Part shown: in pieces, positions 1-64,000 of the stretch | Position numbering within the stretch: position 1 is the first letter of the stretch | Layout of the letters: each line of letters begins with the position of its first letter | IMG/VR virus record: IMGVR_UViG_3300024259_000010 | Span: 124,001-188,000 of that record | DNA length: 64,000 bases | Reading direction: 5' to 3' (one strand) | Translations under genes and position numbers: made by a program | The notes under the pieces: generated by a model | What the model saw: the letters and a program-made list of their open reading frames with translations, nothing else | Told to the model about the DNA's origin: nothing | Database searches by the model: none

Positions 1-2278
1 CACTAGTATCGTTAGCATATACAGATTTCAAACCTGGGAAATGTAAGTGTGTCATATCGTAGTACTGACAGTAGTTTACATTATTACCCCACAAGCTACG
101 CTTGGTTGGTTTGTCATATGGGAACCATGAAAGCTCACGGAACTGATCTACTTCAGAGTACGGCAATCCGTTAGGCTGCTGTTTGATGTAGGTCAAGTTA
201 TGATACTCAGCAATCTTAATTGCATACCAGATAGTGTGAGGAACATCTTTCTTGTAGTACTCGCCATTCAAGACGCCATACTGCCCGAAGATAGATCCAC
301 GACATGCACCAGTACCAAACAGTTCTGATTCAGGATTCAAGACAATCTTAGCAGTCAGCATATCACCAGTAGCGATAGACATAGCTTCATCTTGATCTGA
401 TCCAGACCATGTGGACATAACAATTTTGATATCATCACGGAATGACAAGAATGCAATAAGCTCATCTTTAAGAGCAACGCTATATCCAGTATCAATAATA
501 GTATTGAATGGGAATTTAGCTTTGTCTTCAATCTGAGGATTAAAGGTTCTGTCATAGAATTTCTCAATGAGTGCTTCAATTCTATTAGTACCGAGAGGTC
601 CACCAGTATCGTCATCCAAAGATGCGCCATCAATATCAGTATCACCATCACTACCATCAGTTAAGTAATCTGGGGTAGAGGAAACGAATTCGCTCATTCC
701 AGCTTCTCTTACAATCGCAGGAGTATTGAAACCATAATCAAGATTATCACCAAGTACTATTTCAGCATAACCAGAATAAGTAATAAGAACATCTTCTGCC
801 CATGAAATTTCATAAGTACCAGCATTGTCAATAACGTCAGTTACGAAAACTTGTGTCCCGTCAATGAGTAATTCCATTCCGATATCCGGAGATACTTCAG
901 TGGCAGTAAACTGTGAAACATCACCAGGGACATCAACAGTACAACCAGTCTCTGCGATATTAGCAACTGTCATAGTAACATTAGCACCACCATTAAGAGC
1001 AATAACTATATCAACCGAAGTACCATCTATTTCACCAGTAGTTCCAACAGGAGCATCCCACGTTAGTAAGATATTCGAGCCGTCAACTTCAACAGTATTG
1101 ATAGTAGTAGTTTCAGCATTGCCAAATGTAACAACATCGTCAATCTGTGGAGATGGAGCATGTGGTGTAAACAGATTCTTAGAAACAGTTTCAGTTACAT
1201 TACCAGTATGTTCAAAGGCATCAACAATATTGAATGCATCCACATCATTAGGATTCTCTTCATCGAAGTCACCAAGTGCAACCTCGTTATATGAGGTAGG
1301 ATCTTCAGACTTAACAATAATTTTACCGTTAAGGATATTGATCTTATATGCTTTGGTATCATCTTCTTCATAACCAACAATCGGGTTAGAGATCGAATGC
1401 CATGGATCAGCTGGTGTCTGTAAGATTTCAGCTCCACCAAGTTCTTTTTTGACGCTCAAAATAGAATCATCAAAGAATTTAGAATACATATCATCTTGAA
1501 TTTCTTTTACATAAGCAGGGTAGAAATGTGCATTGACAGGAGAAACATATGAAGCATCGAAATAACGACCAAACATATTTTCAAAGTCAACATTAATACC
1601 ATCTTCAACGGTACCGTCAATAGTAGCAAATTCAAATGAGTAAGGACTGTATTTAGTTTTTACAAAACTAAATGTGCTAAATCCATAATCTTTTTGAACA
1701 AACCCTAATTCAAGGAACGAAGATTTACTAGAATTAATTCTATCATATGCAGCTTCAATGTCAGAAGTATTGTTCCATAAACGGAATCCAAGATCATTAC
1801 CATACTTACCTTCATTAGTAACATCAAATGCCATAACAGGAACAGTGTTACCACTATTAGTAGCCTGTATGTTAGCGATCGATTCACCGACTTCAAGTTT
1901 TCTATAAGTATAAGTATAATCAACTGATCCAGAAGTTGGAATGTTACACTCTAAAACATAAGAGGCTTTGGCCATAAGCTTTGTACCAGTACCATCATTG
2001 TTACCAATACGTGTAATGAACGCGCCGTTATATGGGAATGTATTGTATAAGAACACAGACGAACGACTGAAATATTCGAGGTTTGTGTTATCAAATGTTT
2101 TTTCTCCAAAGATGCTAACAGCTTTAGCATAATTGTTACACCAGACGGGTACATTGATTGGACCCTTTTCTGTCTTCATCGCATAAATTGGGCGATGCAA
2201 GGGAAGCGTCTCTGAGCTAATAGCATCAAAAGCCGATTCATCTTTTACATTAATATTTAAATGTGGAAACACATCCAT
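1..2278 (-). CDS. Contractile tail sheath protein (phiKZ gp29-like), C-terminus beyond window edge
   Basis: Not in the ORF track because it is open at the left edge. ATG at 2278, AGGAG RBS at ~2286-2290. Hand translation begins MDVFPHLNINVKDES...LPLHRPIYAMKTEKGP...IFGEKTFD...YFS and later gives IIDTGY, ESELFGTGACRG and HFPGLKSVY, all resembling phiKZ-type sheath segments. Divergent from the baseplate block, as in phiKZ. Confidence 0.85.
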   Translation of the reverse strand, partial: MDVFPHLNINVKDESAFDAISSETLPLHRPIYAMKTEKGPINVPVWCNNYAKAVSIFGEKTFDNTNLEYFSRSSVFLYNTFPYNGAFITRIGNNDGTGTKLMAKASYVLECNIPTSGSVDYTYTYRKLEVGESIANIQATNSGNTVPVMAFDVTNEGKYGNDLGFRLWNNTSDIEAAYDRINSSKSSFLELGFVQKDYGFSTFSFVKTKYSPYSFEFATIDGTVEDGINVDFENMFGRYFDASYVSPVNAHFYPAYVKEIQDDMYSKFFDDSILSVKKELGGAEILQTPADPWHSISNPIVGYEEDDTKAYKINILNGKIIVKSEDPTSYNEVALGDFDEENPNDVDAFNIVDAFEHTGNVTETVSKNLFTPHAPSPQIDDVVTFGNAETTTINTVEVDGSNILLTWDAPVGTTGEIDGTSVDIVIALNGGANVTMTVANIAETGCTVDVPGDVSQFTATEVSPDIGMELLIDGTQVFVTDVIDNAGTYEISWAEDVLITYSGYAEIVLGDNLDYGFNTPAIVREAGMSEFVSSTPDYLTDGSDGDTDIDGASLDDDTGGPLGTNRIEALIEKFYDRTFNPQIEDKAKFPFNTIIDTGYSVALKDELIAFLSFRDDIKIVMSTWSGSDQDEAMSIATGDMLTAKIVLNPESELFGTGACRGSIFGQYGVLNGEYYKKDVPHTIWYAIKIAEYHNLTYIKQQPNGLPYSEVDQFRELSWFPYDKPTKRSLWGNNVNYCQYYDMTHLHFPGLKSVYANDTS

Positions 2279-2417
2279 AATTTTTCTCCTTTAAGTTTTA
2301 TATACATAAAGCCCTAGTCTTCATACAATGATTGTAGCTAGAGTCTATATACATACATATTATTAATAATAAATTTAGAACATTTTATGAATAACAATTA
2401 ATTTATTAGGAGATCCA

Positions 2418-3449
2418 ATGCAAAAGAACAGTATTCTCAGTACACATTTTTCAAGTATGTATAATTTACCAGCTCTCATTAAACCTGCACATGTTTGGTT
2501 ATTAGATAAAAGTAGATTAGACATGGACCAATCTGAATACAGTGAGTTGATTAATTCAATCAATCCATTACAGAAAAATCCGATCAGTGATTGCTTCCTA
2601 ACTATTAAAAGAAACAATTCTTTTAGTAATATTTATTTCATAAGTTCAGTACTTAATAAAAAATTAAGTGTTCCTGAAATCTTAACTATTAACGATCTAT
2701 CTATTTATGGTAAGCAGATTAATTATATCAAAGATCCTGATCTTAAGAAATCTTGGATTAATATTTCTGGTTCAATTAATGCACCATCTAGAAATAGATA
2801 TGGTAGTATTACAGTTGCATCAGTTAATGAAATCATGAACTCTGTGGTAAGAGCAAATCTATGTATGTCTTATGCTGATAGAAAAGAATGGACCTCTGCA
2901 TCAAACGCTGCTTTCTTAATTGAAACATATGCTACTATGATGCGTCTTGTTCTGGATAGAGCTTATCGATTAGACTTAGAGGAAAGTGTTATCTTTAAAT
3001 ATGCATTTGCGTATTATTATGCTTACCTTATTAATGACACTATGGAAGATGGTGCTCCAGTATTGTTGAAGCGGTGTACAACACTCTTCAAACATTCTAG
3101 CACATCACTTGGTGATCTTGCTGGCATGATGAAGGATACCTTAAAAGGACATCCTCCAACTATTCCATTAATCGTTGAGTTCATTAAAAAGAATGGACCA
3201 CCTCGTGTTAAGTCGTTGTCACCTGAAATGCTATACAGAGTTTTATCTGTAGCATCTAGTAATAGTGTTTCAACATGGTTAGCTATTGACTACCCACCTT
3301 ACTTAGCATACTTAATTCTGTTGACAGTATCTGGAACTAAACATCCAATCCTGTCGAATGTAATGAACAATATGTTCTCTCAAACATATGTTAAGAAACA
3401 TGTGGATGAACTGATTAAATATAACAAGACGTATATCGGAGAAAAATAA
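2418..3449 (+). CDS. Conserved jumbo-phage virion/baseplate-region protein (position of phiKZ gp28)
   Basis: 343 aa ORF with AGGAG RBS; divergent from the sheath gene; first of a three-gene block; AIDYPP motif. Assignment is mainly by synteny. Confidence 0.55.
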   Translation: MQKNSILSTHFSSMYNLPALIKPAHVWLLDKSRLDMDQSEYSELINSINPLQKNPISDCFLTIKRNNSFSNIYFISSVLNKKLSVPEILTINDLSIYGKQINYIKDPDLKKSWINISGSINAPSRNRYGSITVASVNEIMNSVVRANLCMSYADRKEWTSASNAAFLIETYATMMRLVLDRAYRLDLEESVIFKYAFAYYYAYLINDTMEDGAPVLLKRCTTLFKHSSTSLGDLAGMMKDTLKGHPPTIPLIVEFIKKNGPPRVKSLSPEMLYRVLSVASSNSVSTWLAIDYPPYLAYLILLTVSGTKHPILSNVMNNMFSQTYVKKHVDELIKYNKTYIGEK

Positions 3450-3451
3450 TC

Positions 3452-6400
3452 ATGAAGAATGTGGCCTATGCAGCAGAAGCTTTTAGGCACTATCTATCTA
3501 CAGAATTATTTGACATCTATGATCCAGTCGAATCAACCAGAGGTCTGACAATGCAAGTGTTGTCAGGCCCTCTTGGGAGTGTTCCAATTTTAAATGAAGG
3601 AGTTACTACTCATTTGTTTAACTATAATAAGAGATCCAGCGATGGTACTTATTATGAAAATTTGGAAATATTCGTAGATGATATAGGTGATTATAATAAG
3701 TGGATACTATGTAGTGTCAATAATCATGTGTTCAGTGGAACTATTTTAGATACCCCAAAGCCTGGTAATGAAATCGAAAACCATTTACCTTTAGATAGAG
3801 GAGCTGGGGAACGATACAGTAGATTGCCTAATCCAGTTATTCCAAAACTAGATGCATTTAACTTGAAAGATCTAAGTACTATATTACCGGATAACAATGT
3901 AAAAATTATATCCAAAGATGGTAAGATGTTACCATTACATAATATTAAAGTACAGCCTGATAACAGTACAGTCGATTCAGTGAGTGGTCATGTTTATATG
4001 TTAATACCATATGCACATTTTTTAAATTCAGGAACTGTATCATCTGGTAACTTCGATGATTTCTTCATGACTGTCGATAATGAGAAGAGATCATTTTCTA
4101 GAATTGTAGATACTGCCGACGGTACTGGGTTTTATACTAGTTCAGATGGATTCATGACATTCGCTGATGGTATGTTTATTAACTCCGCAGTACAGTTACC
4201 TTTAGATAAAGAAGTGATGCAGTACACTACGTACAATACCCTTGTTACTGAGGCTAGAAAAGTAGATATCATACTTAGTAATGTTTATGATGGTGATGAT
4301 ACTTTAGTACATATCGATAAATCAATTACCAATACAAGGTGTTTTTCTATTAATGACTGTGACATATTCTTATGTGATCGAGAACAGTTGAGTGAAGGAA
4401 AAGGTCTATGTATTAATAATGAGATATGGACTAGATGTACTCAGTTAACTCATAGTGATTTTCTAATACCTAATTCTATCTTAGATAGATATAAGGCATT
4501 ATTAGGAACCACTGAATTAACTATGGTTATCTATCTATATCCAGGTATAGTGTCAAGTACTATTATTGATAGTAAACATAAGATCCCTGAACTATATGAA
4601 CATAGTGATGCTGATATTGTTGATTTCTTAAAAGGTGATCATGTTGATACATTGGAATATGATTTCTGGACCATAGAGTCTCTAAGAGATTCGTATTTTA
4701 AATTCGTACAACCTGGGGTTCGACGTTTATCAGATCTTAGTGTAGATGGATTCAAAGTTGAGCAATCTAATATCCAAGCTCTATGGGATAAATTTACTTT
4801 ACATGATTTTATAGAATCAATGGGGTATTATGTATTCAATAAGGTTGTATACAAGGATAGATTCTTTTTAACAGCTGATGATATTGATTATGTGAATGGT
4901 AATATTATTATTAGTAGACCTGCTGGGTATTTAGATAAAGAAGTTAAATACATAATTAGGGAAATTGGTACTAATATTATTTTTACTCACACCTCTGTCA
5001 TGGAGAATAACGTTGATTATACTCTCTACTCTGAAAATATAATTAATGATTTTAATATCCCTGCACAATGTCATATATTGGTAGACGTAGGTATCTTAGA
5101 TCCACAACAAGAATATGTTGTAGATGTTATCGAATTAAAAGCTTCACATGTTACGTTTGTTCCACCTTCAATCGATAGTGCTACAGAACGTCTTATCATA
5201 AGGAAACATCGTAACTTTAATGTGTTTAAATTGCAATCGAATAAATTTGGTATTTATAAATGGGAATATGTTAGTGACCCATCAAATATAATAGAATTCA
5301 TCCAGATAAATGATATATCATATATTCTCTTTACTGAAACTTTTTGGTGTAAAACATATGCTGTTAGTTTTGGTGATGGGTTTGATGAGATTGATGCAAC
5401 CTTTGGTGATATCAAACAAGGTCTAAATATAAATGAGATAGTTACTGATTACTATGAAGATGGTGATCTTATTAGAACTATCAAAAGAGATGACTATGCT
5501 GATAATGTAATCGGTAAGTTTGAACTCCAAGGTGTTGATTATAAAGAACCGTGGTTCGCAAGTATGCAGAGTGGGATATGGAACAATGATGCATTGTGGG
5601 ACATGGATGCATTGTGGGATGAAGATACTGATGAATTAGTCAATGCGTATATACACGATATTGGAGTACCCGTTGAGGCTACTGATATTGTAGTTCGTAC
5701 TAAATTAAAGGCTACTCATGTAGGCGGTACTGCATTTCTAAATGATGTAGAATTCACACGATCTAGTTCATTACCACTGACATTTATTAGTGATGACACT
5801 GAAGTTGATTATGATGTTATATATAATACCATCGATGAATTATGGAATATAGTGGATAATACTGATACTTCTGCAACTGTGTTTGTTAGTAATTCAAAAC
5901 TAGGACCTTATACACCAGAAGGGTTTCCAGGTAGCGGTGAAACAATTGAGCTTGAAGAATCTGTAGGTTTCCGTTTACCAACACCTGATTACAAAATGTT
6001 GGATGCCCATTCTAAAGGATGGATTCATAATAACATTCTTTGTATTTCTAATGATGATACTTCAATTGCAATATGTGCTTATCGAGCGATGGAAGTATTT
6101 GATACATGGACTCTCCCTAATGGAGCTGAAGTAAATAATGCTGTGATTCGTGAACAGGATAGTCTCGCATTTGTATGTGAGAAAGATACTGGTATCGTAC
6201 ATGTACTGTCAATAGATGAGAACAATCTGTTTACATTTAAACACAGTATTAATTTAGCACCAGCTAACATTATGAATATAACTTGTGTTGCTGATTCAGA
6301 GAATATTATCTTAGAATTAGAATCACCAGTTGCAGATAAAGTGGCCTATTTATATAAGTATATATTTGCTAATGAATTTGTGGAATCTACATTTGAATTA

Positions 6401-7570
6401 GTCCAAGAGATTGAATCTATTAATGGTGCAGGTAGGCATCACTTTATTAGTGACCATATGACTGGTAATACATTTGTGTACACATTAGAAGGTAATAACT
6501 ACGATCTACATGTAGGATATCTTGATTATGTATGGAACGAATCTGTTTCAACATTTGAACTAACTGATGTCAAACATTATGGTTTTACAAATATACAAGA
6601 TATAGTCATTAGTGATAATACTGTATATGTGTTCAACAATGGTAATAGATTACAGCGAATCAATTGGTTTAGACATGTTGGGTTTAATCATAATAAAGAA
6701 TACACTAGTTTATCAGGGCCAACGGAAAACGATATTAGTAGTATTGCTCCATGTGGATCAAATACATTAATATGTGGTACCACGGATGATGATGTTATTA
6801 TCCTAAAAATACATGAAGATGTAGTAGAGCAAATCCGATTACTTGGCGTACCTTCACATGGAATTATAAATGCACATTGGATCAGAAATGGTTATCGTGA
6901 AGCCGATATTATTATTGATGATGATTCCGGTGGACATAGTTCTGCTATATTAAGTTGGGATATTGATATTGATGAAACTCCACCTGTTCCAGTACATAAG
7001 TTATTAACTAGTAATATTCCACACCCAGTATGTTTCTATATAAACGGTGTGACTATTCCTCCTGTACATACAGTGCTTCATGTTGATCTACATCCATATC
7101 TTATGTATGATTATGTTAATTCATATCATTATACTTTATGCGGTATTAAGATATCTTATGCTTATATGCAAGACTTTGATTATACTGATGAGTCTATACC
7201 CACGATGTTAAATAATGATACTGTGATTAATACAGATGGTACAGATAGAAATATTGATACTGATTTCAGTACTAATAACTTCGATCAACAAACTCATGAT
7301 ACAAAGGTTATAGGTTATGTAAATGATCCAATTGATACAGATGATTCAAACGATATCTTAAAATATATCGCACCTGTAAAAACATTTGATTGGATAAATG
7401 ATACTATCGAATGGACTGATGTACCGTTTAGAGTATATAAGAATTATATGGTTAATACATTTAAAATTGGTGACACTACAACAGTTGCAAATTGGAACTT
7501 ATCGTATGATAACAGCTTATATATCCCATTGTCTGCAGATGTGTTAATTCCAGAAGTGGACATAGATTAA
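3452..7570 (+). CDS. Large virion/baseplate structural protein (position of phiKZ gp27), enlarged
   Basis: 1372 aa acidic ORF starting 2 nt after the upstream stop; TQLTHSDFLIP and IPELYEHSDADIVDFL segments; synteny. Confidence 0.55.
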   Translation: MKNVAYAAEAFRHYLSTELFDIYDPVESTRGLTMQVLSGPLGSVPILNEGVTTHLFNYNKRSSDGTYYENLEIFVDDIGDYNKWILCSVNNHVFSGTILDTPKPGNEIENHLPLDRGAGERYSRLPNPVIPKLDAFNLKDLSTILPDNNVKIISKDGKMLPLHNIKVQPDNSTVDSVSGHVYMLIPYAHFLNSGTVSSGNFDDFFMTVDNEKRSFSRIVDTADGTGFYTSSDGFMTFADGMFINSAVQLPLDKEVMQYTTYNTLVTEARKVDIILSNVYDGDDTLVHIDKSITNTRCFSINDCDIFLCDREQLSEGKGLCINNEIWTRCTQLTHSDFLIPNSILDRYKALLGTTELTMVIYLYPGIVSSTIIDSKHKIPELYEHSDADIVDFLKGDHVDTLEYDFWTIESLRDSYFKFVQPGVRRLSDLSVDGFKVEQSNIQALWDKFTLHDFIESMGYYVFNKVVYKDRFFLTADDIDYVNGNIIISRPAGYLDKEVKYIIREIGTNIIFTHTSVMENNVDYTLYSENIINDFNIPAQCHILVDVGILDPQQEYVVDVIELKASHVTFVPPSIDSATERLIIRKHRNFNVFKLQSNKFGIYKWEYVSDPSNIIEFIQINDISYILFTETFWCKTYAVSFGDGFDEIDATFGDIKQGLNINEIVTDYYEDGDLIRTIKRDDYADNVIGKFELQGVDYKEPWFASMQSGIWNNDALWDMDALWDEDTDELVNAYIHDIGVPVEATDIVVRTKLKATHVGGTAFLNDVEFTRSSSLPLTFISDDTEVDYDVIYNTIDELWNIVDNTDTSATVFVSNSKLGPYTPEGFPGSGETIELEESVGFRLPTPDYKMLDAHSKGWIHNNILCISNDDTSIAICAYRAMEVFDTWTLPNGAEVNNAVIREQDSLAFVCEKDTGIVHVLSIDENNLFTFKHSINLAPANIMNITCVADSENIILELESPVADKVAYLYKYIFANEFVESTFELVQEIESINGAGRHHFISDHMTGNTFVYTLEGNNYDLHVGYLDYVWNESVSTFELTDVKHYGFTNIQDIVISDNTVYVFNNGNRLQRINWFRHVGFNHNKEYTSLSGPTENDISSIAPCGSNTLICGTTDDDVIILKIHEDVVEQIRLLGVPSHGIINAHWIRNGYREADIIIDDDSGGHSSAILSWDIDIDETPPVPVHKLLTSNIPHPVCFYINGVTIPPVHTVLHVDLHPYLMYDYVNSYHYTLCGIKISYAYMQDFDYTDESIPTMLNNDTVINTDGTDRNIDTDFSTNNFDQQTHDTKVIGYVNDPIDTDDSNDILKYIAPVKTFDWINDTIEWTDVPFRVYKNYMVNTFKIGDTTTVANWNLSYDNSLYIPLSADVLIPEVDID

Positions 7571-7580
7571 GGAATAAATT

Positions 7581-9683
7581 ATGAATGGAAAAATAAGCCC
7601 CTTAAAAACGTACAATAGTTTCGACATGGAGATGACTGCTGATTCTATTGGCCGATTGGCAAAGATACAATTGTTTACTAAACAAGTTGATCATGTACTA
7701 TCTGATTTTACTTCTGATATACCGTTTCTAACTGATGTTGACATTGTTGTCATATTAGGTGATAAAGAATTAAGTAGAGGTATTGATTATGTTATTTATG
7801 AAGAAGAAGAAAATGGTATATTTAAAACAAAGTTAAAACTTATTAATCACCAGTTGCTTATTGATACTGTGGATAATACTAAAGTCAAGATCTATATAAC
7901 ACGACGTAGTATTGATACTGCACTCGTATATAACGCCCTTGGTGATGATATTGTATCACAAGAGAATAGAGTAAATGCCCATAGAGATAATGATTACATA
8001 GCAAATGAAATTGATGGTATTACAAGGTATGTGACTTCTAATCATTTAACAGAGGTTGTAAATAATCCTAATGTTTCAGGTGTTTGGGAATTGGTTGTTA
8101 AGACGAGTTGTTCTTTTCAGTCGATCAGTGATCTGATAAAATTCCATCCTAATCCATACGCGATGATAGATGCAATTCAAGAAACCATTAATACATATGA
8201 TAAATTCAGTTCCGAATTAGGCGATGATACAATAGTAACTGAAGCCCCAAATAAGAAAATAATACTAGGGCTAGACTATATTAAAATTGTAAATCTATTA
8301 CTATCGGATGGTGGTATTGTAACAGAATTAGAAAGTATAATTAGTGCTGACTACTTAGGATTTACTAATTTCTTACTTAAGTATTCTATTACACTACAGG
8401 ATCATAAATTCTTGGATGCTAGGTTATATGATATATATATGAATCCTGATATTGATAATCCGATTAACCTCGGTGGATTGGATGGATTATTAGGCGATCT
8501 ACAATATCATATGTATCCTGGGTTTACTCATGTACATGCGATAGATACGAATGGTACTAGTGAAATTATAGGTAATGATGATGGTGATATTGTTAGCCCA
8601 CCCGCTGATGAGGAACTATGTGTAATGCCTGTAGTAAATACACCACCAGTGGCTAACGCACAAAATGTGACTACAGAGATGGATATAGATAAGGATATCG
8701 TATTGACAGGTAGTGATACAGATGTGACCGATGTATTAACATATACAGTAGATGATGAACCTACACATGGTAGTTTATCTGGTACTGAGCCTAATCTGAC
8801 GTACATACCTGATGGTGGTTATTATGGACCTGATTCTTTTACATTCATAATTAACGATGGGTATGTAGACTCACTTCCAGCGACTGTAGATATTACTGTC
8901 AATGAAGTGTTTGAAGATCCATTTGCTATTGAATATGGATTAAATAACTTTGCTGCGTCTATTGCTGCGGTAAACCAGGTAGATCAGACACTAAATATAA
9001 ACATGTCAGAAATGCCTTACATTCTTACAGGTATTACAATTGAGGATGGTTATGATGTAGAGATTGAATGTGAATGGGCTCATAATTATAATGGTAAAAC
9101 TAAGCGTACAATGTGTGCTGTTTCGAATGATCAAGTGGTAGATTGGCCGCCTACAATGCCAGATGCCCCTGAACCATATGGTGCATTAGATGTAATATAT
9201 GCTTTGGAAGAAAAGGGTGATACATATAGGTATACAAATGAGGGTAGATCTATCTGGCAGTATTCCGGATATGGTTACTTTAATGGTATGCAAACCGATG
9301 GGTTCTATCAGGAAGATGTGCGATATGTCATAGGTAAGAGTGGTACTACCATGTATAGAGGTAATGACACTACTGTAACAGGATGTACAGGTATTAGGAA
9401 TTCTAATAGAGGTATAACATTATTTGGTTCACAAATAAATGGTACTTATAGTCACCCAATACAAATGCACGGTTATGCATACAATTGTATTTTCTATTCA
9501 TTGAAGATATGGTCTAGTGATACAAGAAACGATCAAACTTTATTACATCATTTAATTGCAGTACCTTCCGGATGGACAGATGGTATTATAACAGCTACTG
9601 TTAACTGTGTTTATGATAAAGTAGATGGTGTATTCCACGAACCTGGATTCATGTCATTTGGTATTACTGAATCTATTACATAA
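7581..9683 (+). CDS. Virion structural protein (position of phiKZ gp26) with C-terminal cadherin/Ig-like and lectin-like extension
   Basis: 700 aa. VNTPPVANAQNVTT...LTGSDTD...LTYTV...PTHGSLSG..PNLTYIP...GPDSFTFIINDG is a typical bacterial Ig-like (Big_9/cadherin-like) repeat. Confidence 0.6.
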   Translation: MNGKISPLKTYNSFDMEMTADSIGRLAKIQLFTKQVDHVLSDFTSDIPFLTDVDIVVILGDKELSRGIDYVIYEEEENGIFKTKLKLINHQLLIDTVDNTKVKIYITRRSIDTALVYNALGDDIVSQENRVNAHRDNDYIANEIDGITRYVTSNHLTEVVNNPNVSGVWELVVKTSCSFQSISDLIKFHPNPYAMIDAIQETINTYDKFSSELGDDTIVTEAPNKKIILGLDYIKIVNLLLSDGGIVTELESIISADYLGFTNFLLKYSITLQDHKFLDARLYDIYMNPDIDNPINLGGLDGLLGDLQYHMYPGFTHVHAIDTNGTSEIIGNDDGDIVSPPADEELCVMPVVNTPPVANAQNVTTEMDIDKDIVLTGSDTDVTDVLTYTVDDEPTHGSLSGTEPNLTYIPDGGYYGPDSFTFIINDGYVDSLPATVDITVNEVFEDPFAIEYGLNNFAASIAAVNQVDQTLNINMSEMPYILTGITIEDGYDVEIECEWAHNYNGKTKRTMCAVSNDQVVDWPPTMPDAPEPYGALDVIYALEEKGDTYRYTNEGRSIWQYSGYGYFNGMQTDGFYQEDVRYVIGKSGTTMYRGNDTTVTGCTGIRNSNRGITLFGSQINGTYSHPIQMHGYAYNCIFYSLKIWSSDTRNDQTLLHHLIAVPSGWTDGIITATVNCVYDKVDGVFHEPGFMSFGITESIT

Positions 9684-9780
9684 ATAAATAATAACAAGCA
9701 TAGTGGATCATCCACTATGCTTGTTATATTACTTTATTCAAACATTGTATGAAAAGTAAATAATGAATTAGGAGTTATAA

Positions 9781-10461
9781 ATGGATAACAGTAAATATTT
9801 TGAGAAGAAGGGGAGATCGTATATCTTCAAAGGAGATCTCTTGGAAGTGTTTATACCTATGCGGTATGCACAACATGGTTATTTGGAAATAGGGAACAAT
9901 GTTTCTACTATTGGTATTTTTGACATGACTATTAATGGTACAATTGAAACAGGTTATCTATTAGGTGCTGTTATTGAAATGTATCCATCTGATATTGAGT
10001 CAGTAACTATTGACCAACAGAAGTATGCAAAACTTATTCTACATAAAGATGATGTATTTATTAAAGACTGTAATGTTGTTAAAGATGCTAAGATCTCATA
10101 TATTATCTTTTATGAAATGTTCCACTCAGGACACTACCCTAAGTTTTTGAAGTACTTCGATTGTATTGGTATCTTTGATAGAATTATGAAAGCTAATGGA
10201 GACTCGTTCTCAGCTGACCATATGATCTTTGAAATGATTGTATCTGTATTGTTTAGAGATACTAAGAATATGTCTACTCTATTTAGACATACTAATATGA
10301 AGGGTACTTACCAAACTATCCCTCTAAGAACTATCGCACATGTTGCACAATCTACTACAGGTAAGATCATGGGGTCTTATATGAATGAAGGGTTGGATGC
10401 AGCTATTGTCAATGCTGACGATGTTGTATCAAATGATATTGAAGATCTATTAAGGCAGTAA
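9781..10461 (+). CDS. Probable virion RNA polymerase beta' C-terminal fragment (phiKZ gp176 / SPN3US gp244-like)
   Basis: 226 aa; C-terminal STTGKIMGSYMNEGLDAAIVN...IEDLLR resembles the beta' C-terminus; lies near the prohead protease as in phiKZ-like phages; late-type motif at 9743. Confidence 0.55.
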   Translation: MDNSKYFEKKGRSYIFKGDLLEVFIPMRYAQHGYLEIGNNVSTIGIFDMTINGTIETGYLLGAVIEMYPSDIESVTIDQQKYAKLILHKDDVFIKDCNVVKDAKISYIIFYEMFHSGHYPKFLKYFDCIGIFDRIMKANGDSFSADHMIFEMIVSVLFRDTKNMSTLFRHTNMKGTYQTIPLRTIAHVAQSTTGKIMGSYMNEGLDAAIVNADDVVSNDIEDLLRQ

Positions 10462-10462
10462 T

Positions 10463-11437
10463 ATGAGGTATATATATTCCATAGATGAACGTGTAGCTCA
10501 TTATTCAGGTAACCCATATAACCATATATTCCATCGAAGTGATTTACCAAAAATGTTTGATTACCATAAATGGGCAGTATGTATGGGAGATGATATTGAC
10601 AATAGTGATATTGAAGATACAACGGAAATGAGCGATTATCATAAAAATTTGGTTGGATGTTATCATAGAATATATAATACTATTAATTCTGTAAAAAAAG
10701 AATATCCACATTTAAAAGATAAAAAAGCATTGGCTCATGTTTCAGATAATACAGCCTCATGGGAGATACCTATAATATGTAAAACCAGACCTATCGATAA
10801 TATTGGTGGTAATACTATAGCTCCTATCCGGATGACAAGAAATTATGGACATGTATTAGAATTACCTAGGATAGATTGTAAAGTATCGGAAAAAATACCT
10901 GGTGTTATGTGGCGTGGACTACTACATCTTAAAAAAAATTATAGACTGAATAACAGATTGTCTTTAATTGAGAAGTTTTATAATCATCCAAATGATCTAA
11001 TAAATATAAAACATACAGGGATACCATGTAATGAGTTTGTAGCAAGTGAAGAAGTACTTGGATATAAATTTGGTGATTATTTGAGTGTGGGAGAGATGCT
11101 CAAATATAGATTCAATGTATCTATAGAGGGTTGGGATATGGCATCTAATCTCCAGTGGATTCTTGCTAGCAACTCTATTGCTATGGCCCCTAAGATGGTT
11201 ATAGAGAGTTGGTTCATGGAGAGTAAGTTAGAACCATGGGTCCACTACATACCTATTGAAGATGATTGTTCAGATTTAATAGAGGTATATGAATGGGCAT
11301 TAATGCACCCAAATGCATGTGATGTGATTAATAGAAATGCTAAGATGTTTATGAATGAATTTGTAGATAAAAAACGTGAAAGAGAAATATTCTTTAGAGT
11401 AGTTAAGAAGTATCTTGAGAATTGTAATTTTGTTTAA
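10463..11437 (+). CDS. Glycosyltransferase family 90 (CAP10-like), paralog 1
   Basis: K..GVMWRG, R, MLKYRFNVSIEGWDMASNLQWILASNS, ESWFME..LEPWVHYIPI motifs. Confidence 0.85.
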   Translation: MRYIYSIDERVAHYSGNPYNHIFHRSDLPKMFDYHKWAVCMGDDIDNSDIEDTTEMSDYHKNLVGCYHRIYNTINSVKKEYPHLKDKKALAHVSDNTASWEIPIICKTRPIDNIGGNTIAPIRMTRNYGHVLELPRIDCKVSEKIPGVMWRGLLHLKKNYRLNNRLSLIEKFYNHPNDLINIKHTGIPCNEFVASEEVLGYKFGDYLSVGEMLKYRFNVSIEGWDMASNLQWILASNSIAMAPKMVIESWFMESKLEPWVHYIPIEDDCSDLIEVYEWALMHPNACDVINRNAKMFMNEFVDKKREREIFFRVVKKYLENCNFV

Positions 11438-11446
11438 GGGAGTAAT

Positions 11447-12385
11447 ATGAATTATAAATATACGATTGATGAGAGGGTAAATTTCTATTTAGGTAATATG
11501 GATAAAAGATGTTACGATTACATGAAGGATATTACACCACGTGTACGTAATTATATATATACTGTATTGATAGGAAATAATATTGACAACACTGAAGTAT
11601 TAACTGGTGGTAAGGGTGCATTAGTTAATTCATTTAAATATATAGAAGGCACTCTTAATAAATTAATCAACGATGGTGTATGTCCTATAGATAAAACAAT
11701 ATTGGTATATTTAGCGGATCAAAATAGATTACGAACATTCCCAATGATTGCTAAAACACGTTTGATTGATGATAATGGTAATATTACCATAGCACCTATT
11801 GGTAGAGCTAGACACTATGGTCCCGTAGCAGACCTGCCTAATATTGATTGTAAAGTTAGTGATAAATGTAATAAAATTGTCTGGAGAGGACATTGTCAAC
11901 CTATGAATAATATTATTCATATTAGACAAGAAGTGGTTTCTAAATTTGCCGAACATAAAAACTCTAATATAGATATTGGATATTCTTCGGGTGTAGCAAC
12001 TGGATCTACATTATTAAAGAATAAGATGACATTACGTGAATTGTTGAGATATAGATTTAATATATCATTGGAAGGAAATGATGTTGCTACCAACCTTAAG
12101 TGGATTCTTGCTAGTAATTCAATAGCCGTAGCTCCTAGGATGACAACCGAGGGTTGGTTTATGGAAAGTAAGTTAGAACCTTGGGTACACTATATACCTT
12201 TAGATGACGACTGTATGGATATAGAGGACAAGTTAAATTGGGGGATATCTAATCCTGATAAATGTATTGATATTAATAAAAATGCTAATAAGTTTATGTT
12301 AGAGTTCGTGGACATAGAACGTGAGAATGAAATATTCTACAGAGTCCTGAAATCATATATTGAAAACATACATATAAATATTTAA
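11447..12385 (+). CDS. Glycosyltransferase family 90 (CAP10-like), paralog 2
   Basis: KIVWRG, LLRYRFNISLEGNDVATNLKWILASNS, EGWFMESKLEPWVHYIPL; clearly paralogous to the upstream gene. Confidence 0.85.
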   Translation: MNYKYTIDERVNFYLGNMDKRCYDYMKDITPRVRNYIYTVLIGNNIDNTEVLTGGKGALVNSFKYIEGTLNKLINDGVCPIDKTILVYLADQNRLRTFPMIAKTRLIDDNGNITIAPIGRARHYGPVADLPNIDCKVSDKCNKIVWRGHCQPMNNIIHIRQEVVSKFAEHKNSNIDIGYSSGVATGSTLLKNKMTLRELLRYRFNISLEGNDVATNLKWILASNSIAVAPRMTTEGWFMESKLEPWVHYIPLDDDCMDIEDKLNWGISNPDKCIDINKNANKFMLEFVDIERENEIFYRVLKSYIENIHINI

Positions 12386-12398
12386 AAGAAAGTAATCT

Positions 12399-13145
12399 AT
12401 GTTAGATTTTATAATAACCGGCCCATCTAGATCAGGTACAACAGGGTTAACCTACCTATTAAATTCTAGCTCTGAAGTACTATGTGGTCATGAAACTCAC
12501 GTGTTGGATTATTGGGACAAAGATATATCAGATCGTATAAGAAATAATATATTAGAGAAAATGTTTTATTCTGACCGTACACCAAGCATACTTGATTTTA
12601 CACCGAAAGGTGTAACCCCAGATATGTTAAAGACAATAGTTGAGACAAGTTCTACTGGTAAAGAATTATTTGATAGATTAAACAGTATTGCAAAATGTAA
12701 TTGTGTTGGTGATAAAGTACCTGGATATATTGTAACCCTTCCACAAATTCTTAAAAATAACCCACAACTTAAATTACTGATATGTATTCGTGATGGTCGA
12801 TCTATACTGGCATCACATTTACGTGGTTTAGAACCCGGATGGGCTACAGACAATATAAAAGATGCAGAAGAGCGAATAGTTATCTTTATGAATATCATTA
12901 ATAATATTGAGAATCATGATAAAGTTATATATGTTCCATATGAACACTATACACAACATACTGATTTTTTGATTAGAAGACTTGAGTCGTTTCTTGATAC
13001 CAAACTATCTAACTGTAATACTGATAAATATCGTGACTATACAGATTGGGATGACGTGTTCAAACAGCTACCGAAAGATTATATGGATAAAGTATCTCCA
13101 GAATTTATAGAATATCAAAAGAAATTTGGATATTCTTTAGTGTAA
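12399..13145 (+). CDS. PAPS-dependent sulfotransferase
   Basis: 5'-PSB loop FIITGPSRSGTT, GDKVP, 3'-PB motif IRDGRSILAS, YE motif. Confidence 0.8.
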   Translation: MLDFIITGPSRSGTTGLTYLLNSSSEVLCGHETHVLDYWDKDISDRIRNNILEKMFYSDRTPSILDFTPKGVTPDMLKTIVETSSTGKELFDRLNSIAKCNCVGDKVPGYIVTLPQILKNNPQLKLLICIRDGRSILASHLRGLEPGWATDNIKDAEERIVIFMNIINNIENHDKVIYVPYEHYTQHTDFLIRRLESFLDTKLSNCNTDKYRDYTDWDDVFKQLPKDYMDKVSPEFIEYQKKFGYSLV

Positions 13146-13157
13146 ATAGAGGATGAT

Positions 13158-13277
13158 ATAATTTATAGATATTCATTAGAAGAACGTATTAATTTTTATT
13201 TAGGTAATATTGTGAAATGTAAAAATGTAACTATTATAAGTGATAACGATGAACATTATTTTAAGCTAAATATTTAA
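13158..13277 (+). pseudogene. Remnant of a third GT90 paralog (ATA in place of ATG, internal deletion)
   Basis: After a GAGGA RBS it reads (I)IYRYSLEERINFYLGN...KLNI*, compared with MNYKYTIDERVNFYLGN...HINI* of paralog 2; both end in AAATATTTAAAAG. Confidence 0.7.
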
Positions 13278-13342
13278 AAGCAATCGTTTTTATCTAAATC
13301 ATTGTATGGTGTAAATTAATTTTTAAAATAAAGGAATAATCT

Positions 13343-14188
13343 ATGAAAAATAAAAGTCTAGCATTCTCTGTTCAGACCATGCAAACTGTTCTCGGTAATG
13401 GACTAAAGTCTATTAAGCCAGACAAAGATGGTGTTTATAAAGGTGTACCATTAGCTGTAATTGGCAAACCATCTAGAAACAATGTTGTATACGATCAGAA
13501 TAGCTTTGTTGAATCTATCACTAATCCTAATACACGATTCTATAAGAGTTTAGTAGAAGGTGGTCTTGAAGGCGAGTGGGGTCATCCCATGAACATTGGT
13601 TTAAATAATAAAGATGCTATCATGCGTACCATGCAGATCGATGGTTCGAGAGTATCACATTACTTCACTAAAGTATATGCTAAGAAAACCAAAGATGGTG
13701 AGTACTACGTTGTATATGGTGACATTGTTCCTTTCGGACCTAATGGTCAGTACTTAGCTGCATCATTCCAAGACACTAAAAGAAATACTGCATTCTCTTT
13801 ACGCTCACTGACAACTGATCCTGAATCAATTGGTGGTGGTTTATGCCGTAAGAAGATCCTTGCATTAATTACTTTCGATGCTGTTAATACCCCTGGGTAT
13901 CAAGAAGCATGTAAATGCTTTATGGATACTGGCGAAGAATCATTTAAGTATGAACTTACTGAAGAGCAGATCGTATCTGCTGGTCTAGAAGACTTTGCTA
14001 CAGTTGAATGTGCTGAAGTTATTGGACAAGAAACTGTATCACATCAGTCTTTATTAGATTTACTAGAAACTGATAGCGTCACGCTTGCTACAAAAGAAAT
14101 CTCTGTTGTTGGAAACTTTGATAAGAAAACTGGTAGTATCCGTACTGGCACTTCTAATATCTCTGCGTTCCATGGTCTGTTCCGTTAA
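13343..14188 (+). CDS. Prohead (head maturation) protease, phiKZ gp175-like
   Basis: GEWGHP (His), AFSLRS (Ser), TFDAVNTPG (Asp); C-terminal G-x-E motifs (TGEE, AGLE, IGQE) consistent with autoprocessing. Confidence 0.85.
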   Translation: MKNKSLAFSVQTMQTVLGNGLKSIKPDKDGVYKGVPLAVIGKPSRNNVVYDQNSFVESITNPNTRFYKSLVEGGLEGEWGHPMNIGLNNKDAIMRTMQIDGSRVSHYFTKVYAKKTKDGEYYVVYGDIVPFGPNGQYLAASFQDTKRNTAFSLRSLTTDPESIGGGLCRKKILALITFDAVNTPGYQEACKCFMDTGEESFKYELTEEQIVSAGLEDFATVECAEVIGQETVSHQSLLDLLETDSVTLATKEISVVGNFDKKTGSIRTGTSNISAFHGLFR

Positions 14189-14208
14189 TATCAAATAGGT
14201 TTAAACAT

Positions 14209-14784
14209 ATGTTTAATAAATTACGATTAATGAAAAGAAAGTCTGTGAATTATCCGACGATCTCTCATCATAAAGATGAAGATGGAAAGTCAACATGGAT
14301 AATTTCCATTCGTGGAATTATTGGAGGACAAGAATTATATACTGATGTATGTAATATCTTACTAACAGCATCTGAAGATGATACTGTTATCATTACTTTA
14401 AATACTCCAGGGGGAGTGGTCTTTACTGGGCTAGCAATTATTCATGCTATGCAGAAAAGTAGAGCAACCGTAGTAACGAGAGTTATCGGAATGGCTGCAT
14501 CATGTGGAGCGTTAATCTGGTCATATGGACAAAAGTTAGAAATGTGTCCATTCTCTAGATTAATGTTTCACGCATCTTCTGGGGGATTCATGGGTAAGAC
14601 CCGTGATCAGAGAGATTATGCTGAAGTCACCGAAACTCTTATGAAGAGTATAAATCAACGTGCTTTAACTAAGAACATCATTACTGCAAAACAGTTTGAA
14701 GATATGTTTGAAGCACGTCAAGATGTATACTTAAATTCTAAGGATTTAGAAAACAATAACGTGGAGTTCAACTATGCATCTTAA
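14209..14784 (+). CDS. clpP: ClpP-like serine protease
   Basis: LNTPGG, GMAASCG (catalytic Ser), LMFH (catalytic His), D-x-Y-L near the C-terminus. Confidence 0.8.
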   Translation: MFNKLRLMKRKSVNYPTISHHKDEDGKSTWIISIRGIIGGQELYTDVCNILLTASEDDTVIITLNTPGGVVFTGLAIIHAMQKSRATVVTRVIGMAASCGALIWSYGQKLEMCPFSRLMFHASSGGFMGKTRDQRDYAEVTETLMKSINQRALTKNIITAKQFEDMFEARQDVYLNSKDLENNNVEFNYAS

Positions 14785-15580
14785 TTTAAATAAATTGAAT
14801 TCTGAAGGTAAAGCTGATATAATTGAACCATCACAAGAAGATCTGTTCTCAATCGAAGCAAATAATTCTCATGAAGATGAGCCTAAGCTAGATGTTGAAA
14901 TGGGTTTATCTGGAAACCTAGTTACAGTTGAAACAATGGAAGAAGAAGAGATCGTAGTAACACCTGTGATCGGAGTAGAAAACTTAGAGGATGAAATTCC
15001 TTTAGTATCTGCACCTGGTCCACAAGGTCTACCTACAGAACCTAAAGAGAAAGAACCTAATACTGTTTATGTTCTGACTCCAACTAAAGTACATGCTTAT
15101 CTACATGGTAAGTGTTCTGAATCTGTAGATACATTAATTCACTTATTATCGCAAGCGACTGAAGATACTGAAGCATATATTTCATATTGTTATCCAATGA
15201 TTGATATCTATGATGCATTAGAATTAGTTGGTGTAATCGGAGCTACTAAAGCAAAAGTTACTTTAGATATTATTGGTGTATCGAGTGTTGTAGATTTATT
15301 ACTATTGACGAATGAAGACTGTACTATTAATCTAGCACAGAATCTTATCGTCACTGGTATTAAAGAAGTTAGCTTTGGCTCTCTTTATAATCTAGAAGAA
15401 TCTTTGATCGCAACTAAGAATTATCAGGAGCTAGTATATACCTCACTGAAAGAGAATGGAATCTTATCGGATGATGAGATAGATACTCTATCTGCAAAAG
15501 GTGGTATGTTATATCTCGATAAGACAATAGTTGATTCACGTTCTAAGAAAACAACACCTGTTGAAGAACTCTCTGAATAA
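14774..15580 (+). CDS. Degenerate ClpP-fold protein with acidic N-terminal extension
   Basis: The C-terminal ~170 aa align by eye to the upstream ClpP (DALELVGVIGATKAKVTLDIIGVSS vs TGLAIIHAMQKSRATVVTRVIGMAAS) but lack the PGG and His motifs; overlaps the clpP stop. Confidence 0.5.
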   Translation: MHLNLNKLNSEGKADIIEPSQEDLFSIEANNSHEDEPKLDVEMGLSGNLVTVETMEEEEIVVTPVIGVENLEDEIPLVSAPGPQGLPTEPKEKEPNTVYVLTPTKVHAYLHGKCSESVDTLIHLLSQATEDTEAYISYCYPMIDIYDALELVGVIGATKAKVTLDIIGVSSVVDLLLLTNEDCTINLAQNLIVTGIKEVSFGSLYNLEESLIATKNYQELVYTSLKENGILSDDEIDTLSAKGGMLYLDKTIVDSRSKKTTPVEELSE

Positions 15581-15674
15581 ATATCATATAGCAGTGTAGG
15601 CATTTGCCTACACTGCTATATATTTACCCAAGTACACTATAGTATACTATTAAACAGATAAGGAGAAATCCTAT

Positions 15675-17771
15675 ATGATTTTATTCAAGAAGGATATTTT
15701 AACAAATAAATGTATTATCGACACTAAGACTAAGAATGTAAGTTTTCTTAAGATGTCTATGGTTTTAAAAAAACTAGGTGTTAAAAATAATTTATTTATG
15801 TTAGTATTATGTGACGAGACATTGCAAGGTATTGATCCACATAGTACTACATTGACAGAGAATCAACAATTACGTGTAGCTTATGAAGCTAAGATTAACC
15901 CGTGGTATTTCTTTCGAGAAGTAATTCGAATACCATCACAGGGTGGAGAGCCAGTTCGATACAAATTGAACAGAGCTAACTTAGCATTGATATGGTTATA
16001 CTTAAACAATGTTGATACATACTTAACTATGCCACGACAGATTGGTAAAACAGTTGGTGTTATTTCTATAACATCATACTTCATGTATGTATTAGGTCGT
16101 AACTCAAACGTAGCTATGTTTGCAAAAGATGCAGACTTGAGAACGGAGAACGTTAGACGTCTAAAGGATTCCAAAGAAGGACTCCCTCCATATATGGTAC
16201 AAGAAGGTTCGGCATATAACACTAATAACCAAGAGACAGTGGAATACAAACCACATAATACAAAGTACATTACTTTTGTTGCACAGTCTGATAAGAAGCG
16301 TGCAGCTAAACAAGGTCGTGGTGAATCTTTTGTATGGTCGCACTGGGATGAGTTAGCATTCTATATTAATAATAAACTTTCATATCCTTCAGCTATTGCA
16401 GCTTCGGAAACTGTTGGTGAATTAGCAAGAGACCAAGGACTACCTTGTGCAACATTGATTACTACAACGGCTGGATTCACATCTACTGCCGAAGGTAAGT
16501 ATGCACATAGTTTCAAATCTCAAGCATTACGTTTCTCTGAGAAACTTTATGATACAGAAGACAATGAATCTCTCAAAGAGATTGTTGAGAACTCTTCCGG
16601 TAACAACTTTGTGTATGTAGAATATAGTTACAAACAGTTAGGCAAAGATGAGAAATGGTTTAAGAATGTTACTCGTAATAAGCCACCTGAAGTGATATGT
16701 ATTGACTACTTAAATAAGTGGGTTCACGGCTCCGGAGAGTCTATCATATCAAAGCGTTTAATCGACTTACTGGAGAAGAACATAGAAGAACCGGTTTCAA
16801 TAACTATCGATAACGGAATAGTTATGCGATGGTTTGCAGAACAGACGGATCTAGATTCACCTATGATTAAAAATATTCCATTTATCTTATCTAGTGATAC
16901 ATCAGATAATATTGGAAAAGACTTTACAACTCTAGTATTAACTAATCCAAAAGATATGGCCGTTGTTATGACATGTCGATGTAATCAATCTAATATGGTA
17001 CTTGTTGCTAATGCTATATTTAATCTAATGCGCCGGTTCCCGAACTCAGTATTTATTCCTGAGAGAAATAGAGCTGCTACATTGATTGATGTTATTGTAC
17101 ATATGATAACAACCAAAACTGATTGGGACCCATTCAAACGTATATTCAATTACTACTTCCAAGATAAACATGACACTGTTAATGTTAGAAGTTTGGATAT
17201 TGAATTAGGTTCAGTTCGTAAGATGTTTGGTTTCAAGACTACAGGTGCTGAGAATTCTCGTAAGTTTATTTACAGTAAAGTTTTGAACACTACTATTGAA
17301 CGGAACTATATGCGTATCTTTGATAAAACTATTGTTGATGAGATATGTGACCTTGTAGTTCGTGATGGACGTATTGATCATTCCATGAGTGGTAACGATG
17401 ATACACTTATTGCATACTTAATAGGTTGTTGGTTCATCATGTATGGTAAGCATGTATATCTATATGGGATAGATTCTAATGATATATTATCTGTAAAAGA
17501 TGATGAAGATGCAGAAGCTGCTGAAAACACTGGTGCTATTAAAAACAGAATTGTTTATCTACAAGATAAATTATCATCTGGTGAAGTATCAGAGTTTATG
17601 AGACATGCATTTGAATCAGAACTTAAAGAATTAAAAACTTTAATACCTGAGGATGATGGATTATCATCAGACGTTGTTAGTATGGCACAGGTGGATAAAG
17701 TTAAATCTGTTGAATACAGAACACTTGACACAGGTGGATTATCTAATAAATTAGAATGTTTATTTAATTAA
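15675..17771 (+). CDS. terL: Terminase large subunit (phiKZ gp25-like)
   Basis: NPWYFFREV, Walker A MPRQIGKT, GRG, Walker B WDE, TTTAG, nuclease SDTSD and RIDH...NDD. Confidence 0.92.
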   Translation: MILFKKDILTNKCIIDTKTKNVSFLKMSMVLKKLGVKNNLFMLVLCDETLQGIDPHSTTLTENQQLRVAYEAKINPWYFFREVIRIPSQGGEPVRYKLNRANLALIWLYLNNVDTYLTMPRQIGKTVGVISITSYFMYVLGRNSNVAMFAKDADLRTENVRRLKDSKEGLPPYMVQEGSAYNTNNQETVEYKPHNTKYITFVAQSDKKRAAKQGRGESFVWSHWDELAFYINNKLSYPSAIAASETVGELARDQGLPCATLITTTAGFTSTAEGKYAHSFKSQALRFSEKLYDTEDNESLKEIVENSSGNNFVYVEYSYKQLGKDEKWFKNVTRNKPPEVICIDYLNKWVHGSGESIISKRLIDLLEKNIEEPVSITIDNGIVMRWFAEQTDLDSPMIKNIPFILSSDTSDNIGKDFTTLVLTNPKDMAVVMTCRCNQSNMVLVANAIFNLMRRFPNSVFIPERNRAATLIDVIVHMITTKTDWDPFKRIFNYYFQDKHDTVNVRSLDIELGSVRKMFGFKTTGAENSRKFIYSKVLNTTIERNYMRIFDKTIVDEICDLVVRDGRIDHSMSGNDDTLIAYLIGCWFIMYGKHVYLYGIDSNDILSVKDDEDAEAAENTGAIKNRIVYLQDKLSSGEVSEFMRHAFESELKELKTLIPEDDGLSSDVVSMAQVDKVKSVEYRTLDTGGLSNKLECLFN

Positions 17772-17866
17772 ATAAAGTTAGGTGTACTAGGATTAACCTA
17801 GTACACCTTTCTTTATATATTTCAAAACCATATTATGAACTAAATTTAATAATGTAAAAGGAAACT

Positions 17867-19117
17867 ATGAAACTATCATTAAAACAAGTTTTGTACGATA
17901 ACTTTGATTTTACTATTACTAAGAAGCAGTATCTAGATATACGTAGATATGTCTCAGAGTTTGAAATGCGTCCAACGCATATGATTGCTTTGAACACCGC
18001 CATGCTTGGTATCAGTAAAATGTTTTTCGTAGCAAAAGATGTAAATAAGTTATTTAATATTTTCGATGTAGAATTACGACACTTTAAAAAAACAGTGCAT
18101 ACTGCAGATTCAATCGATACATCAAGATCAGTTACAAGTGATCCATATAATATATTTGTTATGTGGCTATCACATAAGATTAGATTATCAAACTTATCTA
18201 TTAAAGAAAAAGAAGATATGCAATTCTTAATCTTCAAGATGTTACATTACAAATTCTTCACATCAGTTGTAAACCATAATCTTAAATATGGTGCAGATGA
18301 AGAAGTGATGTTCTATACAATTGATGAGCTTAGTGGTAAGTTCTATATCAAACAAAAAGAAACTCCTACCTGGAGACTTGTCATAGAAGCTAGAAGTAGA
18401 GACGTCATCTCTCATGGATCTATTCATAGTTCTGCATTGTCTACATTACATCCAGATGAAAAAGTTCTATATGTGATAACAGATATCCAGACTAGAATAA
18501 GAAAACAATTAGTAACTATCATCTATAAATTTCATGATAATAAAAAAGCTGGTAATAGAATTTCTGCTACTGGTATGTCTAATGAGATAGATGGTAAAAC
18601 TGTATTGAAAGTAGTTACTACTAATATTGATAGTATGGTGAATAAGATTTCGAATACTGTTTTAAACACCAATGAATTTATCGATGCTGATATGATCAAC
18701 GTTGCTGCTACTCTGACTAAGAATATAACACCTGATATGTTATCAACGTTGTTAATTAAATTCTCAGACTTAGCAACTACGCAACAGAAGAAAAAAGATC
18801 AGGAGCTTAAGAAGGGTGCTAATAATAAAACCATCCTAATAGGATACAAACTCCTTATTAGAAACATTATCCAGAAGACTTATAGACAGTGTATGTTGGA
18901 TAAAGATATTGATATGGGTTCACGTGTTCAGATCTTAAATAAAGCTCGCAACATATATAGAAGTTCACGTATTAGTGATAAAGATATTATCATTGTTAAG
19001 AACTCCGTTGGACATGTTGTTGATGAATTTAATATTAGTAGACGTGAGTCTACCAATTCTAGTTTAAAAATCGGCTTTATTATTTATATAATACTGCTAT
19101 CGTTTAAGGAAATGTAA
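17867..19117 (+). CDS. Conserved jumbo-phage virion structural protein (phiKZ gp32-like)
   Basis: 416 aa; VTSDPYN, YKFFTS, LSGKFYIK and YRSSR segments recalled from this family; late-type motif at 17829. Confidence 0.5.
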   Translation: MKLSLKQVLYDNFDFTITKKQYLDIRRYVSEFEMRPTHMIALNTAMLGISKMFFVAKDVNKLFNIFDVELRHFKKTVHTADSIDTSRSVTSDPYNIFVMWLSHKIRLSNLSIKEKEDMQFLIFKMLHYKFFTSVVNHNLKYGADEEVMFYTIDELSGKFYIKQKETPTWRLVIEARSRDVISHGSIHSSALSTLHPDEKVLYVITDIQTRIRKQLVTIIYKFHDNKKAGNRISATGMSNEIDGKTVLKVVTTNIDSMVNKISNTVLNTNEFIDADMINVAATLTKNITPDMLSTLLIKFSDLATTQQKKKDQELKKGANNKTILIGYKLLIRNIIQKTYRQCMLDKDIDMGSRVQILNKARNIYRSSRISDKDIIIVKNSVGHVVDEFNISRRESTNSSLKIGFIIYIILLSFKEM

Positions 19118-19118
19118 T

Positions 19119-20054
19119 ATGAAAATTGGAATAGAAGAAGCTACTACTGATAGTGTGTCTTTAGATATTGCTTACAATGCTTTAGTAGAAGATGCTGAGG
19201 CAGGATTTGAAGGAATGTTTGTTCAAGAGTTGTTCAATGGTGAACCATTCTCACATGCATTCCTAGCAACATTGATCCGTTTAGAAACACGTTTAAATAG
19301 AAACATAAATCAGTATGCAGAGATAACTGATAAAGTTGAAAAGAAATTAATGGAAAGTAAGTCTATTCATTTATTACGGCATAAAGATACCATAGAATTG
19401 ATCGATGGACTTGAAGCTCTTCAGGATGTGATATTAGACATTACTGGTAAGGGTACTAACTTGTCACAGAAAGACATTGTTACTGCGTTGAAAAAGCTTG
19501 GTATCGATGGTGGTAAAAATCCATATGATAGAACTAATTGGACATTAGCTTCTAGTGGAGCTGCTGTACGACTAGGCGCTGTACTACTAGGCTTTGGTGT
19601 AACAAGTGGTAATCCATTTGTATTCGTTGCTGGTGCAGTTGCTATTGCTGCTGGTAAAACAAAAAGAAGTATCCGACAATATTCTATTCAGGATAGAGGT
19701 TGGGATTTAGATAAACTTACTGATGCCAATAAGCGTACACTTTCTCTTATTGAAAATCATAAGAAGGTTATAGCTAAAATTAAAACTGCTGCTCATACTA
19801 ATGTAAGTGACAATGTTGCTGAACAAAAGAAAGATGAGTTTAAAGCTGCTGGTATAATCATGAAAAAGGTTATCAAGTTCTACAAGAAAACAATTGCGGT
19901 TGTTGCACGTGGTCTTGGTAATGCTAATATTGATAAAATTGAATTCAAACGTGGTATGAAGGATAGTCTTCTTAATAGAGATTCAGATCTTGGTGAGAAG
20001 AAAGAAGAAACTTCAGACCTCTATGATGATGGTGACGGTGGTTCTGACTGGTAA
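19119..20054 (+). CDS. Putative internal head/ejection protein
   Basis: N-terminal IGIE and AGFE cleavage-type motifs; central hydrophobic/Gly-Ala hairpin (GAAVRLGAVLLGFG...FVFVAGAVAIAAG). Confidence 0.5.
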   Translation: MKIGIEEATTDSVSLDIAYNALVEDAEAGFEGMFVQELFNGEPFSHAFLATLIRLETRLNRNINQYAEITDKVEKKLMESKSIHLLRHKDTIELIDGLEALQDVILDITGKGTNLSQKDIVTALKKLGIDGGKNPYDRTNWTLASSGAAVRLGAVLLGFGVTSGNPFVFVAGAVAIAAGKTKRSIRQYSIQDRGWDLDKLTDANKRTLSLIENHKKVIAKIKTAAHTNVSDNVAEQKKDEFKAAGIIMKKVIKFYKKTIAVVARGLGNANIDKIEFKRGMKDSLLNRDSDLGEKKEETSDLYDDGDGGSDW

Positions 20055-20102
20055 AATAAAAGTAATAGCTAGTGCATTACGCACTAGCTATTACTTTATT
20101 AC

Positions 20103-20855
20103 TTATTTGTCTATATTAGAAAGTGCTTTACCTAATACACCAAATTGTTTTTTAAGATAGTTATGATTATTATGATTAACATTAGCAAACTTTTTATACT
20201 TACTACCACCTTTAGCTAACCACTCATGTGTCTTACTAGTATGTTCATCAACTTTAAACCATAGAAGCGCTAGAGCTTCAATTTTATTTTTGTTACACCA
20301 TCCAGATTTTTTAAGAGTAATTTCAGATCCCATACCTACCATGTTTCCAACTAACTCACCTTTTACGTTAGTATATTTTGATGTACTAAGTTGTAGATTT
20401 AACATAGAGTTCGGACCTTGCGTCAACCCAACTATTTCTTTTTCATTATTAGTACCCACAGCTTCGCCCAATAAACCTACTATATAACTCCAGCTATTGA
20501 CTTCTCTAAGTAAGAGCCTGATTTCTTTAACTGACATTATTTTAAGAGTGGATTTACCATATGTTCTAACAGTGTCTTCATTAGAATAACATAATTTATA
20601 TGCAGCTGGGTTACCAAGAATATCTTTAATATACTTATCCGCAATACTAGATGTAAATCCAATATTTTTTTTAATAAGACTTTGTAGGTCTTCTATTGAG
20701 GATAATATATTTTGGGAAGTAGTATCGACACCTACAGATCTAAGCTCTTCCCCAAAAAGTTGTTCTAGCTGTGGACTCCATCCGTGTGCTTCAATACATT
20801 CTTCAAGATCCATTAAATCCAATAGACTATCTATGATAGTATGTGTATTATTCAT
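20103..20855 (-). CDS. Putative internal head protein (propeptide shared with 23568..24590)
   Basis: CIEAHG.....LFG..L motif shared with 23568..24590; SIE site; late-type motif at 20886-20894. Confidence 0.5.
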   Translation of the reverse strand: MNNTHTIIDSLLDLMDLEECIEAHGWSPQLEQLFGEELRSVGVDTTSQNILSSIEDLQSLIKKNIGFTSSIADKYIKDILGNPAAYKLCYSNEDTVRTYGKSTLKIMSVKEIRLLLREVNSWSYIVGLLGEAVGTNNEKEIVGLTQGPNSMLNLQLSTSKYTNVKGELVGNMVGMGSEITLKKSGWCNKNKIEALALLWFKVDEHTSKTHEWLAKGGSKYKKFANVNHNNHNYLKKQFGVLGKALSNIDK

Positions 20856-20938
20856 TGATCCCCTTTCATTAAATTATTTACATTTCATAGAATGATTAAA
20901 TATTAACGTATTTACCACATACTATACGGGAGATTTAT

Positions 20939-23509
20939 ATGTATATAAACAACATTGAATTGAGTATGTTTAAACCTATGATGCACGCTGGTAATAATTT
21001 TATATCTATAGATAAACTAGATATGATTACAGTGTTGGTAGGTTGCAATGGTAGTGGTAAAACTACATTGTTGAAAGAGCTTACACCCCTTCCCTCTATA
21101 TCAACTGATTATGAACTTAGTGGTTATAAACGATTAGAGATAGAACATAATGGATCTAACTATACAGTTGAATCTAGGTTTGATGGGAAGACGGGTAAAC
21201 ATAGTTTTATAAAAGACACAGAAGAATTAAATATATCTAAGAAAGCAAATGTACAACAAGATCTCTGTGAACAAGAATTGGGATTAACACCAATCATTAG
21301 ATCTATCATTACAGGATCTATCGATATATGTAATATGGGTAGAGCTGAACGCAAAGCGTTATTATTATCATGCTATCCATCTAACATGGCTTTCGTATTA
21401 CAACATTATAAGAAGATTGTTTCTGAAATGAAAACAATTAAAGATAATCTTAAGATGCTAACAGCACGAAAAGCTGAATTGGAAAGTACAAGAATATCTG
21501 AAGAGATGTACAAAGCGTTGTCATCTGATATGGAGTTCTTAGTCAAGTATCGTGAGATGGTTAACAATAAGATATTATTGATAACAGATGATATAGATCG
21601 GATGAAACAACTTCCAGAATATAATCCATCTATAGAGCCAATTGAATGTGATACTGTTCAACAACTTACTAGAGATCTTTTTAATAGAGGTGTCTCATAT
21701 AGAATACAGCATCCTGAGTTATTTAAGAAGAGTCATCAGAGTAGTGTAGCAGAGTTATCAACTACACGAGATTTCTTAAAAGATAATTCAACTAAGATCG
21801 AAGAAGATATTCAAGCTCTACATTTAGATATTGAGAAGTTCACTCGTATGAACGAGGAAGCATCTGAAGAGAAGCTTAATGATTATATTGTTCTGGCTGA
21901 GAGTTATCAAAAACAGATTAATGATATAGTTGTGGATAAACATGTTCCAGTATTAGATATGTATGTTATTAATAAACTCAATGCAGATTTAATAACACAG
22001 CATATTCAAAACATTTACACATGCTCAACTAATTCAAATGGTCATATTGATGTTGAGTTATCTAATTCATCACATAGTGATATAACAGAAAGATATTATA
22101 ACCTACAGAGAGAGATTGAAATGCTCAAGCATGATAGCTCTCAATTACTAACATCTTTAAAAAGGGCTCAGGAGAGAATTACCAAAGCTGAGAAATATTC
22201 ATTTGCTCAGGGGTGTAATTTACCATGTCAGGCTAGAGAGAAGTATTCTGAAACTATAAATAGTCTTAAGCAAGAAGAAGGTGGTCTTGTTAAAACACTA
22301 GGTAAGTTAAAAGAAGATATAGACACTAAAGAAGTACTACTGGGTGATTATGCAATTACGCTAGAAGAGTTTAAATCTATCCTTCCTTCTATAACTTATA
22401 TAGAAACTGTATTAAGGGATATTGATAGTAACTCTTATATTCTAGGTAAATCAACGTTAGCAAAAGTTTTACAGAAAAACCCCTTGTCTATAAGCAATTG
22501 TATTACTAAGCTTATTGAAAATAGCTTAGATCAGTACAAGTGTATTGAACTAGAAGATAACCTTAAAACTTTATCAGAAAAGATAACTACTTTACAAGAG
22601 ATTAGAGAGAAGACTCTGAACGTTATTGGTGACTCAATTAATGTTAAGCAAACTAAGTTAGATGAACTACTTGCTAAACATGCAACTGATGAAACTAAGA
22701 TTAATTCTATCAGTGGTCTATTGGAATTATATGAAGATATTAAAGGCATGGATGATAGTGTTAATGATATCAAAGAAATATATGAGACCAAGATCATAGC
22801 TAATATAATTAATGCTAAGATAGTATTATTAGAATCTTGCAAAAGAGACTTATTAGTATATGATAATATTATTGAAGATGAACAGCTTTCTATCAAGTCT
22901 ACTATCAAAGACAAAGAGTCTATTAAAATTAGATTGGAAGAAGAGATCGTTCCTAATATAAAAAGACTAACTGAAGAATTAAGCAAGTTGTCTTTATTAG
23001 AAAAAGCATTATCTCCAACTAAAGGTATCCCACATCTATATATGATTCGGTTCATAAACAACATACTTGTGTATACTAATAAGTTAGTAGCTAGTGTATG
23101 GAATTATGAAATGGAATTTGAACCTCTTAAAGAAGATAAAGAATTAACATTTGATTTTGAGATCAAACTTTATGAAAAGAGTAAACTAAAAGATATCAGT
23201 TGGTTGTCTAAAGGTCAGAAAGAAATGACTAACTTAGCGTTCATTATATCTCTGTACATGATTATGAATCTAGGAAAGACATATCCTTTGAAACTAGATG
23301 AGATCGATAGTGGGTTCTCACATCAACATAGAGACAAGCTTGTTAATCTAATTGCTGAGTTAATCTTTAAGAAAGATATCGAACAGATGTTTATGGTGAA
23401 TCATCATGCGTCTATTTATACTGGTATTAAGGAAGCTCGAATTGTATGCCTCAATCCAGATGGTATTATTCTTCCAGTTGATTACAATAAAGACGTAATA
23501 TTAAAATAA
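20939..23509 (+). CDS. sbcC: SbcC/Rad50-like SMC ATPase
   Basis: Walker A GCNGSGKT, long coiled coil with CNLPC zinc hook, signature LSKGQ, Walker B LKLDEID, H-loop. Confidence 0.9.
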   Translation: MYINNIELSMFKPMMHAGNNFISIDKLDMITVLVGCNGSGKTTLLKELTPLPSISTDYELSGYKRLEIEHNGSNYTVESRFDGKTGKHSFIKDTEELNISKKANVQQDLCEQELGLTPIIRSIITGSIDICNMGRAERKALLLSCYPSNMAFVLQHYKKIVSEMKTIKDNLKMLTARKAELESTRISEEMYKALSSDMEFLVKYREMVNNKILLITDDIDRMKQLPEYNPSIEPIECDTVQQLTRDLFNRGVSYRIQHPELFKKSHQSSVAELSTTRDFLKDNSTKIEEDIQALHLDIEKFTRMNEEASEEKLNDYIVLAESYQKQINDIVVDKHVPVLDMYVINKLNADLITQHIQNIYTCSTNSNGHIDVELSNSSHSDITERYYNLQREIEMLKHDSSQLLTSLKRAQERITKAEKYSFAQGCNLPCQAREKYSETINSLKQEEGGLVKTLGKLKEDIDTKEVLLGDYAITLEEFKSILPSITYIETVLRDIDSNSYILGKSTLAKVLQKNPLSISNCITKLIENSLDQYKCIELEDNLKTLSEKITTLQEIREKTLNVIGDSINVKQTKLDELLAKHATDETKINSISGLLELYEDIKGMDDSVNDIKEIYETKIIANIINAKIVLLESCKRDLLVYDNIIEDEQLSIKSTIKDKESIKIRLEEEIVPNIKRLTEELSKLSLLEKALSPTKGIPHLYMIRFINNILVYTNKLVASVWNYEMEFEPLKEDKELTFDFEIKLYEKSKLKDISWLSKGQKEMTNLAFIISLYMIMNLGKTYPLKLDEIDSGFSHQHRDKLVNLIAELIFKKDIEQMFMVNHHASIYTGIKEARIVCLNPDGIILPVDYNKDVILK

Positions 23510-23567
23510 TATATATATATAGTACTACACCATTATGGTGTAGTACTATATTATTTATTTATTCTTG

Positions 23568-24590
23568 TTATTCAGTATCAACTTTAATTGCATCGATTAT
23601 TAAAGTATATGCATTTAACATTCTACTTGCAACTGTGGTCTTTAAAGTCAAATATGTGGATATATATTTAATCACCCTAACTAATTCTCTACCTTCAGAT
23701 TCCGACTCGGAAAGGATTTTAAAAACTTTATCATTACTTAACTTATCCAATTCTTTTTGGTTATCAAGCATATTTTCGATAAATGCTATTGTCTTTTCTA
23801 TTTCAGTTTTTAATTTTAATATATCTGATTTATCTTTAATATATCTAATCCATGAAAATTGTTTATCAGATTGAATATTAGAGTTATTATAATACTCTGT
23901 CGAACTTGATTTTAGATCACGATCTTCTAGAATAGCATTCACATTACTATCATTAACATCAAACTTCCCATTTGTAATATCCTTAAATACGCTCATGATG
24001 CTTTTACTCATAACATATACACTTGTATTATCATTTTCTATTAGATTATTACCTGGAATTGGTATTTTTAAATCACTAATATCATCGACATCTAATTTAT
24101 ATTTTGCATCACTATCTAATTTAATAAGTAGTTTCATCATATCTTCATTAGAAGGTTTACCAAATTTCTTATTAAATTTATTCTGTATTAATTGTTTCTT
24201 TATTTTCATCCAATTAAAAATTTTCTTGAAAAAATTTTTAATTGCTTCAATTACCCTTTTAATAGCTTCCCATATCTTTTTAACAAAATCAGTTACAGCG
24301 CCTTCAAGTGCAATACATACTGCTTTACCATCTCTAGCTTCAAACCCATTAACATCTGTTAATTGGTCTCCGAACAATGAGATGATACTATTATCAATAC
24401 CATGTGCTTCAATAGAACATTTGATATCTTTAATATTTGTATGACTTTCAGTCATATAATCCAGATCTTTCACAGCATCTTCCAGTGCAATGTAAGATTC
24501 TAACATATCAACTTCTCTTGAAAAAACAACAGACATCGGTATAGTTTTTTCACTAAGGGGTTCTATAATTGCATCTAATCCAATATTCAT
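23568..24590 (-). CDS. phiKZ-like internal head protein
   Basis: Acidic propeptide with ALE/SIE/ALE sites, followed by the amphipathic helix DFVKKIWEAIKRVIEAIKNFFKKIFNW typical of jumbo-phage inner head proteins. Confidence 0.7.
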   Translation of the reverse strand: MNIGLDAIIEPLSEKTIPMSVVFSREVDMLESYIALEDAVKDLDYMTESHTNIKDIKCSIEAHGIDNSIISLFGDQLTDVNGFEARDGKAVCIALEGAVTDFVKKIWEAIKRVIEAIKNFFKKIFNWMKIKKQLIQNKFNKKFGKPSNEDMMKLLIKLDSDAKYKLDVDDISDLKIPIPGNNLIENDNTSVYVMSKSIMSVFKDITNGKFDVNDSNVNAILEDRDLKSSSTEYYNNSNIQSDKQFSWIRYIKDKSDILKLKTEIEKTIAFIENMLDNQKELDKLSNDKVFKILSESESEGRELVRVIKYISTYLTLKTTVASRMLNAYTLIIDAIKVDTE

Positions 24591-24680
24591 ACTATATTCC
24601 TTTTTTTATAAATTATTCTAATTGCATATAATGATTACATATATATATATTGTACTATAAATAAAATATTAGTAATTGTA

Positions 24681-25004
24681 TTACTTTATTATACTAGCTA
24701 TTTTAGATTCAATTTCTTTAGCAGGTTTCTGCTTAGACCAAGCATCTAATAATTCAATACGTAAACCATTTACAGTAGATGTAGTCATATTCACTTCTTT
24801 ATCAGATACTTCTGAATTAGAAATAATATCTGACATAATACCTAATGCCTCGGTACAATGTTTGATAGTAGTCAATACTTTTTCGATATCAACTTTTGTA
24901 GACACCTTCTTTAGTATCCATGTGAGTGTAATAGCTAATAATGTCTCAACTGGAATTTTCTTAAAGGTCATTCCTATTAATTTTAGTATTCTTACTTTCC
25001 ACAT
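24681..25004 (-). CDS. Hypothetical protein, possibly membrane-associated
   Basis: 107 aa with hydrophobic segment LLAITLTWIL; AAGGA RBS. Confidence 0.45.
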   Translation of the reverse strand: MWKVRILKLIGMTFKKIPVETLLAITLTWILKKVSTKVDIEKVLTTIKHCTEALGIMSDIISNSEVSDKEVNMTTSTVNGLRIELLDAWSKQKPAKEIESKIASIIK

Positions 25005-25186
25005 AATTTATCCTTTTCTTTATTTTTTAAGTTATTATAAAGTATGCCACAAGCATACGTTTCTTTATTAATAAGTTTAATTTTATTTAATGATGATTTG
25101 ACTTTACCATAAGTTTCATTGGGATACCGTTCCATTCTATCGGGTTTAATTATTGGAAACTTCCCACTAACATTACTTTTCTTCAT
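24992..25186 (-). CDS. Hypothetical basic protein
   Basis: 64 aa ORF overlapping both neighbours in the operon. Confidence 0.35.
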   Translation of the reverse strand: MKKSNVSGKFPIIKPDRMERYPNETYGKVKSSLNKIKLINKETYACGILYNNLKNKEKDKLCGK

Positions 25187-25544
25187 TCTTAGCTTCTTTT
25201 TCCATTTTAGCTAAGCGTGTATAATAATCGGGAAATTCAGTAAGGTGATCCAATGCTATCTTCTCAGCAATAAGAGGATTAGTAGTGTGTTCCATTTCTA
25301 CTTCTATTCCCATCTTAACTTGAGTTTTATTATGCCCGCCATAATCTTTACCCTTGGATTTACCTTCATTGAGAAAGGAGCACAATACTTCTTTAACAAT
25401 TACATTAAAAGTTTTAACATCAATACTTATAGTATCTACAAATTTCTTAATAGCGTCATCTTTAGGATATGGATTTTCCATGATCCATTTAATAACTTTA
25501 TCCTTCTTATCACTATTGTTTAATATCTCTAAACCAATTTTCAT
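25173..25544 (-). CDS. DUF5661-like protein
   Basis: MGIEVEMEHT...AEKIALDHLTEFPDYYTRLAKME motif; begins MKIGLE. Confidence 0.75.
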   Translation of the reverse strand: MKIGLEILNNSDKKDKVIKWIMENPYPKDDAIKKFVDTISIDVKTFNVIVKEVLCSFLNEGKSKGKDYGGHNKTQVKMGIEVEMEHTTNPLIAEKIALDHLTEFPDYYTRLAKMEKEAKNEEK

Positions 25545-25830
25545 AATCCCCCCTATAGTTGGTCACGTAATGATGTAAATAAAAATAGAAGACATCATTA
25601 ATGCTAGTATATTATGATCATTGCATGTACAGTGGGTATAGTCAAATGAGTTATAGGCATATATTACATTCATGTAAACGTTTACATTAAAGGGATTATT
25701 AAAAAAATTCCCTTTATTATCGTATGAATATATACGACGATCAATAACTTATAAACTAGATTTAAATAGCTACAATATAAACACATCGTCATATTTAGTA
25801 CTAATTAGTTAACTAGAAGGAAATGTACAA

Positions 25831-26244
25831 ATGAGTAAGAATAAACCCCTAGAGTGGTTGGGACAAGAACCAGTAGAAGCAAAAGACGGTCTTTTCAAAG
25901 TATCTAATAGTGGATTGAATGCTGCTAAAGATGCAGCAGGTTTGACCAAAGATGTTCGTAAAGCAATTACGGATTTTGAAGATTCATCTGATGGATCAGC
26001 TATCGCATTTTGTGGTGACCAGGTTATGAAGACTGGCAATCAGTGTACTCTTGAAGTTGGAACTGGTAACAGCAAAATTGTTTACACCATGGGTGCTAAA
26101 GGCGAAGCTCGTAATCCTAAGACTGGCGAAGTCTCTGATACATATGCACGCTTCGGAAAACGCAAACGTGGAGTTGTATCCAAAACATTGCGTGATGGTG
26201 ATCTAGCTGCTATGCAAGCTAAAATTGAAAAAGCATTAAGCTAA
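25831..26244 (+). CDS. Early protein with HU/IHF-like arm motif
   Basis: GEARNPKTGE motif; TATATTAC upstream; own terminator downstream. Confidence 0.45.
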   Translation: MSKNKPLEWLGQEPVEAKDGLFKVSNSGLNAAKDAAGLTKDVRKAITDFEDSSDGSAIAFCGDQVMKTGNQCTLEVGTGNSKIVYTMGAKGEARNPKTGEVSDTYARFGKRKRGVVSKTLRDGDLAAMQAKIEKALS

Positions 26245-26268
26245 TTCAATTACAGTATTTTATATTAG

Positions 26269-26307
26269 TAATAGTCTATGGGTAACACCATAGGCTATTA
26301 TTTTTTT
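26269..26307 (+). terminator. Intrinsic terminator
   Basis: TAATAGTCTATGG/CCATAGGCTATTA stem followed by a T run. Confidence 0.7.
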
Positions 26308-26467
26308 GTTTAAAATGTAAGTTTTTACAATGTTGTAAAAATGAAACCCCTTGTTAGGAAGGGTTTTTAAATTATTATTTAAAAAATACCATAATTATAA
26401 TATACAAATTCCACAAAACTCCACTCCGTATTCGATTTTAGTATTATAAAAGAAACGGATTATTAAA

Positions 26468-27097
26468 ATGGTTAAGAAGCAATATAGAATTTTATGTATT
26501 GACCCAGCGCTTTCAAGTTGCGGATGGTCGATCTTAGATCTGATGATCGATCAATGTAAAAAAACTTCTATACCTAAGATAGTGGTATATAGAACTAGCT
26601 GTTTCAAATCTTATAATGAAGCTATTAAAGCTGCTAATAGAGTTGAAGCTAATTTCTTTGGCAAACCAGTGTTAGGTCTGAGTATATTGATTAAGAATAT
26701 GACTCAGTTAATAGAATTGTATAAACCAGATTTTGTTGTTATTGAAGATGCGTTCTTCAATCCTAAACGACCTAATGCATATGCGTCGTTAATTTCATGC
26801 ATCGTCACAATATCACAAATGTGTCGTAACTTATTTAAGCTTCCTGTATATAGAGTTCCTACTCGTTCAGCTAAAGCATCTATTGCAATGGGTGGTGCTA
26901 AGAAAGTTGATGTTCAGAAAGCAGTATTAGAAAACCCTAACATTACCTTCAAGCAAAAGAAAAGTAGAGAGATGCTTAATGACCATGAGGCTGATAGTAT
27001 CGCAGTCGGTCATTTCTTCATAACTAGTCTACTACCTGGTATCGTACCAGAGGATTACTTCGGAACAATAGAAGCTTTGAAAGGGGCCGTGAAATGA
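26468..27097 (+). CDS. ruvC: RuvC-like Holliday junction resolvase
   Basis: ILCIDPALSSCGW, VVIED, AK..I..GGAKKVDV, DHEADSIAVG. Confidence 0.9.
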   Translation: MVKKQYRILCIDPALSSCGWSILDLMIDQCKKTSIPKIVVYRTSCFKSYNEAIKAANRVEANFFGKPVLGLSILIKNMTQLIELYKPDFVVIEDAFFNPKRPNAYASLISCIVTISQMCRNLFKLPVYRVPTRSAKASIAMGGAKKVDVQKAVLENPNITFKQKKSREMLNDHEADSIAVGHFFITSLLPGIVPEDYFGTIEALKGAVK

Positions 27098-27294
27098 AGA
27101 ATGAAATACAATGCGATTGTTGCAAACGTCCTGTGACAAAACTAACCCCCAGATACGTAGCTATTAAGAAAAAGATTTTAAATATTTGTGATACATGCAT
27201 TGCACATTATGTTACCTATGATCCAGCTGACTGGATTGAGGATGGTGACGCAACTATTATGTGTACTGGTGTAATTAAAACTGAAGATGAATAA
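27094..27294 (+). CDS. Small zinc-finger protein
   Basis: CDCC...ICDTC; ATGA-type overlap with ruvC. Confidence 0.5.
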   Translation: MKNEIQCDCCKRPVTKLTPRYVAIKKKILNICDTCIAHYVTYDPADWIEDGDATIMCTGVIKTEDE

Positions 27295-27365
27295 TTTTAA
27301 TATGTACTAAATAGGTTGGGCAACTGACCTATTTAGTGTTTATATTTTTTAAAAGGAATTTATAA

Positions 27366-28142
27366 ATGAAGTTAAGAATAGATAAACTATTTGGTAAAAA
27401 TATTAAATATATGGATTTCCCAAAAAGTGAATTAGAATCATATAGAAAAAGATTAAGCAAAGGGTTGCCTACATATACAACAAGAATATCTGCTGAACAA
27501 GGTAAATATATTGCTAATGAGATAGTTAACTCACCATTTGGCCGAATTAAAATAAATCAAGTCACTAGCTATAAGGCTGGTTCTAAACATCCATTTGAAA
27601 AAGAGTTGAGTCCAGGACAACTGGCTTCTATAAAAGGACCATTTGATATTATTAGATTCTCTCTTGTAAATGTATTTATTAAACATGGGCCTGCTAAATG
27701 GCTTAAGCTTGCACAGTTTAATTTTGACTCCACTGTTTGGAAGATTAAAGATCAACATAAATTAGATCTTAAAAAAGTAATATTGGTTATTTCAGATGTA
27801 CCTGTTGATAAAGATGGTAAGAAGTCATATGATCATATAAATGACTCACTTGGATCAGCTGCTAGTAAAGCAGTCCCACCATTTATAGTTATTCCATCTG
27901 AAGCTAAATTCATTAAGGTGATGAAACATTGGAATATACCAAAAGAAGATAAAGATGATATGCTCCAACATATAATCACACATGAGTTAATACATTTTGT
28001 AGTTGATACATATTCAGATGATAGAATCAAACGTGAAGTTAAAGCGCTTGGTAATTTTGGAACAGTATATTCAAAAGCAGTTAAGAAAGATACTGAGACA
28101 CTTGTTGAGTATCTATCACTTAAATTAATTGGAAAGATTTAA
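27366..28142 (+). CDS. Hypothetical protein with HEXXH metallopeptidase-like motif
   Basis: IITHELIH followed by a downstream ETLVE. Confidence 0.5.
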   Translation: MKLRIDKLFGKNIKYMDFPKSELESYRKRLSKGLPTYTTRISAEQGKYIANEIVNSPFGRIKINQVTSYKAGSKHPFEKELSPGQLASIKGPFDIIRFSLVNVFIKHGPAKWLKLAQFNFDSTVWKIKDQHKLDLKKVILVISDVPVDKDGKKSYDHINDSLGSAASKAVPPFIVIPSEAKFIKVMKHWNIPKEDKDDMLQHIITHELIHFVVDTYSDDRIKREVKALGNFGTVYSKAVKKDTETLVEYLSLKLIGKI

Positions 28143-28143
28143 A

Positions 28144-29082
28144 ATGAATAATATAGGAATGGAAGCATTAGATGAATATGATCCAAGCAAAGAATGGATT
28201 GGTGTTGATCTAGATAGAACACTTGCTCATTATGAGAAGTGGGTAGATATTTATACTATTGGGGAACCTATCCCTAAGATGGTAAGACGAATCAAACATT
28301 GGATACGTGAAGGTAAGACTGTAAAGATCTTTACTGCACGTGCTAGTCAAGAACCTATTGAAGATATTTCAAAAGCTATTGGAGATTGGACTGAGAAGCA
28401 TATGGGTACTCGACTTGAAGTCACATGTCGTAAAGATATGTACATGACTCAACTCTGGGATGACATTGCAGTTAGAGTAGAAGTGAATACTGGGGAAATT
28501 GATAATTCATTTAAAGAAGAGGATTCCTCTGAAAAGCCTAGTAAATCATATAGTTTCATTGGCGAGAATGTTTTCATTATAGATGTTGAGTCCATTGGTA
28601 TTCACGGTGAACCTTTCTCAGTTGCAGGGGGTATTTATAATATCAAAACAAATAAAGAAATTGAATCATTTGTATTTGGTATTCCTAGAAATATTGCTAA
28701 TGGTTTACCTAGTGATAGAAAATGGGTTGATGAAAATATTCCAGAGTTTGACTACACTAAGTCTTTTGAATCAGTAGATGAAATGTGTCAAGCATTTATG
28801 GAGAAGTGGATAGCTATCAAGAAGCAATACGATGGTATTAATATGTTCGCTGAATGCCCATGGCCAGTAGAAGGTAGATTTTTAAATACTTGTGTTAAAA
28901 CAGATATTTCAAAATATATATTTGAAGGACCATATCCATTATACGATATAACATCTATGATGGCTATAGCTGGATTAGATCCTATGGCTACCTACAAAAG
29001 AATTGAATCAGAAAAACCTGCACACAATCCTTTATCTGATATTAGATTATCATTTAGATTATTATGTCACTCTGTGAAATAA
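28144..29082 (+). CDS. HAD-family phosphatase fused to DEDDh 3'-5' exonuclease-like domain
   Basis: WIGVDLDRTL, IFTAR, K, WDD (HAD); IIDVES...E...HNPLSD (DnaQ-like). Start moved to ATG 28144 (MNNIGME). Confidence 0.7.
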   Translation: MNNIGMEALDEYDPSKEWIGVDLDRTLAHYEKWVDIYTIGEPIPKMVRRIKHWIREGKTVKIFTARASQEPIEDISKAIGDWTEKHMGTRLEVTCRKDMYMTQLWDDIAVRVEVNTGEIDNSFKEEDSSEKPSKSYSFIGENVFIIDVESIGIHGEPFSVAGGIYNIKTNKEIESFVFGIPRNIANGLPSDRKWVDENIPEFDYTKSFESVDEMCQAFMEKWIAIKKQYDGINMFAECPWPVEGRFLNTCVKTDISKYIFEGPYPLYDITSMMAIAGLDPMATYKRIESEKPAHNPLSDIRLSFRLLCHSVK

Positions 29083-29221
29083 ATAGTAATAAGTAATAGT
29101 ATACCATCACGGTATACTATTACTTTTCTATACAGGTTATTATATGATCAGTGTACTCCAATGGATTTTAGATATATATTACTTCCATAGATACAATAGT
29201 TAAATGAAAGGAACTATTATT

Positions 29222-29701
29222 ATGTACAAAACAATTATCGCACTTCTGACATTAGTTATCACAATTAACATTAATGCTGAGACGATCGGTATCCGGAACA
29301 ATAATCCGGGTAATCTGACAAAACCTACTGGAGAAGTCTGGTTGGGAACAATTGGATATGATGAACAGGGATACGTGATATTCGAGGACGTGTTCTTTGG
29401 CACGCGTGCCTTATATAAGAATTTTCAGACAAGAGTCCGTCGGACTCCTGAGATGAGCTTATATAAATATATGCGCGACGTGTATGTTCAGTCTCCCAAT
29501 GGAGTAAAAGAGGCTGCGTATATAGCTAAGAAGATGAACATTAGTCCATATACTTCATTGAAGGATATTAACATAGATGAGTTGGTTATCCATGTTGCTT
29601 GGTTCGAATCTAATCTCAGACTTAACCAAACGTGGATTGATTACGTAAAGGATCAGTTCAAGTTAGAAGGGTATAAGAATGTGGTGGCCTATAATGATTA
29701 A
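29222..29701 (+). CDS. Signal-peptide-bearing lysozyme-like protein (RNNNPGNL family)
   Basis: MYKTIIALLTLVITININA-E signal peptide; GIRNNNPGNL, FED..FG.RA and C-terminal WFES; start at 29222 follows an AAAGGA RBS. Confidence 0.7.
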   Translation: MYKTIIALLTLVITININAETIGIRNNNPGNLTKPTGEVWLGTIGYDEQGYVIFEDVFFGTRALYKNFQTRVRRTPEMSLYKYMRDVYVQSPNGVKEAAYIAKKMNISPYTSLKDINIDELVIHVAWFESNLRLNQTWIDYVKDQFKLEGYKNVVAYND

Positions 29702-29840
29702 GATTGTTAAAGATCCCACTAAGTACGACATACGGCATGTTTCTAAAACGAGACATAAACTGGGTCTTTTACTTAGTGTTAAAAAGAAGTAATTCAAATA
29801 AGACACCTCCCAATTAAGGGAGGTGTCTTATTTTTTTATT

Positions 29841-30548
29841 TTATTTGCCTTGCGGCTTAGGTAATGCGCTGGGGGCAGCACCTTTATTATAATTGTTTTG
29901 AGCGTGTAGTTCTTGTGCATCAGAGACAATAACTTTAAGTTGACTAGATAGTTTTAATACGGTTAACCCGCTTACAACGAGACCTAGGATTAAAGCTAAT
30001 GTTGTCAATAGAGTAAGAACACCCTTGGTACCGTATTTACGTCTATTAGAATCATCTGATATCGCTTTAACTTCTTCAACTAATGTATCAACTATATCAA
30101 AGTAAGGAGTCATCTTAGATACAGCTTTGGTAAACTCTTCTATACAGTGATCACATTTATTCTCTTTAGTCTCTTTTATCTTTTTAATTTCAACATAATA
30201 ATCTGCTTTGAAATCTTCAAGTTTTTTTACAAGAACTCTCAATAAAGAAACATCAATCTGAAGTTGAGTACATGCTTTAGATTTTTCTATAAGCCCTTCT
30301 ATTTTTTCTTTAATACCCTCAATGGTTTCAGTTAAATACTTTTTCTCTGTAGTTTGTAATTCGCTATACGAATCCAATTTACCAGAAAGCTTTTCAATTC
30401 CTTTTGAAATCGCATTTGCTTCAGTGGTTAATTCGGTAGTTCTAATCTCATTCCGTTCCATGGAACTAGACATAGAGTTAAAGCGCTCTTCAAGTACAGC
30501 TACTCTAGTTTTTAAGTCATTGACGGCAGCTAGTATATCATCAGCCAT
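29841..30548 (-). CDS. Coiled-coil protein with C-terminal transmembrane helix (holin-like candidate)
   Basis: RVAVLEER coiled coil; TM segment GVLTLLTTLALILGLVVSGLTVL. Confidence 0.5.
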   Translation of the reverse strand: MADDILAAVNDLKTRVAVLEERFNSMSSSMERNEIRTTELTTEANAISKGIEKLSGKLDSYSELQTTEKKYLTETIEGIKEKIEGLIEKSKACTQLQIDVSLLRVLVKKLEDFKADYYVEIKKIKETKENKCDHCIEEFTKAVSKMTPYFDIVDTLVEEVKAISDDSNRRKYGTKGVLTLLTTLALILGLVVSGLTVLKLSSQLKVIVSDAQELHAQNNYNKGAAPSALPKPQGK

Positions 30549-30572
30549 ATTAACTCCTATACATTAATATGG

Positions 30573-31496
30573 CTATGCTTGATACAATGATTTGTATACA
30601 TATGCCAGGTTGTGAGACACAGCCATAGTTCTAATTGTTGCTTTACCATAAATGATAAACAAACTATCAAGCTGTTTAATAAAACTAGCAAATGATAATA
30701 AGAACTGTTTGGATGGTACGTAATTAGATTCACCATTTTCAGATTTATCTAAAATGAACTGTGTACAAAGATCAAGTGAATCTTCAACTGCTTGGCATTG
30801 TTTCTCAACCTTGGTAATATCACCAACATAAGGAGAGATAGCTGCCAGTCCATGACGAACTGTTTTTAATTGTTCCATTGAATCAAATAACATCGAGAAT
30901 GGTTTCTTAGATCCGATCGAAGTTGTATCTTTAAATAATTTGCTCAATTTAACATCAGCGACAACAAGGGGTTTGGAAGATCGTTCTAATGAACTATTAG
31001 ACATTCTGACTACCTGTTCATGAGAGTTTGAATTCTTCGATACAGATGATAAGATAGAATCAGTAGTCTTAGATACTAATTCAAGCTGAATGGCTTTTTC
31101 AAAGTTAGTGAAGATCTCAGATGCTAATAACACGATAGTGCTATAGTCACCATTCATCCCAGTTGGGTAATCTACTTTAATGCTTTTAACATCATCGTAG
31201 TTCATCTCTTCTACTTTTTGAATAATTCTTTTTTCTTTAGTTAACCAGATATCAATATCGGTCTTATATTTATTTCTACCTAATTTAAATAGGTTGATAA
31301 TATTGTGTCTAGTATTTCTAACTGTATTAGAGATACCTTCAAAGATTTCTTTTAATGATTCTTCCGATACACCAACATCTGTAGCAGCGTCGATATAACC
31401 ATTTAACACTTCGAACCCTACATGGATTGCTTCAAGCTGGTTATTAATATCATCATCCATTAGCTCAGACATTGTGTCTGCAATTGATAAATTCAT
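30573..31496 (-). CDS. Putative head protein with cleavable propeptide
   Basis: Acidic N-terminus with VGFE and VSEE motifs; late-type motif at 31539-31547. Confidence 0.45.
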   Translation of the reverse strand: MNLSIADTMSELMDDDINNQLEAIHVGFEVLNGYIDAATDVGVSEESLKEIFEGISNTVRNTRHNIINLFKLGRNKYKTDIDIWLTKEKRIIQKVEEMNYDDVKSIKVDYPTGMNGDYSTIVLLASEIFTNFEKAIQLELVSKTTDSILSSVSKNSNSHEQVVRMSNSSLERSSKPLVVADVKLSKLFKDTTSIGSKKPFSMLFDSMEQLKTVRHGLAAISPYVGDITKVEKQCQAVEDSLDLCTQFILDKSENGESNYVPSKQFLLSFASFIKQLDSLFIIYGKATIRTMAVSHNLAYVYKSLYQA

Positions 31497-31600
31497 AATA
31501 AACTCCTATTTGTTTTTATTGTATAAATTATTTTATCACATAATATGTTGTAAAAGTATATAAGTATCTTATGGAAAACCCATAAGATACTTATATATAT

Positions 31601-33118
31601 TTAGAATGCTACAGCACTTGTATCACTTACTCCTTCAGCAGTATCAGAATAAATATCTACAACTGATCTATCTAAACCATTAATATCATCTACGATACCA
31701 ACACCTTCTTCAAATCGTTGTGCAAAGTATTTATGCTTATCTGGTGTAGTCTGGTATTTATGCTTAGCCCATTTAACAGTTAAGTATGATTGACCATTTA
31801 ATCCTTTTTCAATATACATGAATGCAAGGAAGTCCATTTCTTTAACAGCAGATTTACAATCACTTAAATGTGCTGATCCAAACTTCTTAACAACATTGGT
31901 AGTACCAGAGGTTGCTATTCTATCTGCTTCAGTATCTAATTGGAAACCAGTAATGGTCAAGATGTTATTTCTATTTGCATAGTTTTTCATCTTACATAAT
32001 AACTCTTGTCTAAGCTTAGCATTATTATCTTTACCATCTGCAGGTAATGCCATCAATCCAGCATAGTCCAAGATAGCACTATTGATAGTGTACTTATCAG
32101 CTAACTCTTCAAGCAATGCACGGTATTCATTATAACCAAATAGATCACCCTCTTTACGGTAGACTAAAAGTTTATAACCACGTTTGCTATATAGTTCAGC
32201 TGTTTTATTAATGATCTCTGTTTCAGATAGTCCATCGGGTGGCTCACCATAATGTTGAGTATAAGCAGACTTAAACCACATCATCATATTTTCATAGATC
32301 TCATTCTCTAGAGATATGAATACGATAGCGGCTTGTTTACCATTCTCTTTTCTAGGTTCATTATAGAGTGCCATCCATCTGGCGAAGTCCATAAGTATAC
32401 CAGATTTATAATGATGAGATAAAGCAGCGAAACCAATGAACTCTCCTGGAACTGGTCCCTGTGATCTACCAAACATACGATTAAGACTTTGTAGCCCAGT
32501 TGTATATCCAGTATCAATTCTCTTTTTCTTATAAGAATCGAATCCACGTTTTAAACTCTTAGCACATGACATATCAATAAAGTCAACCGATGCATCTTCT
32601 GTACTAGCAGTGTCTTCATAGGTCTTAGTTAGTTCACGGGATCTATCCAATAGTTCATTCATTAATGTTTCTTGGATAACAGTATCACTAGTGTTAATAA
32701 CTTTCTGACTAGTTCTAAATAATTTCTTTAATGAATTATTACCGTTTACCCAGATGATCCATTTTTTTACTTTTTGTTTTAAATGTTTGATAGTGTGATC
32801 TGAAACATTAGCACGCTCTGCAATGAGAGTTCCAATTCGTTCAACAATCTTAGGTGACTGTTTTACCATCGGATGCTGTTCCAGTTTTATTAGTAAGGCT
32901 TCAACGTCAGCCTTGCTGGATAGATTCACATTCTTATTTGTAACATCGGTAATGATGGACATATAGAACTTAGTCAATTCATCGTTTAATGCAGTACCTT
33001 TAGCAACCTCATCATAATAGGTTTTTACAGCACTTGCTACAATGTTTTCTGAATCTAAATCGTTAGAGTATATTGTTAAACAAAGAACTTCTAAGAAAAA
33101 CTCCGGTCCACTCTCCAT
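31601..33118 (-). CDS. dnaB: DnaB-like replicative helicase (phiKZ gp118-like)
   Basis: TGLQSLNRMFG, ALSHHYKSG (variant Walker A), ISLEN, ILDYAGL, TGFQL, KHK; divergent from the capsid block as in phiKZ. Confidence 0.85.
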   Translation of the reverse strand: MESGPEFFLEVLCLTIYSNDLDSENIVASAVKTYYDEVAKGTALNDELTKFYMSIITDVTNKNVNLSSKADVEALLIKLEQHPMVKQSPKIVERIGTLIAERANVSDHTIKHLKQKVKKWIIWVNGNNSLKKLFRTSQKVINTSDTVIQETLMNELLDRSRELTKTYEDTASTEDASVDFIDMSCAKSLKRGFDSYKKKRIDTGYTTGLQSLNRMFGRSQGPVPGEFIGFAALSHHYKSGILMDFARWMALYNEPRKENGKQAAIVFISLENEIYENMMMWFKSAYTQHYGEPPDGLSETEIINKTAELYSKRGYKLLVYRKEGDLFGYNEYRALLEELADKYTINSAILDYAGLMALPADGKDNNAKLRQELLCKMKNYANRNNILTITGFQLDTEADRIATSGTTNVVKKFGSAHLSDCKSAVKEMDFLAFMYIEKGLNGQSYLTVKWAKHKYQTTPDKHKYFAQRFEEGVGIVDDINGLDRSVVDIYSDTAEGVSDTSAVAF

Positions 33119-33182
33119 ATTTATAAACTCCTTATACCGTTATAATATAGATGAAAAAATTAATCAAGAGGTAATAATTCCA

Positions 33183-34838
33183 ATGAATAAAAAAATAATT
33201 TTAAATTGGGCCAAAGATCCTAATGGAAAAAAGAACCAATCTTCTAATTTGAAATTCGATACATGTGATCGTTTAGGTGTACTACTGAGCAAATCAATTT
33301 TGTTTAATTATATCTCAAGTATGTACTACCTTGATAATAACGTTACACAAGAATCTAGAATTTCATATAATGAAGATTCTAAATCTTTTATAAATTTAAT
33401 CTATAAGAGCCTACTCGAAGAATACAAGAGCTTACTAACTTGTAATACAGTTGAACTGGATAGTAATCTACATCCATGTGTCGTTCCTAAGTATGTTATC
33501 TTAGATGATAAACTAGAAATATTAAAACTAGTTGGAGCATTATTGGAAGTATCTAATGCCCCAGTGAGTTTCGATCTTATTAAATATATTGAATATTATG
33601 ATTTTGGTATTGCAAGTGGATTCCTAAAAGAATGGACAAGATTTAAATTAGCTGCAACTCTACAGAATAATACTGAAGAGAAAGATGTAGTTATATATTC
33701 TTCCACGTCCTTTAATATACCATTAGTATATAGACTCGGATACGATATCACATTTAATTTCACAGAATGTTTATGTGGTGAAGTTACATATAGAAAAGTT
33801 ACATATGTTGACCCAATGGCATTTATGTCAGTTGTCAATATCCCTGATGCGAACTCAGATGTATACTTGAGATTAATCGGTAATTTATATATTGGTAATG
33901 ATATGCGTATGAACAACAAATGTTTATATGAATTACTACATATTGTTTTTGTCTCTAATGTTAATTTAGATATAGCTTATAATGAGTTATCTGATTTAAA
34001 TGAAAAAGAAATCAAAGAGCTATTACAATCGTGTTATAGATCTATCTTAGAGTTCTTAAAAACTAAACATGTAAACAGTACTTTAAAGATCGGTAAGATC
34101 ACCAGTGGTATTCTAAATAGAATGGATATTAAAAATATCGAATACTACAATGAAATTCTATCGTTATTCTTACATAAGAAAGATGTGGCCTTCGAACAGT
34201 TATCTGATATCGATGGTGGTCGCTATTGTAAATATTTAGATCCAACTTCTATGTTCTTTGTAGAACCAGATAATATCTGGGCTGCTAAGGAAGATGAAAA
34301 GAAGAAAGCTAAAGACTCTGATGAAGAGGAAGATGATTCTAAAGAGGAAACTCCAAAAGAAGAAGAACCTAAAGAAGAAGAGACCGAAGAAAAGGAAACT
34401 AAAGAAGAATCAGAAGATACATCTGAGGAAAAGGAATCTAAAGAAGAAACTACTTCTGAAGAAACCACCGAAGAAGAACCTTCTGAGGATACGGCTGTAC
34501 CAGAGGATGATGAATCTGATACGGGAGAAGAAGGAGAAGGCGGAGAGGAAACACCCGAAGAAGAAAATGAACCTAATGAAGAGGTTGATTTAAAGAAAGG
34601 CGAATATTCTTTAACTATAATTGATCCAACGACTGTAAAGTTAGACGAGCATTTATACAGAAAAGAGATGGCAATTCTTATTTCTAGAGTGTTAGAAAAC
34701 CCACCAGACAACATGTCGGAAAATAACAAATTGTTCTTATCTGAATTCTACAGACAGTGGTTATATTTAATCTCTGTTGAGGATATTCACAGAATACTTG
34801 AGAATTTTTTAGATAATCTACCAGAAGTAGTGGATTAA
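33183..34838 (+). CDS. Hypothetical protein preceding MCP, with long Glu-rich tract
   Basis: Likely start is ATG 33183 (GAGG RBS); the longer ORF overlaps the dnaB start. Contains a ~100 aa E/K/D/S/T low-complexity region. Confidence 0.6.
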   Translation: MNKKIILNWAKDPNGKKNQSSNLKFDTCDRLGVLLSKSILFNYISSMYYLDNNVTQESRISYNEDSKSFINLIYKSLLEEYKSLLTCNTVELDSNLHPCVVPKYVILDDKLEILKLVGALLEVSNAPVSFDLIKYIEYYDFGIASGFLKEWTRFKLAATLQNNTEEKDVVIYSSTSFNIPLVYRLGYDITFNFTECLCGEVTYRKVTYVDPMAFMSVVNIPDANSDVYLRLIGNLYIGNDMRMNNKCLYELLHIVFVSNVNLDIAYNELSDLNEKEIKELLQSCYRSILEFLKTKHVNSTLKIGKITSGILNRMDIKNIEYYNEILSLFLHKKDVAFEQLSDIDGGRYCKYLDPTSMFFVEPDNIWAAKEDEKKKAKDSDEEEDDSKEETPKEEEPKEEETEEKETKEESEDTSEEKESKEETTSEETTEEEPSEDTAVPEDDESDTGEEGEGGEETPEEENEPNEEVDLKKGEYSLTIIDPTTVKLDEHLYRKEMAILISRVLENPPDNMSENNKLFLSEFYRQWLYLISVEDIHRILENFLDNLPEVVD

Positions 34839-35075
34839 TTTTAACATAAAAATGAATGGTATACAATACTTTATGTGTATCATTATATGCAATATAAAGA
34901 TAAAAAAATTGCATCGATGAAAATTGATGGATGTTTGCAACAGTTTATAGCTAGATCGTGTAATTAACGTGTGTGTGTTGGTGTGTGTGCTCTAGCATTG
35001 AACTTAGTAAATAAAAATTTATTTAATCACTTGCAATTAATAGTTTATATGAATAAATATAAAAAGGATAATATT

Positions 35076-37211
35076 ATGGATATTAACGCATTATTACAAA
35101 ACATCGAAGATGAATGCCGCGAAGGTAAAGTCGGTGGTGATGTTCTTACTACAGCTCGCGTTGTAAGTAAGTCTGTTACTGACTTCCTCTCTACAAATGC
35201 TGTAGGGTCTTCTTCCGAAGATTTCGTCGGACAAACTTTTAACATGAATAAAGCTTTCGGACAAGAGGAACTTGAATCCCTCGGTTCTAGCTCTATTATC
35301 GCACTCGTTGAAGAAGCTGGTGTTCCTACTCATTATAAAGCCGAAGCTGCAGCTACTGTTGCTAACCTGCTTTTCCGTGCTGCTGGTTCTTCTAGTGATT
35401 TCAATGCTGTTGTAAGCTCACAGACCAAACGTGCTGATAACGCCGGTTCGTCTGTTATTGGTATTGAACAGTTCATGCCTGAAGCAGTAAGTAACTTCTA
35501 CGTTGGCCAAGAGGCTTTCGGTGCTACTTCTGACCGTGTAATTTCTGACCTCCAGGTTGCTATTACCGTTAGCTTGCTCAAATGGCATAACACGATTACG
35601 CCTCGCGTACTCTCTAACATCCCTACAACCCAGCCTACGGTTAACTACATCCGTGAAGAACTGACTGTTTACCAACTCGAATCCGATGTTGAAAACGACC
35701 AGTCCCTGATCGACCTGTATGAAAACCCTGCTCTTGTTAGCAATGAACTGACCCGTATCATTCCTTTAGATAAGAATGATGAAGTCGGTGGTGCTGGTGG
35801 AGTCGGTGGAGCTGTTGTTTCAGATGGTATCCTCAATTTCGGCGTCGAAGCACGTCTATTGGAATTAGGTATCAAAGCTGATGTCTATGGATATAATAAA
35901 TATAATCGTACTGATATCGTTGCTGACGGTGTTAAGCTTGACACGATTCATATCAATATTACATCTGATGGTGGAACCACTGAATCGTTCGCTATTTCTA
36001 TCCCTGACAGTCGTTCACGTTTGACTCGTTCTAATAATCAGCTCAGTACTATCCGTACTGCACATATTGATTATACAACGACTCTTAACGTTAAATCTAC
36101 TGCTGACGGTGTTACAACTCCTTCTACTGAGTTGTTAGCGATTCTCGCTGCTACTGGTGATAGCCTGGTTATCAAACTTGAAGCTACTCCACGTATTGAT
36201 ATCCGTGACGGTATGGCTCATTGCTTAGGTGCATTATCTGTATCTGCTGTTTCTGATAACGGTGGCGATGCTGATAGCGCAACTACTGCTGCTCTTACTG
36301 CTTCTGATATCGAACTTAAGGGTTATTCCTTAGACGCTCGTTATGCAGAAGAAAATATGCGCAAGTCGAATATCGCTACTACTACTGAGCGTGCTCAGCT
36401 GGTATACGAAATTCCACAAGGCCGTAACTACCTCTTGGACGTTCCACTGAACGGACCACAGGTTGATCGTTCGCAGAACACTGCTAACCTTTACAATGTA
36501 TGTCGTATTGGTCAAGACAATGTAGTTCTGAAAACTATCTTGGCTGTGCTTGCTGATGTTGGTGTTGCTACTGAAGCATATGACTTAGATCCTACGCGTG
36601 AAAATCGCCCAGGTGCTATGTTCGCTGCAGGTGGACGTGTACGTCCTACGTATATCGCTGATACTCTTAACATGACTGGAATCGATTCGTTCGATGACGC
36701 TCGTCGTCAAGAAGCTATTCAGGGTCGCGTTCTAACGTACCTCAACTCTGTTGTTCAGCAGATCATGGCTACTTCGTTCTTCAGCCAACAGCTTGATGGC
36801 AATAGTGCTCCGACTTTCCGTCTGATCACTGGTCCTCAGATTCTTGGTAACATTGTTGGTGCTAAGCCAGGTGAATTCCAGGTTGAAAACGCTAATGGTG
36901 TTGAACTGACATTGAAGATGACCTCTGGCGTTGTGCTTGAGTGTGTTACTTCTACGTTTGACTTCATGCAAGATAAGATCGTTATCGTGCCGTTCCTCTC
37001 CGGAGATCCTGCATCTGATCTTAACTTTGGACATAACCGTGACTTCGGTACTGTTGTTGGTAGTTATACCCACAATGAAAACGGTGCTGCTGTACAGCGT
37101 CTGCTTGCTAATATCCGTGAGCTTCCTGTTCCTACCAATGTTATTGGTGCGATCTTGGATGTTGAAGGTATTGACATCGCTACGTTCCGTGCTGACATTG
37201 TCACGCCGTAA
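35076..37211 (+). CDS. Major capsid protein (phiKZ gp120-like)
   Basis: 711 aa from ATG 35076 (AAGGA RBS); G-x-E propeptide sites (FGQE, IGIE, VGQE); GYSLDARYAEENMR and LNFGH motifs; strongly biased high-expression codons; strong terminator; synteny with dnaB. Confidence 0.85.
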   Translation: MDINALLQNIEDECREGKVGGDVLTTARVVSKSVTDFLSTNAVGSSSEDFVGQTFNMNKAFGQEELESLGSSSIIALVEEAGVPTHYKAEAAATVANLLFRAAGSSSDFNAVVSSQTKRADNAGSSVIGIEQFMPEAVSNFYVGQEAFGATSDRVISDLQVAITVSLLKWHNTITPRVLSNIPTTQPTVNYIREELTVYQLESDVENDQSLIDLYENPALVSNELTRIIPLDKNDEVGGAGGVGGAVVSDGILNFGVEARLLELGIKADVYGYNKYNRTDIVADGVKLDTIHINITSDGGTTESFAISIPDSRSRLTRSNNQLSTIRTAHIDYTTTLNVKSTADGVTTPSTELLAILAATGDSLVIKLEATPRIDIRDGMAHCLGALSVSAVSDNGGDADSATTAALTASDIELKGYSLDARYAEENMRKSNIATTTERAQLVYEIPQGRNYLLDVPLNGPQVDRSQNTANLYNVCRIGQDNVVLKTILAVLADVGVATEAYDLDPTRENRPGAMFAAGGRVRPTYIADTLNMTGIDSFDDARRQEAIQGRVLTYLNSVVQQIMATSFFSQQLDGNSAPTFRLITGPQILGNIVGAKPGEFQVENANGVELTLKMTSGVVLECVTSTFDFMQDKIVIVPFLSGDPASDLNFGHNRDFGTVVGSYTHNENGAAVQRLLANIRELPVPTNVIGAILDVEGIDIATFRADIVTP

Positions 37212-37254
37212 ATTAATATAGTTTATTATATTAATACCTTAGTCTTGAAATGTG

Positions 37255-37298
37255 AGAGAGTAGTCTTCGGACTACTCTCTTGCATTTTTTTCTTTTTT
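37255..37298 (+). terminator. MCP terminator, UUCG tetraloop
   Basis: AGAGAGTAGTC-TTCG-GACTACTCTCT followed by T runs. Confidence 0.85.
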
Positions 37299-37369
37299 GT
37301 AGTTCATGAATTAATAGACATATATTACTTACATGTACATATAAGTTAACATATAAATAGGAGTATATA

Positions 37370-37507
37370 ATGAACGATACAGATACACCAAAAAAAGATG
37401 AAGATGTTATAGATAGGAAACTGGCGATTGGGGTTGGTATAGTTGGTATGATCGCTACAGCTTTTGCTGGAGCAATGACCACATGGGCGATTATGTATAA
37501 AGAGTAA
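37370..37507 (+). CDS. 45-aa single-pass membrane protein (early)
   Basis: Not in the ORF track. AGGAG RBS; MNDTDTPKKDEDVIDRKLAIGVGIVGMIATAFAGAMTTWAIMYKE*; own TATATTAC promoter motif and terminator. Confidence 0.7.
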   Translation: MNDTDTPKKDEDVIDRKLAIGVGIVGMIATAFAGAMTTWAIMYKE

Positions 37508-37513
37508 TGAATT

Positions 37514-37540
37514 AAAAAGAACCTTCGGGTTCTTTTTTTT
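37514..37540 (+). terminator. Intrinsic terminator, UUCG tetraloop
   Basis: AAAAAGAACC-TTCG-GGTTCTTTTTTTT. Confidence 0.85.
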
Positions 37541-37626
37541 GTAGTTCATTGTTTTATAGATATATATTACATGTATAGAATCCCAATATAAAGTTTTAAA
37601 TAAACAAATCAAACAGGAGAAACAAA

Positions 37627-38085
37627 ATGAAAAATGGTAAAGTATTTATTATCCCTAATGGTATTTCAGAAGAAGGCGCAGACTATAACCTTAAGCAGAC
37701 CAATGACATCATGACAGCATTTGGTCTAGATGAACAAACGGTAACACCATCCGGTCACAAAGGATGGCCTCATCATTATTCTGATCCACTCGTACAAGTG
37801 TGGTGGACTGATGGACTCGAACATAAAGAGGAAGAGAATTACAGTGAAAACTGGACTGATCATGGTGTAGCTTTAGATGGTGAAGAAATGCGTGGGACAC
37901 GACGTGTCCCTTATGCTATCCCTCTTTCACTTATTGTTGATAAGAAAGAAGGTGACATTCTTAAAGTGACCATTCATGGTCATGATGTAGAAGTGGTCTG
38001 TCAGCAAGCAGGTTTCCGTCATGCGAGTCATGGAACATTTGAAGAAGTTCTTCAGGGACTCCTAGACCGTCGTGAAGCGGCATAA
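37627..38085 (+). CDS. Hypothetical early protein
   Basis: 152 aa; AGGAG RBS; TATATTAC at 37563; terminator at 38097-38132. Confidence 0.7.
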   Translation: MKNGKVFIIPNGISEEGADYNLKQTNDIMTAFGLDEQTVTPSGHKGWPHHYSDPLVQVWWTDGLEHKEEENYSENWTDHGVALDGEEMRGTRRVPYAIPLSLIVDKKEGDILKVTIHGHDVEVVCQQAGFRHASHGTFEEVLQGLLDRREAA

Positions 38086-38178
38086 GAACAAATAAGAATA
38101 AGAGTAGCTAACAACTACTCTTATTTTTTTTTATTATTTTGATGGGATATATTATACTCAGATTAGAGGAGATCAAAT

Positions 38179-39619
38179 ATGGATAAGAAACCTGTTTACC
38201 AGTTCTTACATTCCACATACTGGAAGAAGAAAGGTAATGATGAAGATGCAGTCGTTGCCTGTCTCAAAGATGTAGATACTGGGAAAACTAAATTAGAAGT
38301 TATCACCAACCCAAAACGTAGTATTGGTATAACCAGAAAAGGGTTACAGGAATCTACTAATACTAAAAAGATTTGTGAAGATAATAACAATCTAGATATT
38401 TACACAATTGATAATAAAGATTTACGGGATGAGCTACAAGAAAAGTTACTTGGTTACAGTGGTGGTTATACATCACTCAAGAAACTTATTAACTCCCCAT
38501 ATGTATATGGAGCTGATATTGACATTTCTGTACTTATTAAACAACACTTTCTAAAGCAGTCAGATCGTACTGCTAAAAGCTTCAGGGTAGGTGGTCTGGA
38601 CATCGAAACCTCTGTTTTAGGGGGTAGAGAAATCCTAATGATTACATACGTTTCACCGGAGCTAAAAGTCTTTACTGCAGTTCTAGACTCATTCGTTGAA
38701 AACGTTTCTATCGATTCTATTAAAGAAAAGTTTAAAAAAGAATTAGCTGAGTTCAAAGGAAAGCTAAATAAAGAAACTTTAAAGATATTTGATGAGTATG
38801 CATCTGATATCATGCCCAATATTAATATCACTTACCATAAGACTGAAGTAGATGTCATCACTTGGATCTTTAAAATGATTCATGCGGATAAACCTGACTT
38901 CATTTCAATTTGGAACATGGGTTACGATATCCCATATATGCTAGATCGTCTGAGAGTACATAATGTATTCCCACATAAGATCATGTGTCATCCAGAAGTA
39001 CCATGGCAATATCGTATATGTTCATATAAAGCAGATCGTAATCCTAACGTAAGTCACTTCTCATATAAATGGGATGTGTTTGAATTATCTGGTTACAGTC
39101 AGTTCTATGACTCAATGTGTCTATTCAGTCGAATCCGTAAACATGAAGGTGTTGAGGATAGTTATAAACTCGAAGCTATTGCTAAGAAGATAACTGGTGC
39201 TGGAAAGATGGACAATGATAATGCTAATCACTATACCATGCAAACAGAGAAACCCGGTGAGTATGTTGTCTACAATATTTTTGATAGTTTGTTACTACCT
39301 CTAATTGAAAAGAGATGTAAAGATATTGAATCTATGATGATGTTACTTGAGGATACTAGTATTGATAGTTTCGCTCAACAGACAACTCAATTGAAAAACT
39401 GGTTCTATCGGTATTGTAAAGATAAAGGTAAAATGCCTGCTTCTTGGTATGGTAAGATTGAACATGAAACAGATGGTATGTTACATAACACAGGTGGTAA
39501 TGTATTAGCTCCAGGGCTAGCATGGCGAACTGGTGTGAATAAGATTAAAGAATTATTATCTTGTTCTAAAAACATTTTATCTAAACTTATTATTCTAGCA
39601 TGTGATATTGACGTTGCCT
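38179..39619 (+). CDS. Family B DNA polymerase, exonuclease-containing subunit (phiKZ gp82-like), exon 1
   Basis: ExoI LDIETS, ExoII WNMGYDIPY, YKLEAIA, ExoIII YNIFD; ends at CDIDVA, the first half of polymerase motif A. Confidence 0.85.
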
Positions 39620-40618
39620 TTTGTTTGAAAAAAAACATTGGGGCCTTGTAGTAGTAATACTATAATGAAAATTTCCTTAATTGACTGGAACCCACATAAT
39701 CAAATAAACTACAACATAACCAGTAATGGTAAGTGTGAATGTTTTAAAATTATTTGTTGTGGCAATCAGCAGCGAAGCTGTTACTGTAGTTACAGTAACC
39801 TTACTATGTAAATAGATAAGCCTATGTGATACATAGGGTGAACGTTCAGAGACTATCCCGACAGGGAGTACACCTTTCATAGGGTGGAAATAGGAAACAT
39901 CCTACGGGATGATAATATAGTCCAAATTCTCAAATAATCATACAGATGTATTTCAGTGTAGTTTAAGTATATATTACTTAAATAGTAAGGAGATATAAAT
40001 ATGTATGAGATAGATACTTATAGTTATGAAGAAAAAGTATCATTATACGAACATGGTTTCCCGGATTACATCCTGACAATAGATGGTAGAGTATGGACGA
40101 ATAAACAACGTCGATGGTTGACTATTGATAAAGGAGGGTGTGTACTTTTAGCTTATGGTCCACAACAATACAGTAGAGTAAGTGTACGAGTATTGGTAGG
40201 TAATATATTTATTAACCCACCAGTGTTCAACAACCATTGTCAACCACTTTGGTTCAATGTTGATTATTACATTTATTCTGATGGTAAAGTGTGGAGTTGT
40301 TTCTCTGCTAAATGGTTGTTGCCAAACTTAGTAAAGCAATATCATTATATTAATATAAGTGGTAGTGCGTATTTACTAAATAGATTGGTAGCACAGACAT
40401 ACGTACCCAATCCAGATAATAAACCAGAAGTGAATCATAAGAATGGAATTAAAATAGATAATCGTGCAGAGAACCTTGAATGGTGTACGAGATCTGAGAA
40501 TATGATTCATGCGTATAATAATGGATATCTTGATGATAGTCTTGCGAAAGCACAGGCTGCCAGATAAGATATTTAAAATTAAGATAGATTGTTCTATCTT
40601 TTTTTGTTTGAGAATTAG
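39620..40618 (+). mobile_element. Group I self-splicing intron carrying an HNH homing endonuclease
   Basis: Exon 1 ends in U39619 and the intron ends in G40618. Core elements: AATTGACTGGAA (P), AATCAGCAG (Q), GTTCAGAGACTA (R), AATATAGTCC (S). The guide CATTG-GGGC pairs with 5' exon GCCU and 3' exon CAATG. Splicing restores DIDVA-S-MYPS in frame. Confidence 0.92.
40001..40567 (+). CDS. Intron-encoded HNH homing endonuclease
   Basis: [40 protein letters not shown]; two NUMOD4-like (Y.I..DG.VW) repeats. Confidence 0.9.
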
Positions 40619-40833
40619 CAATGTACCCCTCCATTATGGCGGCGTGTAATTTCTGTAAGGATAGTAAAATCTTAACAGTGCTTAATATTCAGAATATGCG
40701 TTCCATTGATATTGTAGATTTCTTAGGTCATGCTTCTGCGCCCGAAGAGAACTCAGTTTATCTATGTCATAAGTATTTAAAGTTACCAGACTATAAAGAA
40801 ATGTTAGAAGCGTTCGAGAAGGAGAAGACATAA
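40619..40833 (+). CDS. Family B DNA polymerase subunit, exon 2
   Basis: (S)MYPSIMAACN..KD completes motif A; the spliced CDS is 1656 nt (551 aa). Confidence 0.85.
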
Positions 40834-41006
40834 TGTCTGAAGATGAGAAAGTTATTGTTGATCAAGCAAGAGAGATTATTCGATTAAAAGGAGTTGTAAA
40901 AGAGAATAATAATGCATTCTCTTCTATTAAAGGTATTTTAGATAATATACCTGGTAAGACTTCTGAGATGAATCGTATTTATAATCAGATTCCAAAGATT
41001 GATTAA
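40833..41006 (+). CDS. 57-aa hypothetical protein
   Basis: TAATG coupling to the polymerase stop; AGGAG RBS; MSEDEKVIVDQAREIIRLKG... Confidence 0.55.
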   Translation: MSEDEKVIVDQAREIIRLKGVVKENNNAFSSIKGILDNIPGKTSEMNRIYNQIPKID

Positions 41007-41343
41007 TATGAAAATTAAATCAGTTTGGTTCTGGAGACACTGGATTCCATTCAGAGAGAAGCTTGGTATACTAATGCCAACTTTCTTTCCGAATAAACCA
41101 GCTTGGTCGATCGAGTTTAAAGAAGATACTAGTAATCAAATATATGAGTACTTCTCTAGATGGTGTAAAGATATTGAGGAACATACTAGACTTAATGATG
41201 ATGACGATGAACATCCTACTATTATTAGTATAGATCCTGGTAAGTTAATGTTAACCGGTGTTGATATGTCACCTACACCAGCTATGAAGAAATTCATTTT
41301 TACATTTAACAATATGAATACTAATGAAAACTCTACAACTTAA
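40999..41343 (+). CDS. Hypothetical protein
   Basis: ORF within a coupled operon (ATG likely at 41008). Confidence 0.5.
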   Translation: MINMKIKSVWFWRHWIPFREKLGILMPTFFPNKPAWSIEFKEDTSNQIYEYFSRWCKDIEEHTRLNDDDDEHPTIISIDPGKLMLTGVDMSPTPAMKKFIFTFNNMNTNENSTT

Positions 41344-41893
41344 TAATTGTGGTGATCTAGACTTAGTAGCATTCACAGGACATAGACCTTGTAAACTTGG
41401 TGGGTATGATGAAGATAATTATCGCATTGTAGAAGTCAAGAAAATATTACGCAAAGCTATAATAGAACGTATTGAAGATGGATGTGATGGGTTTATTAGT
41501 GGTATGGCAATGGGTGTTGACATATGGGCTGCTGAGATAGTTTTAGAGCTTAAAGAAAAATACCCACATATTAAACTAGTAGCTGCTGTCCCATTTGAAG
41601 GACAACAAAAGATGTGGCCCTATCCATCACAGGAAAGATGGAGAAATGTACTAGGTGCGGCTGACCATGTTGAATATGTATGTGATCCAGGGTATGCTCC
41701 TTGGAAGATGCAGAAACGTAATGAGTGGATGGTTAATAGTGCTAAGTGGTTGATAGCTATTTGGGATGGTACTAAAGGTGGGACTGGTAATTGTGTAGCA
41801 TATGCTAAGAAGAACAATATTGAGATTGTACATAAAGTCCCCCCAAGAGAATTAACATATCCCCATGTAGATATTAATGTAAAGGATGATTAA
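41324..41893 (+). CDS. YspA/DUF1273 SLOG-family protein
   Basis: VAFTGHRP, FISGMAMGVDIWAAE, MQKRNEWMV, IAIWDG..GGTGNCV. Confidence 0.85.
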   Translation: MKTLQLNNCGDLDLVAFTGHRPCKLGGYDEDNYRIVEVKKILRKAIIERIEDGCDGFISGMAMGVDIWAAEIVLELKEKYPHIKLVAAVPFEGQQKMWPYPSQERWRNVLGAADHVEYVCDPGYAPWKMQKRNEWMVNSAKWLIAIWDGTKGGTGNCVAYAKKNNIEIVHKVPPRELTYPHVDINVKDD

Positions 41894-42087
41894 TGTTATC
41901 ATATTCAAAATACACAATTGGTCGTGAGTTACGATTCACATGGGTGCCAACTAAATTAGAATCAGGTAGTATAGTGTGGGGTACTTGGGTAGAGCGAAGT
42001 GTAGTATATATGCGAGTACATCTACTTAAGTTTATAAAGTTTACTATAACTTTAAAATATATTTATAATATTAGAAATGGGGCTTAA
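41893..42087 (+). CDS. Hypothetical protein
   Basis: 64 aa; TAATG-coupled on both sides. Confidence 0.45.
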   Translation: MLSYSKYTIGRELRFTWVPTKLESGSIVWGTWVERSVVYMRVHLLKFIKFTITLKYIYNIRNGA

Positions 42088-42602
42088 TGGAAATTGGAAT
42101 AGGAGATCTTAAAGAAGGCGAGTACGATAGTACCGAAGATACAAAAAAACATATCGCTAATGTAGCAGGTAAAATCATGCGAATGATTGATGCTCTTACC
42201 AATCGTGCTAAAGTACATGACAAGAGTAAATTGGAGTCTCCTGAGAAAGAAGACTTCGATAAGTTTACCCCACGTCTTGCAGGTATGGATTATGGTGGAG
42301 ATGAATATAAACAGTGTTTGAAAGATATGGAACCTACCATAGCTCATCACCATGCTAATAATAGACATCATCCTGAGTTCCATGAAAATGGAATCGCTGA
42401 TATGAATCTTATTGATGTCTTTGAGATGTTTGCTGACTGGTGCGCTGCTACTGAACGCCATGATACTGGGAACATCTTTAAGTCTATTGAGCTTAACCAG
42501 AAACGCTTTGGTTATAGTGATGAATTAGCCGCTATTATGGTTAACACAGCTAAGTCTATGAAAATGGGTAAAGGTGCTGATGAGAAACCTGAAGTGGATT
42601 AA
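42087..42602 (+). CDS. DUF5662-like HD-type protein
   Basis: HDKSKLE, HH..NNRHHPE, MNLIDVFEMFADW. Confidence 0.75.
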   Translation: MEIGIGDLKEGEYDSTEDTKKHIANVAGKIMRMIDALTNRAKVHDKSKLESPEKEDFDKFTPRLAGMDYGGDEYKQCLKDMEPTIAHHHANNRHHPEFHENGIADMNLIDVFEMFADWCAATERHDTGNIFKSIELNQKRFGYSDELAAIMVNTAKSMKMGKGADEKPEVD

Positions 42603-42819
42603 GAAATTAGATATGTTCTTATTTAGAATCGTTTGGAGAAAACGTCTAGAAGGAAGAACATTAGTTAATACACGAACATGGAAGACGGCTGTCGTTGACA
42701 CTAAAGGTGGTCAACGGCAAGTCGTCACATGGATTCTACCATAATGGTTCTATAAACTTACAAGCATATATTATTTAAATGTAACTACAGATTTAAATAA
42801 CAAGAAAGGGTCAACAAAT

Positions 42820-44253
42820 ATGAGTATGAAATTACTCCCGCTTATGGACTATGAAGCTCTATATCAAAAATCACCCAATGCTAAAATCATTCCTGCTGAT
42901 GTATCATCGTTTACTTCTAAGAAACAAGTAACTGAATTTACTAAGCATATCTTCATGGATGGTGATATTGGTGTTGGGTTAGACGCTACATGTGAGTGTG
43001 GTAATCTGACAGGGTTATACTTGTTAGGAAAAGAATGTAATTTTTGTAAGACTGAGGTAAAGCGTCCTACAGCTACAGATGTTGCTTTTAATAGTTGGAT
43101 TGAAATTCCAATGTTCTTACCACCATTACTACAACCAGCCGCTCACCGTATCTTAAAGAAATGGATGGGAACTGGATGTAACAGAGAACAGTTGTTAACA
43201 TCACTGTTAACAGTTGGGTCACAATTACCAGAACCTATTGCTGAGTTCTATACACCTGGTGTATGGTCTTTCTATAATAACTTTGATAAATTAATCGAGT
43301 TCTTATTGACAGAGTATCGCCCACTACGTGAACCACAAAAAGGTGTTAAGACTGTAAATGAGAAATCTATACATATCCGTAAGTTTATCAAGATGTATAG
43401 AAAGAGATTATTTACACGTCACTTCCCTGTCATGGATAAAAGTATGCATGTTGTTAATGCACAAGGTACAATGAGTTTCGTTGATACTTCTGTACAGTGT
43501 ATTATGAAAACAGTTATTGAACTTGCAACTATTCATTATAATTATGTTGAATCTAAAAATATGCCGGAGATCGAAAGATGTGCGGTTGATATGATATCAG
43601 CTTATTATGAATATAGTGAGATCATTCTTACAACTAAAGTACAGAAGAAGTTCGGATTAATCCGCAGACATATTCTAGGAGCAAAATGTCATCTCACTTT
43701 CCGAGGTGTTATTGTTCCTATTGTAGATGCTGCAGACGGGGATGAACTTTATCTACCATGGGGTATTGGTGTACAGCAACATAAATTAGAGATTATCAAT
43801 ATCTTAGTTAATAGAAAAGGTCACACCCCACATCAGGCTCAGTTAATATTTGAGAAAGCCAAATATAAGTATGATCCTGAAGTAGATGCAATCATCGACA
43901 TATTAATTAAGGAATGTCCTTACAAAGGATTCCCATGTATCTTAGGACGTAATCCAACACTTAACCATGGAGCCATGCAAATGTTCTTCGTAACAAGGGT
44001 TAAGAAGGATGCGGATGATGATACAATATCAATGAGTCCACTGTGTCTGAGAGCACCTAATGCTGACTTTGATGGTGATGCTTTATATGGAAGTATGATT
44101 AAAGAAATGGGTGAAGTTCCATTCTTTATGAACATGCATCCTATGACCACTATGTTAACAGAAGAAGAATTATCAATATCTTCCAATGTACATATTGGTG
44201 AGCAATGCTGTGTACAATTAACCAGTTGGTTAAATCAACCAATTGTAGGATAA
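42820..44253 (+). CDS. Multisubunit RNA polymerase beta' N-terminal subunit, probably non-virion RNAP (phiKZ gp55-like)
   Basis: N-terminal zinc site CECG...CNFC; KFGLIRRHILG, FRGVI, RNPTL; catalytic NADFDGD; early-type promoter motif upstream. Confidence 0.88.
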   Translation: MSMKLLPLMDYEALYQKSPNAKIIPADVSSFTSKKQVTEFTKHIFMDGDIGVGLDATCECGNLTGLYLLGKECNFCKTEVKRPTATDVAFNSWIEIPMFLPPLLQPAAHRILKKWMGTGCNREQLLTSLLTVGSQLPEPIAEFYTPGVWSFYNNFDKLIEFLLTEYRPLREPQKGVKTVNEKSIHIRKFIKMYRKRLFTRHFPVMDKSMHVVNAQGTMSFVDTSVQCIMKTVIELATIHYNYVESKNMPEIERCAVDMISAYYEYSEIILTTKVQKKFGLIRRHILGAKCHLTFRGVIVPIVDAADGDELYLPWGIGVQQHKLEIINILVNRKGHTPHQAQLIFEKAKYKYDPEVDAIIDILIKECPYKGFPCILGRNPTLNHGAMQMFFVTRVKKDADDDTISMSPLCLRAPNADFDGDALYGSMIKEMGEVPFFMNMHPMTTMLTEEELSISSNVHIGEQCCVQLTSWLNQPIVG

Positions 44254-44384
44254 GTTAAAATCAACACATAACCCAAAAAGGGTTATGTGTTTTTTTCATC
44301 GCTTTTATAAAACTATATTATGTATATAGAATATATATTCAATGGAATATAATCAATAACAACCATTAAAATAGGAGTAGTACA

Positions 44385-44939
44385 ATGAACCCACACAGAA
44401 CATCAACATTGTCAATAGCTAACGTCGAACGGAACATCGATGGTGGCAAAACAGTGTTGACCAAATTACTAGAAAAACTCAGATCAATGCACAAGGGTAT
44501 GTGTATGGATGTGAAAAATTGTGAATGTGTCAGAAATGACATGAGCATGTTCTATGAGGAAGATGATGTAAAACAAGACGTCATCGCAATTGATATGGAT
44601 TTACATAACTTTAATAATATCGCACTGTTTAGTAAATGTTGTATGGACGATTGGATCAACTTATTCTCTAAATGTATTTCATTGATTGATAATACTTTAG
44701 ATCCGATTGTACACCACTACAAAACAGGTAATTGTTATCTGACGAATTATGAACTCGAAAAAGCCATAATTCTCGCTGCTGACATTTGCACCGATCTCTA
44801 TAGTATTACACTTGGGTATCCAGAGTATACTAAGGACCCTGAAGTTATAGAACTATTTTCATCATATGCCAGATTTATAAAGTATCTAAAATGTGTTAAT
44901 CAATGTGTTGTTGATGATGTAGTAGATGCTGTAGCATAA
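44385..44939 (+). CDS. Hypothetical protein
   Basis: 184 aa; AGGAG RBS. Confidence 0.55.
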   Translation: MNPHRTSTLSIANVERNIDGGKTVLTKLLEKLRSMHKGMCMDVKNCECVRNDMSMFYEEDDVKQDVIAIDMDLHNFNNIALFSKCCMDDWINLFSKCISLIDNTLDPIVHHYKTGNCYLTNYELEKAIILAADICTDLYSITLGYPEYTKDPEVIELFSSYARFIKYLKCVNQCVVDDVVDAVA

Positions 44940-44980
44940 AAAGGACTTAGCCCTATTTCATATAGGGTTATTTTTTTACC

Positions 44981-45769
44981 ATGAATACTATATATAAATG
45001 TAAGACTGTTAAAGATGTAATAGAAGTATTAAACATTAAGAATGTTAAACATTATGATATCATTAAAGATGTTGTTTTAATTAACATGCACAATGAACCT
45101 TATAGATTATCAGATATATATAGAAATATTAAAAGTGCTATAAAATCAGTATTATCTGAACCAAAACACGATCGTACTATTGGTTACAAATATGCATCAT
45201 GTATAAAAGTAAGTGGTATAGAAAATAGTGATAAGTTATTTAAAAGTATTGTAAAACAGAATGTTAAATACAGTAAACCTAAAGTAAATGAAATTGTTAT
45301 TGCACTTCGATTATCAGATAAACCAAATAGTATTAAAGATACATTTGATAAGTCTATTAATAAGATATTGGATATATGTGGAGATATTGATAGTAAGAAA
45401 ATAACTATAATGATAGGGTTACATTATCCATCGTTAGATGTTATGAATGAAGAGAGTCTCATATCAGATATTAGAACTTTAGATAATATCATTTCAGTGT
45501 TTGTTAAACATCGGTATAAAGTATCTATTAGATCAAATAGGAATCCAGATAAAGATTTCTATTACATGTGTCATGCTAATTTTTTTATATCAACTGAAAG
45601 TGGATTTGGTGCATTAGCTGGTTTTTTTAATGAAACAGAATCTAAATGGATAGTGAATTCAACCAGATCTACTAATAGACTATTCTTAGGTGGATATGAT
45701 TACACATGTGGTATTCATAGAAGGCAGCCGATACGGAAAAAGACAAGGAGTACTAAGTTACTCTATTAA
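44981..45769 (+). CDS. Possible GT11/fucosyltransferase-like glycosyltransferase
   Basis: IVIALRLSD (cf. HxRxGD) and DKDFYYMCHANFFISTESGFGALA (cf. D...M......I...S.FS). Confidence 0.4.
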   Translation: MNTIYKCKTVKDVIEVLNIKNVKHYDIIKDVVLINMHNEPYRLSDIYRNIKSAIKSVLSEPKHDRTIGYKYASCIKVSGIENSDKLFKSIVKQNVKYSKPKVNEIVIALRLSDKPNSIKDTFDKSINKILDICGDIDSKKITIMIGLHYPSLDVMNEESLISDIRTLDNIISVFVKHRYKVSIRSNRNPDKDFYYMCHANFFISTESGFGALAGFFNETESKWIVNSTRSTNRLFLGGYDYTCGIHRRQPIRKKTRSTKLLY

Positions 45770-45831
45770 ACATTATATAGTAAATAGTTAGGGGCCACAA
45801 GTTTTGAATATCAAAAAGAAAGAAAATTATC

Positions 45832-46479
45832 ATGACCGCAAGTAATAGTAAATTAGGAATTGTAAAGAAGGCAACACATGTTCTTGTTAAACAAGATGAT
45901 GTAACTGCATTGTTAGCAGAAGAAGGTGTGTACGATCCGGATAATGAGAACCATACTTTTAAAGCAGCATTGCTTGTTAAGATGGTTGGAGATATGGGAA
46001 CGATTGCTCTTCCTCCAGGTGGTATCACAGTTGACTCCGTAGAACTTAAAGATGCTATTGATGATATTAGATTATCCATCATTGATTTCATCACAGGTAA
46101 TCCTACTGGTAAGAATGCTATCCCTACAATTGGTGTAGATGGGTTTGGTAATCCATTAGTTAAAGTAATGCCGAATGTTGTTAATCTAGATGATGTTACC
46201 GATGATCAAGATGGTACATCAGTAGACATCTCAAACTTTTCCGATATGTCAGTAATGATTTCTACTGGTACTGCTGGTGTAGATAATGCAACCGGTAAAG
46301 TAATTGTAGAGGTGAGCCATGATGAAGTAATATGGGCTCCAGTATCTGAACAAGAATTTGCTGATGAACCAGGTGTTGTTAATGTAGCATCTATCCCAGC
46401 ACCTTGGCTCTTTGTAAGAACTCGTACTGTTGATTTAACAGCAGGTGAAATTACAACACAGATCTGTGCTAAAAACTAA
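45832..46479 (+). CDS. Virion accessory/fibre-associated protein
   Basis: Acidic, beta-rich; C-terminal VEVSHD...W...FVR motif; heads the fibre operon. Confidence 0.45.
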   Translation: MTASNSKLGIVKKATHVLVKQDDVTALLAEEGVYDPDNENHTFKAALLVKMVGDMGTIALPPGGITVDSVELKDAIDDIRLSIIDFITGNPTGKNAIPTIGVDGFGNPLVKVMPNVVNLDDVTDDQDGTSVDISNFSDMSVMISTGTAGVDNATGKVIVEVSHDEVIWAPVSEQEFADEPGVVNVASIPAPWLFVRTRTVDLTAGEITTQICAKN

Positions 46480-46502
46480 ACCCCTTAATAGGAGGCATAA
46501 AA

Positions 46503-49500
46503 ATGATTTTAATTAATGGCATCCAACAGGGCGGCGCGGGACTAGATCCCGTAGATGAAGCAAAGGTTGACAACATCACTGTTGAAAACCCAGTTAATCT
46601 CGATGATGTAGTAGCTGAAACAGATGCTAATACTAACCATGCTGATGGTCCTGTTACGGATCATACGGATGTATCAAATGCAGGTAGTGGAGCTATTATT
46701 ACAGTAGCTGAGCGTAATGCTATTACAGAAAATAGTGGTAAAGTATCTGCTGATGAATCAGTTGAAACACATAGTGATATTTCTTCCAAAGGAAGTGGAG
46801 CTATTATTACTGATCAAGAGAGAATTGACTTAGGTATTGCTAAAGATGCGAGTCATACTGAACATGTAGCAGATGATGTTGAATGGTCTACTGAACATGA
46901 GCATGTGAATAGTATGAAGGATGTTATTGATCATGTCTGGAGTGCAGGTGCATGTGGTGGTGTGGATAACTTTAAAATTACTAAAATAGGTAGTGGTGGA
47001 GTTACTGTAACTGACGGTTATGCGGTATTAAGAAATGATGTAACATCTCACGCATCATTAGATGGATATCATATACCGGCTTCAGGAGATATTTATGTTG
47101 CCAATAATAAGACAAGTATTATCTATATTGACCAAGCGACACAATCTGTATTACATACGGATGCGATTGATCAAGTTATGATGAATAATCAGAGAACTAT
47201 TATCTATGCTGTTAATAGAGTTGATGATGCTTTAAATATTGTAGACTTCAGAGCTTATAACGTAGATTATCTTAGAAAAAATTCACTCAAAGACTGGAGT
47301 GTTAATGGTATTGAATATGGTGGTGGCGCTTTTGTAACAGATGGTGCAGTCACACATACAATGCAAATCTCTTCTGGTTTATTTTTCTTATTAAATACTG
47401 TATTAACTACCCCTGAAATAAATACCGACGTTACCCATGTGGATAATGATCCATTAGTAGATATATTTGATTATGTTTATACTGATGGTGATGGTGATTG
47501 GGATCGTAATCCAGGATCTACAGTAATTAACAAGTTACAATATGATACAGGAACTGGGTTAGCCAATATTGGTAATAAAGATTTTGGTTGCCATTATGTA
47601 TATACAGTGTTGAATTCTCCTAGCCATTACGTAGTTGTATTAGGCAAAGGGTCATATTCTTCATATGCTGATGCGATTGCTACTCCAGTACCATCTGGAT
47701 CATTAGTACCACCAGATCTGGCAAAACCATCTACAGCTACACATATTGCAACTATTATTACTAAACAAGATAATACATGGTTCTATGATGTATTGACACC
47801 TTTCTATGATAATTTAGTGTCATCTTTTAATTTACCTATTACTCATAATGAGCATAATGGTATTCAAGGTGGTGATGATGTCAATAAAGAATATTATCAT
47901 ATAACTGAAGCTCAAGAAGCTGCCATTGGCGGAAGTATTGCTAAAACAGCCTTAATAACTGTAGCATCTGCTGTTGACTTGAATGACATGCCCGTGTCTG
48001 AAGATCAACAAGCTGCTATTAATAATGCTGTTGTAGGTATGTATGATCATATAGGTGGTTATAATGGTACTACTAATGTTCCTTCATTGGATGATCGTAA
48101 TGATCCAGGTACTCCTATTATAGCAGATATTCTTAAAGGACATACTTATACTGTTGAAGTAGAAGGTACGTTCTTTGGTGAATCAGTTGAAGTCGGTGAT
48201 CACATTATTTCAAATCAAGATGATCCATCTGAATTATCACATTGGTCTAGAGTTAATAAGAACATTAGTTTTGGTTCAACCCAAGGAACAGCTTGTGAAG
48301 GTAATGATGGTCGTTTACCATCTGTTAATGAAAAAGCTGCTATGAAAGGTACTGAAGTAGGTGATCCTCCTTCAGCTACAAATGAATTCATTACTAATGA
48401 TGATGCTCGATTATCTGATGATCGTGATCCTAATACCCATGCTGGTAATCATATATCCGGTGGAGAAGATCCAATACGTGAAGCTACTAATGGGCAGAAT
48501 GGATTAGCAACAGCTTCTCATATTCAAAAGATAGAAGCTAGTTATTCTGTTAAGCATTCACATGTTAATAAGGTTAACCTTGATACTATTGATCAGAATA
48601 TGGCTAAAGCGGATTCTCCTGAGTTTGCAGGGGCTACTATCGGTGGTGTTAACTTCAATGATACTCTTGCATTAATGCATAATCCAACAGGGTTTGACCG
48701 TATGAATGTTGCATCATATGGAACACTTACATTAAACGGTGGTACCACTAGAACAGTTACGCATGGTCTTAATGGTCAGGATATTGAATACTATAGACAT
48801 GGTGTTAAAATATCTAAAACTGAAGCTCAGGTAACTACACAATTCCCTAATACCGAAGGACTATGGTTTATCTATTATAATGAAACTGATACATTAGTGA
48901 TAACACAGACTCCTTGGAATGTTGCGGCTGATCATCATGTGTTTGTAGCTATCCTATATTGGGATGCTGTAAATGAAGTAGGTGTTCTTGGTGAAGAGCG
49001 TCATGGACTGATGGACCCCTATACTCATGATATTATGCATCATGGAATTGGTTCATTGCACCGTGGTGGATTTGATCCAACCTTTACAATAGGTAATGGT
49101 AGTGCAGATGCACATTGTGAGATCCAAGGATTCACAGCCGGTTCATTCTCAGATGAAGATATTATCAATGTCAACGATGAACAGACTACATATGAAGTAT
49201 GGTGGAAAGAGGGATCAGAGACCGCTCCAGTATGGAGATGGGAAACTGCTTCAGCTGCTGCTGTAAGTATGGCTGGCTCTAGACCATATTGGAATCAGTT
49301 AACGGGTGGTACATGGCAACGTACTGAGATGACTGATAATGATTATATGTGTATGCATCCTATTGCACTTAATCGTTATGGTGTTACTAATAAAGTAATT
49401 CTCATTATGGGTGAAAATCTATACGAGACTGCTGCTGAAGCACGTGTTGCTGCACCTGGTGAATTAAATACGATTAGATTCGGTAGTTTGCCTTCACCTG

Positions 49501-49949
49501 AAACAATGCCAATTGGTACTTATATTGTTCATGCTAGAAATAAAAATAATAATGTTTATAACGCAGCTATTGTATTAACGGATGATGGTAGAGAGTTTAT
49601 CGATTACCGTGGACGTAATTCAGTCGGTGATGATAGTGGTAATTCTGGTACATTATCTAAAACTGTTGTTCCTGGAACAACGTATACGTTGATACCAACT
49701 GACAATGGTAAGATAATTGAATTCACTAGTGCTACTGCTGTTACCTTAACAGTCCCAGTTGATTTATCTTCTACATTTAATTGTACAATACTTCAGTCTG
49801 GTGCTGGACAGATAACTATTGTTGATGATGGAACTTCTACTGTTAACAATGCAGATAACTTCTTTACTACTGAAAAGCCATATGTGTTTGTTTCACTATT
49901 GCATCTAGGTAGTAATAACTTCGTCATTGACGGGAGGTTAATACCATGA
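46503..49949 (+). CDS. Tail fibre-like protein
   Basis: 1148 aa, G/T/N/D-rich mosaic; duplicated H.D.S..GSGAIIT..ER motif; GNDGRL/DARLSD..DP..H segments; C-terminal TYTL..TDNGKII...GAGQITI domain common in phage fibres. Confidence 0.7.
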   Translation: MILINGIQQGGAGLDPVDEAKVDNITVENPVNLDDVVAETDANTNHADGPVTDHTDVSNAGSGAIITVAERNAITENSGKVSADESVETHSDISSKGSGAIITDQERIDLGIAKDASHTEHVADDVEWSTEHEHVNSMKDVIDHVWSAGACGGVDNFKITKIGSGGVTVTDGYAVLRNDVTSHASLDGYHIPASGDIYVANNKTSIIYIDQATQSVLHTDAIDQVMMNNQRTIIYAVNRVDDALNIVDFRAYNVDYLRKNSLKDWSVNGIEYGGGAFVTDGAVTHTMQISSGLFFLLNTVLTTPEINTDVTHVDNDPLVDIFDYVYTDGDGDWDRNPGSTVINKLQYDTGTGLANIGNKDFGCHYVYTVLNSPSHYVVVLGKGSYSSYADAIATPVPSGSLVPPDLAKPSTATHIATIITKQDNTWFYDVLTPFYDNLVSSFNLPITHNEHNGIQGGDDVNKEYYHITEAQEAAIGGSIAKTALITVASAVDLNDMPVSEDQQAAINNAVVGMYDHIGGYNGTTNVPSLDDRNDPGTPIIADILKGHTYTVEVEGTFFGESVEVGDHIISNQDDPSELSHWSRVNKNISFGSTQGTACEGNDGRLPSVNEKAAMKGTEVGDPPSATNEFITNDDARLSDDRDPNTHAGNHISGGEDPIREATNGQNGLATASHIQKIEASYSVKHSHVNKVNLDTIDQNMAKADSPEFAGATIGGVNFNDTLALMHNPTGFDRMNVASYGTLTLNGGTTRTVTHGLNGQDIEYYRHGVKISKTEAQVTTQFPNTEGLWFIYYNETDTLVITQTPWNVAADHHVFVAILYWDAVNEVGVLGEERHGLMDPYTHDIMHHGIGSLHRGGFDPTFTIGNGSADAHCEIQGFTAGSFSDEDIINVNDEQTTYEVWWKEGSETAPVWRWETASAAAVSMAGSRPYWNQLTGGTWQRTEMTDNDYMCMHPIALNRYGVTNKVILIMGENLYETAAEARVAAPGELNTIRFGSLPSPETMPIGTYIVHARNKNNNVYNAAIVLTDDGREFIDYRGRNSVGDDSGNSGTLSKTVVPGTTYTLIPTDNGKIIEFTSATAVTLTVPVDLSSTFNCTILQSGAGQITIVDDGTSTVNNADNFFTTEKPYVFVSLLHLGSNNFVIDGRLIP

Positions 49950-51997
49950 GATTAGGAAACTTACCTATAGCGAGTACCAAGACAACACTTAAGACTGGAT
50001 TAGTTGGATGGTGGTTAATGGATAAGATCGTAGGTGGTAAGGTTCAGGACCTTAGTGGTAATGGCCACGATGCCACCGTTGTAGGTGATGTTGAAGACGG
50101 GCATAGAGGGTTACATGGAGGCTCCCTCTATTTCCCCGGAACCAACGATCGCTTAGTAGTAGCACATACTGCAAAACTTGCAATAACAGGAAGTATTACA
50201 ATATCCTATTGGGTAAATATAGATAAGGGTGAAACTGGTGATCAGATGGTACTATCTAAAAGTGCTGGTTTTGAACCAGGTGGATACCAATCATATATGA
50301 ATGGTGGTCTTGAAGGTTATGGTATGCGATTTGGTCGCGGTAATGATCTTCCTGATCCTGATGATAGTAGTGAACGTAGGAATTGTGATCTATTAAATCA
50401 TACTGGAGTATGGGCCAACTATTCAGTATCATGTACTTCAGTAGGGGATGTTCATACATTAAGATTCTTTATCAATGGGGTATTCTCCAATGAAGATGTG
50501 TTTACTGAACCGGTTATTGACAGGGGTAATGATCTATGGATAGGTGAATCCCCAGGCGGTAGTCGTGATTTTAATGGACACTTAGCTGACTTACGTATAT
50601 GGAATCGAGCATTGACTGATACTGAAATGGAAATTGTATATAACGATATTAACTATAATATTAGACCTGCTTTGAAACTTAAGCTTAATGATGTTGATGA
50701 AACAAACAGGCTTCTTGATAATGCTTACCGTAGTAGTGAAGTTTTGATTAACTCTACTGAACCGGAAGATATGGTGGGGCATCCTGGTATATTCGGTAAT
50801 GACTTATGTTTTAAATTTGATAACAATGATGACTTTTTAAGCATAATTCCATCTACTACAATATTTGATTGTTTACTTGGTGATTTCACATTCTTAGGGT
50901 GGTTTAATACAACGGCTGGTTCTGTTACTAATGAAGTTCTGATAGCACAGGCTAAAGATGATGGTGATATTACTCCAGCACCTATATCTATAGAAGTGAA
51001 TACTAATGATGTATTAACAATGAGATTCGGTGATGGTATTGATTCTACTACTTCAACAGGGACTTCTCTTGTGACTCGTGGTAGATGGGAACATATAGCA
51101 GTTGTAGTATCAGGAACGTCAGTATATTTTTATATTAATACTGTTCTCGATGCTAGTGGTGCTATAACTAATACTAAAACTAGAGCATTTGGTGAGCAAG
51201 AACTGCGTATAGGTATAAGACAACTTGCTAGAGACTTCGGTGGATTTATGGATCATCTTGAACTACATCCTAGTGCATGGTCACAAGATAGTATTCAAGA
51301 AGATTATAATGAAACTGATTCACTTGGATCATATGGTGATCTGGAATGTTGGTATAAGTTAAATGAAGAGTCTGGAACAGTTGCAGAAGATTATTCAAAG
51401 AACCACAATAACTTAAATATATCAAGTGGTGTAACTATTAATCAACCTGGTCAAATATATAAATCATATGAAATGGATGGATCGGTTAATTCTGTAGTTC
51501 AAGCAACTGGTCTTTCTGGATTACCAGCTATTGGTACTGGGGATTATACAATATCTCTGTGGATGAAAATAAATGGTACCCCGGCTGATAGTACTCAATC
51601 ATTACTTGCATTTGGTGGGTTTTCAAATGGACTAGTGTTGCGATATATTGTAAGTGGTGAAGGCACAACTGGTTACTTTAGTATGTCTGAAAACACTAGA
51701 GGTGAAAATAGTCCAAGTAGAGCAGGTCTTAATGATAATGTATGGCATCATGTATGTGTTATAAGATACAATGGGCTTATATCTTATCATATAGATAATG
51801 TATTAGAAGGTACGGATGAGTCCGATGATGGTTCTGGTGACACTAATGACATTACTGTCGCCCCTACACTTATTGAACTTGGTAGAAATGGTGCTGGTAA
51901 TCAGGAACTTGATGGTTGGATAGATGATGTACGTTTCTATTCTAAAGCATTAACTAATTACCAGATTCAACAACTGTCAGAAATGAGCGAACCTTAA
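49946..51997 (+). CDS. Triple LamG/concanavalin-like domain protein
   Basis: Three repeats with GLVGWW/LECWYKL...D.SGN, TIS.W, WHHV and F.G..DD.R...AL. Confidence 0.85.
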   Translation: MRLGNLPIASTKTTLKTGLVGWWLMDKIVGGKVQDLSGNGHDATVVGDVEDGHRGLHGGSLYFPGTNDRLVVAHTAKLAITGSITISYWVNIDKGETGDQMVLSKSAGFEPGGYQSYMNGGLEGYGMRFGRGNDLPDPDDSSERRNCDLLNHTGVWANYSVSCTSVGDVHTLRFFINGVFSNEDVFTEPVIDRGNDLWIGESPGGSRDFNGHLADLRIWNRALTDTEMEIVYNDINYNIRPALKLKLNDVDETNRLLDNAYRSSEVLINSTEPEDMVGHPGIFGNDLCFKFDNNDDFLSIIPSTTIFDCLLGDFTFLGWFNTTAGSVTNEVLIAQAKDDGDITPAPISIEVNTNDVLTMRFGDGIDSTTSTGTSLVTRGRWEHIAVVVSGTSVYFYINTVLDASGAITNTKTRAFGEQELRIGIRQLARDFGGFMDHLELHPSAWSQDSIQEDYNETDSLGSYGDLECWYKLNEESGTVAEDYSKNHNNLNISSGVTINQPGQIYKSYEMDGSVNSVVQATGLSGLPAIGTGDYTISLWMKINGTPADSTQSLLAFGGFSNGLVLRYIVSGEGTTGYFSMSENTRGENSPSRAGLNDNVWHHVCVIRYNGLISYHIDNVLEGTDESDDGSGDTNDITVAPTLIELGRNGAGNQELDGWIDDVRFYSKALTNYQIQQLSEMSEP

Positions 51998-52010
51998 TAT
52001 TAAATAATAT

Positions 52011-52042
52011 CATAGATCTACAGCCTAGGCTGTAGATCTATG
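52011..52042. repeat. Perfect 32-bp palindrome
   Basis: CATAGATCTACAGCCT|AGGCTGTAGATCTATG with no spacer. Confidence 0.95.
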
Positions 52043-52112
52043 GTGTATTACCGTTTATTGAAAATCATATTATGTCGATATAAAAACTTACAAAATTTAT
52101 GGGGGTAAATTT

Positions 52113-52325
52113 ATGAGTAAAGATAATGGTGAAAGAGCAATAGCTGAGGCACGTATTATATGCTCATGGATAGATAGTCATATGAATCAATTTGCTAACT
52201 GTCCACAAAGTGATTTTATAAAAGAGAAAATTAAAAAAGATTTAGAGTGTATTAAACGGAGTTGTACACAGTCAACATACAAATGGTACGCACATGTATA
52301 TAAAGCTATATTGGATGTAGAATAA
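52113..52325 (+). CDS. Hypothetical protein
   Basis: 70 aa; GGGGG RBS; late-type motif at 52066. Confidence 0.5.
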   Translation: MSKDNGERAIAEARIICSWIDSHMNQFANCPQSDFIKEKIKKDLECIKRSCTQSTYKWYAHVYKAILDVE

Positions 52326-52381
52326 TTTATCTAATATATAGTATACTAAGAATTTATAAATAAGAAAAGGAAAGGGACATT

Positions 52382-55300
52382 ATGAGGAAGTATTTAAATA
52401 AAGCCTTACTGACATCTATTATGTTTATTAGCATGATGAGCAGTAATGGTTATGGGCAAACACCATATACAGATGGTATGCCTATTACAGATATTGCAAA
52501 TAAACAACCTATGAGTATTATATCTGGTAAGATTAATTATGGTTGGGATCAACTATATAACTTATCTCAAGGACAAGGAGCATCCGGTCTAAGAATCGAT
52601 GCATTGGAAGCTCAAACAAATTACTGGAACTCGGTGTCTAATAATGTGACACAGAATTATGAAGCTGCTGATACATTATTAGATAATTCTAAACTTAATA
52701 TCACTAATGGTGTATTTGTTACATCACTGAGTTCTACTGATGGTAGTGAGGTAGTTAGTTTATCCCCAAGTGAGGTATCTGTATTTAACGGAACTAGTGG
52801 AAGTAAACTAACAGACTTAGATATATCTATTACTGATGGTAGTGATAGAGCATCATTGACTCCAGGTACTCTCGCTTTAGATAATTTATTTATATTACAA
52901 ACAACTTCTAGTAAATTAGAAGTAAGTAAAAATGATCCAAACTATACCACACAGATTAATGGTGATGTGCAGATTAGTAAAGGTGATGCTTCTCTAGATT
53001 CATTAACAATGGGATATTGGACTATCAATAATTGGTATGACATTATAGGACCAATACCGCTGCAATATACTATTGAAAGAGGTATATGGGCAGGTCAAGT
53101 ATTATATTGGACAGCTACTACTCAGGGGAGACCAACCTATAATAATAATGATGTAACATTATACTGGGATGGGGAAAAGTGGAGACTGACCGACAATGGA
53201 GCGATTTATTATGTATGTACTTCCAACACACAACATCCACCATGGGACCATGAATGGAATGCAGTACCATCAGGTTTAACATATAATCCTACAACAAGTC
53301 CTTTACTCACACGGCAATTAAACTCTAAACAGGAGATGATGAATGTTGTAGACAGTAAAGTAGATATGTTAAATGGTACTGCTACTAATCTAACTGTCGA
53401 TACATTATTAACAGCAGACGATGTTATTATAACTGAAAGTGCTCTTATTGACGGTGTAGATATAAAAGATTATGCAGTGTATATTGAAGATGATCCTGAG
53501 AACTGGGCGAAGTTAACAAGTGAAAAACTACGAATAGATTCAGTTATTGAAGAATGGGAACTTCCAACTGAAACCAATCGGATGGATCTGACATCAAGTG
53601 GTATTGGGATAGATGATTATACGAATGATAAACATGCTTCTTTTAACCCAAGTGCGGTAACCTTTGGTACGACTACTGATTCCGCTACTTTATCAGCATC
53701 CCACCTAGCATTGGGACACAATGATACTTCTGTAGAATCAGATGGTACTGATGTAATGATAGGTAATACATACATAGATACTATAATCAAAGCTAATAGT
53801 TTGGTTGATATACAAGCAAGTGTTGATATCATGGATGATCTTACTGTAGACGACCGATCATACTTCTATGGTACTGTAAATTTCAAAGATACTGTATGGT
53901 TAACCGATGGTGATAATGGTGGTCAAGTATGGATGCAAGATACTAGAGTTACTCTGGTCGATGTTGCATTTACTACATCCGATGGATTATGTACGTTCGT
54001 TGTTCCTGATCATGGGTTAAATAATAACAATAATACAGATGTAGCTATATTAGCTAGTAATCAAAATGATCTACCAATTGGTGTTCAATACGTTATTGAT
54101 GTCTTGGATAACAATACGTTTACAGTTCCTGCTGGTGCTGGTGCTGATGGATTAGGTGGTACTGCTGATATAAATGAAGATGGTAAAACAGCATATGTAT
54201 ATAATTCATGGACTGACAGACATAGTTTTAACAGCCCTGTAACATTCGACGTAAATCATCAGGTGACTATGGAAGGACCTGTTGTTATTGCTGAAGCAAC
54301 ACTCGATGATCTCTATGTAAAAGGTAGTACTTATCTCAATTCCGATAGAGGTACTGGTAATGTAATATTACGAGGCCAAAGTGTTGTGTTAGATAATCAA
54401 GCATTTACTTCTGGAATGGGTGATGATATCCTAGTTGCAAAAACAGACCATGGATTAATTAGTGGTGACAATGTCAATGTTACATTGTCAAGTAATACTG
54501 GAGATCTACCAAATGGTGCATATGGTGTGTATGTACTCAATGACAATATGTTTATGGTAGACTCTGGTGGTGTTATCAATGGTGAAGGTGGTACAGCAAC
54601 TTTCACTGAACAAGATTCAACTCCATATCAATATGTTAATGCCTATGATAAACATTACTTTTATAGTGAAGTGGATTTTTCAGAACCAGTTACTATTAGT
54701 GAAGTGGATTTTTCAGAACCAGTTACTATTAGTGAAGGGACACTTGGCAATATTACATTAAGTGATGATATAGATGCTGCTGAATATAATATTGAAAATG
54801 TTGATGATATGGATGTCACTACGGTTTCAGTAGATGGCTATACTGTTGCAGATATCGATTCATTTGATTTACTATTAGGTAATTCTTCTTTGGGGACTAA
54901 GATTGATTCAAATAGCTCTGGTATTGAAATGGATCATAATGTTAAAATGAATTTCCAACTTAATGTGGCAGGTAAATCAACATTTAATTATCTCAATGGA
55001 TATAATGATTTCAAAATTAGAAACTATACTTCGGATGAAGTAGATGCACCATTCACATCTGTTGTAGGTAATACAGTAACATTTAATTATTATCACGGTT
55101 TGCAGAATGGTGATCAAATTCGTATTCAGAATTCATCTGCTGAAAATGAACTACCAAATGGATACTACAACATATCTCGAATAGATAGTAGTACCTTTAC
55201 CGTTGATGCTGGCCAGCCTGGTACTGGAGCAGCTGGTACTGCAGATGTAGCAGAAGAAAGTAAAGATGTACTTTTCTACGATGTAGGTGATGATGAATTC

Positions 55301-55951
55301 ACATTCAATAGTCCCGTATCATTTGGATATGGTCATCAGGTAACTATAGATGGACCTATTGATATAAATGACGGTCTTACATTAGGTGGTGATATAGATG
55401 CTGCTGTATATGATATTAATAATGTTGGTGAGTTACAAGCTACATCTTTAGAAGCTTCAGATTCCACTGGTTATTTACTTACGTCTGTAGTTGGAGGCGA
55501 GGGTGATATACGTTGGGTACCAGGAACAGTAGGAGGTCTTGCAACAATTGACTTCCGTATTGAACCTAATAACAATGATGATGGTAATTATAGATTCGGC
55601 TTGTCTTCTGGTAGCACAGGGGCTAATTCCATTGAGATATTCTCACCAAATAGTGCAATTAAAAATACTAGATTATCTTGTGGTAATATCACATATATTA
55701 ATGGTAATACAGACTTAAATAGAGCAGCTCAAACTGTTGTCATAGGAGCCACTTCTGGTACTGACAATACTGATACTCTATTGGAAGTAAAGTCAACACC
55801 TGATTTACCGGGTTGTTTCTTATTACCACGAATGAGCACAGCTGATCGCGATACATATATAAGTTCACCAACTGCAGGACATATGATATTTAATACAACA
55901 ACCACAAAAGCTGAAGTGTACGATGGTTCTACATGGCAAGCTTGTTGGTAA
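52382..55951 (+). CDS. Large fibre/adhesin-like protein with N-terminal signal peptide
   Basis: MRKYLNKALLTSIMFISMMSSNGYG-Q leader; three HGL..GD.V......LPNG.Y.....D..TFTV repeats; C-terminal LLPRMSTADRD...P.AG.MIFNTT....EVYDG..W domain. Confidence 0.65.
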   Translation: MRKYLNKALLTSIMFISMMSSNGYGQTPYTDGMPITDIANKQPMSIISGKINYGWDQLYNLSQGQGASGLRIDALEAQTNYWNSVSNNVTQNYEAADTLLDNSKLNITNGVFVTSLSSTDGSEVVSLSPSEVSVFNGTSGSKLTDLDISITDGSDRASLTPGTLALDNLFILQTTSSKLEVSKNDPNYTTQINGDVQISKGDASLDSLTMGYWTINNWYDIIGPIPLQYTIERGIWAGQVLYWTATTQGRPTYNNNDVTLYWDGEKWRLTDNGAIYYVCTSNTQHPPWDHEWNAVPSGLTYNPTTSPLLTRQLNSKQEMMNVVDSKVDMLNGTATNLTVDTLLTADDVIITESALIDGVDIKDYAVYIEDDPENWAKLTSEKLRIDSVIEEWELPTETNRMDLTSSGIGIDDYTNDKHASFNPSAVTFGTTTDSATLSASHLALGHNDTSVESDGTDVMIGNTYIDTIIKANSLVDIQASVDIMDDLTVDDRSYFYGTVNFKDTVWLTDGDNGGQVWMQDTRVTLVDVAFTTSDGLCTFVVPDHGLNNNNNTDVAILASNQNDLPIGVQYVIDVLDNNTFTVPAGAGADGLGGTADINEDGKTAYVYNSWTDRHSFNSPVTFDVNHQVTMEGPVVIAEATLDDLYVKGSTYLNSDRGTGNVILRGQSVVLDNQAFTSGMGDDILVAKTDHGLISGDNVNVTLSSNTGDLPNGAYGVYVLNDNMFMVDSGGVINGEGGTATFTEQDSTPYQYVNAYDKHYFYSEVDFSEPVTISEVDFSEPVTISEGTLGNITLSDDIDAAEYNIENVDDMDVTTVSVDGYTVADIDSFDLLLGNSSLGTKIDSNSSGIEMDHNVKMNFQLNVAGKSTFNYLNGYNDFKIRNYTSDEVDAPFTSVVGNTVTFNYYHGLQNGDQIRIQNSSAENELPNGYYNISRIDSSTFTVDAGQPGTGAAGTADVAEESKDVLFYDVGDDEFTFNSPVSFGYGHQVTIDGPIDINDGLTLGGDIDAAVYDINNVGELQATSLEASDSTGYLLTSVVGGEGDIRWVPGTVGGLATIDFRIEPNNNDDGNYRFGLSSGSTGANSIEIFSPNSAIKNTRLSCGNITYINGNTDLNRAAQTVVIGATSGTDNTDTLLEVKSTPDLPGCFLLPRMSTADRDTYISSPTAGHMIFNTTTTKAEVYDGSTWQACW
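54664..54737 (+). repeat. Exact 33-bp in-frame tandem duplication (SEVDFSEPVTI x2)
   Basis: TAGTGAAGTGGATTTTTCAGAACCAGTTACTAT twice, plus a partial third copy. Confidence 0.95.
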
Positions 55952-56002
55952 CACATAACTTAAATAAACAAATTGTTAAACTAGAAAGAAAAGGAATAGA
56001 AA

Positions 56003-56407
56003 ATGAAGAAATTAATTATTATTGGATTGATGGCACTTATCGGCGGTGGATTATTTGGAGATGTTTACCCAGCTCCTACTAACACTACATTCACATTAAC
56101 CGTAACTGCTTTTGATGTCCGTAAGACTGAAGCTAATGTAGATGGCTCATGGGATATCATTACTGATGTTGTATTGGATAAAGAATTATCTAATGCTGAT
56201 GAAGAAGGTTCTAATGAATCTGTTAAGGTCCGCACTATCCGTGCTGATGTTACAGTATTTGCAGAAGAGATTGCTACAGCTGCTGGTATTGACATTGAAG
56301 TCGAAGGATGGGAAGCATTGTTAACCACAAAGCCATATGCTGAAGTTCGAGTAGCTGTCATTACTGCCGCTCAGATGAAAGTCATTGCTCTTGTAATGGC
56401 TCCCTAG
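56003..56407 (+). CDS. Signal-peptide-bearing hypothetical protein
   Basis: MKKLIIIGLMALIGGGLFG-D leader; acidic mature part. Confidence 0.65.
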   Translation: MKKLIIIGLMALIGGGLFGDVYPAPTNTTFTLTVTAFDVRKTEANVDGSWDIITDVVLDKELSNADEEGSNESVKVRTIRADVTVFAEEIATAAGIDIEVEGWEALLTTKPYAEVRVAVITAAQMKVIALVMAP

Positions 56408-56418
56408 TGTGAACTAAA

Positions 56419-56817
56419 ATGATAAAAAAGTATTACAAATGGACATTGGAAGATGGTGATGTCACTATTATAATACCTGATAAATATAAATTACCAGACT
56501 TCGAGAATGAATGGGTCACGATCAAGGATAATGTGATGACTATTCGAAATGGTTATTCATGGGATGGATGTAGTCCTAAAAGAATACTATTTGGAAAACT
56601 CATTGTAGGAACTTGGGATGGACCCATTGATCCGGGGACTGGTAAACAAGTAGCTTATATACCTAGCTTAGTACATGATATATTATGTCAATTTGAAATT
56701 GGTACTCGTAAGAGAGCTGATCGTATATTTAGATATTTACTAGATCTTGTGGATTTTAAATTCAAAAGATTGTATTATAGGGCTGTAAGAATATTTGGAT
56801 TCTTTGTATCATTTTAA
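56419..56817 (+). CDS. DUF1353-like protein
   Basis: GYSWDGCS, SLVHDILCQ, RKRADRIF, YYRAVRIFG. Confidence 0.75.
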   Translation: MIKKYYKWTLEDGDVTIIIPDKYKLPDFENEWVTIKDNVMTIRNGYSWDGCSPKRILFGKLIVGTWDGPIDPGTGKQVAYIPSLVHDILCQFEIGTRKRADRIFRYLLDLVDFKFKRLYYRAVRIFGFFVSF

Positions 56818-56907
56818 TATTACAAAAGACACGTAGTGGTTAATTTCACTACGTGTCTTTATTTCCTTTTTATTTGGATTCAGTACGGATATCTTGAATG
56901 TGATTAA

Positions 56908-57012
56908 ATGGTGATTCCAAGAGTAGAAAAAGTAATAATAACAGGGCTAAATTTTGAAGTAGATCATGTAATCCGATTTAGATACATATTAGTATTGTTT
57001 ATAAAATACTGA
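56908..57012 (+). pseudogene. Possible relic of an HNH endonuclease
   Basis: 34-codon frame containing TGLNFEVDHVI, then diverging. Confidence 0.4.
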
Positions 57013-57052
57013 AGGTAGTTATGGTATGAGTTGGAAAATAGATTGAAGGGAA

Positions 57053-59308
57053 ATGGAATATATGAATACTCTTAATATTGAAAATAAAATTATCAAACGT
57101 GATGGATCTGTTGTGGAATACGATGGTTCTAAAATCACAAAAGCTGTTTTAAAAGCAATCGAAAATGTTTCACAGGAGAATGTAGAAACTAATTACAAAT
57201 TAGCTGAAGAGATCTCAGCTGCAGTAGAGAATGTTATTAAATGGAAGTTTGTTTCCATTGATGATAATATTGAAAATATCAACATTGAAGAAATTCAGAA
57301 TATTGTAGAACAACAGATGATGTCTATGGGACACTTTGATATTGGACGTTCGTTCATTGTACATCGTGAAGAACAGAAGCAAAAGCGTAATACACGACTA
57401 CGCCCCGACATTACAGCTATTGAGGACTATGTATTTACTAGTAAGTATGCGCGTTATATCCCAGAGCTTAATCGTCGTGAAACATTTGAAGAAACATGTA
57501 CTCGTGTAAAAGATATGTTCATCAAACAATATCCTAATATTGAAGATGATATTGAATGGGCATTTGAACGTGTGCTTGATAAACAATGCCTACCTTCTAT
57601 GCGTGCTATGCAATTTGGTGGTGTTCCAGTAGAACGTCATAATGCAAGATTGTACAACTGTAGTTTCTCATTATGTGATAGAGTTGATTTCTTTAAAGAA
57701 TCTATGTACTTATTACTATGTGGAGTTGGTGTTGGATTTAGTGTTGAGTTTGAACATGTTGAAAAGATTCCTAAGCTTGCACAGTCACTTGATAAACATG
57801 ATGTTAAACATCATATCATTGCTGATAGTATTGAAGGTTGGGCTGATGCAATTAGTGAACTTGTCGACAGTTATATCAAAGGAACATATGTTGAATTCTC
57901 ATATGCTGAGATTCGTCCATTCGGAGCTGCTATCTCATCTGGTGGAAGAGCACCCGGTCATGTTGCATTAAAGAACTCTATTGAAAAATGTCGATTAGTT
58001 CTTGATGGTGCATTAGGTCGTCAGTTGAAACCTATTGAATGTTATGACATGATTATGCATAGTGCCGATGCTGTACTAGCTGGTGGTGTGAGACGTAGTG
58101 CTTGTATTTGTTTGTTCTCCCAAGATGATGGTGAGATGATCAATGCTAAACGTGATAATTGGTTTGAAACTAATCCACAACGTGCTCGTTCTAATAACTC
58201 TGTTAAGCTCATCCGTAAAGATGTAACTAAAGCACAGTTCATGCGTGTGTTCCAGAAGCAGAAAGAATGGGGTGAACCTGGATTCTTCTTTGCTAACGAT
58301 CTTAATCATGGAACTAACCCTTGTTGTGAAATTGGACTCGATCCTACATTGGAAACAGAAGATGGATTAGTTACTGGTTGGCAGTTCTGTAACCTGACTG
58401 AGATCAATGGTAGTAAGTTAGTTAACGTAGATGCTTTTAGAGAAGCAGTTACAGCAGCTACTATTATTGGAACATGTCAAGCAGGATTTACAAGCTTCCC
58501 ATATCTAGGAAGTGTTACTGAAGATATTTGTAAACGTGATGCTCTATTGGGTGTATCTATTACAGGTATGATGGAACATCCTGATGTAGCATTAGATCCT
58601 GATACTCAGAAGATGATGGCTTTGTATGCAGTTGGTGTAAATGATAAGATGTCTAAGAAGATTAATATCAATCAAGCTAAACGTATTACTTGTGTTAAAC
58701 CAGCTGGGACTACATCATTAGTATTAGGAACAGCTTCTGGTATTCATCCTCGACATGCTCGTAGATACTTCAGACGTGTTCAAGCAAGTATTGCAGATCC
58801 TGTCTACAAACACTTCAAAGCAGCTAATCCACATATGTGTGAAGCATCTGTTTATAGTGCTAATCAAACTGATGATGTTATTTCATTCTGTATTGAATCT
58901 AGCCCTGATGCGATCCTACGTAAAGATGTTTCTGCTCTTGATCTACTTGGTCATGTTTTGAACACTCAGAACAACTGGGTTAAGTATGGTAATACTGTCG
59001 ATATGGATGGTCTAAATCATAACGTTTCCAACACCGTTACAGTAGCTGAAGGCGATTGGGATAAAGTATCGGAATTCATCTGGAACAACCGTAGCGACTT
59101 TACAGGTGTTACAACACTAGCTGACTTTGGTGACAAGATGTACCAACAAGCTCCACATGAAGAAGTCACTACAAATGGTGATGAGAAAACATGGGGCGAT
59201 ACTATCTCTAAATTCAATAAAGTGGACTACACTGAATTGAAAGAACAAGAGGATGTCACAACATTAAATAAAGAAATTGCATGTGCCGGTGGTAAGTGTG
59301 ATATCTAA
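57053..59308 (+). CDS. nrdJ: Class II (adenosylcobalamin-dependent) ribonucleotide reductase with ATP cone
   Basis: IIKRDG ATP cone, KYARY, LPSMR, YNC, VLAGGVRRSA, RSNNS, GEPG, TNPCCEI, CNLTE, TCVKPAGT, C-terminal CAGGKC. Confidence 0.9.
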   Translation: MEYMNTLNIENKIIKRDGSVVEYDGSKITKAVLKAIENVSQENVETNYKLAEEISAAVENVIKWKFVSIDDNIENINIEEIQNIVEQQMMSMGHFDIGRSFIVHREEQKQKRNTRLRPDITAIEDYVFTSKYARYIPELNRRETFEETCTRVKDMFIKQYPNIEDDIEWAFERVLDKQCLPSMRAMQFGGVPVERHNARLYNCSFSLCDRVDFFKESMYLLLCGVGVGFSVEFEHVEKIPKLAQSLDKHDVKHHIIADSIEGWADAISELVDSYIKGTYVEFSYAEIRPFGAAISSGGRAPGHVALKNSIEKCRLVLDGALGRQLKPIECYDMIMHSADAVLAGGVRRSACICLFSQDDGEMINAKRDNWFETNPQRARSNNSVKLIRKDVTKAQFMRVFQKQKEWGEPGFFFANDLNHGTNPCCEIGLDPTLETEDGLVTGWQFCNLTEINGSKLVNVDAFREAVTAATIIGTCQAGFTSFPYLGSVTEDICKRDALLGVSITGMMEHPDVALDPDTQKMMALYAVGVNDKMSKKININQAKRITCVKPAGTTSLVLGTASGIHPRHARRYFRRVQASIADPVYKHFKAANPHMCEASVYSANQTDDVISFCIESSPDAILRKDVSALDLLGHVLNTQNNWVKYGNTVDMDGLNHNVSNTVTVAEGDWDKVSEFIWNNRSDFTGVTTLADFGDKMYQQAPHEEVTTNGDEKTWGDTISKFNKVDYTELKEQEDVTTLNKEIACAGGKCDI

Positions 59309-59486
59309 GTTATATAACTTTATAACTAGACCAGATACCACATCATTATTTGGAAAAGTATTTCCATTGTGGTTATCCCTTATATGGGACATAGGGATTA
59401 TGATATCTCTATTTCTTATATTTTGGGGTGGTATGCTTGGTTTCGGAATAGTAGCTTTGAAATTTTTCCCAATCCTAGGAGGATAA
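59277..59486 (+). CDS. Small membrane protein
   Basis: Hydrophobic ORF filling the gap between nrdJ and the next gene; start uncertain. Confidence 0.35.
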   Translation: MHVPVVSVISKLYNFITRPDTTSLFGKVFPLWLSLIWDIGIMISLFLIFWGGMLGFGIVALKFFPILGG

Positions 59487-59487
59487 T

Positions 59488-59958
59488 ATGAAAGAAAATA
59501 TGTATAATAAAAAACAGATAGCTGATTTCTTAAAGAAGCAGTTCCCAAGTAGTACAACTAAGATTGTACTTGAAGATGATCTTTATGAGATCTTACCTAA
59601 GAAGTTTTTCAAATTAAGTTTAATGCAGAGAATCCTAGGAGTGAAAGCTTGGGAGTATGCATTGGGTGGAGCAGATTGTGGTAAACGTGCTGTTAGATTA
59701 TGCGCATACTACTTCTCTAAGTTCCATGATAAAGGTGGTGTTAAGTTTTTCCAAGAAGGATTAATGCCTGCACCGATTGTTGGTATTGTTAAGTACAAAC
59801 GTGAACGTCAACAAGATTGGCATATCATTCTAGCTACAGTTCTTGTAGAAGATGGTAAAATGAAACTCATGTTTATAGAACGCAAAAAAGATCATTTATG
59901 GTATCCTACTCTTAGTGATACTGAGATGAGATCTATTAAATATTTCCATTCGTATTAA
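59488..59958 (+). CDS. Hypothetical protein (possible Cys-His-Glu transglutaminase-like fold)
   Basis: GADCGKRA...WHII...FIE spacing; GGAGG RBS. Confidence 0.45.
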   Translation: MKENMYNKKQIADFLKKQFPSSTTKIVLEDDLYEILPKKFFKLSLMQRILGVKAWEYALGGADCGKRAVRLCAYYFSKFHDKGGVKFFQEGLMPAPIVGIVKYKRERQQDWHIILATVLVEDGKMKLMFIERKKDHLWYPTLSDTEMRSIKYFHSY

Positions 59959-60025
59959 TTAATTTGTTATAGGTTTAATACATTATATAGATTTAATAGA
60001 ATCGTATTAATAAGGAGAAAGTAAC

Positions 60026-60604
60026 ATGGAAGAACCTGCAGTTGAAGAAGTACAGGAACTTAACGTAGAAGAAATTGTTGATAACGTATCACCTGTTGAA
60101 AATAAAGAAGAAGATGATGGAACAGGTTTCCCATTGTTAGAAGATATGTCTTTTCTAGAATCAGGTGGTGTTGACAAAGATGGTAATCCAGTTGTTGACC
60201 AAGCGGCTCTACAAAAGCAGCTCGAAGAATCTAAACGTTCTACTCTATTGAAAATGGAACACATTGAACAAACGATCACTGATGTACCTAGACCATCATC
60301 ATGGACTGAAGCACATAAGTATGCGGATATCATTATACGAGTAATGGATATGAAGCAACAATATGGTGAAGGCCCAACTGGTGATCCATCAGCTGTAATT
60401 AAACTCATGCCTAAAGATATCGCCGATAGAGATCTTAAGGAAGAGTATCAAAAAGTTGAAGCTAAAGAATCTGACCTCAGTTTTCGTGGTCGTGAGTTAA
60501 TCAGTAAGTTGTATTTCATTTATGGTAAACGCACATATGCTAATATTGTAAGATCTGCCGCTAACACAGCAAAGGTAAATCTAGTTAAAAAATGGTGGGA
60601 GTAG
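60026..60604 (+). CDS. Hypothetical protein upstream of uvsX
   Basis: 192 aa, acidic N-terminus; AAGGAG RBS. Confidence 0.6.
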   Translation: MEEPAVEEVQELNVEEIVDNVSPVENKEEDDGTGFPLLEDMSFLESGGVDKDGNPVVDQAALQKQLEESKRSTLLKMEHIEQTITDVPRPSSWTEAHKYADIIIRVMDMKQQYGEGPTGDPSAVIKLMPKDIADRDLKEEYQKVEAKESDLSFRGRELISKLYFIYGKRTYANIVRSAANTAKVNLVKKWWE

Positions 60605-60605
60605 T

Positions 60606-61985
60606 ATGAGTAATAACGTATTCGAGTCACTATATGGAGATAGTCCTCCATTAACATTATTTAACACAGGTACATTGTTCGACCTTATGGCTGGAGCATA
60701 TACTGTAGGCTCGGATGGTAAGTTTTATCTAAATGGGGGTTTAGGTAATTTTATCACCGGTCTCCATGGAAGAGGTAATACTTTTAAAAGTACTCTTACT
60801 GATGCTCTTGTTATGGGTGTTCTTCGTAACTATGATGATGTTCAATGCTTCTGTGTTGATACTGAACATAGTAAAGATAAAGCACGCATCATGTCCTTTG
60901 TTAATAGTGGTATATTTGAACCTACAGATGTATCAGATAGATTCCATCTTAAAGCTGGTCCTGAATGGACTATCAATAAAGTATGGGATTTAGTTAAGCA
61001 AGTTTGTGAACTAAAGGCTAAGAATAAAAAAGCTCTTTATCAGAAAACTAACTTCCTAGATTATCATGGTAAACAGATGAATGTCTGGTCACCAACTATT
61101 ATCTGGATCGATAGTTTCTCTCAACTTAAATCTGATGCAGAAGGTGATATCCTCGGATTGGATGCTGATGCTAAATCAAAGAAAGATGAGCGTGAAATAG
61201 AGAATAAGAAAAATAAGACTCTCTATATGGATGATGGTAATAAGAAGACTATGTTGATGGCCGCATTAAATAAGATGTGTGCTGAGTATGGTATCATCAT
61301 TACAACCACTGCTCATACTGGTGATAACTTTGCTATGGATGGTGCACCACCTTCTAAAGAGTTATTACATCAGAAACAAAAAGATAAGATCAAAGGAGTT
61401 GGATCTAAGTTCACAACATTGACACATGTTCTTACTCAGGTACAATCCTGTAAGTTCTGTCAAGACAGTGCTAAGAAAGCTCTTTACTGTGATGGTGCAA
61501 CTGCTGATCAAGATCTAAATGAATTAAGTGTTGTTATCAGTAGAAACAAAGTAGGTGCAAGTGGTATCTCTGTTCCATTCGTTGTATCCCAAGCACATGG
61601 ATTGTTAAACGATGTTAGCAATCTTAACTTCTTGAGAACATATGGATATGAAGGTTTGACTGGCGGTGCTAGTAAACCTAACAATAGTTGTTCATGGTTG
61701 CCCGAAACTACCTTCACTCGAAACAATGTTAGAGAGAAGTTTAGAGGCGATTACCAACTATGTCGTGCAATGGAATTAGTTGCAAGATATAGATATATTC
61801 AATTATCATGGAATCTAAGTAAACTACCTATTGATTTCACTCGACCACCCGAACAAGTATTCGACCTATTGACCAAGTCTTCAATGAAGATGGAAGATAT
61901 TTTGAATACTACATCTAATTGGTCCTTTAAGAAACGTGATCGTGAGTTCATGACTCTGTTCGACATTATTGGACAAATCAAATAA
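60606..61985 (+). CDS. uvsX: UvsX/RecA-like recombinase (phiKZ gp152-like)
   Basis: NTGTLFD, Walker A GRGNTFKST, VDTE, IIWIDSFS, TAH, RNKVGASG. Confidence 0.85.
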   Translation: MSNNVFESLYGDSPPLTLFNTGTLFDLMAGAYTVGSDGKFYLNGGLGNFITGLHGRGNTFKSTLTDALVMGVLRNYDDVQCFCVDTEHSKDKARIMSFVNSGIFEPTDVSDRFHLKAGPEWTINKVWDLVKQVCELKAKNKKALYQKTNFLDYHGKQMNVWSPTIIWIDSFSQLKSDAEGDILGLDADAKSKKDEREIENKKNKTLYMDDGNKKTMLMAALNKMCAEYGIIITTTAHTGDNFAMDGAPPSKELLHQKQKDKIKGVGSKFTTLTHVLTQVQSCKFCQDSAKKALYCDGATADQDLNELSVVISRNKVGASGISVPFVVSQAHGLLNDVSNLNFLRTYGYEGLTGGASKPNNSCSWLPETTFTRNNVREKFRGDYQLCRAMELVARYRYIQLSWNLSKLPIDFTRPPEQVFDLLTKSSMKMEDILNTTSNWSFKKRDREFMTLFDIIGQIK

Positions 61986-61992
61986 ATTATAT

Positions 61993-62032
61993 CTACAGTA
62001 CTACGGGAAACCGTAGTACTGTAGTTCTTTTT
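61993..62032 (+). terminator. Intrinsic terminator, GAAA tetraloop
   Basis: CTACAGTACTACGG-GAAA-CCGTAGTACTGTAG followed by TTCTTTTT. Confidence 0.8.
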
Positions 62033-62092
62033 AGTTCAGATATATATTACTTATTTAGATTAACTAATTTAAATAAATAAGAAAGGTATATT

Positions 62093-62551
62093 ATGAAAAT
62101 TATTAAGAACATTGCGCGGTTGATTTTAATGGATATGGCTATGTTATTGTTCAAGAACAATAGCGGATTCGTAGAAGCTATTCTAATGCAGTACTGTGGG
62201 GTTACAGAAGGAGCATGTTGTTTAGTAGGTTTCTTTGTCAAACAACATATCATATGTAATGTGAAAGACGAGCAGACGGCTCATGCATTTCTATTACATG
62301 AGGAAGGGCATAAGGATTTGATACTTCGAATCCGAATGCAGGTATTAAAAGGTAAAGCAGCACCTGGTATAGTGCTCGATTTAGAAGAAGAGATGATAGC
62401 CGATAACTATGCTACCAAGCGTGGATATGGTAAACCCATATTAGATGCATTAAACAACCTATTAATGGGCAATACTGCTGACATTAGTGAAGGATGTATT
62501 GATCTTCTGACAACACGACGGAATAATATCTTATCGCAATTGTTGGTATGA
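62093..62551 (+). CDS. Early protein with HEXXH metallopeptidase-like motif
   Basis: FLLHEEGH...EEEMIADNYA (M48-like); TATATTAC at 62043. Confidence 0.65.
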   Translation: MKIIKNIARLILMDMAMLLFKNNSGFVEAILMQYCGVTEGACCLVGFFVKQHIICNVKDEQTAHAFLLHEEGHKDLILRIRMQVLKGKAAPGIVLDLEEEMIADNYATKRGYGKPILDALNNLLMGNTADISEGCIDLLTTRRNNILSQLLV

Positions 62552-62678
62552 TATGACATTAATATGTGTAACAAAAGAGAGAGAGTGTAAACTCTCTTTT
62601 TTTTCTTTTTATCAATTTTTGAAAAACCTATACTTGCCATTATATGTATATAAATTTATAAAAGCAAAAGGAGAGGCT

Positions 62679-64000
62679 ATGTTCGAAGTCATAAGCTCAG
62701 TCCCTGATATATTTAACACTGCTATCTATACTGTAGCTAGGCAGGCGTTTAATGAATTCACAGAACGTGCTGGTATTGCAGGATATTTTAAAAACAATAT
62801 TAACTATAATTCACTTGGTACTAGTGTGTCAGGTTCTAATGATATTGGTGGTTTACCACTGATGCAACAGAATAGAGCAGATATTGCTATTCAATATAAT
62901 TTTGGATTATTAGAACAACATTATGAAGTTGGTAAAACATCCGATGAGTATCAACAATCATTATCACATCTAAACCATGCTAATTACAAAGTTATTTTCA
63001 CTGAACCACTTGATAGGATTTCAATTATTGAATACGATAGACCATTAACTATTACTCTCAGTTGTGTATTATTTCTAAATGATCTAGTTAGCGCTACAGA
63101 TGTACAACAGCGTCTACAATCTATTTTCACTAACGGTGTCATAACACATGATATCATGTACTCATATTTCTTACCGCCTAATGTTTATGTGAGATTATAT
63201 GAACTGTATAAGTTTGCAGGAAATGATCCTCAGGATTTCATGGCACATATTGCTAAGTTCTCAGGTGATAGAATTATGAAGACTGTCAATAGACATGATA
63301 ATTCAGATAGTGCATTATCTGTTAAGAAAACAAAGACAGGCATTGTATCTAGTATTGAACCTATACAGGGGACACCCACCCCAGTTGGTAATGAAAACTC
63401 TCCTGATATGTATGAGATGTCGTTATCAATAAATACACAATTATCCATGTCTAATCTAATAGGTATTTCATATCCTATCGTTATAGATAATAAATTGGTA
63501 CCAAGAGAATATATAACTTTAAAAGATACTCATATATTCACTCCACCTAATACTACACATCCATACTTCTCTGTAGATAAATATATTAATTTATTGAAAG
63601 ATGAAATGACAGTACCAGAGAAACCAGTACACATACCTTGGTATGATAAATGGACTCCACCTGTAATCAAGATAATGCATAAGTATAAACCTTTTTTTAT
63701 CTCTGTTGTGCTTCTTGATAATATCGCTGATGATAATGCTTTTACTGATATTGATTTAGATGGTGACTTAGGAGGTGTTACATTAATACCTAGTGTTGTC
63801 AATGCCATTAGAGATCAGGGTGATAGTAGTTTATATCTAATTGAAAATATAAATATTAGTTTATATAGAAATGATATAATGGTAGAACCATCGACATTAG
63901 AATTTGTAAACGGCACCACACTTCGTATTCATAATAGAAATACCAATGGTGTATATCGATTAGTAATATCAGCCACTGACGTTATTCTAGGTTCTCTTCG
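62679..64000 (+). CDS. phiKZ-like virion structural protein, C-terminus beyond window
   Basis: ATG at 62679 with AGGAG RBS and late-type motif at 62638; frame appears open to the window end (MFEVISSVPDIFN...). Confidence 0.55.
   Translation, partial: MFEVISSVPDIFNTAIYTVARQAFNEFTERAGIAGYFKNNINYNSLGTSVSGSNDIGGLPLMQQNRADIAIQYNFGLLEQHYEVGKTSDEYQQSLSHLNHANYKVIFTEPLDRISIIEYDRPLTITLSCVLFLNDLVSATDVQQRLQSIFTNGVITHDIMYSYFLPPNVYVRLYELYKFAGNDPQDFMAHIAKFSGDRIMKTVNRHDNSDSALSVKKTKTGIVSSIEPIQGTPTPVGNENSPDMYEMSLSINTQLSMSNLIGISYPIVIDNKLVPREYITLKDTHIFTPPNTTHPYFSVDKYINLLKDEMTVPEKPVHIPWYDKWTPPVIKIMHKYKPFFISVVLLDNIADDNAFTDIDLDGDLGGVTLIPSVVNAIRDQGDSSLYLIENINISLYRNDIMVEPSTLEFVNGTTLRIHNRNTNGVYRLVISATDVILGSL

What the first reader, a model, noticed from the sequence alone, without database searches (positions are those of the whole stretch)
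52382..56817. Operon of signal-peptide-bearing fibre-like and small proteins plus DUF1353
Seen: a 1189-aa protein built from fibre/adhesin-like modules starts with a Sec-type leader, as does the next gene (MKKLIIIGLMALIGGGLFG). The unit is bounded by the 32-bp palindrome and a terminator. Known: tailed-phage fibres assemble in the cytoplasm and normally lack signal peptides. Inference: these proteins are exported, either displayed on the infected cell (receptor masking, adhesion) or added to virions at lysis; alternatively a recently captured host adhesin.
Basis: partly seen in the sequence, partly recalled or inferred. Interest (0 to 1): 0.65.

Follow-up and report, generated by a model that had tools for sequence, protein, structure and literature searches.

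The report
Exported phage fibre with exported partner
A marine jumbo phage encodes a 1189-residue tail-fibre-type protein and a small neighbouring protein that both begin with secretion signals, and the same pair recurs in other uncultured phages, so this fibre is probably folded outside the cytoplasm, which is unusual for tailed phages.

Summary
Window 52382-56817 carries three co-oriented genes: P0002 (1189 aa), P0003 (134 aa) and P0004 (132 aa, DUF1353). A 70-aa ORF lies just upstream. Two strong hairpins flank the unit.

- **Leaders.** P0002 and P0003 start with classic n-h-c leaders (P0002 ...GYG|QTPY). Real export is supported because the arrangement is conserved. Two other phage contigs (L007, L008) carry the same pair: a protein ending in the same C-terminal region, then a P0003 homologue (37-48% identity) with a leader cut at the aligned position.
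- **Wider pattern.** Other leader-bearing proteins with the same C-terminal trimerisation domain (PF26696, PTL_trimer) end the tail modules of small phage contigs. Among PTL_trimer proteins, 31 of 35 leaders put Q at +1, the Bacteroidetes Q-rule.
- **P0002 is phage fibre stuff.** It has three endosialidase-type beta-barrels, a conserved pre-terminal domain and PTL_trimer. Residues 1-760 are orphan. Capture of a host adhesin is not supported.
- **DUF1353** is now the TtaP class of phospholipase A2. P0004 keeps the H-D...D catalytic spacing.

My favoured reading is a fibre plus its downstream assembly partner, both rerouted to the periplasm. Whether the fibre later joins virions or acts on the envelope is open. 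The host is unresolved.

The parts
52011..52042 (.). Perfect 32-nt palindrome (14-bp stem, 4-nt loop) directly after the stop of the upstream 683-aa LamG tail-like gene. Probably the hairpin that ends the upstream operon. Unique in the genome.
   Evidence: MFE -27.8 kcal/mol, z -7.45. Assemblies break here.
52113..52325 (+). 70-aa ORF with four Cys and a GGGGG-type SD. It lies inside the hairpin-bounded unit and upstream of the fibre gene. No family match.
52382..55951 (+). P0002, a 1189-aa acidic fibre-type protein rich in T, D, G, S and N (163 D+E against 54 K+R) with an N-terminal secretion leader.
52382..52459 (+). Predicted Sec/SPase I signal peptide of P0002 (aa 1-26, MRKYLNKALLTSIMFISMMSSNGYG, then QTPY). 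Q at +1.
   Evidence: The same QTPY start of the mature chain is seen in P0074.
53939..55336 (+). Three beta-barrel modules of about 100 aa (aa about 520-607, 664-752, 878-965), each followed by an FNSPVxF...HQVT linker. Endosialidase/E1-FCCH-type barrels, candidate glycan-binding units.
   Evidence: (End_beta_barrel E 0.024, below cut-off). A paralogous module lies in a 1318-aa ORF elsewhere in the genome.
54664..54737 (+). Perfect 33-bp tandem duplication (SEVDFSEPVTI twice). It is absent from the 99%-identical protein P0001.
55328..55801 (+). Pre-terminal 'domain X' (aa about 983-1140), shared only with the leader-bearing proteins P0006 and P0016. It co-occurs with the P0003 family.
   Evidence: 38% identity, E 2e-17.
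55802..55948 (+). C-terminal PTL_trimer domain (PF26696): LPRMSTADRD...GHMIFNTTTTKAEVYDGSTWQACW. A small helix plus three-stranded sheet.
   Evidence: pLDDT above 90; weak fold matches to CBA120 TSP3, Mtd and the collagen XV/XVIII trimerisation domains.
56003..56407 (+). P0003, 134 aa, with a leader at aa 1-19 (56003-56059). The mature chain of about 115 aa is acidic and carries an invariant EGWEA motif. Conserved partner gene of the fibre.
56419..56817 (+). P0004, 132 aa, DUF1353 (TtaP-class phospholipase A2). No leader. H86, D87 and D101 have the same spacing as TtaP H70, D71 and D85.
56825..56860 (+). Intrinsic terminator: 15-bp stem, 6-nt loop, T-rich tail.
   Evidence: MFE -22.7 kcal/mol, z -8.65.

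Best explanation
P0002 is a trimeric, phage-type fibre and P0003 is its dedicated downstream partner. This is the classical 'fibre gene followed by a small assembly or adaptor gene' layout, but here both proteins are routed through Sec into the periplasm.

**Proposed steps.**
1. SPase I removes the leaders. P0002 would then start with Gln, which can become pyroglutamate.
2. The fibre folds and trimerises outside the cytoplasm. The C-terminal PTL_trimer domain nucleates the trimer, and P0003 acts on the adjacent conserved 'domain X'.
3. The mature fibre therefore cannot join cytoplasmic tail assembly. It can meet virions only when the cell lyses, or it acts free on the cell envelope.
4. The three endosialidase-type beta-barrels are the likely ligand (glycan) binding units.
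5. P0004 is a TtaP-class phospholipase A2 encoded at the fibre/lysis junction. It need not belong to the pair.

**Shown:** gene anatomy, the leaders, conservation of the pair, the folds and the domain families.

**Inferred:** actual export and cleavage, the P0003-fibre contact, trimer formation and the final destination of the fibre.

**Confidence.** About 0.75 that both proteins are exported. About 0.45 for the whole fibre-plus-partner reading given here.
For: - **Leaders and starts**.
- **Conserved two-gene module in independent contigs.** In L007, P0006 (leader VNA|QEPG) is 42% identical to P0002 983-1185 at E 1e-21 and is followed by P0155 (37% identical to P0003, E 2e-24, leader ASG|QTY). 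In L008, a gene end carrying PTL_trimer is followed by P0156 (48% identity).
- **P0016.** It has a leader and domain X (E 2e-17) and is followed by 131- and 135-aa genes, the same layout as here, though no DNA was served.
- **Only the C-terminal roughly 200 aa of the fibre co-varies with the partner.** That is where tail-fibre chaperones act (established for T4 gp38 and the Mu, P2 and lambda Tfa proteins; my own knowledge).
- **Position in tail modules.** Leader-bearing PTL_trimer proteins are the last tail-module gene, with ATGA start/stop overlaps to the upstream tail gene, in L003 (capsid...TMP, 671 aa, P0074), L004, L005 and L006.
- **Q at +1** in 31 of 35 leaders.
- **Phage-fibre folds**, and PTL_trimer in cyanophage tail fibres and a megaphage collagen-like fibre.
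- **No rival sorting signal.** No lipobox Cys and no T9SS C-terminal domain.
Against: - No signal-peptide predictor and no experiment. Export is inferred from sequence features and their conservation.
- The complex prediction for P0002 980-1189 with mature P0003 gave no verdict.
- P0003 matches no known chaperone family.
- P0003 has D, not Q, at +1.
- The phage belongs to the phiKZ-like jumbo group, whose tails assemble in the cytoplasm. No virion-attachment domain could be recognised in P0002.
- The third gene is not conserved between the contigs: DUF1353 here, a C-terminally anchored protein of about 100 aa in L007 and L008.
- The host phylum is unsettled. The Q-rule points to Bacteroidota, but 62% SD usage does not fit Bacteroidia ribosomes (PMC7797042).
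Confidence: 0.45

Rival explanations
1. The pair is exported but is not a virion part. The fibre stays in the periplasm or on the envelope of the infected cell. There it binds the phage's own receptor glycan (receptor masking or superinfection exclusion, or preventing newly released virions from sticking to debris), or it makes the infected cell adhere to particles.
For: - The leaders are real by conservation.
- The unit is its own hairpin-bounded transcription unit, separate from the upstream leaderless tail genes.
- No virion-attachment domain was recognised.
- Phage-encoded Q-rule secreted proteins of unknown function are already reported in Porphyromonas phages and were proposed to modify the envelope (PMC10367356).
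- PTL_trimer repeats are common in Bacteroidota secreted FISUMP-type proteins.
Against: - In the small phage contigs, the leader-bearing PTL_trimer gene is translationally coupled to tail genes and sits where the receptor-binding fibre normally sits.
- No route to the cell surface is visible: no lipobox, no T9SS CTD, no outer-membrane barrel.
- A lytic jumbo phage has less obvious need for exclusion.
Confidence: 0.28
2. The leaders are not functional secretion signals. P0002 is an ordinary cytoplasmically assembled tail fibre whose hydrophobic N-terminus is buried in the baseplate, or whose true start is a downstream Met. P0003 is a membrane-tethered or cytoplasmic accessory protein.
For: - P0002 has internal in-frame ATGs (M14, M18, M19, M33).
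- Its h-region is only moderately hydrophobic (Kyte-Doolittle mean 2.05).
- It lies next to leaderless tail-like genes.
- SignalP was not run.
- A published note says capsid proteins of Porphyromonas phages also score as signal peptides.
Against: - SD-like sequence lies only before the first ATG.
- P0003 has no alternative start.
- Leaders recur in at least 6 fibre homologues and all 3 partner homologues despite 37-48% identity. The cut site is at the aligned position, and Q at +1 is found in 31 of 35, which has no reason to hold for a non-cleaved N-terminus.
- h-regions of 12-16 residues are too short for a membrane span.
Confidence: 0.12
3. The unit is an envelope-attacking or lysis-associated set. 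The exported fibre-like protein and its partner work with the DUF1353 phospholipase A2 to weaken the outer membrane at the end of infection.
For: - P0004 keeps the PLA2 catalytic H-D...D.
- DUF1353 lies near the endolysin in Fusobacterium phage FNU1.
- In L004 the fibre gene is followed by small membrane or lipoprotein genes. In L007 and L008 the third gene is a tail-anchored membrane protein.
Against: - P0004 has no leader and is not conserved with the pair.
- DUF1353 also sits beside tail-fibre genes in Francisella phage KIRK.
- A 1160-aa modular fibre is not needed for lysis.
- No holin or endolysin was recognised in the unit.
Confidence: 0.07
4. P0002 is a recently captured host cell-surface adhesin.
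For: - The PTL_trimer module is frequent in bacterial genomes, mostly Bacteroidota (56 of the 80 best loci).
- It often sits behind Q-rule leaders.
Against: - Only the last roughly 70 aa have bacterial relatives. Residues 1-760 are orphan in 1.84 billion representatives.
- G+C equals the phage average.
- The beta-barrel is paralogous to another gene of the same phage.
- The closest longer relatives (P0006, P0016) are on phage-like contigs.
- The partner was not found in 401 Bacteroidota genomes sampled.
Confidence: 0.04

Closest known systems
Phage tail fibres and tailspikes with an endosialidase-type beta-barrel and a small C-terminal or N-terminal trimerisation module (K1F, NF and phi92 endosialidases; cyanophage tail fibres carrying PTL_trimer)
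   Same: - The beta-barrel fold (Foldseek E 9e-4).
- PTL_trimer is present in annotated cyanophage tail and tail-fibre proteins.
- Modular, acidic, Ser/Thr/Asn-rich build.
- A small accessory gene lies directly downstream.
   Different: - Those fibres have no signal peptide and assemble in the cytoplasm.
- No sialidase or other catalytic domain is present here.
- The N-terminal 500 aa are orphan.
Bacteroidetes Q-rule SPase I substrates, including phage-encoded ones in Porphyromonas gingivalis phages (PMC5837995; PMC10367356)
   Same: - An n-h-c leader followed by Gln at +1 in P0002 and in most leader-bearing PTL_trimer proteins.
- Phage genes that obey the rule have been noted before.
   Different: - The reported Porphyromonas phage cases are small proteins of unknown function, not fibre-type proteins with a conserved exported partner.
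- The host here is not established, and SD usage argues against Bacteroidia.
Tail-fibre assembly chaperones encoded downstream of fibre genes (T4 gp38/gp57A, Mu/P2/lambda Tfa); my own knowledge
   Same: - A small gene lies immediately downstream of the fibre gene.
- It is co-conserved with the fibre's C-terminal region only.
   Different: - P0003 has no sequence or family similarity to them.
- It carries a leader.
- Binding is not shown (one search gave no verdict).
TtaP, the DUF1353 phospholipase A2 of the typhoid-toxin islet (PMC11525133)
   Same: - The Pfam DUF1353 hit is above the cut-off.
- Similar size: 132 against 125 aa.
- No leader.
- H86, D87 and D101 match the spacing of H70, D71 and D85.
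   Different: - The match covers only the catalytic core (profile positions 48-80 of 91).
- Activity is untested.
- PHROGs labels the family 'tail assembly chaperone'.
Phage-encoded exported receptor blockers (T5 Llp, phi80/N15 Cor) and phage fibre proteins that act as cell-surface adhesins after lysis (Streptococcus mitis SM1 PblA/PblB); my own knowledge
   Same: Phage proteins that act on the envelope of the producing cell, or fibre proteins with a second life outside the virion.
   Different: - Llp and Cor are small lipoproteins unrelated to fibres.
- PblA and PblB have no signal peptide and reach the surface only through lysis.

Membership tests
Sec/SPase I signal peptide | Positively charged n-region, a hydrophobic h-region of 7-16 residues without charges, and small residues at -3 and -1 | tested here: met
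   - P0002: +3 n-region, 12-residue h-region, G-Y-G|Q.
- P0003: +2 n-region, 16-residue h-region, L-F-G|D.
- This was a rule-based check only. SignalP is not available.
Sec/SPase I signal peptide | The leader is conserved as a feature, not as sequence, in homologues, with the cut site at the aligned position | tested here: met
   - P0155 ASG|QTY, P0156 VAG|AEVY and P0003 LFG|DVY.
- P0006, P0016, P0048, P0062, P0074 and P0075 all carry leaders.
Sec/SPase I signal peptide | Actual translocation and cleavage | not testable with these tools
   Needs N-terminal sequencing or mass spectrometry, or PhoA fusions.
Bacteroidetes Q-rule substrate | Gln at +1 of the SPase I site | tested here: met
   - P0002 GYG|Q.
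- Two more leaders in the genome obey the rule (AYA|Q, AMG|Q).
- 31 of 35 leader-bearing PTL_trimer proteins do so.
- P0003 itself has D at +1; its homologue P0155 has Q.
Bacteroidetes Q-rule substrate | The host belongs to Bacteroidota | tested here: inconclusive
   - For: the Q-rule, and PTL_trimer loci that are 56/80 Bacteroidota.
- Against: a core SD upstream of 62% of genes, while Bacteroidia ribosomes ignore SD (PMC7797042).
- No tRNA genes were found in the 64-kb window, no bS21 gene was found in the whole record, and there is no close cultured relative.
Lipoprotein (SPase II) signal | A lipobox with Cys at +1 | tested here: not met
   There is no Cys in residues 1-40 of P0002 or P0003.
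Type IX secretion cargo | A C-terminal T9SS sorting domain (TIGR04183/TIGR04131) | tested here: not met
   NCBIfam scans of P0002 and of residues 1000-1189 found no family at E <= 1. The C-terminus is PTL_trimer instead.
PTL_trimer (PF26696) | A match to the family profile at the C-terminus | tested here: met
   - The precomputed Pfam hit PF26696 is on the 99%-identical P0001 and on homologues.
- 329 phmmer hits align to residues 1117-1189.
- Nearly invariant columns are listed.
- The local Pfam scan did not list it.
PTL_trimer (PF26696) | Forms a trimer | not tested
   The fold resembles the collagen XV/XVIII trimerisation domains and parts of TSP3 and Mtd only weakly (E 0.1-1.6).
Endosialidase beta-barrel (PF12195) | A profile match above the gathering score | tested here: not met
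   E 0.024 and 15 bits against a cut-off of 35. The fold is similar, so this is fold-level likeness, not family membership.
DUF1353 / TtaP-class phospholipase A2 | A Pfam PF07087 match above the cut-off | tested here: met
   23.6 bits against 22.5, E 3.8e-5. phrog_1158 at E 3.3e-16.
DUF1353 / TtaP-class phospholipase A2 | A catalytic His-Asp pair plus an Asp 15 residues after the His | tested here: met
   H86, D87 and D101 in P0004 against H70, D71 and D85 in TtaP.
DUF1353 / TtaP-class phospholipase A2 | PLA2 activity | not testable with these tools
   Needs an enzyme assay.
Tail-fibre assembly chaperone (Tfa/gp38-type) | Sequence or profile similarity to a known chaperone family | tested here: not met
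   P0003 has no Pfam, PHROG, NCBIfam or PADLOC hit. The Atlas gave leads below 0.8 only. The analogy is positional only.
Virion tail fibre | Presence in the virion, or an N-terminal baseplate-attachment domain | not testable with these tools
   Residues 27-500 are orphan. No virion proteome exists for this uncultured phage.

The most novel reading that the evidence does not exclude
A set of phages with Bacteroidota-style secretion signals, including this marine jumbo phage, fold their distal receptor-binding fibre in the periplasm together with a co-exported chaperone. They then attach it to otherwise complete virions only at or after lysis. That would be an extracytoplasmic last step of tailed-phage assembly. 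It would give the fibre access to periplasmic chemistry (pyroglutamate capping, disulfides, possibly O-glycosylation) that cytoplasmic fibres lack.
Probability: 0.2. Interest if true: 0.85.

Novelty: new variant of a known kind. Interest (0 to 1): 0.6.

Why it matters
Tailed-phage fibres are taken to fold and assemble in the cytoplasm. A conserved fibre-plus-partner pair in which both proteins carry secretion signals, seen in a jumbo phage and at the fibre position of small phage tail modules, means one of two things. Either a step of virion maturation takes place outside the cytoplasm, or phages routinely export fibre-derived proteins to act on their host's envelope.

Both readings affect how receptor-binding proteins are predicted in metagenomic phages, how host range is inferred, and how such fibres should be expressed for structural or applied work (they may need periplasmic expression with the partner).

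The Q at +1 signature is also a cheap host-phylum clue for uncultured phages. Its clash here with heavy SD usage is itself a question worth settling.

Tried and rejected
**Searches that found nothing close**
- blastn and tblastn of the unit and of P0002 against 50,697 phage records: no match.
- Back-translated scans of IMG/VR with P0002 and P0003: no relatives.
- Word-index protein searches returned only near-identical copies, until a two-sequence profile found P0156.
- PDB sequence searches with P0002, its C-terminus, the A1 profile and P0004: nothing significant.
- Atlas look-alikes for P0003 and P0002: scores below 0.9, so leads only.
- P0004 against phage records: no match.
- PADLOC: no hits.
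- Pfam on the other leader-bearing proteins and on neighbour genes of the related contigs: nothing.

**Tests without a usable answer**
- Complex prediction of P0002 980-1189 with mature P0003: no verdict, score 0.00. This is evidence neither for nor against binding.
- The P0003 profile in 5 plus 401 Bacteroidota genomes: not found in those searched.
- No RNA runs hold the stretch, so expression timing is unknown. Laying contigs from four seawater runs showed only near-identical strains and assembly breaks at the palindrome and the 33-bp duplication.

**Ideas dropped**
- Periplasmic O-glycosylation: D-[ST]-[ALVIMT] sites are not enriched in P0002 (10 against 9.1 expected). They are about 2-fold enriched in P0074, P0075 and P0048, which is weak.
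- Promoter hunt: TATATAGTA upstream of P0002 is not above chance, and sigma-70-like sites are at the shuffle level.
- A conserved mature N-terminus as a sorting or attachment motif: none beyond the leader.

Full report
**Setting**

The window is bases 124001-188000 of a 235,833-bp IMG/VR virus record, 34% G+C and estimated 91% complete. It encodes a multisubunit-RNA-polymerase beta piece that is 27-29% identical to those of phiKZ-like jumbo phages. It is therefore a distant, uncultured member of that group. The target stretch occurs nearly identically in contigs from at least four seawater metagenome runs. No cultured phage or IMG/VR contig is close at the DNA or protein level.

**The observation**

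Upstream are two overlapping, leaderless tail-like genes:
- a 1148-aa protein whose C-terminus hits PHROG minor-tail and virion families;
- a 683-aa protein with three LamG domains that hits baseplate and tail PHROGs.

Directly after their stop lies a perfect 32-nt palindrome (52011-52042; -27.8 kcal/mol, z -7.5). After the DUF1353 gene lies a textbook terminator (56825-56860; z -8.7). Ribonucleotide reductase follows the unit.

**The leaders**

- P0002 begins MRKYLNK-ALLTSIMFISMM-SSNGYG|QTPY.
- P0003 begins MKK-LIIIGLMALIGGGLF-G|DVY.

Both have the n-h-c build, with small residues at -3 and -1 or at -1. Neither has a lipobox cysteine. Their h-regions of 12-16 residues are too short for a membrane span. 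In a crude whole-genome ORF screen, only about ten of 258 ORFs had comparable N-termini.

The first ATG of P0002 is preceded by AAAGGAAAGGGA, and the internal ATGs are not. 62% of the phage's genes carry a core SD, against 7% at random positions. P0003 has no in-frame Met between M10 and M125, so its leader must be translated.

**Why I take the leaders as real**

The exhaustive phmmer search found 329 relatives of P0002. Nearly all matched only the last 70 or so residues. A few reached further:
- P0006 (321 aa; 42% identity over P0002 983-1185; E 1e-21);
- P0016 (1105 aa; 38% over 982-1142; E 2e-17).

Both begin with leaders (VNA|QEPG; ANA|QRGF).

On its phage-like contig (L007, with RusA, DUF2303 and DUF2800 genes), P0006 is followed by a 131-aa protein, P0155. 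P0155 is 37% identical to P0003 (E 2e-24) and has the leader MKKYIVAMLVLLTAGFASG|QTY. A profile of the two found a third member, P0156 (48% identity). It lies on a 1.1-kb contig directly behind a gene end that carries the same C-terminal domain.

In the three-way alignment, the leaders differ in sequence but end at the same column. The mature chains start with a shared (D/Q/E)-(V/T)-Y...PAP motif.

**Wider pattern**

The C-terminal module is Pfam PF26696, PTL_trimer (precomputed hits). Several proteins that end in it and start with leaders are the last gene of phage tail modules. Their starts overlap the upstream stop (ATGA):
- L003: capsid, connectors, tail tube, chaperone, 745-aa tape measure, 671 aa, then P0074 with IQS|QTPYD, then a 199-aa protein with AAA|QEV;
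- L004 (P0075);
- L005 (P0048);
- L006 (P0062, followed by a homologue of the 199-aa protein, also with a leader).

With a strict rule, 35 of 134 Met-started PTL_trimer proteins have leaders, and 31 of those have small-x-small|Q. That is the Bacteroidetes Q-rule (PMC5837995; PMC10653852). Enrichment of this size is hard to explain unless these are true SPase I sites. Phage genes that obey the rule have been noted in Porphyromonas phages (PMC10367356), but not for fibre proteins.

**What P0002 is made of**

The mature chain is acidic and rich in T, D, G, S and N.
- **Residues 27 to about 500:** no relative anywhere.
- **Three beta-barrel repeats** (about 520-607, 664-752, 878-965): they align at 29-39% identity. 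They also align with a segment of another large ORF of this phage and with two metagenomic proteins.
- **Fold of the repeats:** the AlphaFold model of one repeat (pLDDT about 90 over the barrel) matches the beta-barrel of the phi92, K1F and NF endosialidases and the E1 FCCH domain. Pfam End_beta_barrel scores below its cut-off. This is fold-level likeness, not family membership.
- **Residues 983-1140 ('domain X'):** shared only with P0006 and P0016.
- **The last 45 residues:** they model confidently as a helix plus a three-stranded sheet. They match CBA120 TSP3, Mtd and the collagen XV/XVIII trimerisation domains weakly.

PTL_trimer also occurs in annotated cyanophage tail and tail-fibre proteins. 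It heads a collagen-like fibre of about 1000 aa in a 735-kb megaphage.

In bacterial genomes, the best 80 loci are 56 Bacteroidota and 24 others. There the module is often found as tandem repeats behind Q-rule leaders and in front of FISUMP domains.

NCBIfam finds no T9SS sorting domain in P0002.

**P0003**

The mature chain is about 115 aa, acidic and carries an invariant EGWEA motif. It has no family match. Only three members are known. It was not found in 401 sampled Bacteroidota genomes.

It co-occurs with domain X plus PTL_trimer, not with the variable N-terminal parts. P0006 has only about 125 residues ahead of domain X, whereas P0002 has about 950.

A small gene directly downstream of a fibre gene that tracks the fibre's C-terminal region is the signature of tail-fibre assembly partners (my own knowledge of T4 gp38 and the Tfa proteins). 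A partner that acts on an exported fibre must itself be exported, which fits the paired leaders. The one complex prediction gave no verdict.

**P0004**

P0004 hits DUF1353 above the Pfam cut-off and phrog_1158. DUF1353 was shown in 2024 to be a new class of phospholipase A2, TtaP, with catalytic H70, D71 and D85 (PMC11525133). P0004 has H86, D87 and D101, the same spacing.

It has no leader. It is not conserved with the pair: L007 and L008 instead have a protein of about 100 aa with a C-terminal membrane anchor.

In cultured phages, DUF1353 sits beside tail-fibre genes (Francisella phage KIRK) or near the endolysin (Fusobacterium phage FNU1). I treat it as a neighbour at the fibre/lysis junction.

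**Interpretation**

My best-supported reading is a phage fibre and its assembly partner, both rerouted to the periplasm. Two things are open.
- **Destination.** Synteny in the small phages argues for a virion role: last tail gene, translationally coupled. That would require attachment at or after lysis. The separate transcription unit here, the lack of a recognisable attachment domain and the cytoplasmic tail assembly of phiKZ-like phages argue for a free envelope-acting protein.
- **Host.** The Q-rule and the taxonomic bias of PTL_trimer point to Bacteroidota. Heavy SD use (also seen in L007 and L008, but not in L004-L006) does not fit Bacteroidia ribosomes (PMC7797042). No phage bS21 gene is present.

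The captured-host-adhesin idea is not supported, for the reasons given under the rival explanations.

**Limits**

- No signal-peptide predictor, no expression data and no virion proteome were available.
- The P0003 family has three members, so its profile is weak.
- Several supporting contigs are short metagenome pieces of unknown host.

Noticed in passing
window 54664-54737: A perfect 33-bp tandem duplication inside P0002 (SEVDFSEPVTI twice) sits in the linker after the second beta-barrel. The 99%-identical protein P0001, from a 236,983-bp contig, lacks one copy. Logan assemblies break at this spot.
   Followed up: partly
whole genome G000 (window = 124001-188000): A host-clue conflict. A core SD motif (AGGA, GGAG or GAGG) lies 5-20 nt upstream of 62% of genes, against a 7% background. 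Yet three of about five SPase I-type leaders have Q at +1, as in Bacteroidota, whose ribosomes do not use SD. No bS21 gene was found. The other contigs with the P0003 family (L007, L008) also use GGAG-type SD. L004-L006 do not.
   Followed up: partly
whole genome; in the window e.g. 9725, 25660, 29175, 37321, 37563, 39970, 62043 (+ strand): The 8-mer TATATTAC is enriched 13-fold in upstream intergenic regions (33 of 144 regions; 64 sites in the genome). From memory it resembles the early-promoter motif of phiKZ-like phages. It is absent upstream of the fibre unit.
   Followed up: partly
G000:C1:19058-19354 (-) and 47943-48722 (-), outside the window (loci L089, L090): Two paralogous leader-bearing proteins (98 and 259 aa) have Q-rule sites (GAYA|QVRNVKG, GAMG|QTRNIKG) and similar mature N-termini. 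Neither has a Pfam match.
   Followed up: partly
window 29204-29701 (+): A 165-aa protein with a leader (..ININA|ETIGIRNNNPGNL). No Pfam match. It is another exported product of this phage.
   Followed up: no
L003 9943-10542 and L006 2402-3016: A second kind of leader-bearing partner. Homologous proteins of about 200 aa (AAA|QEV, LSA|QTA) directly follow the leader-bearing PTL_trimer fibres P0074 and P0062. One has a weak TNF/C1q-like Pfam hit (E 0.0085, below the cut-off).
   Followed up: partly
L092 (LR756501.1, 735-kb uncultured megaphage) 5701-9291: A 1196-aa protein has PTL_trimer near the N-terminus followed by about 900 aa of Gly-Pro-X collagen-like repeats. Two LamG-type proteins precede it. 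The window likewise has a LamG protein just upstream of the fibre unit.
   Followed up: no
window 38179-39651 and 40001-40567: A DNA polymerase fragment of 490 aa (phrog_3011) is followed by an HNH endonuclease gene. The polymerase may be split by a homing-endonuclease insertion.
   Followed up: no
P0016 contig (ENA, 5081 bp; no DNA served): A 1105-aa protein with a leader, domain X and PTL_trimer is followed by 131-aa and 135-aa genes. This mirrors the 1189, 134 and 132-aa layout of the window. The small genes could not be read.
   Followed up: partly
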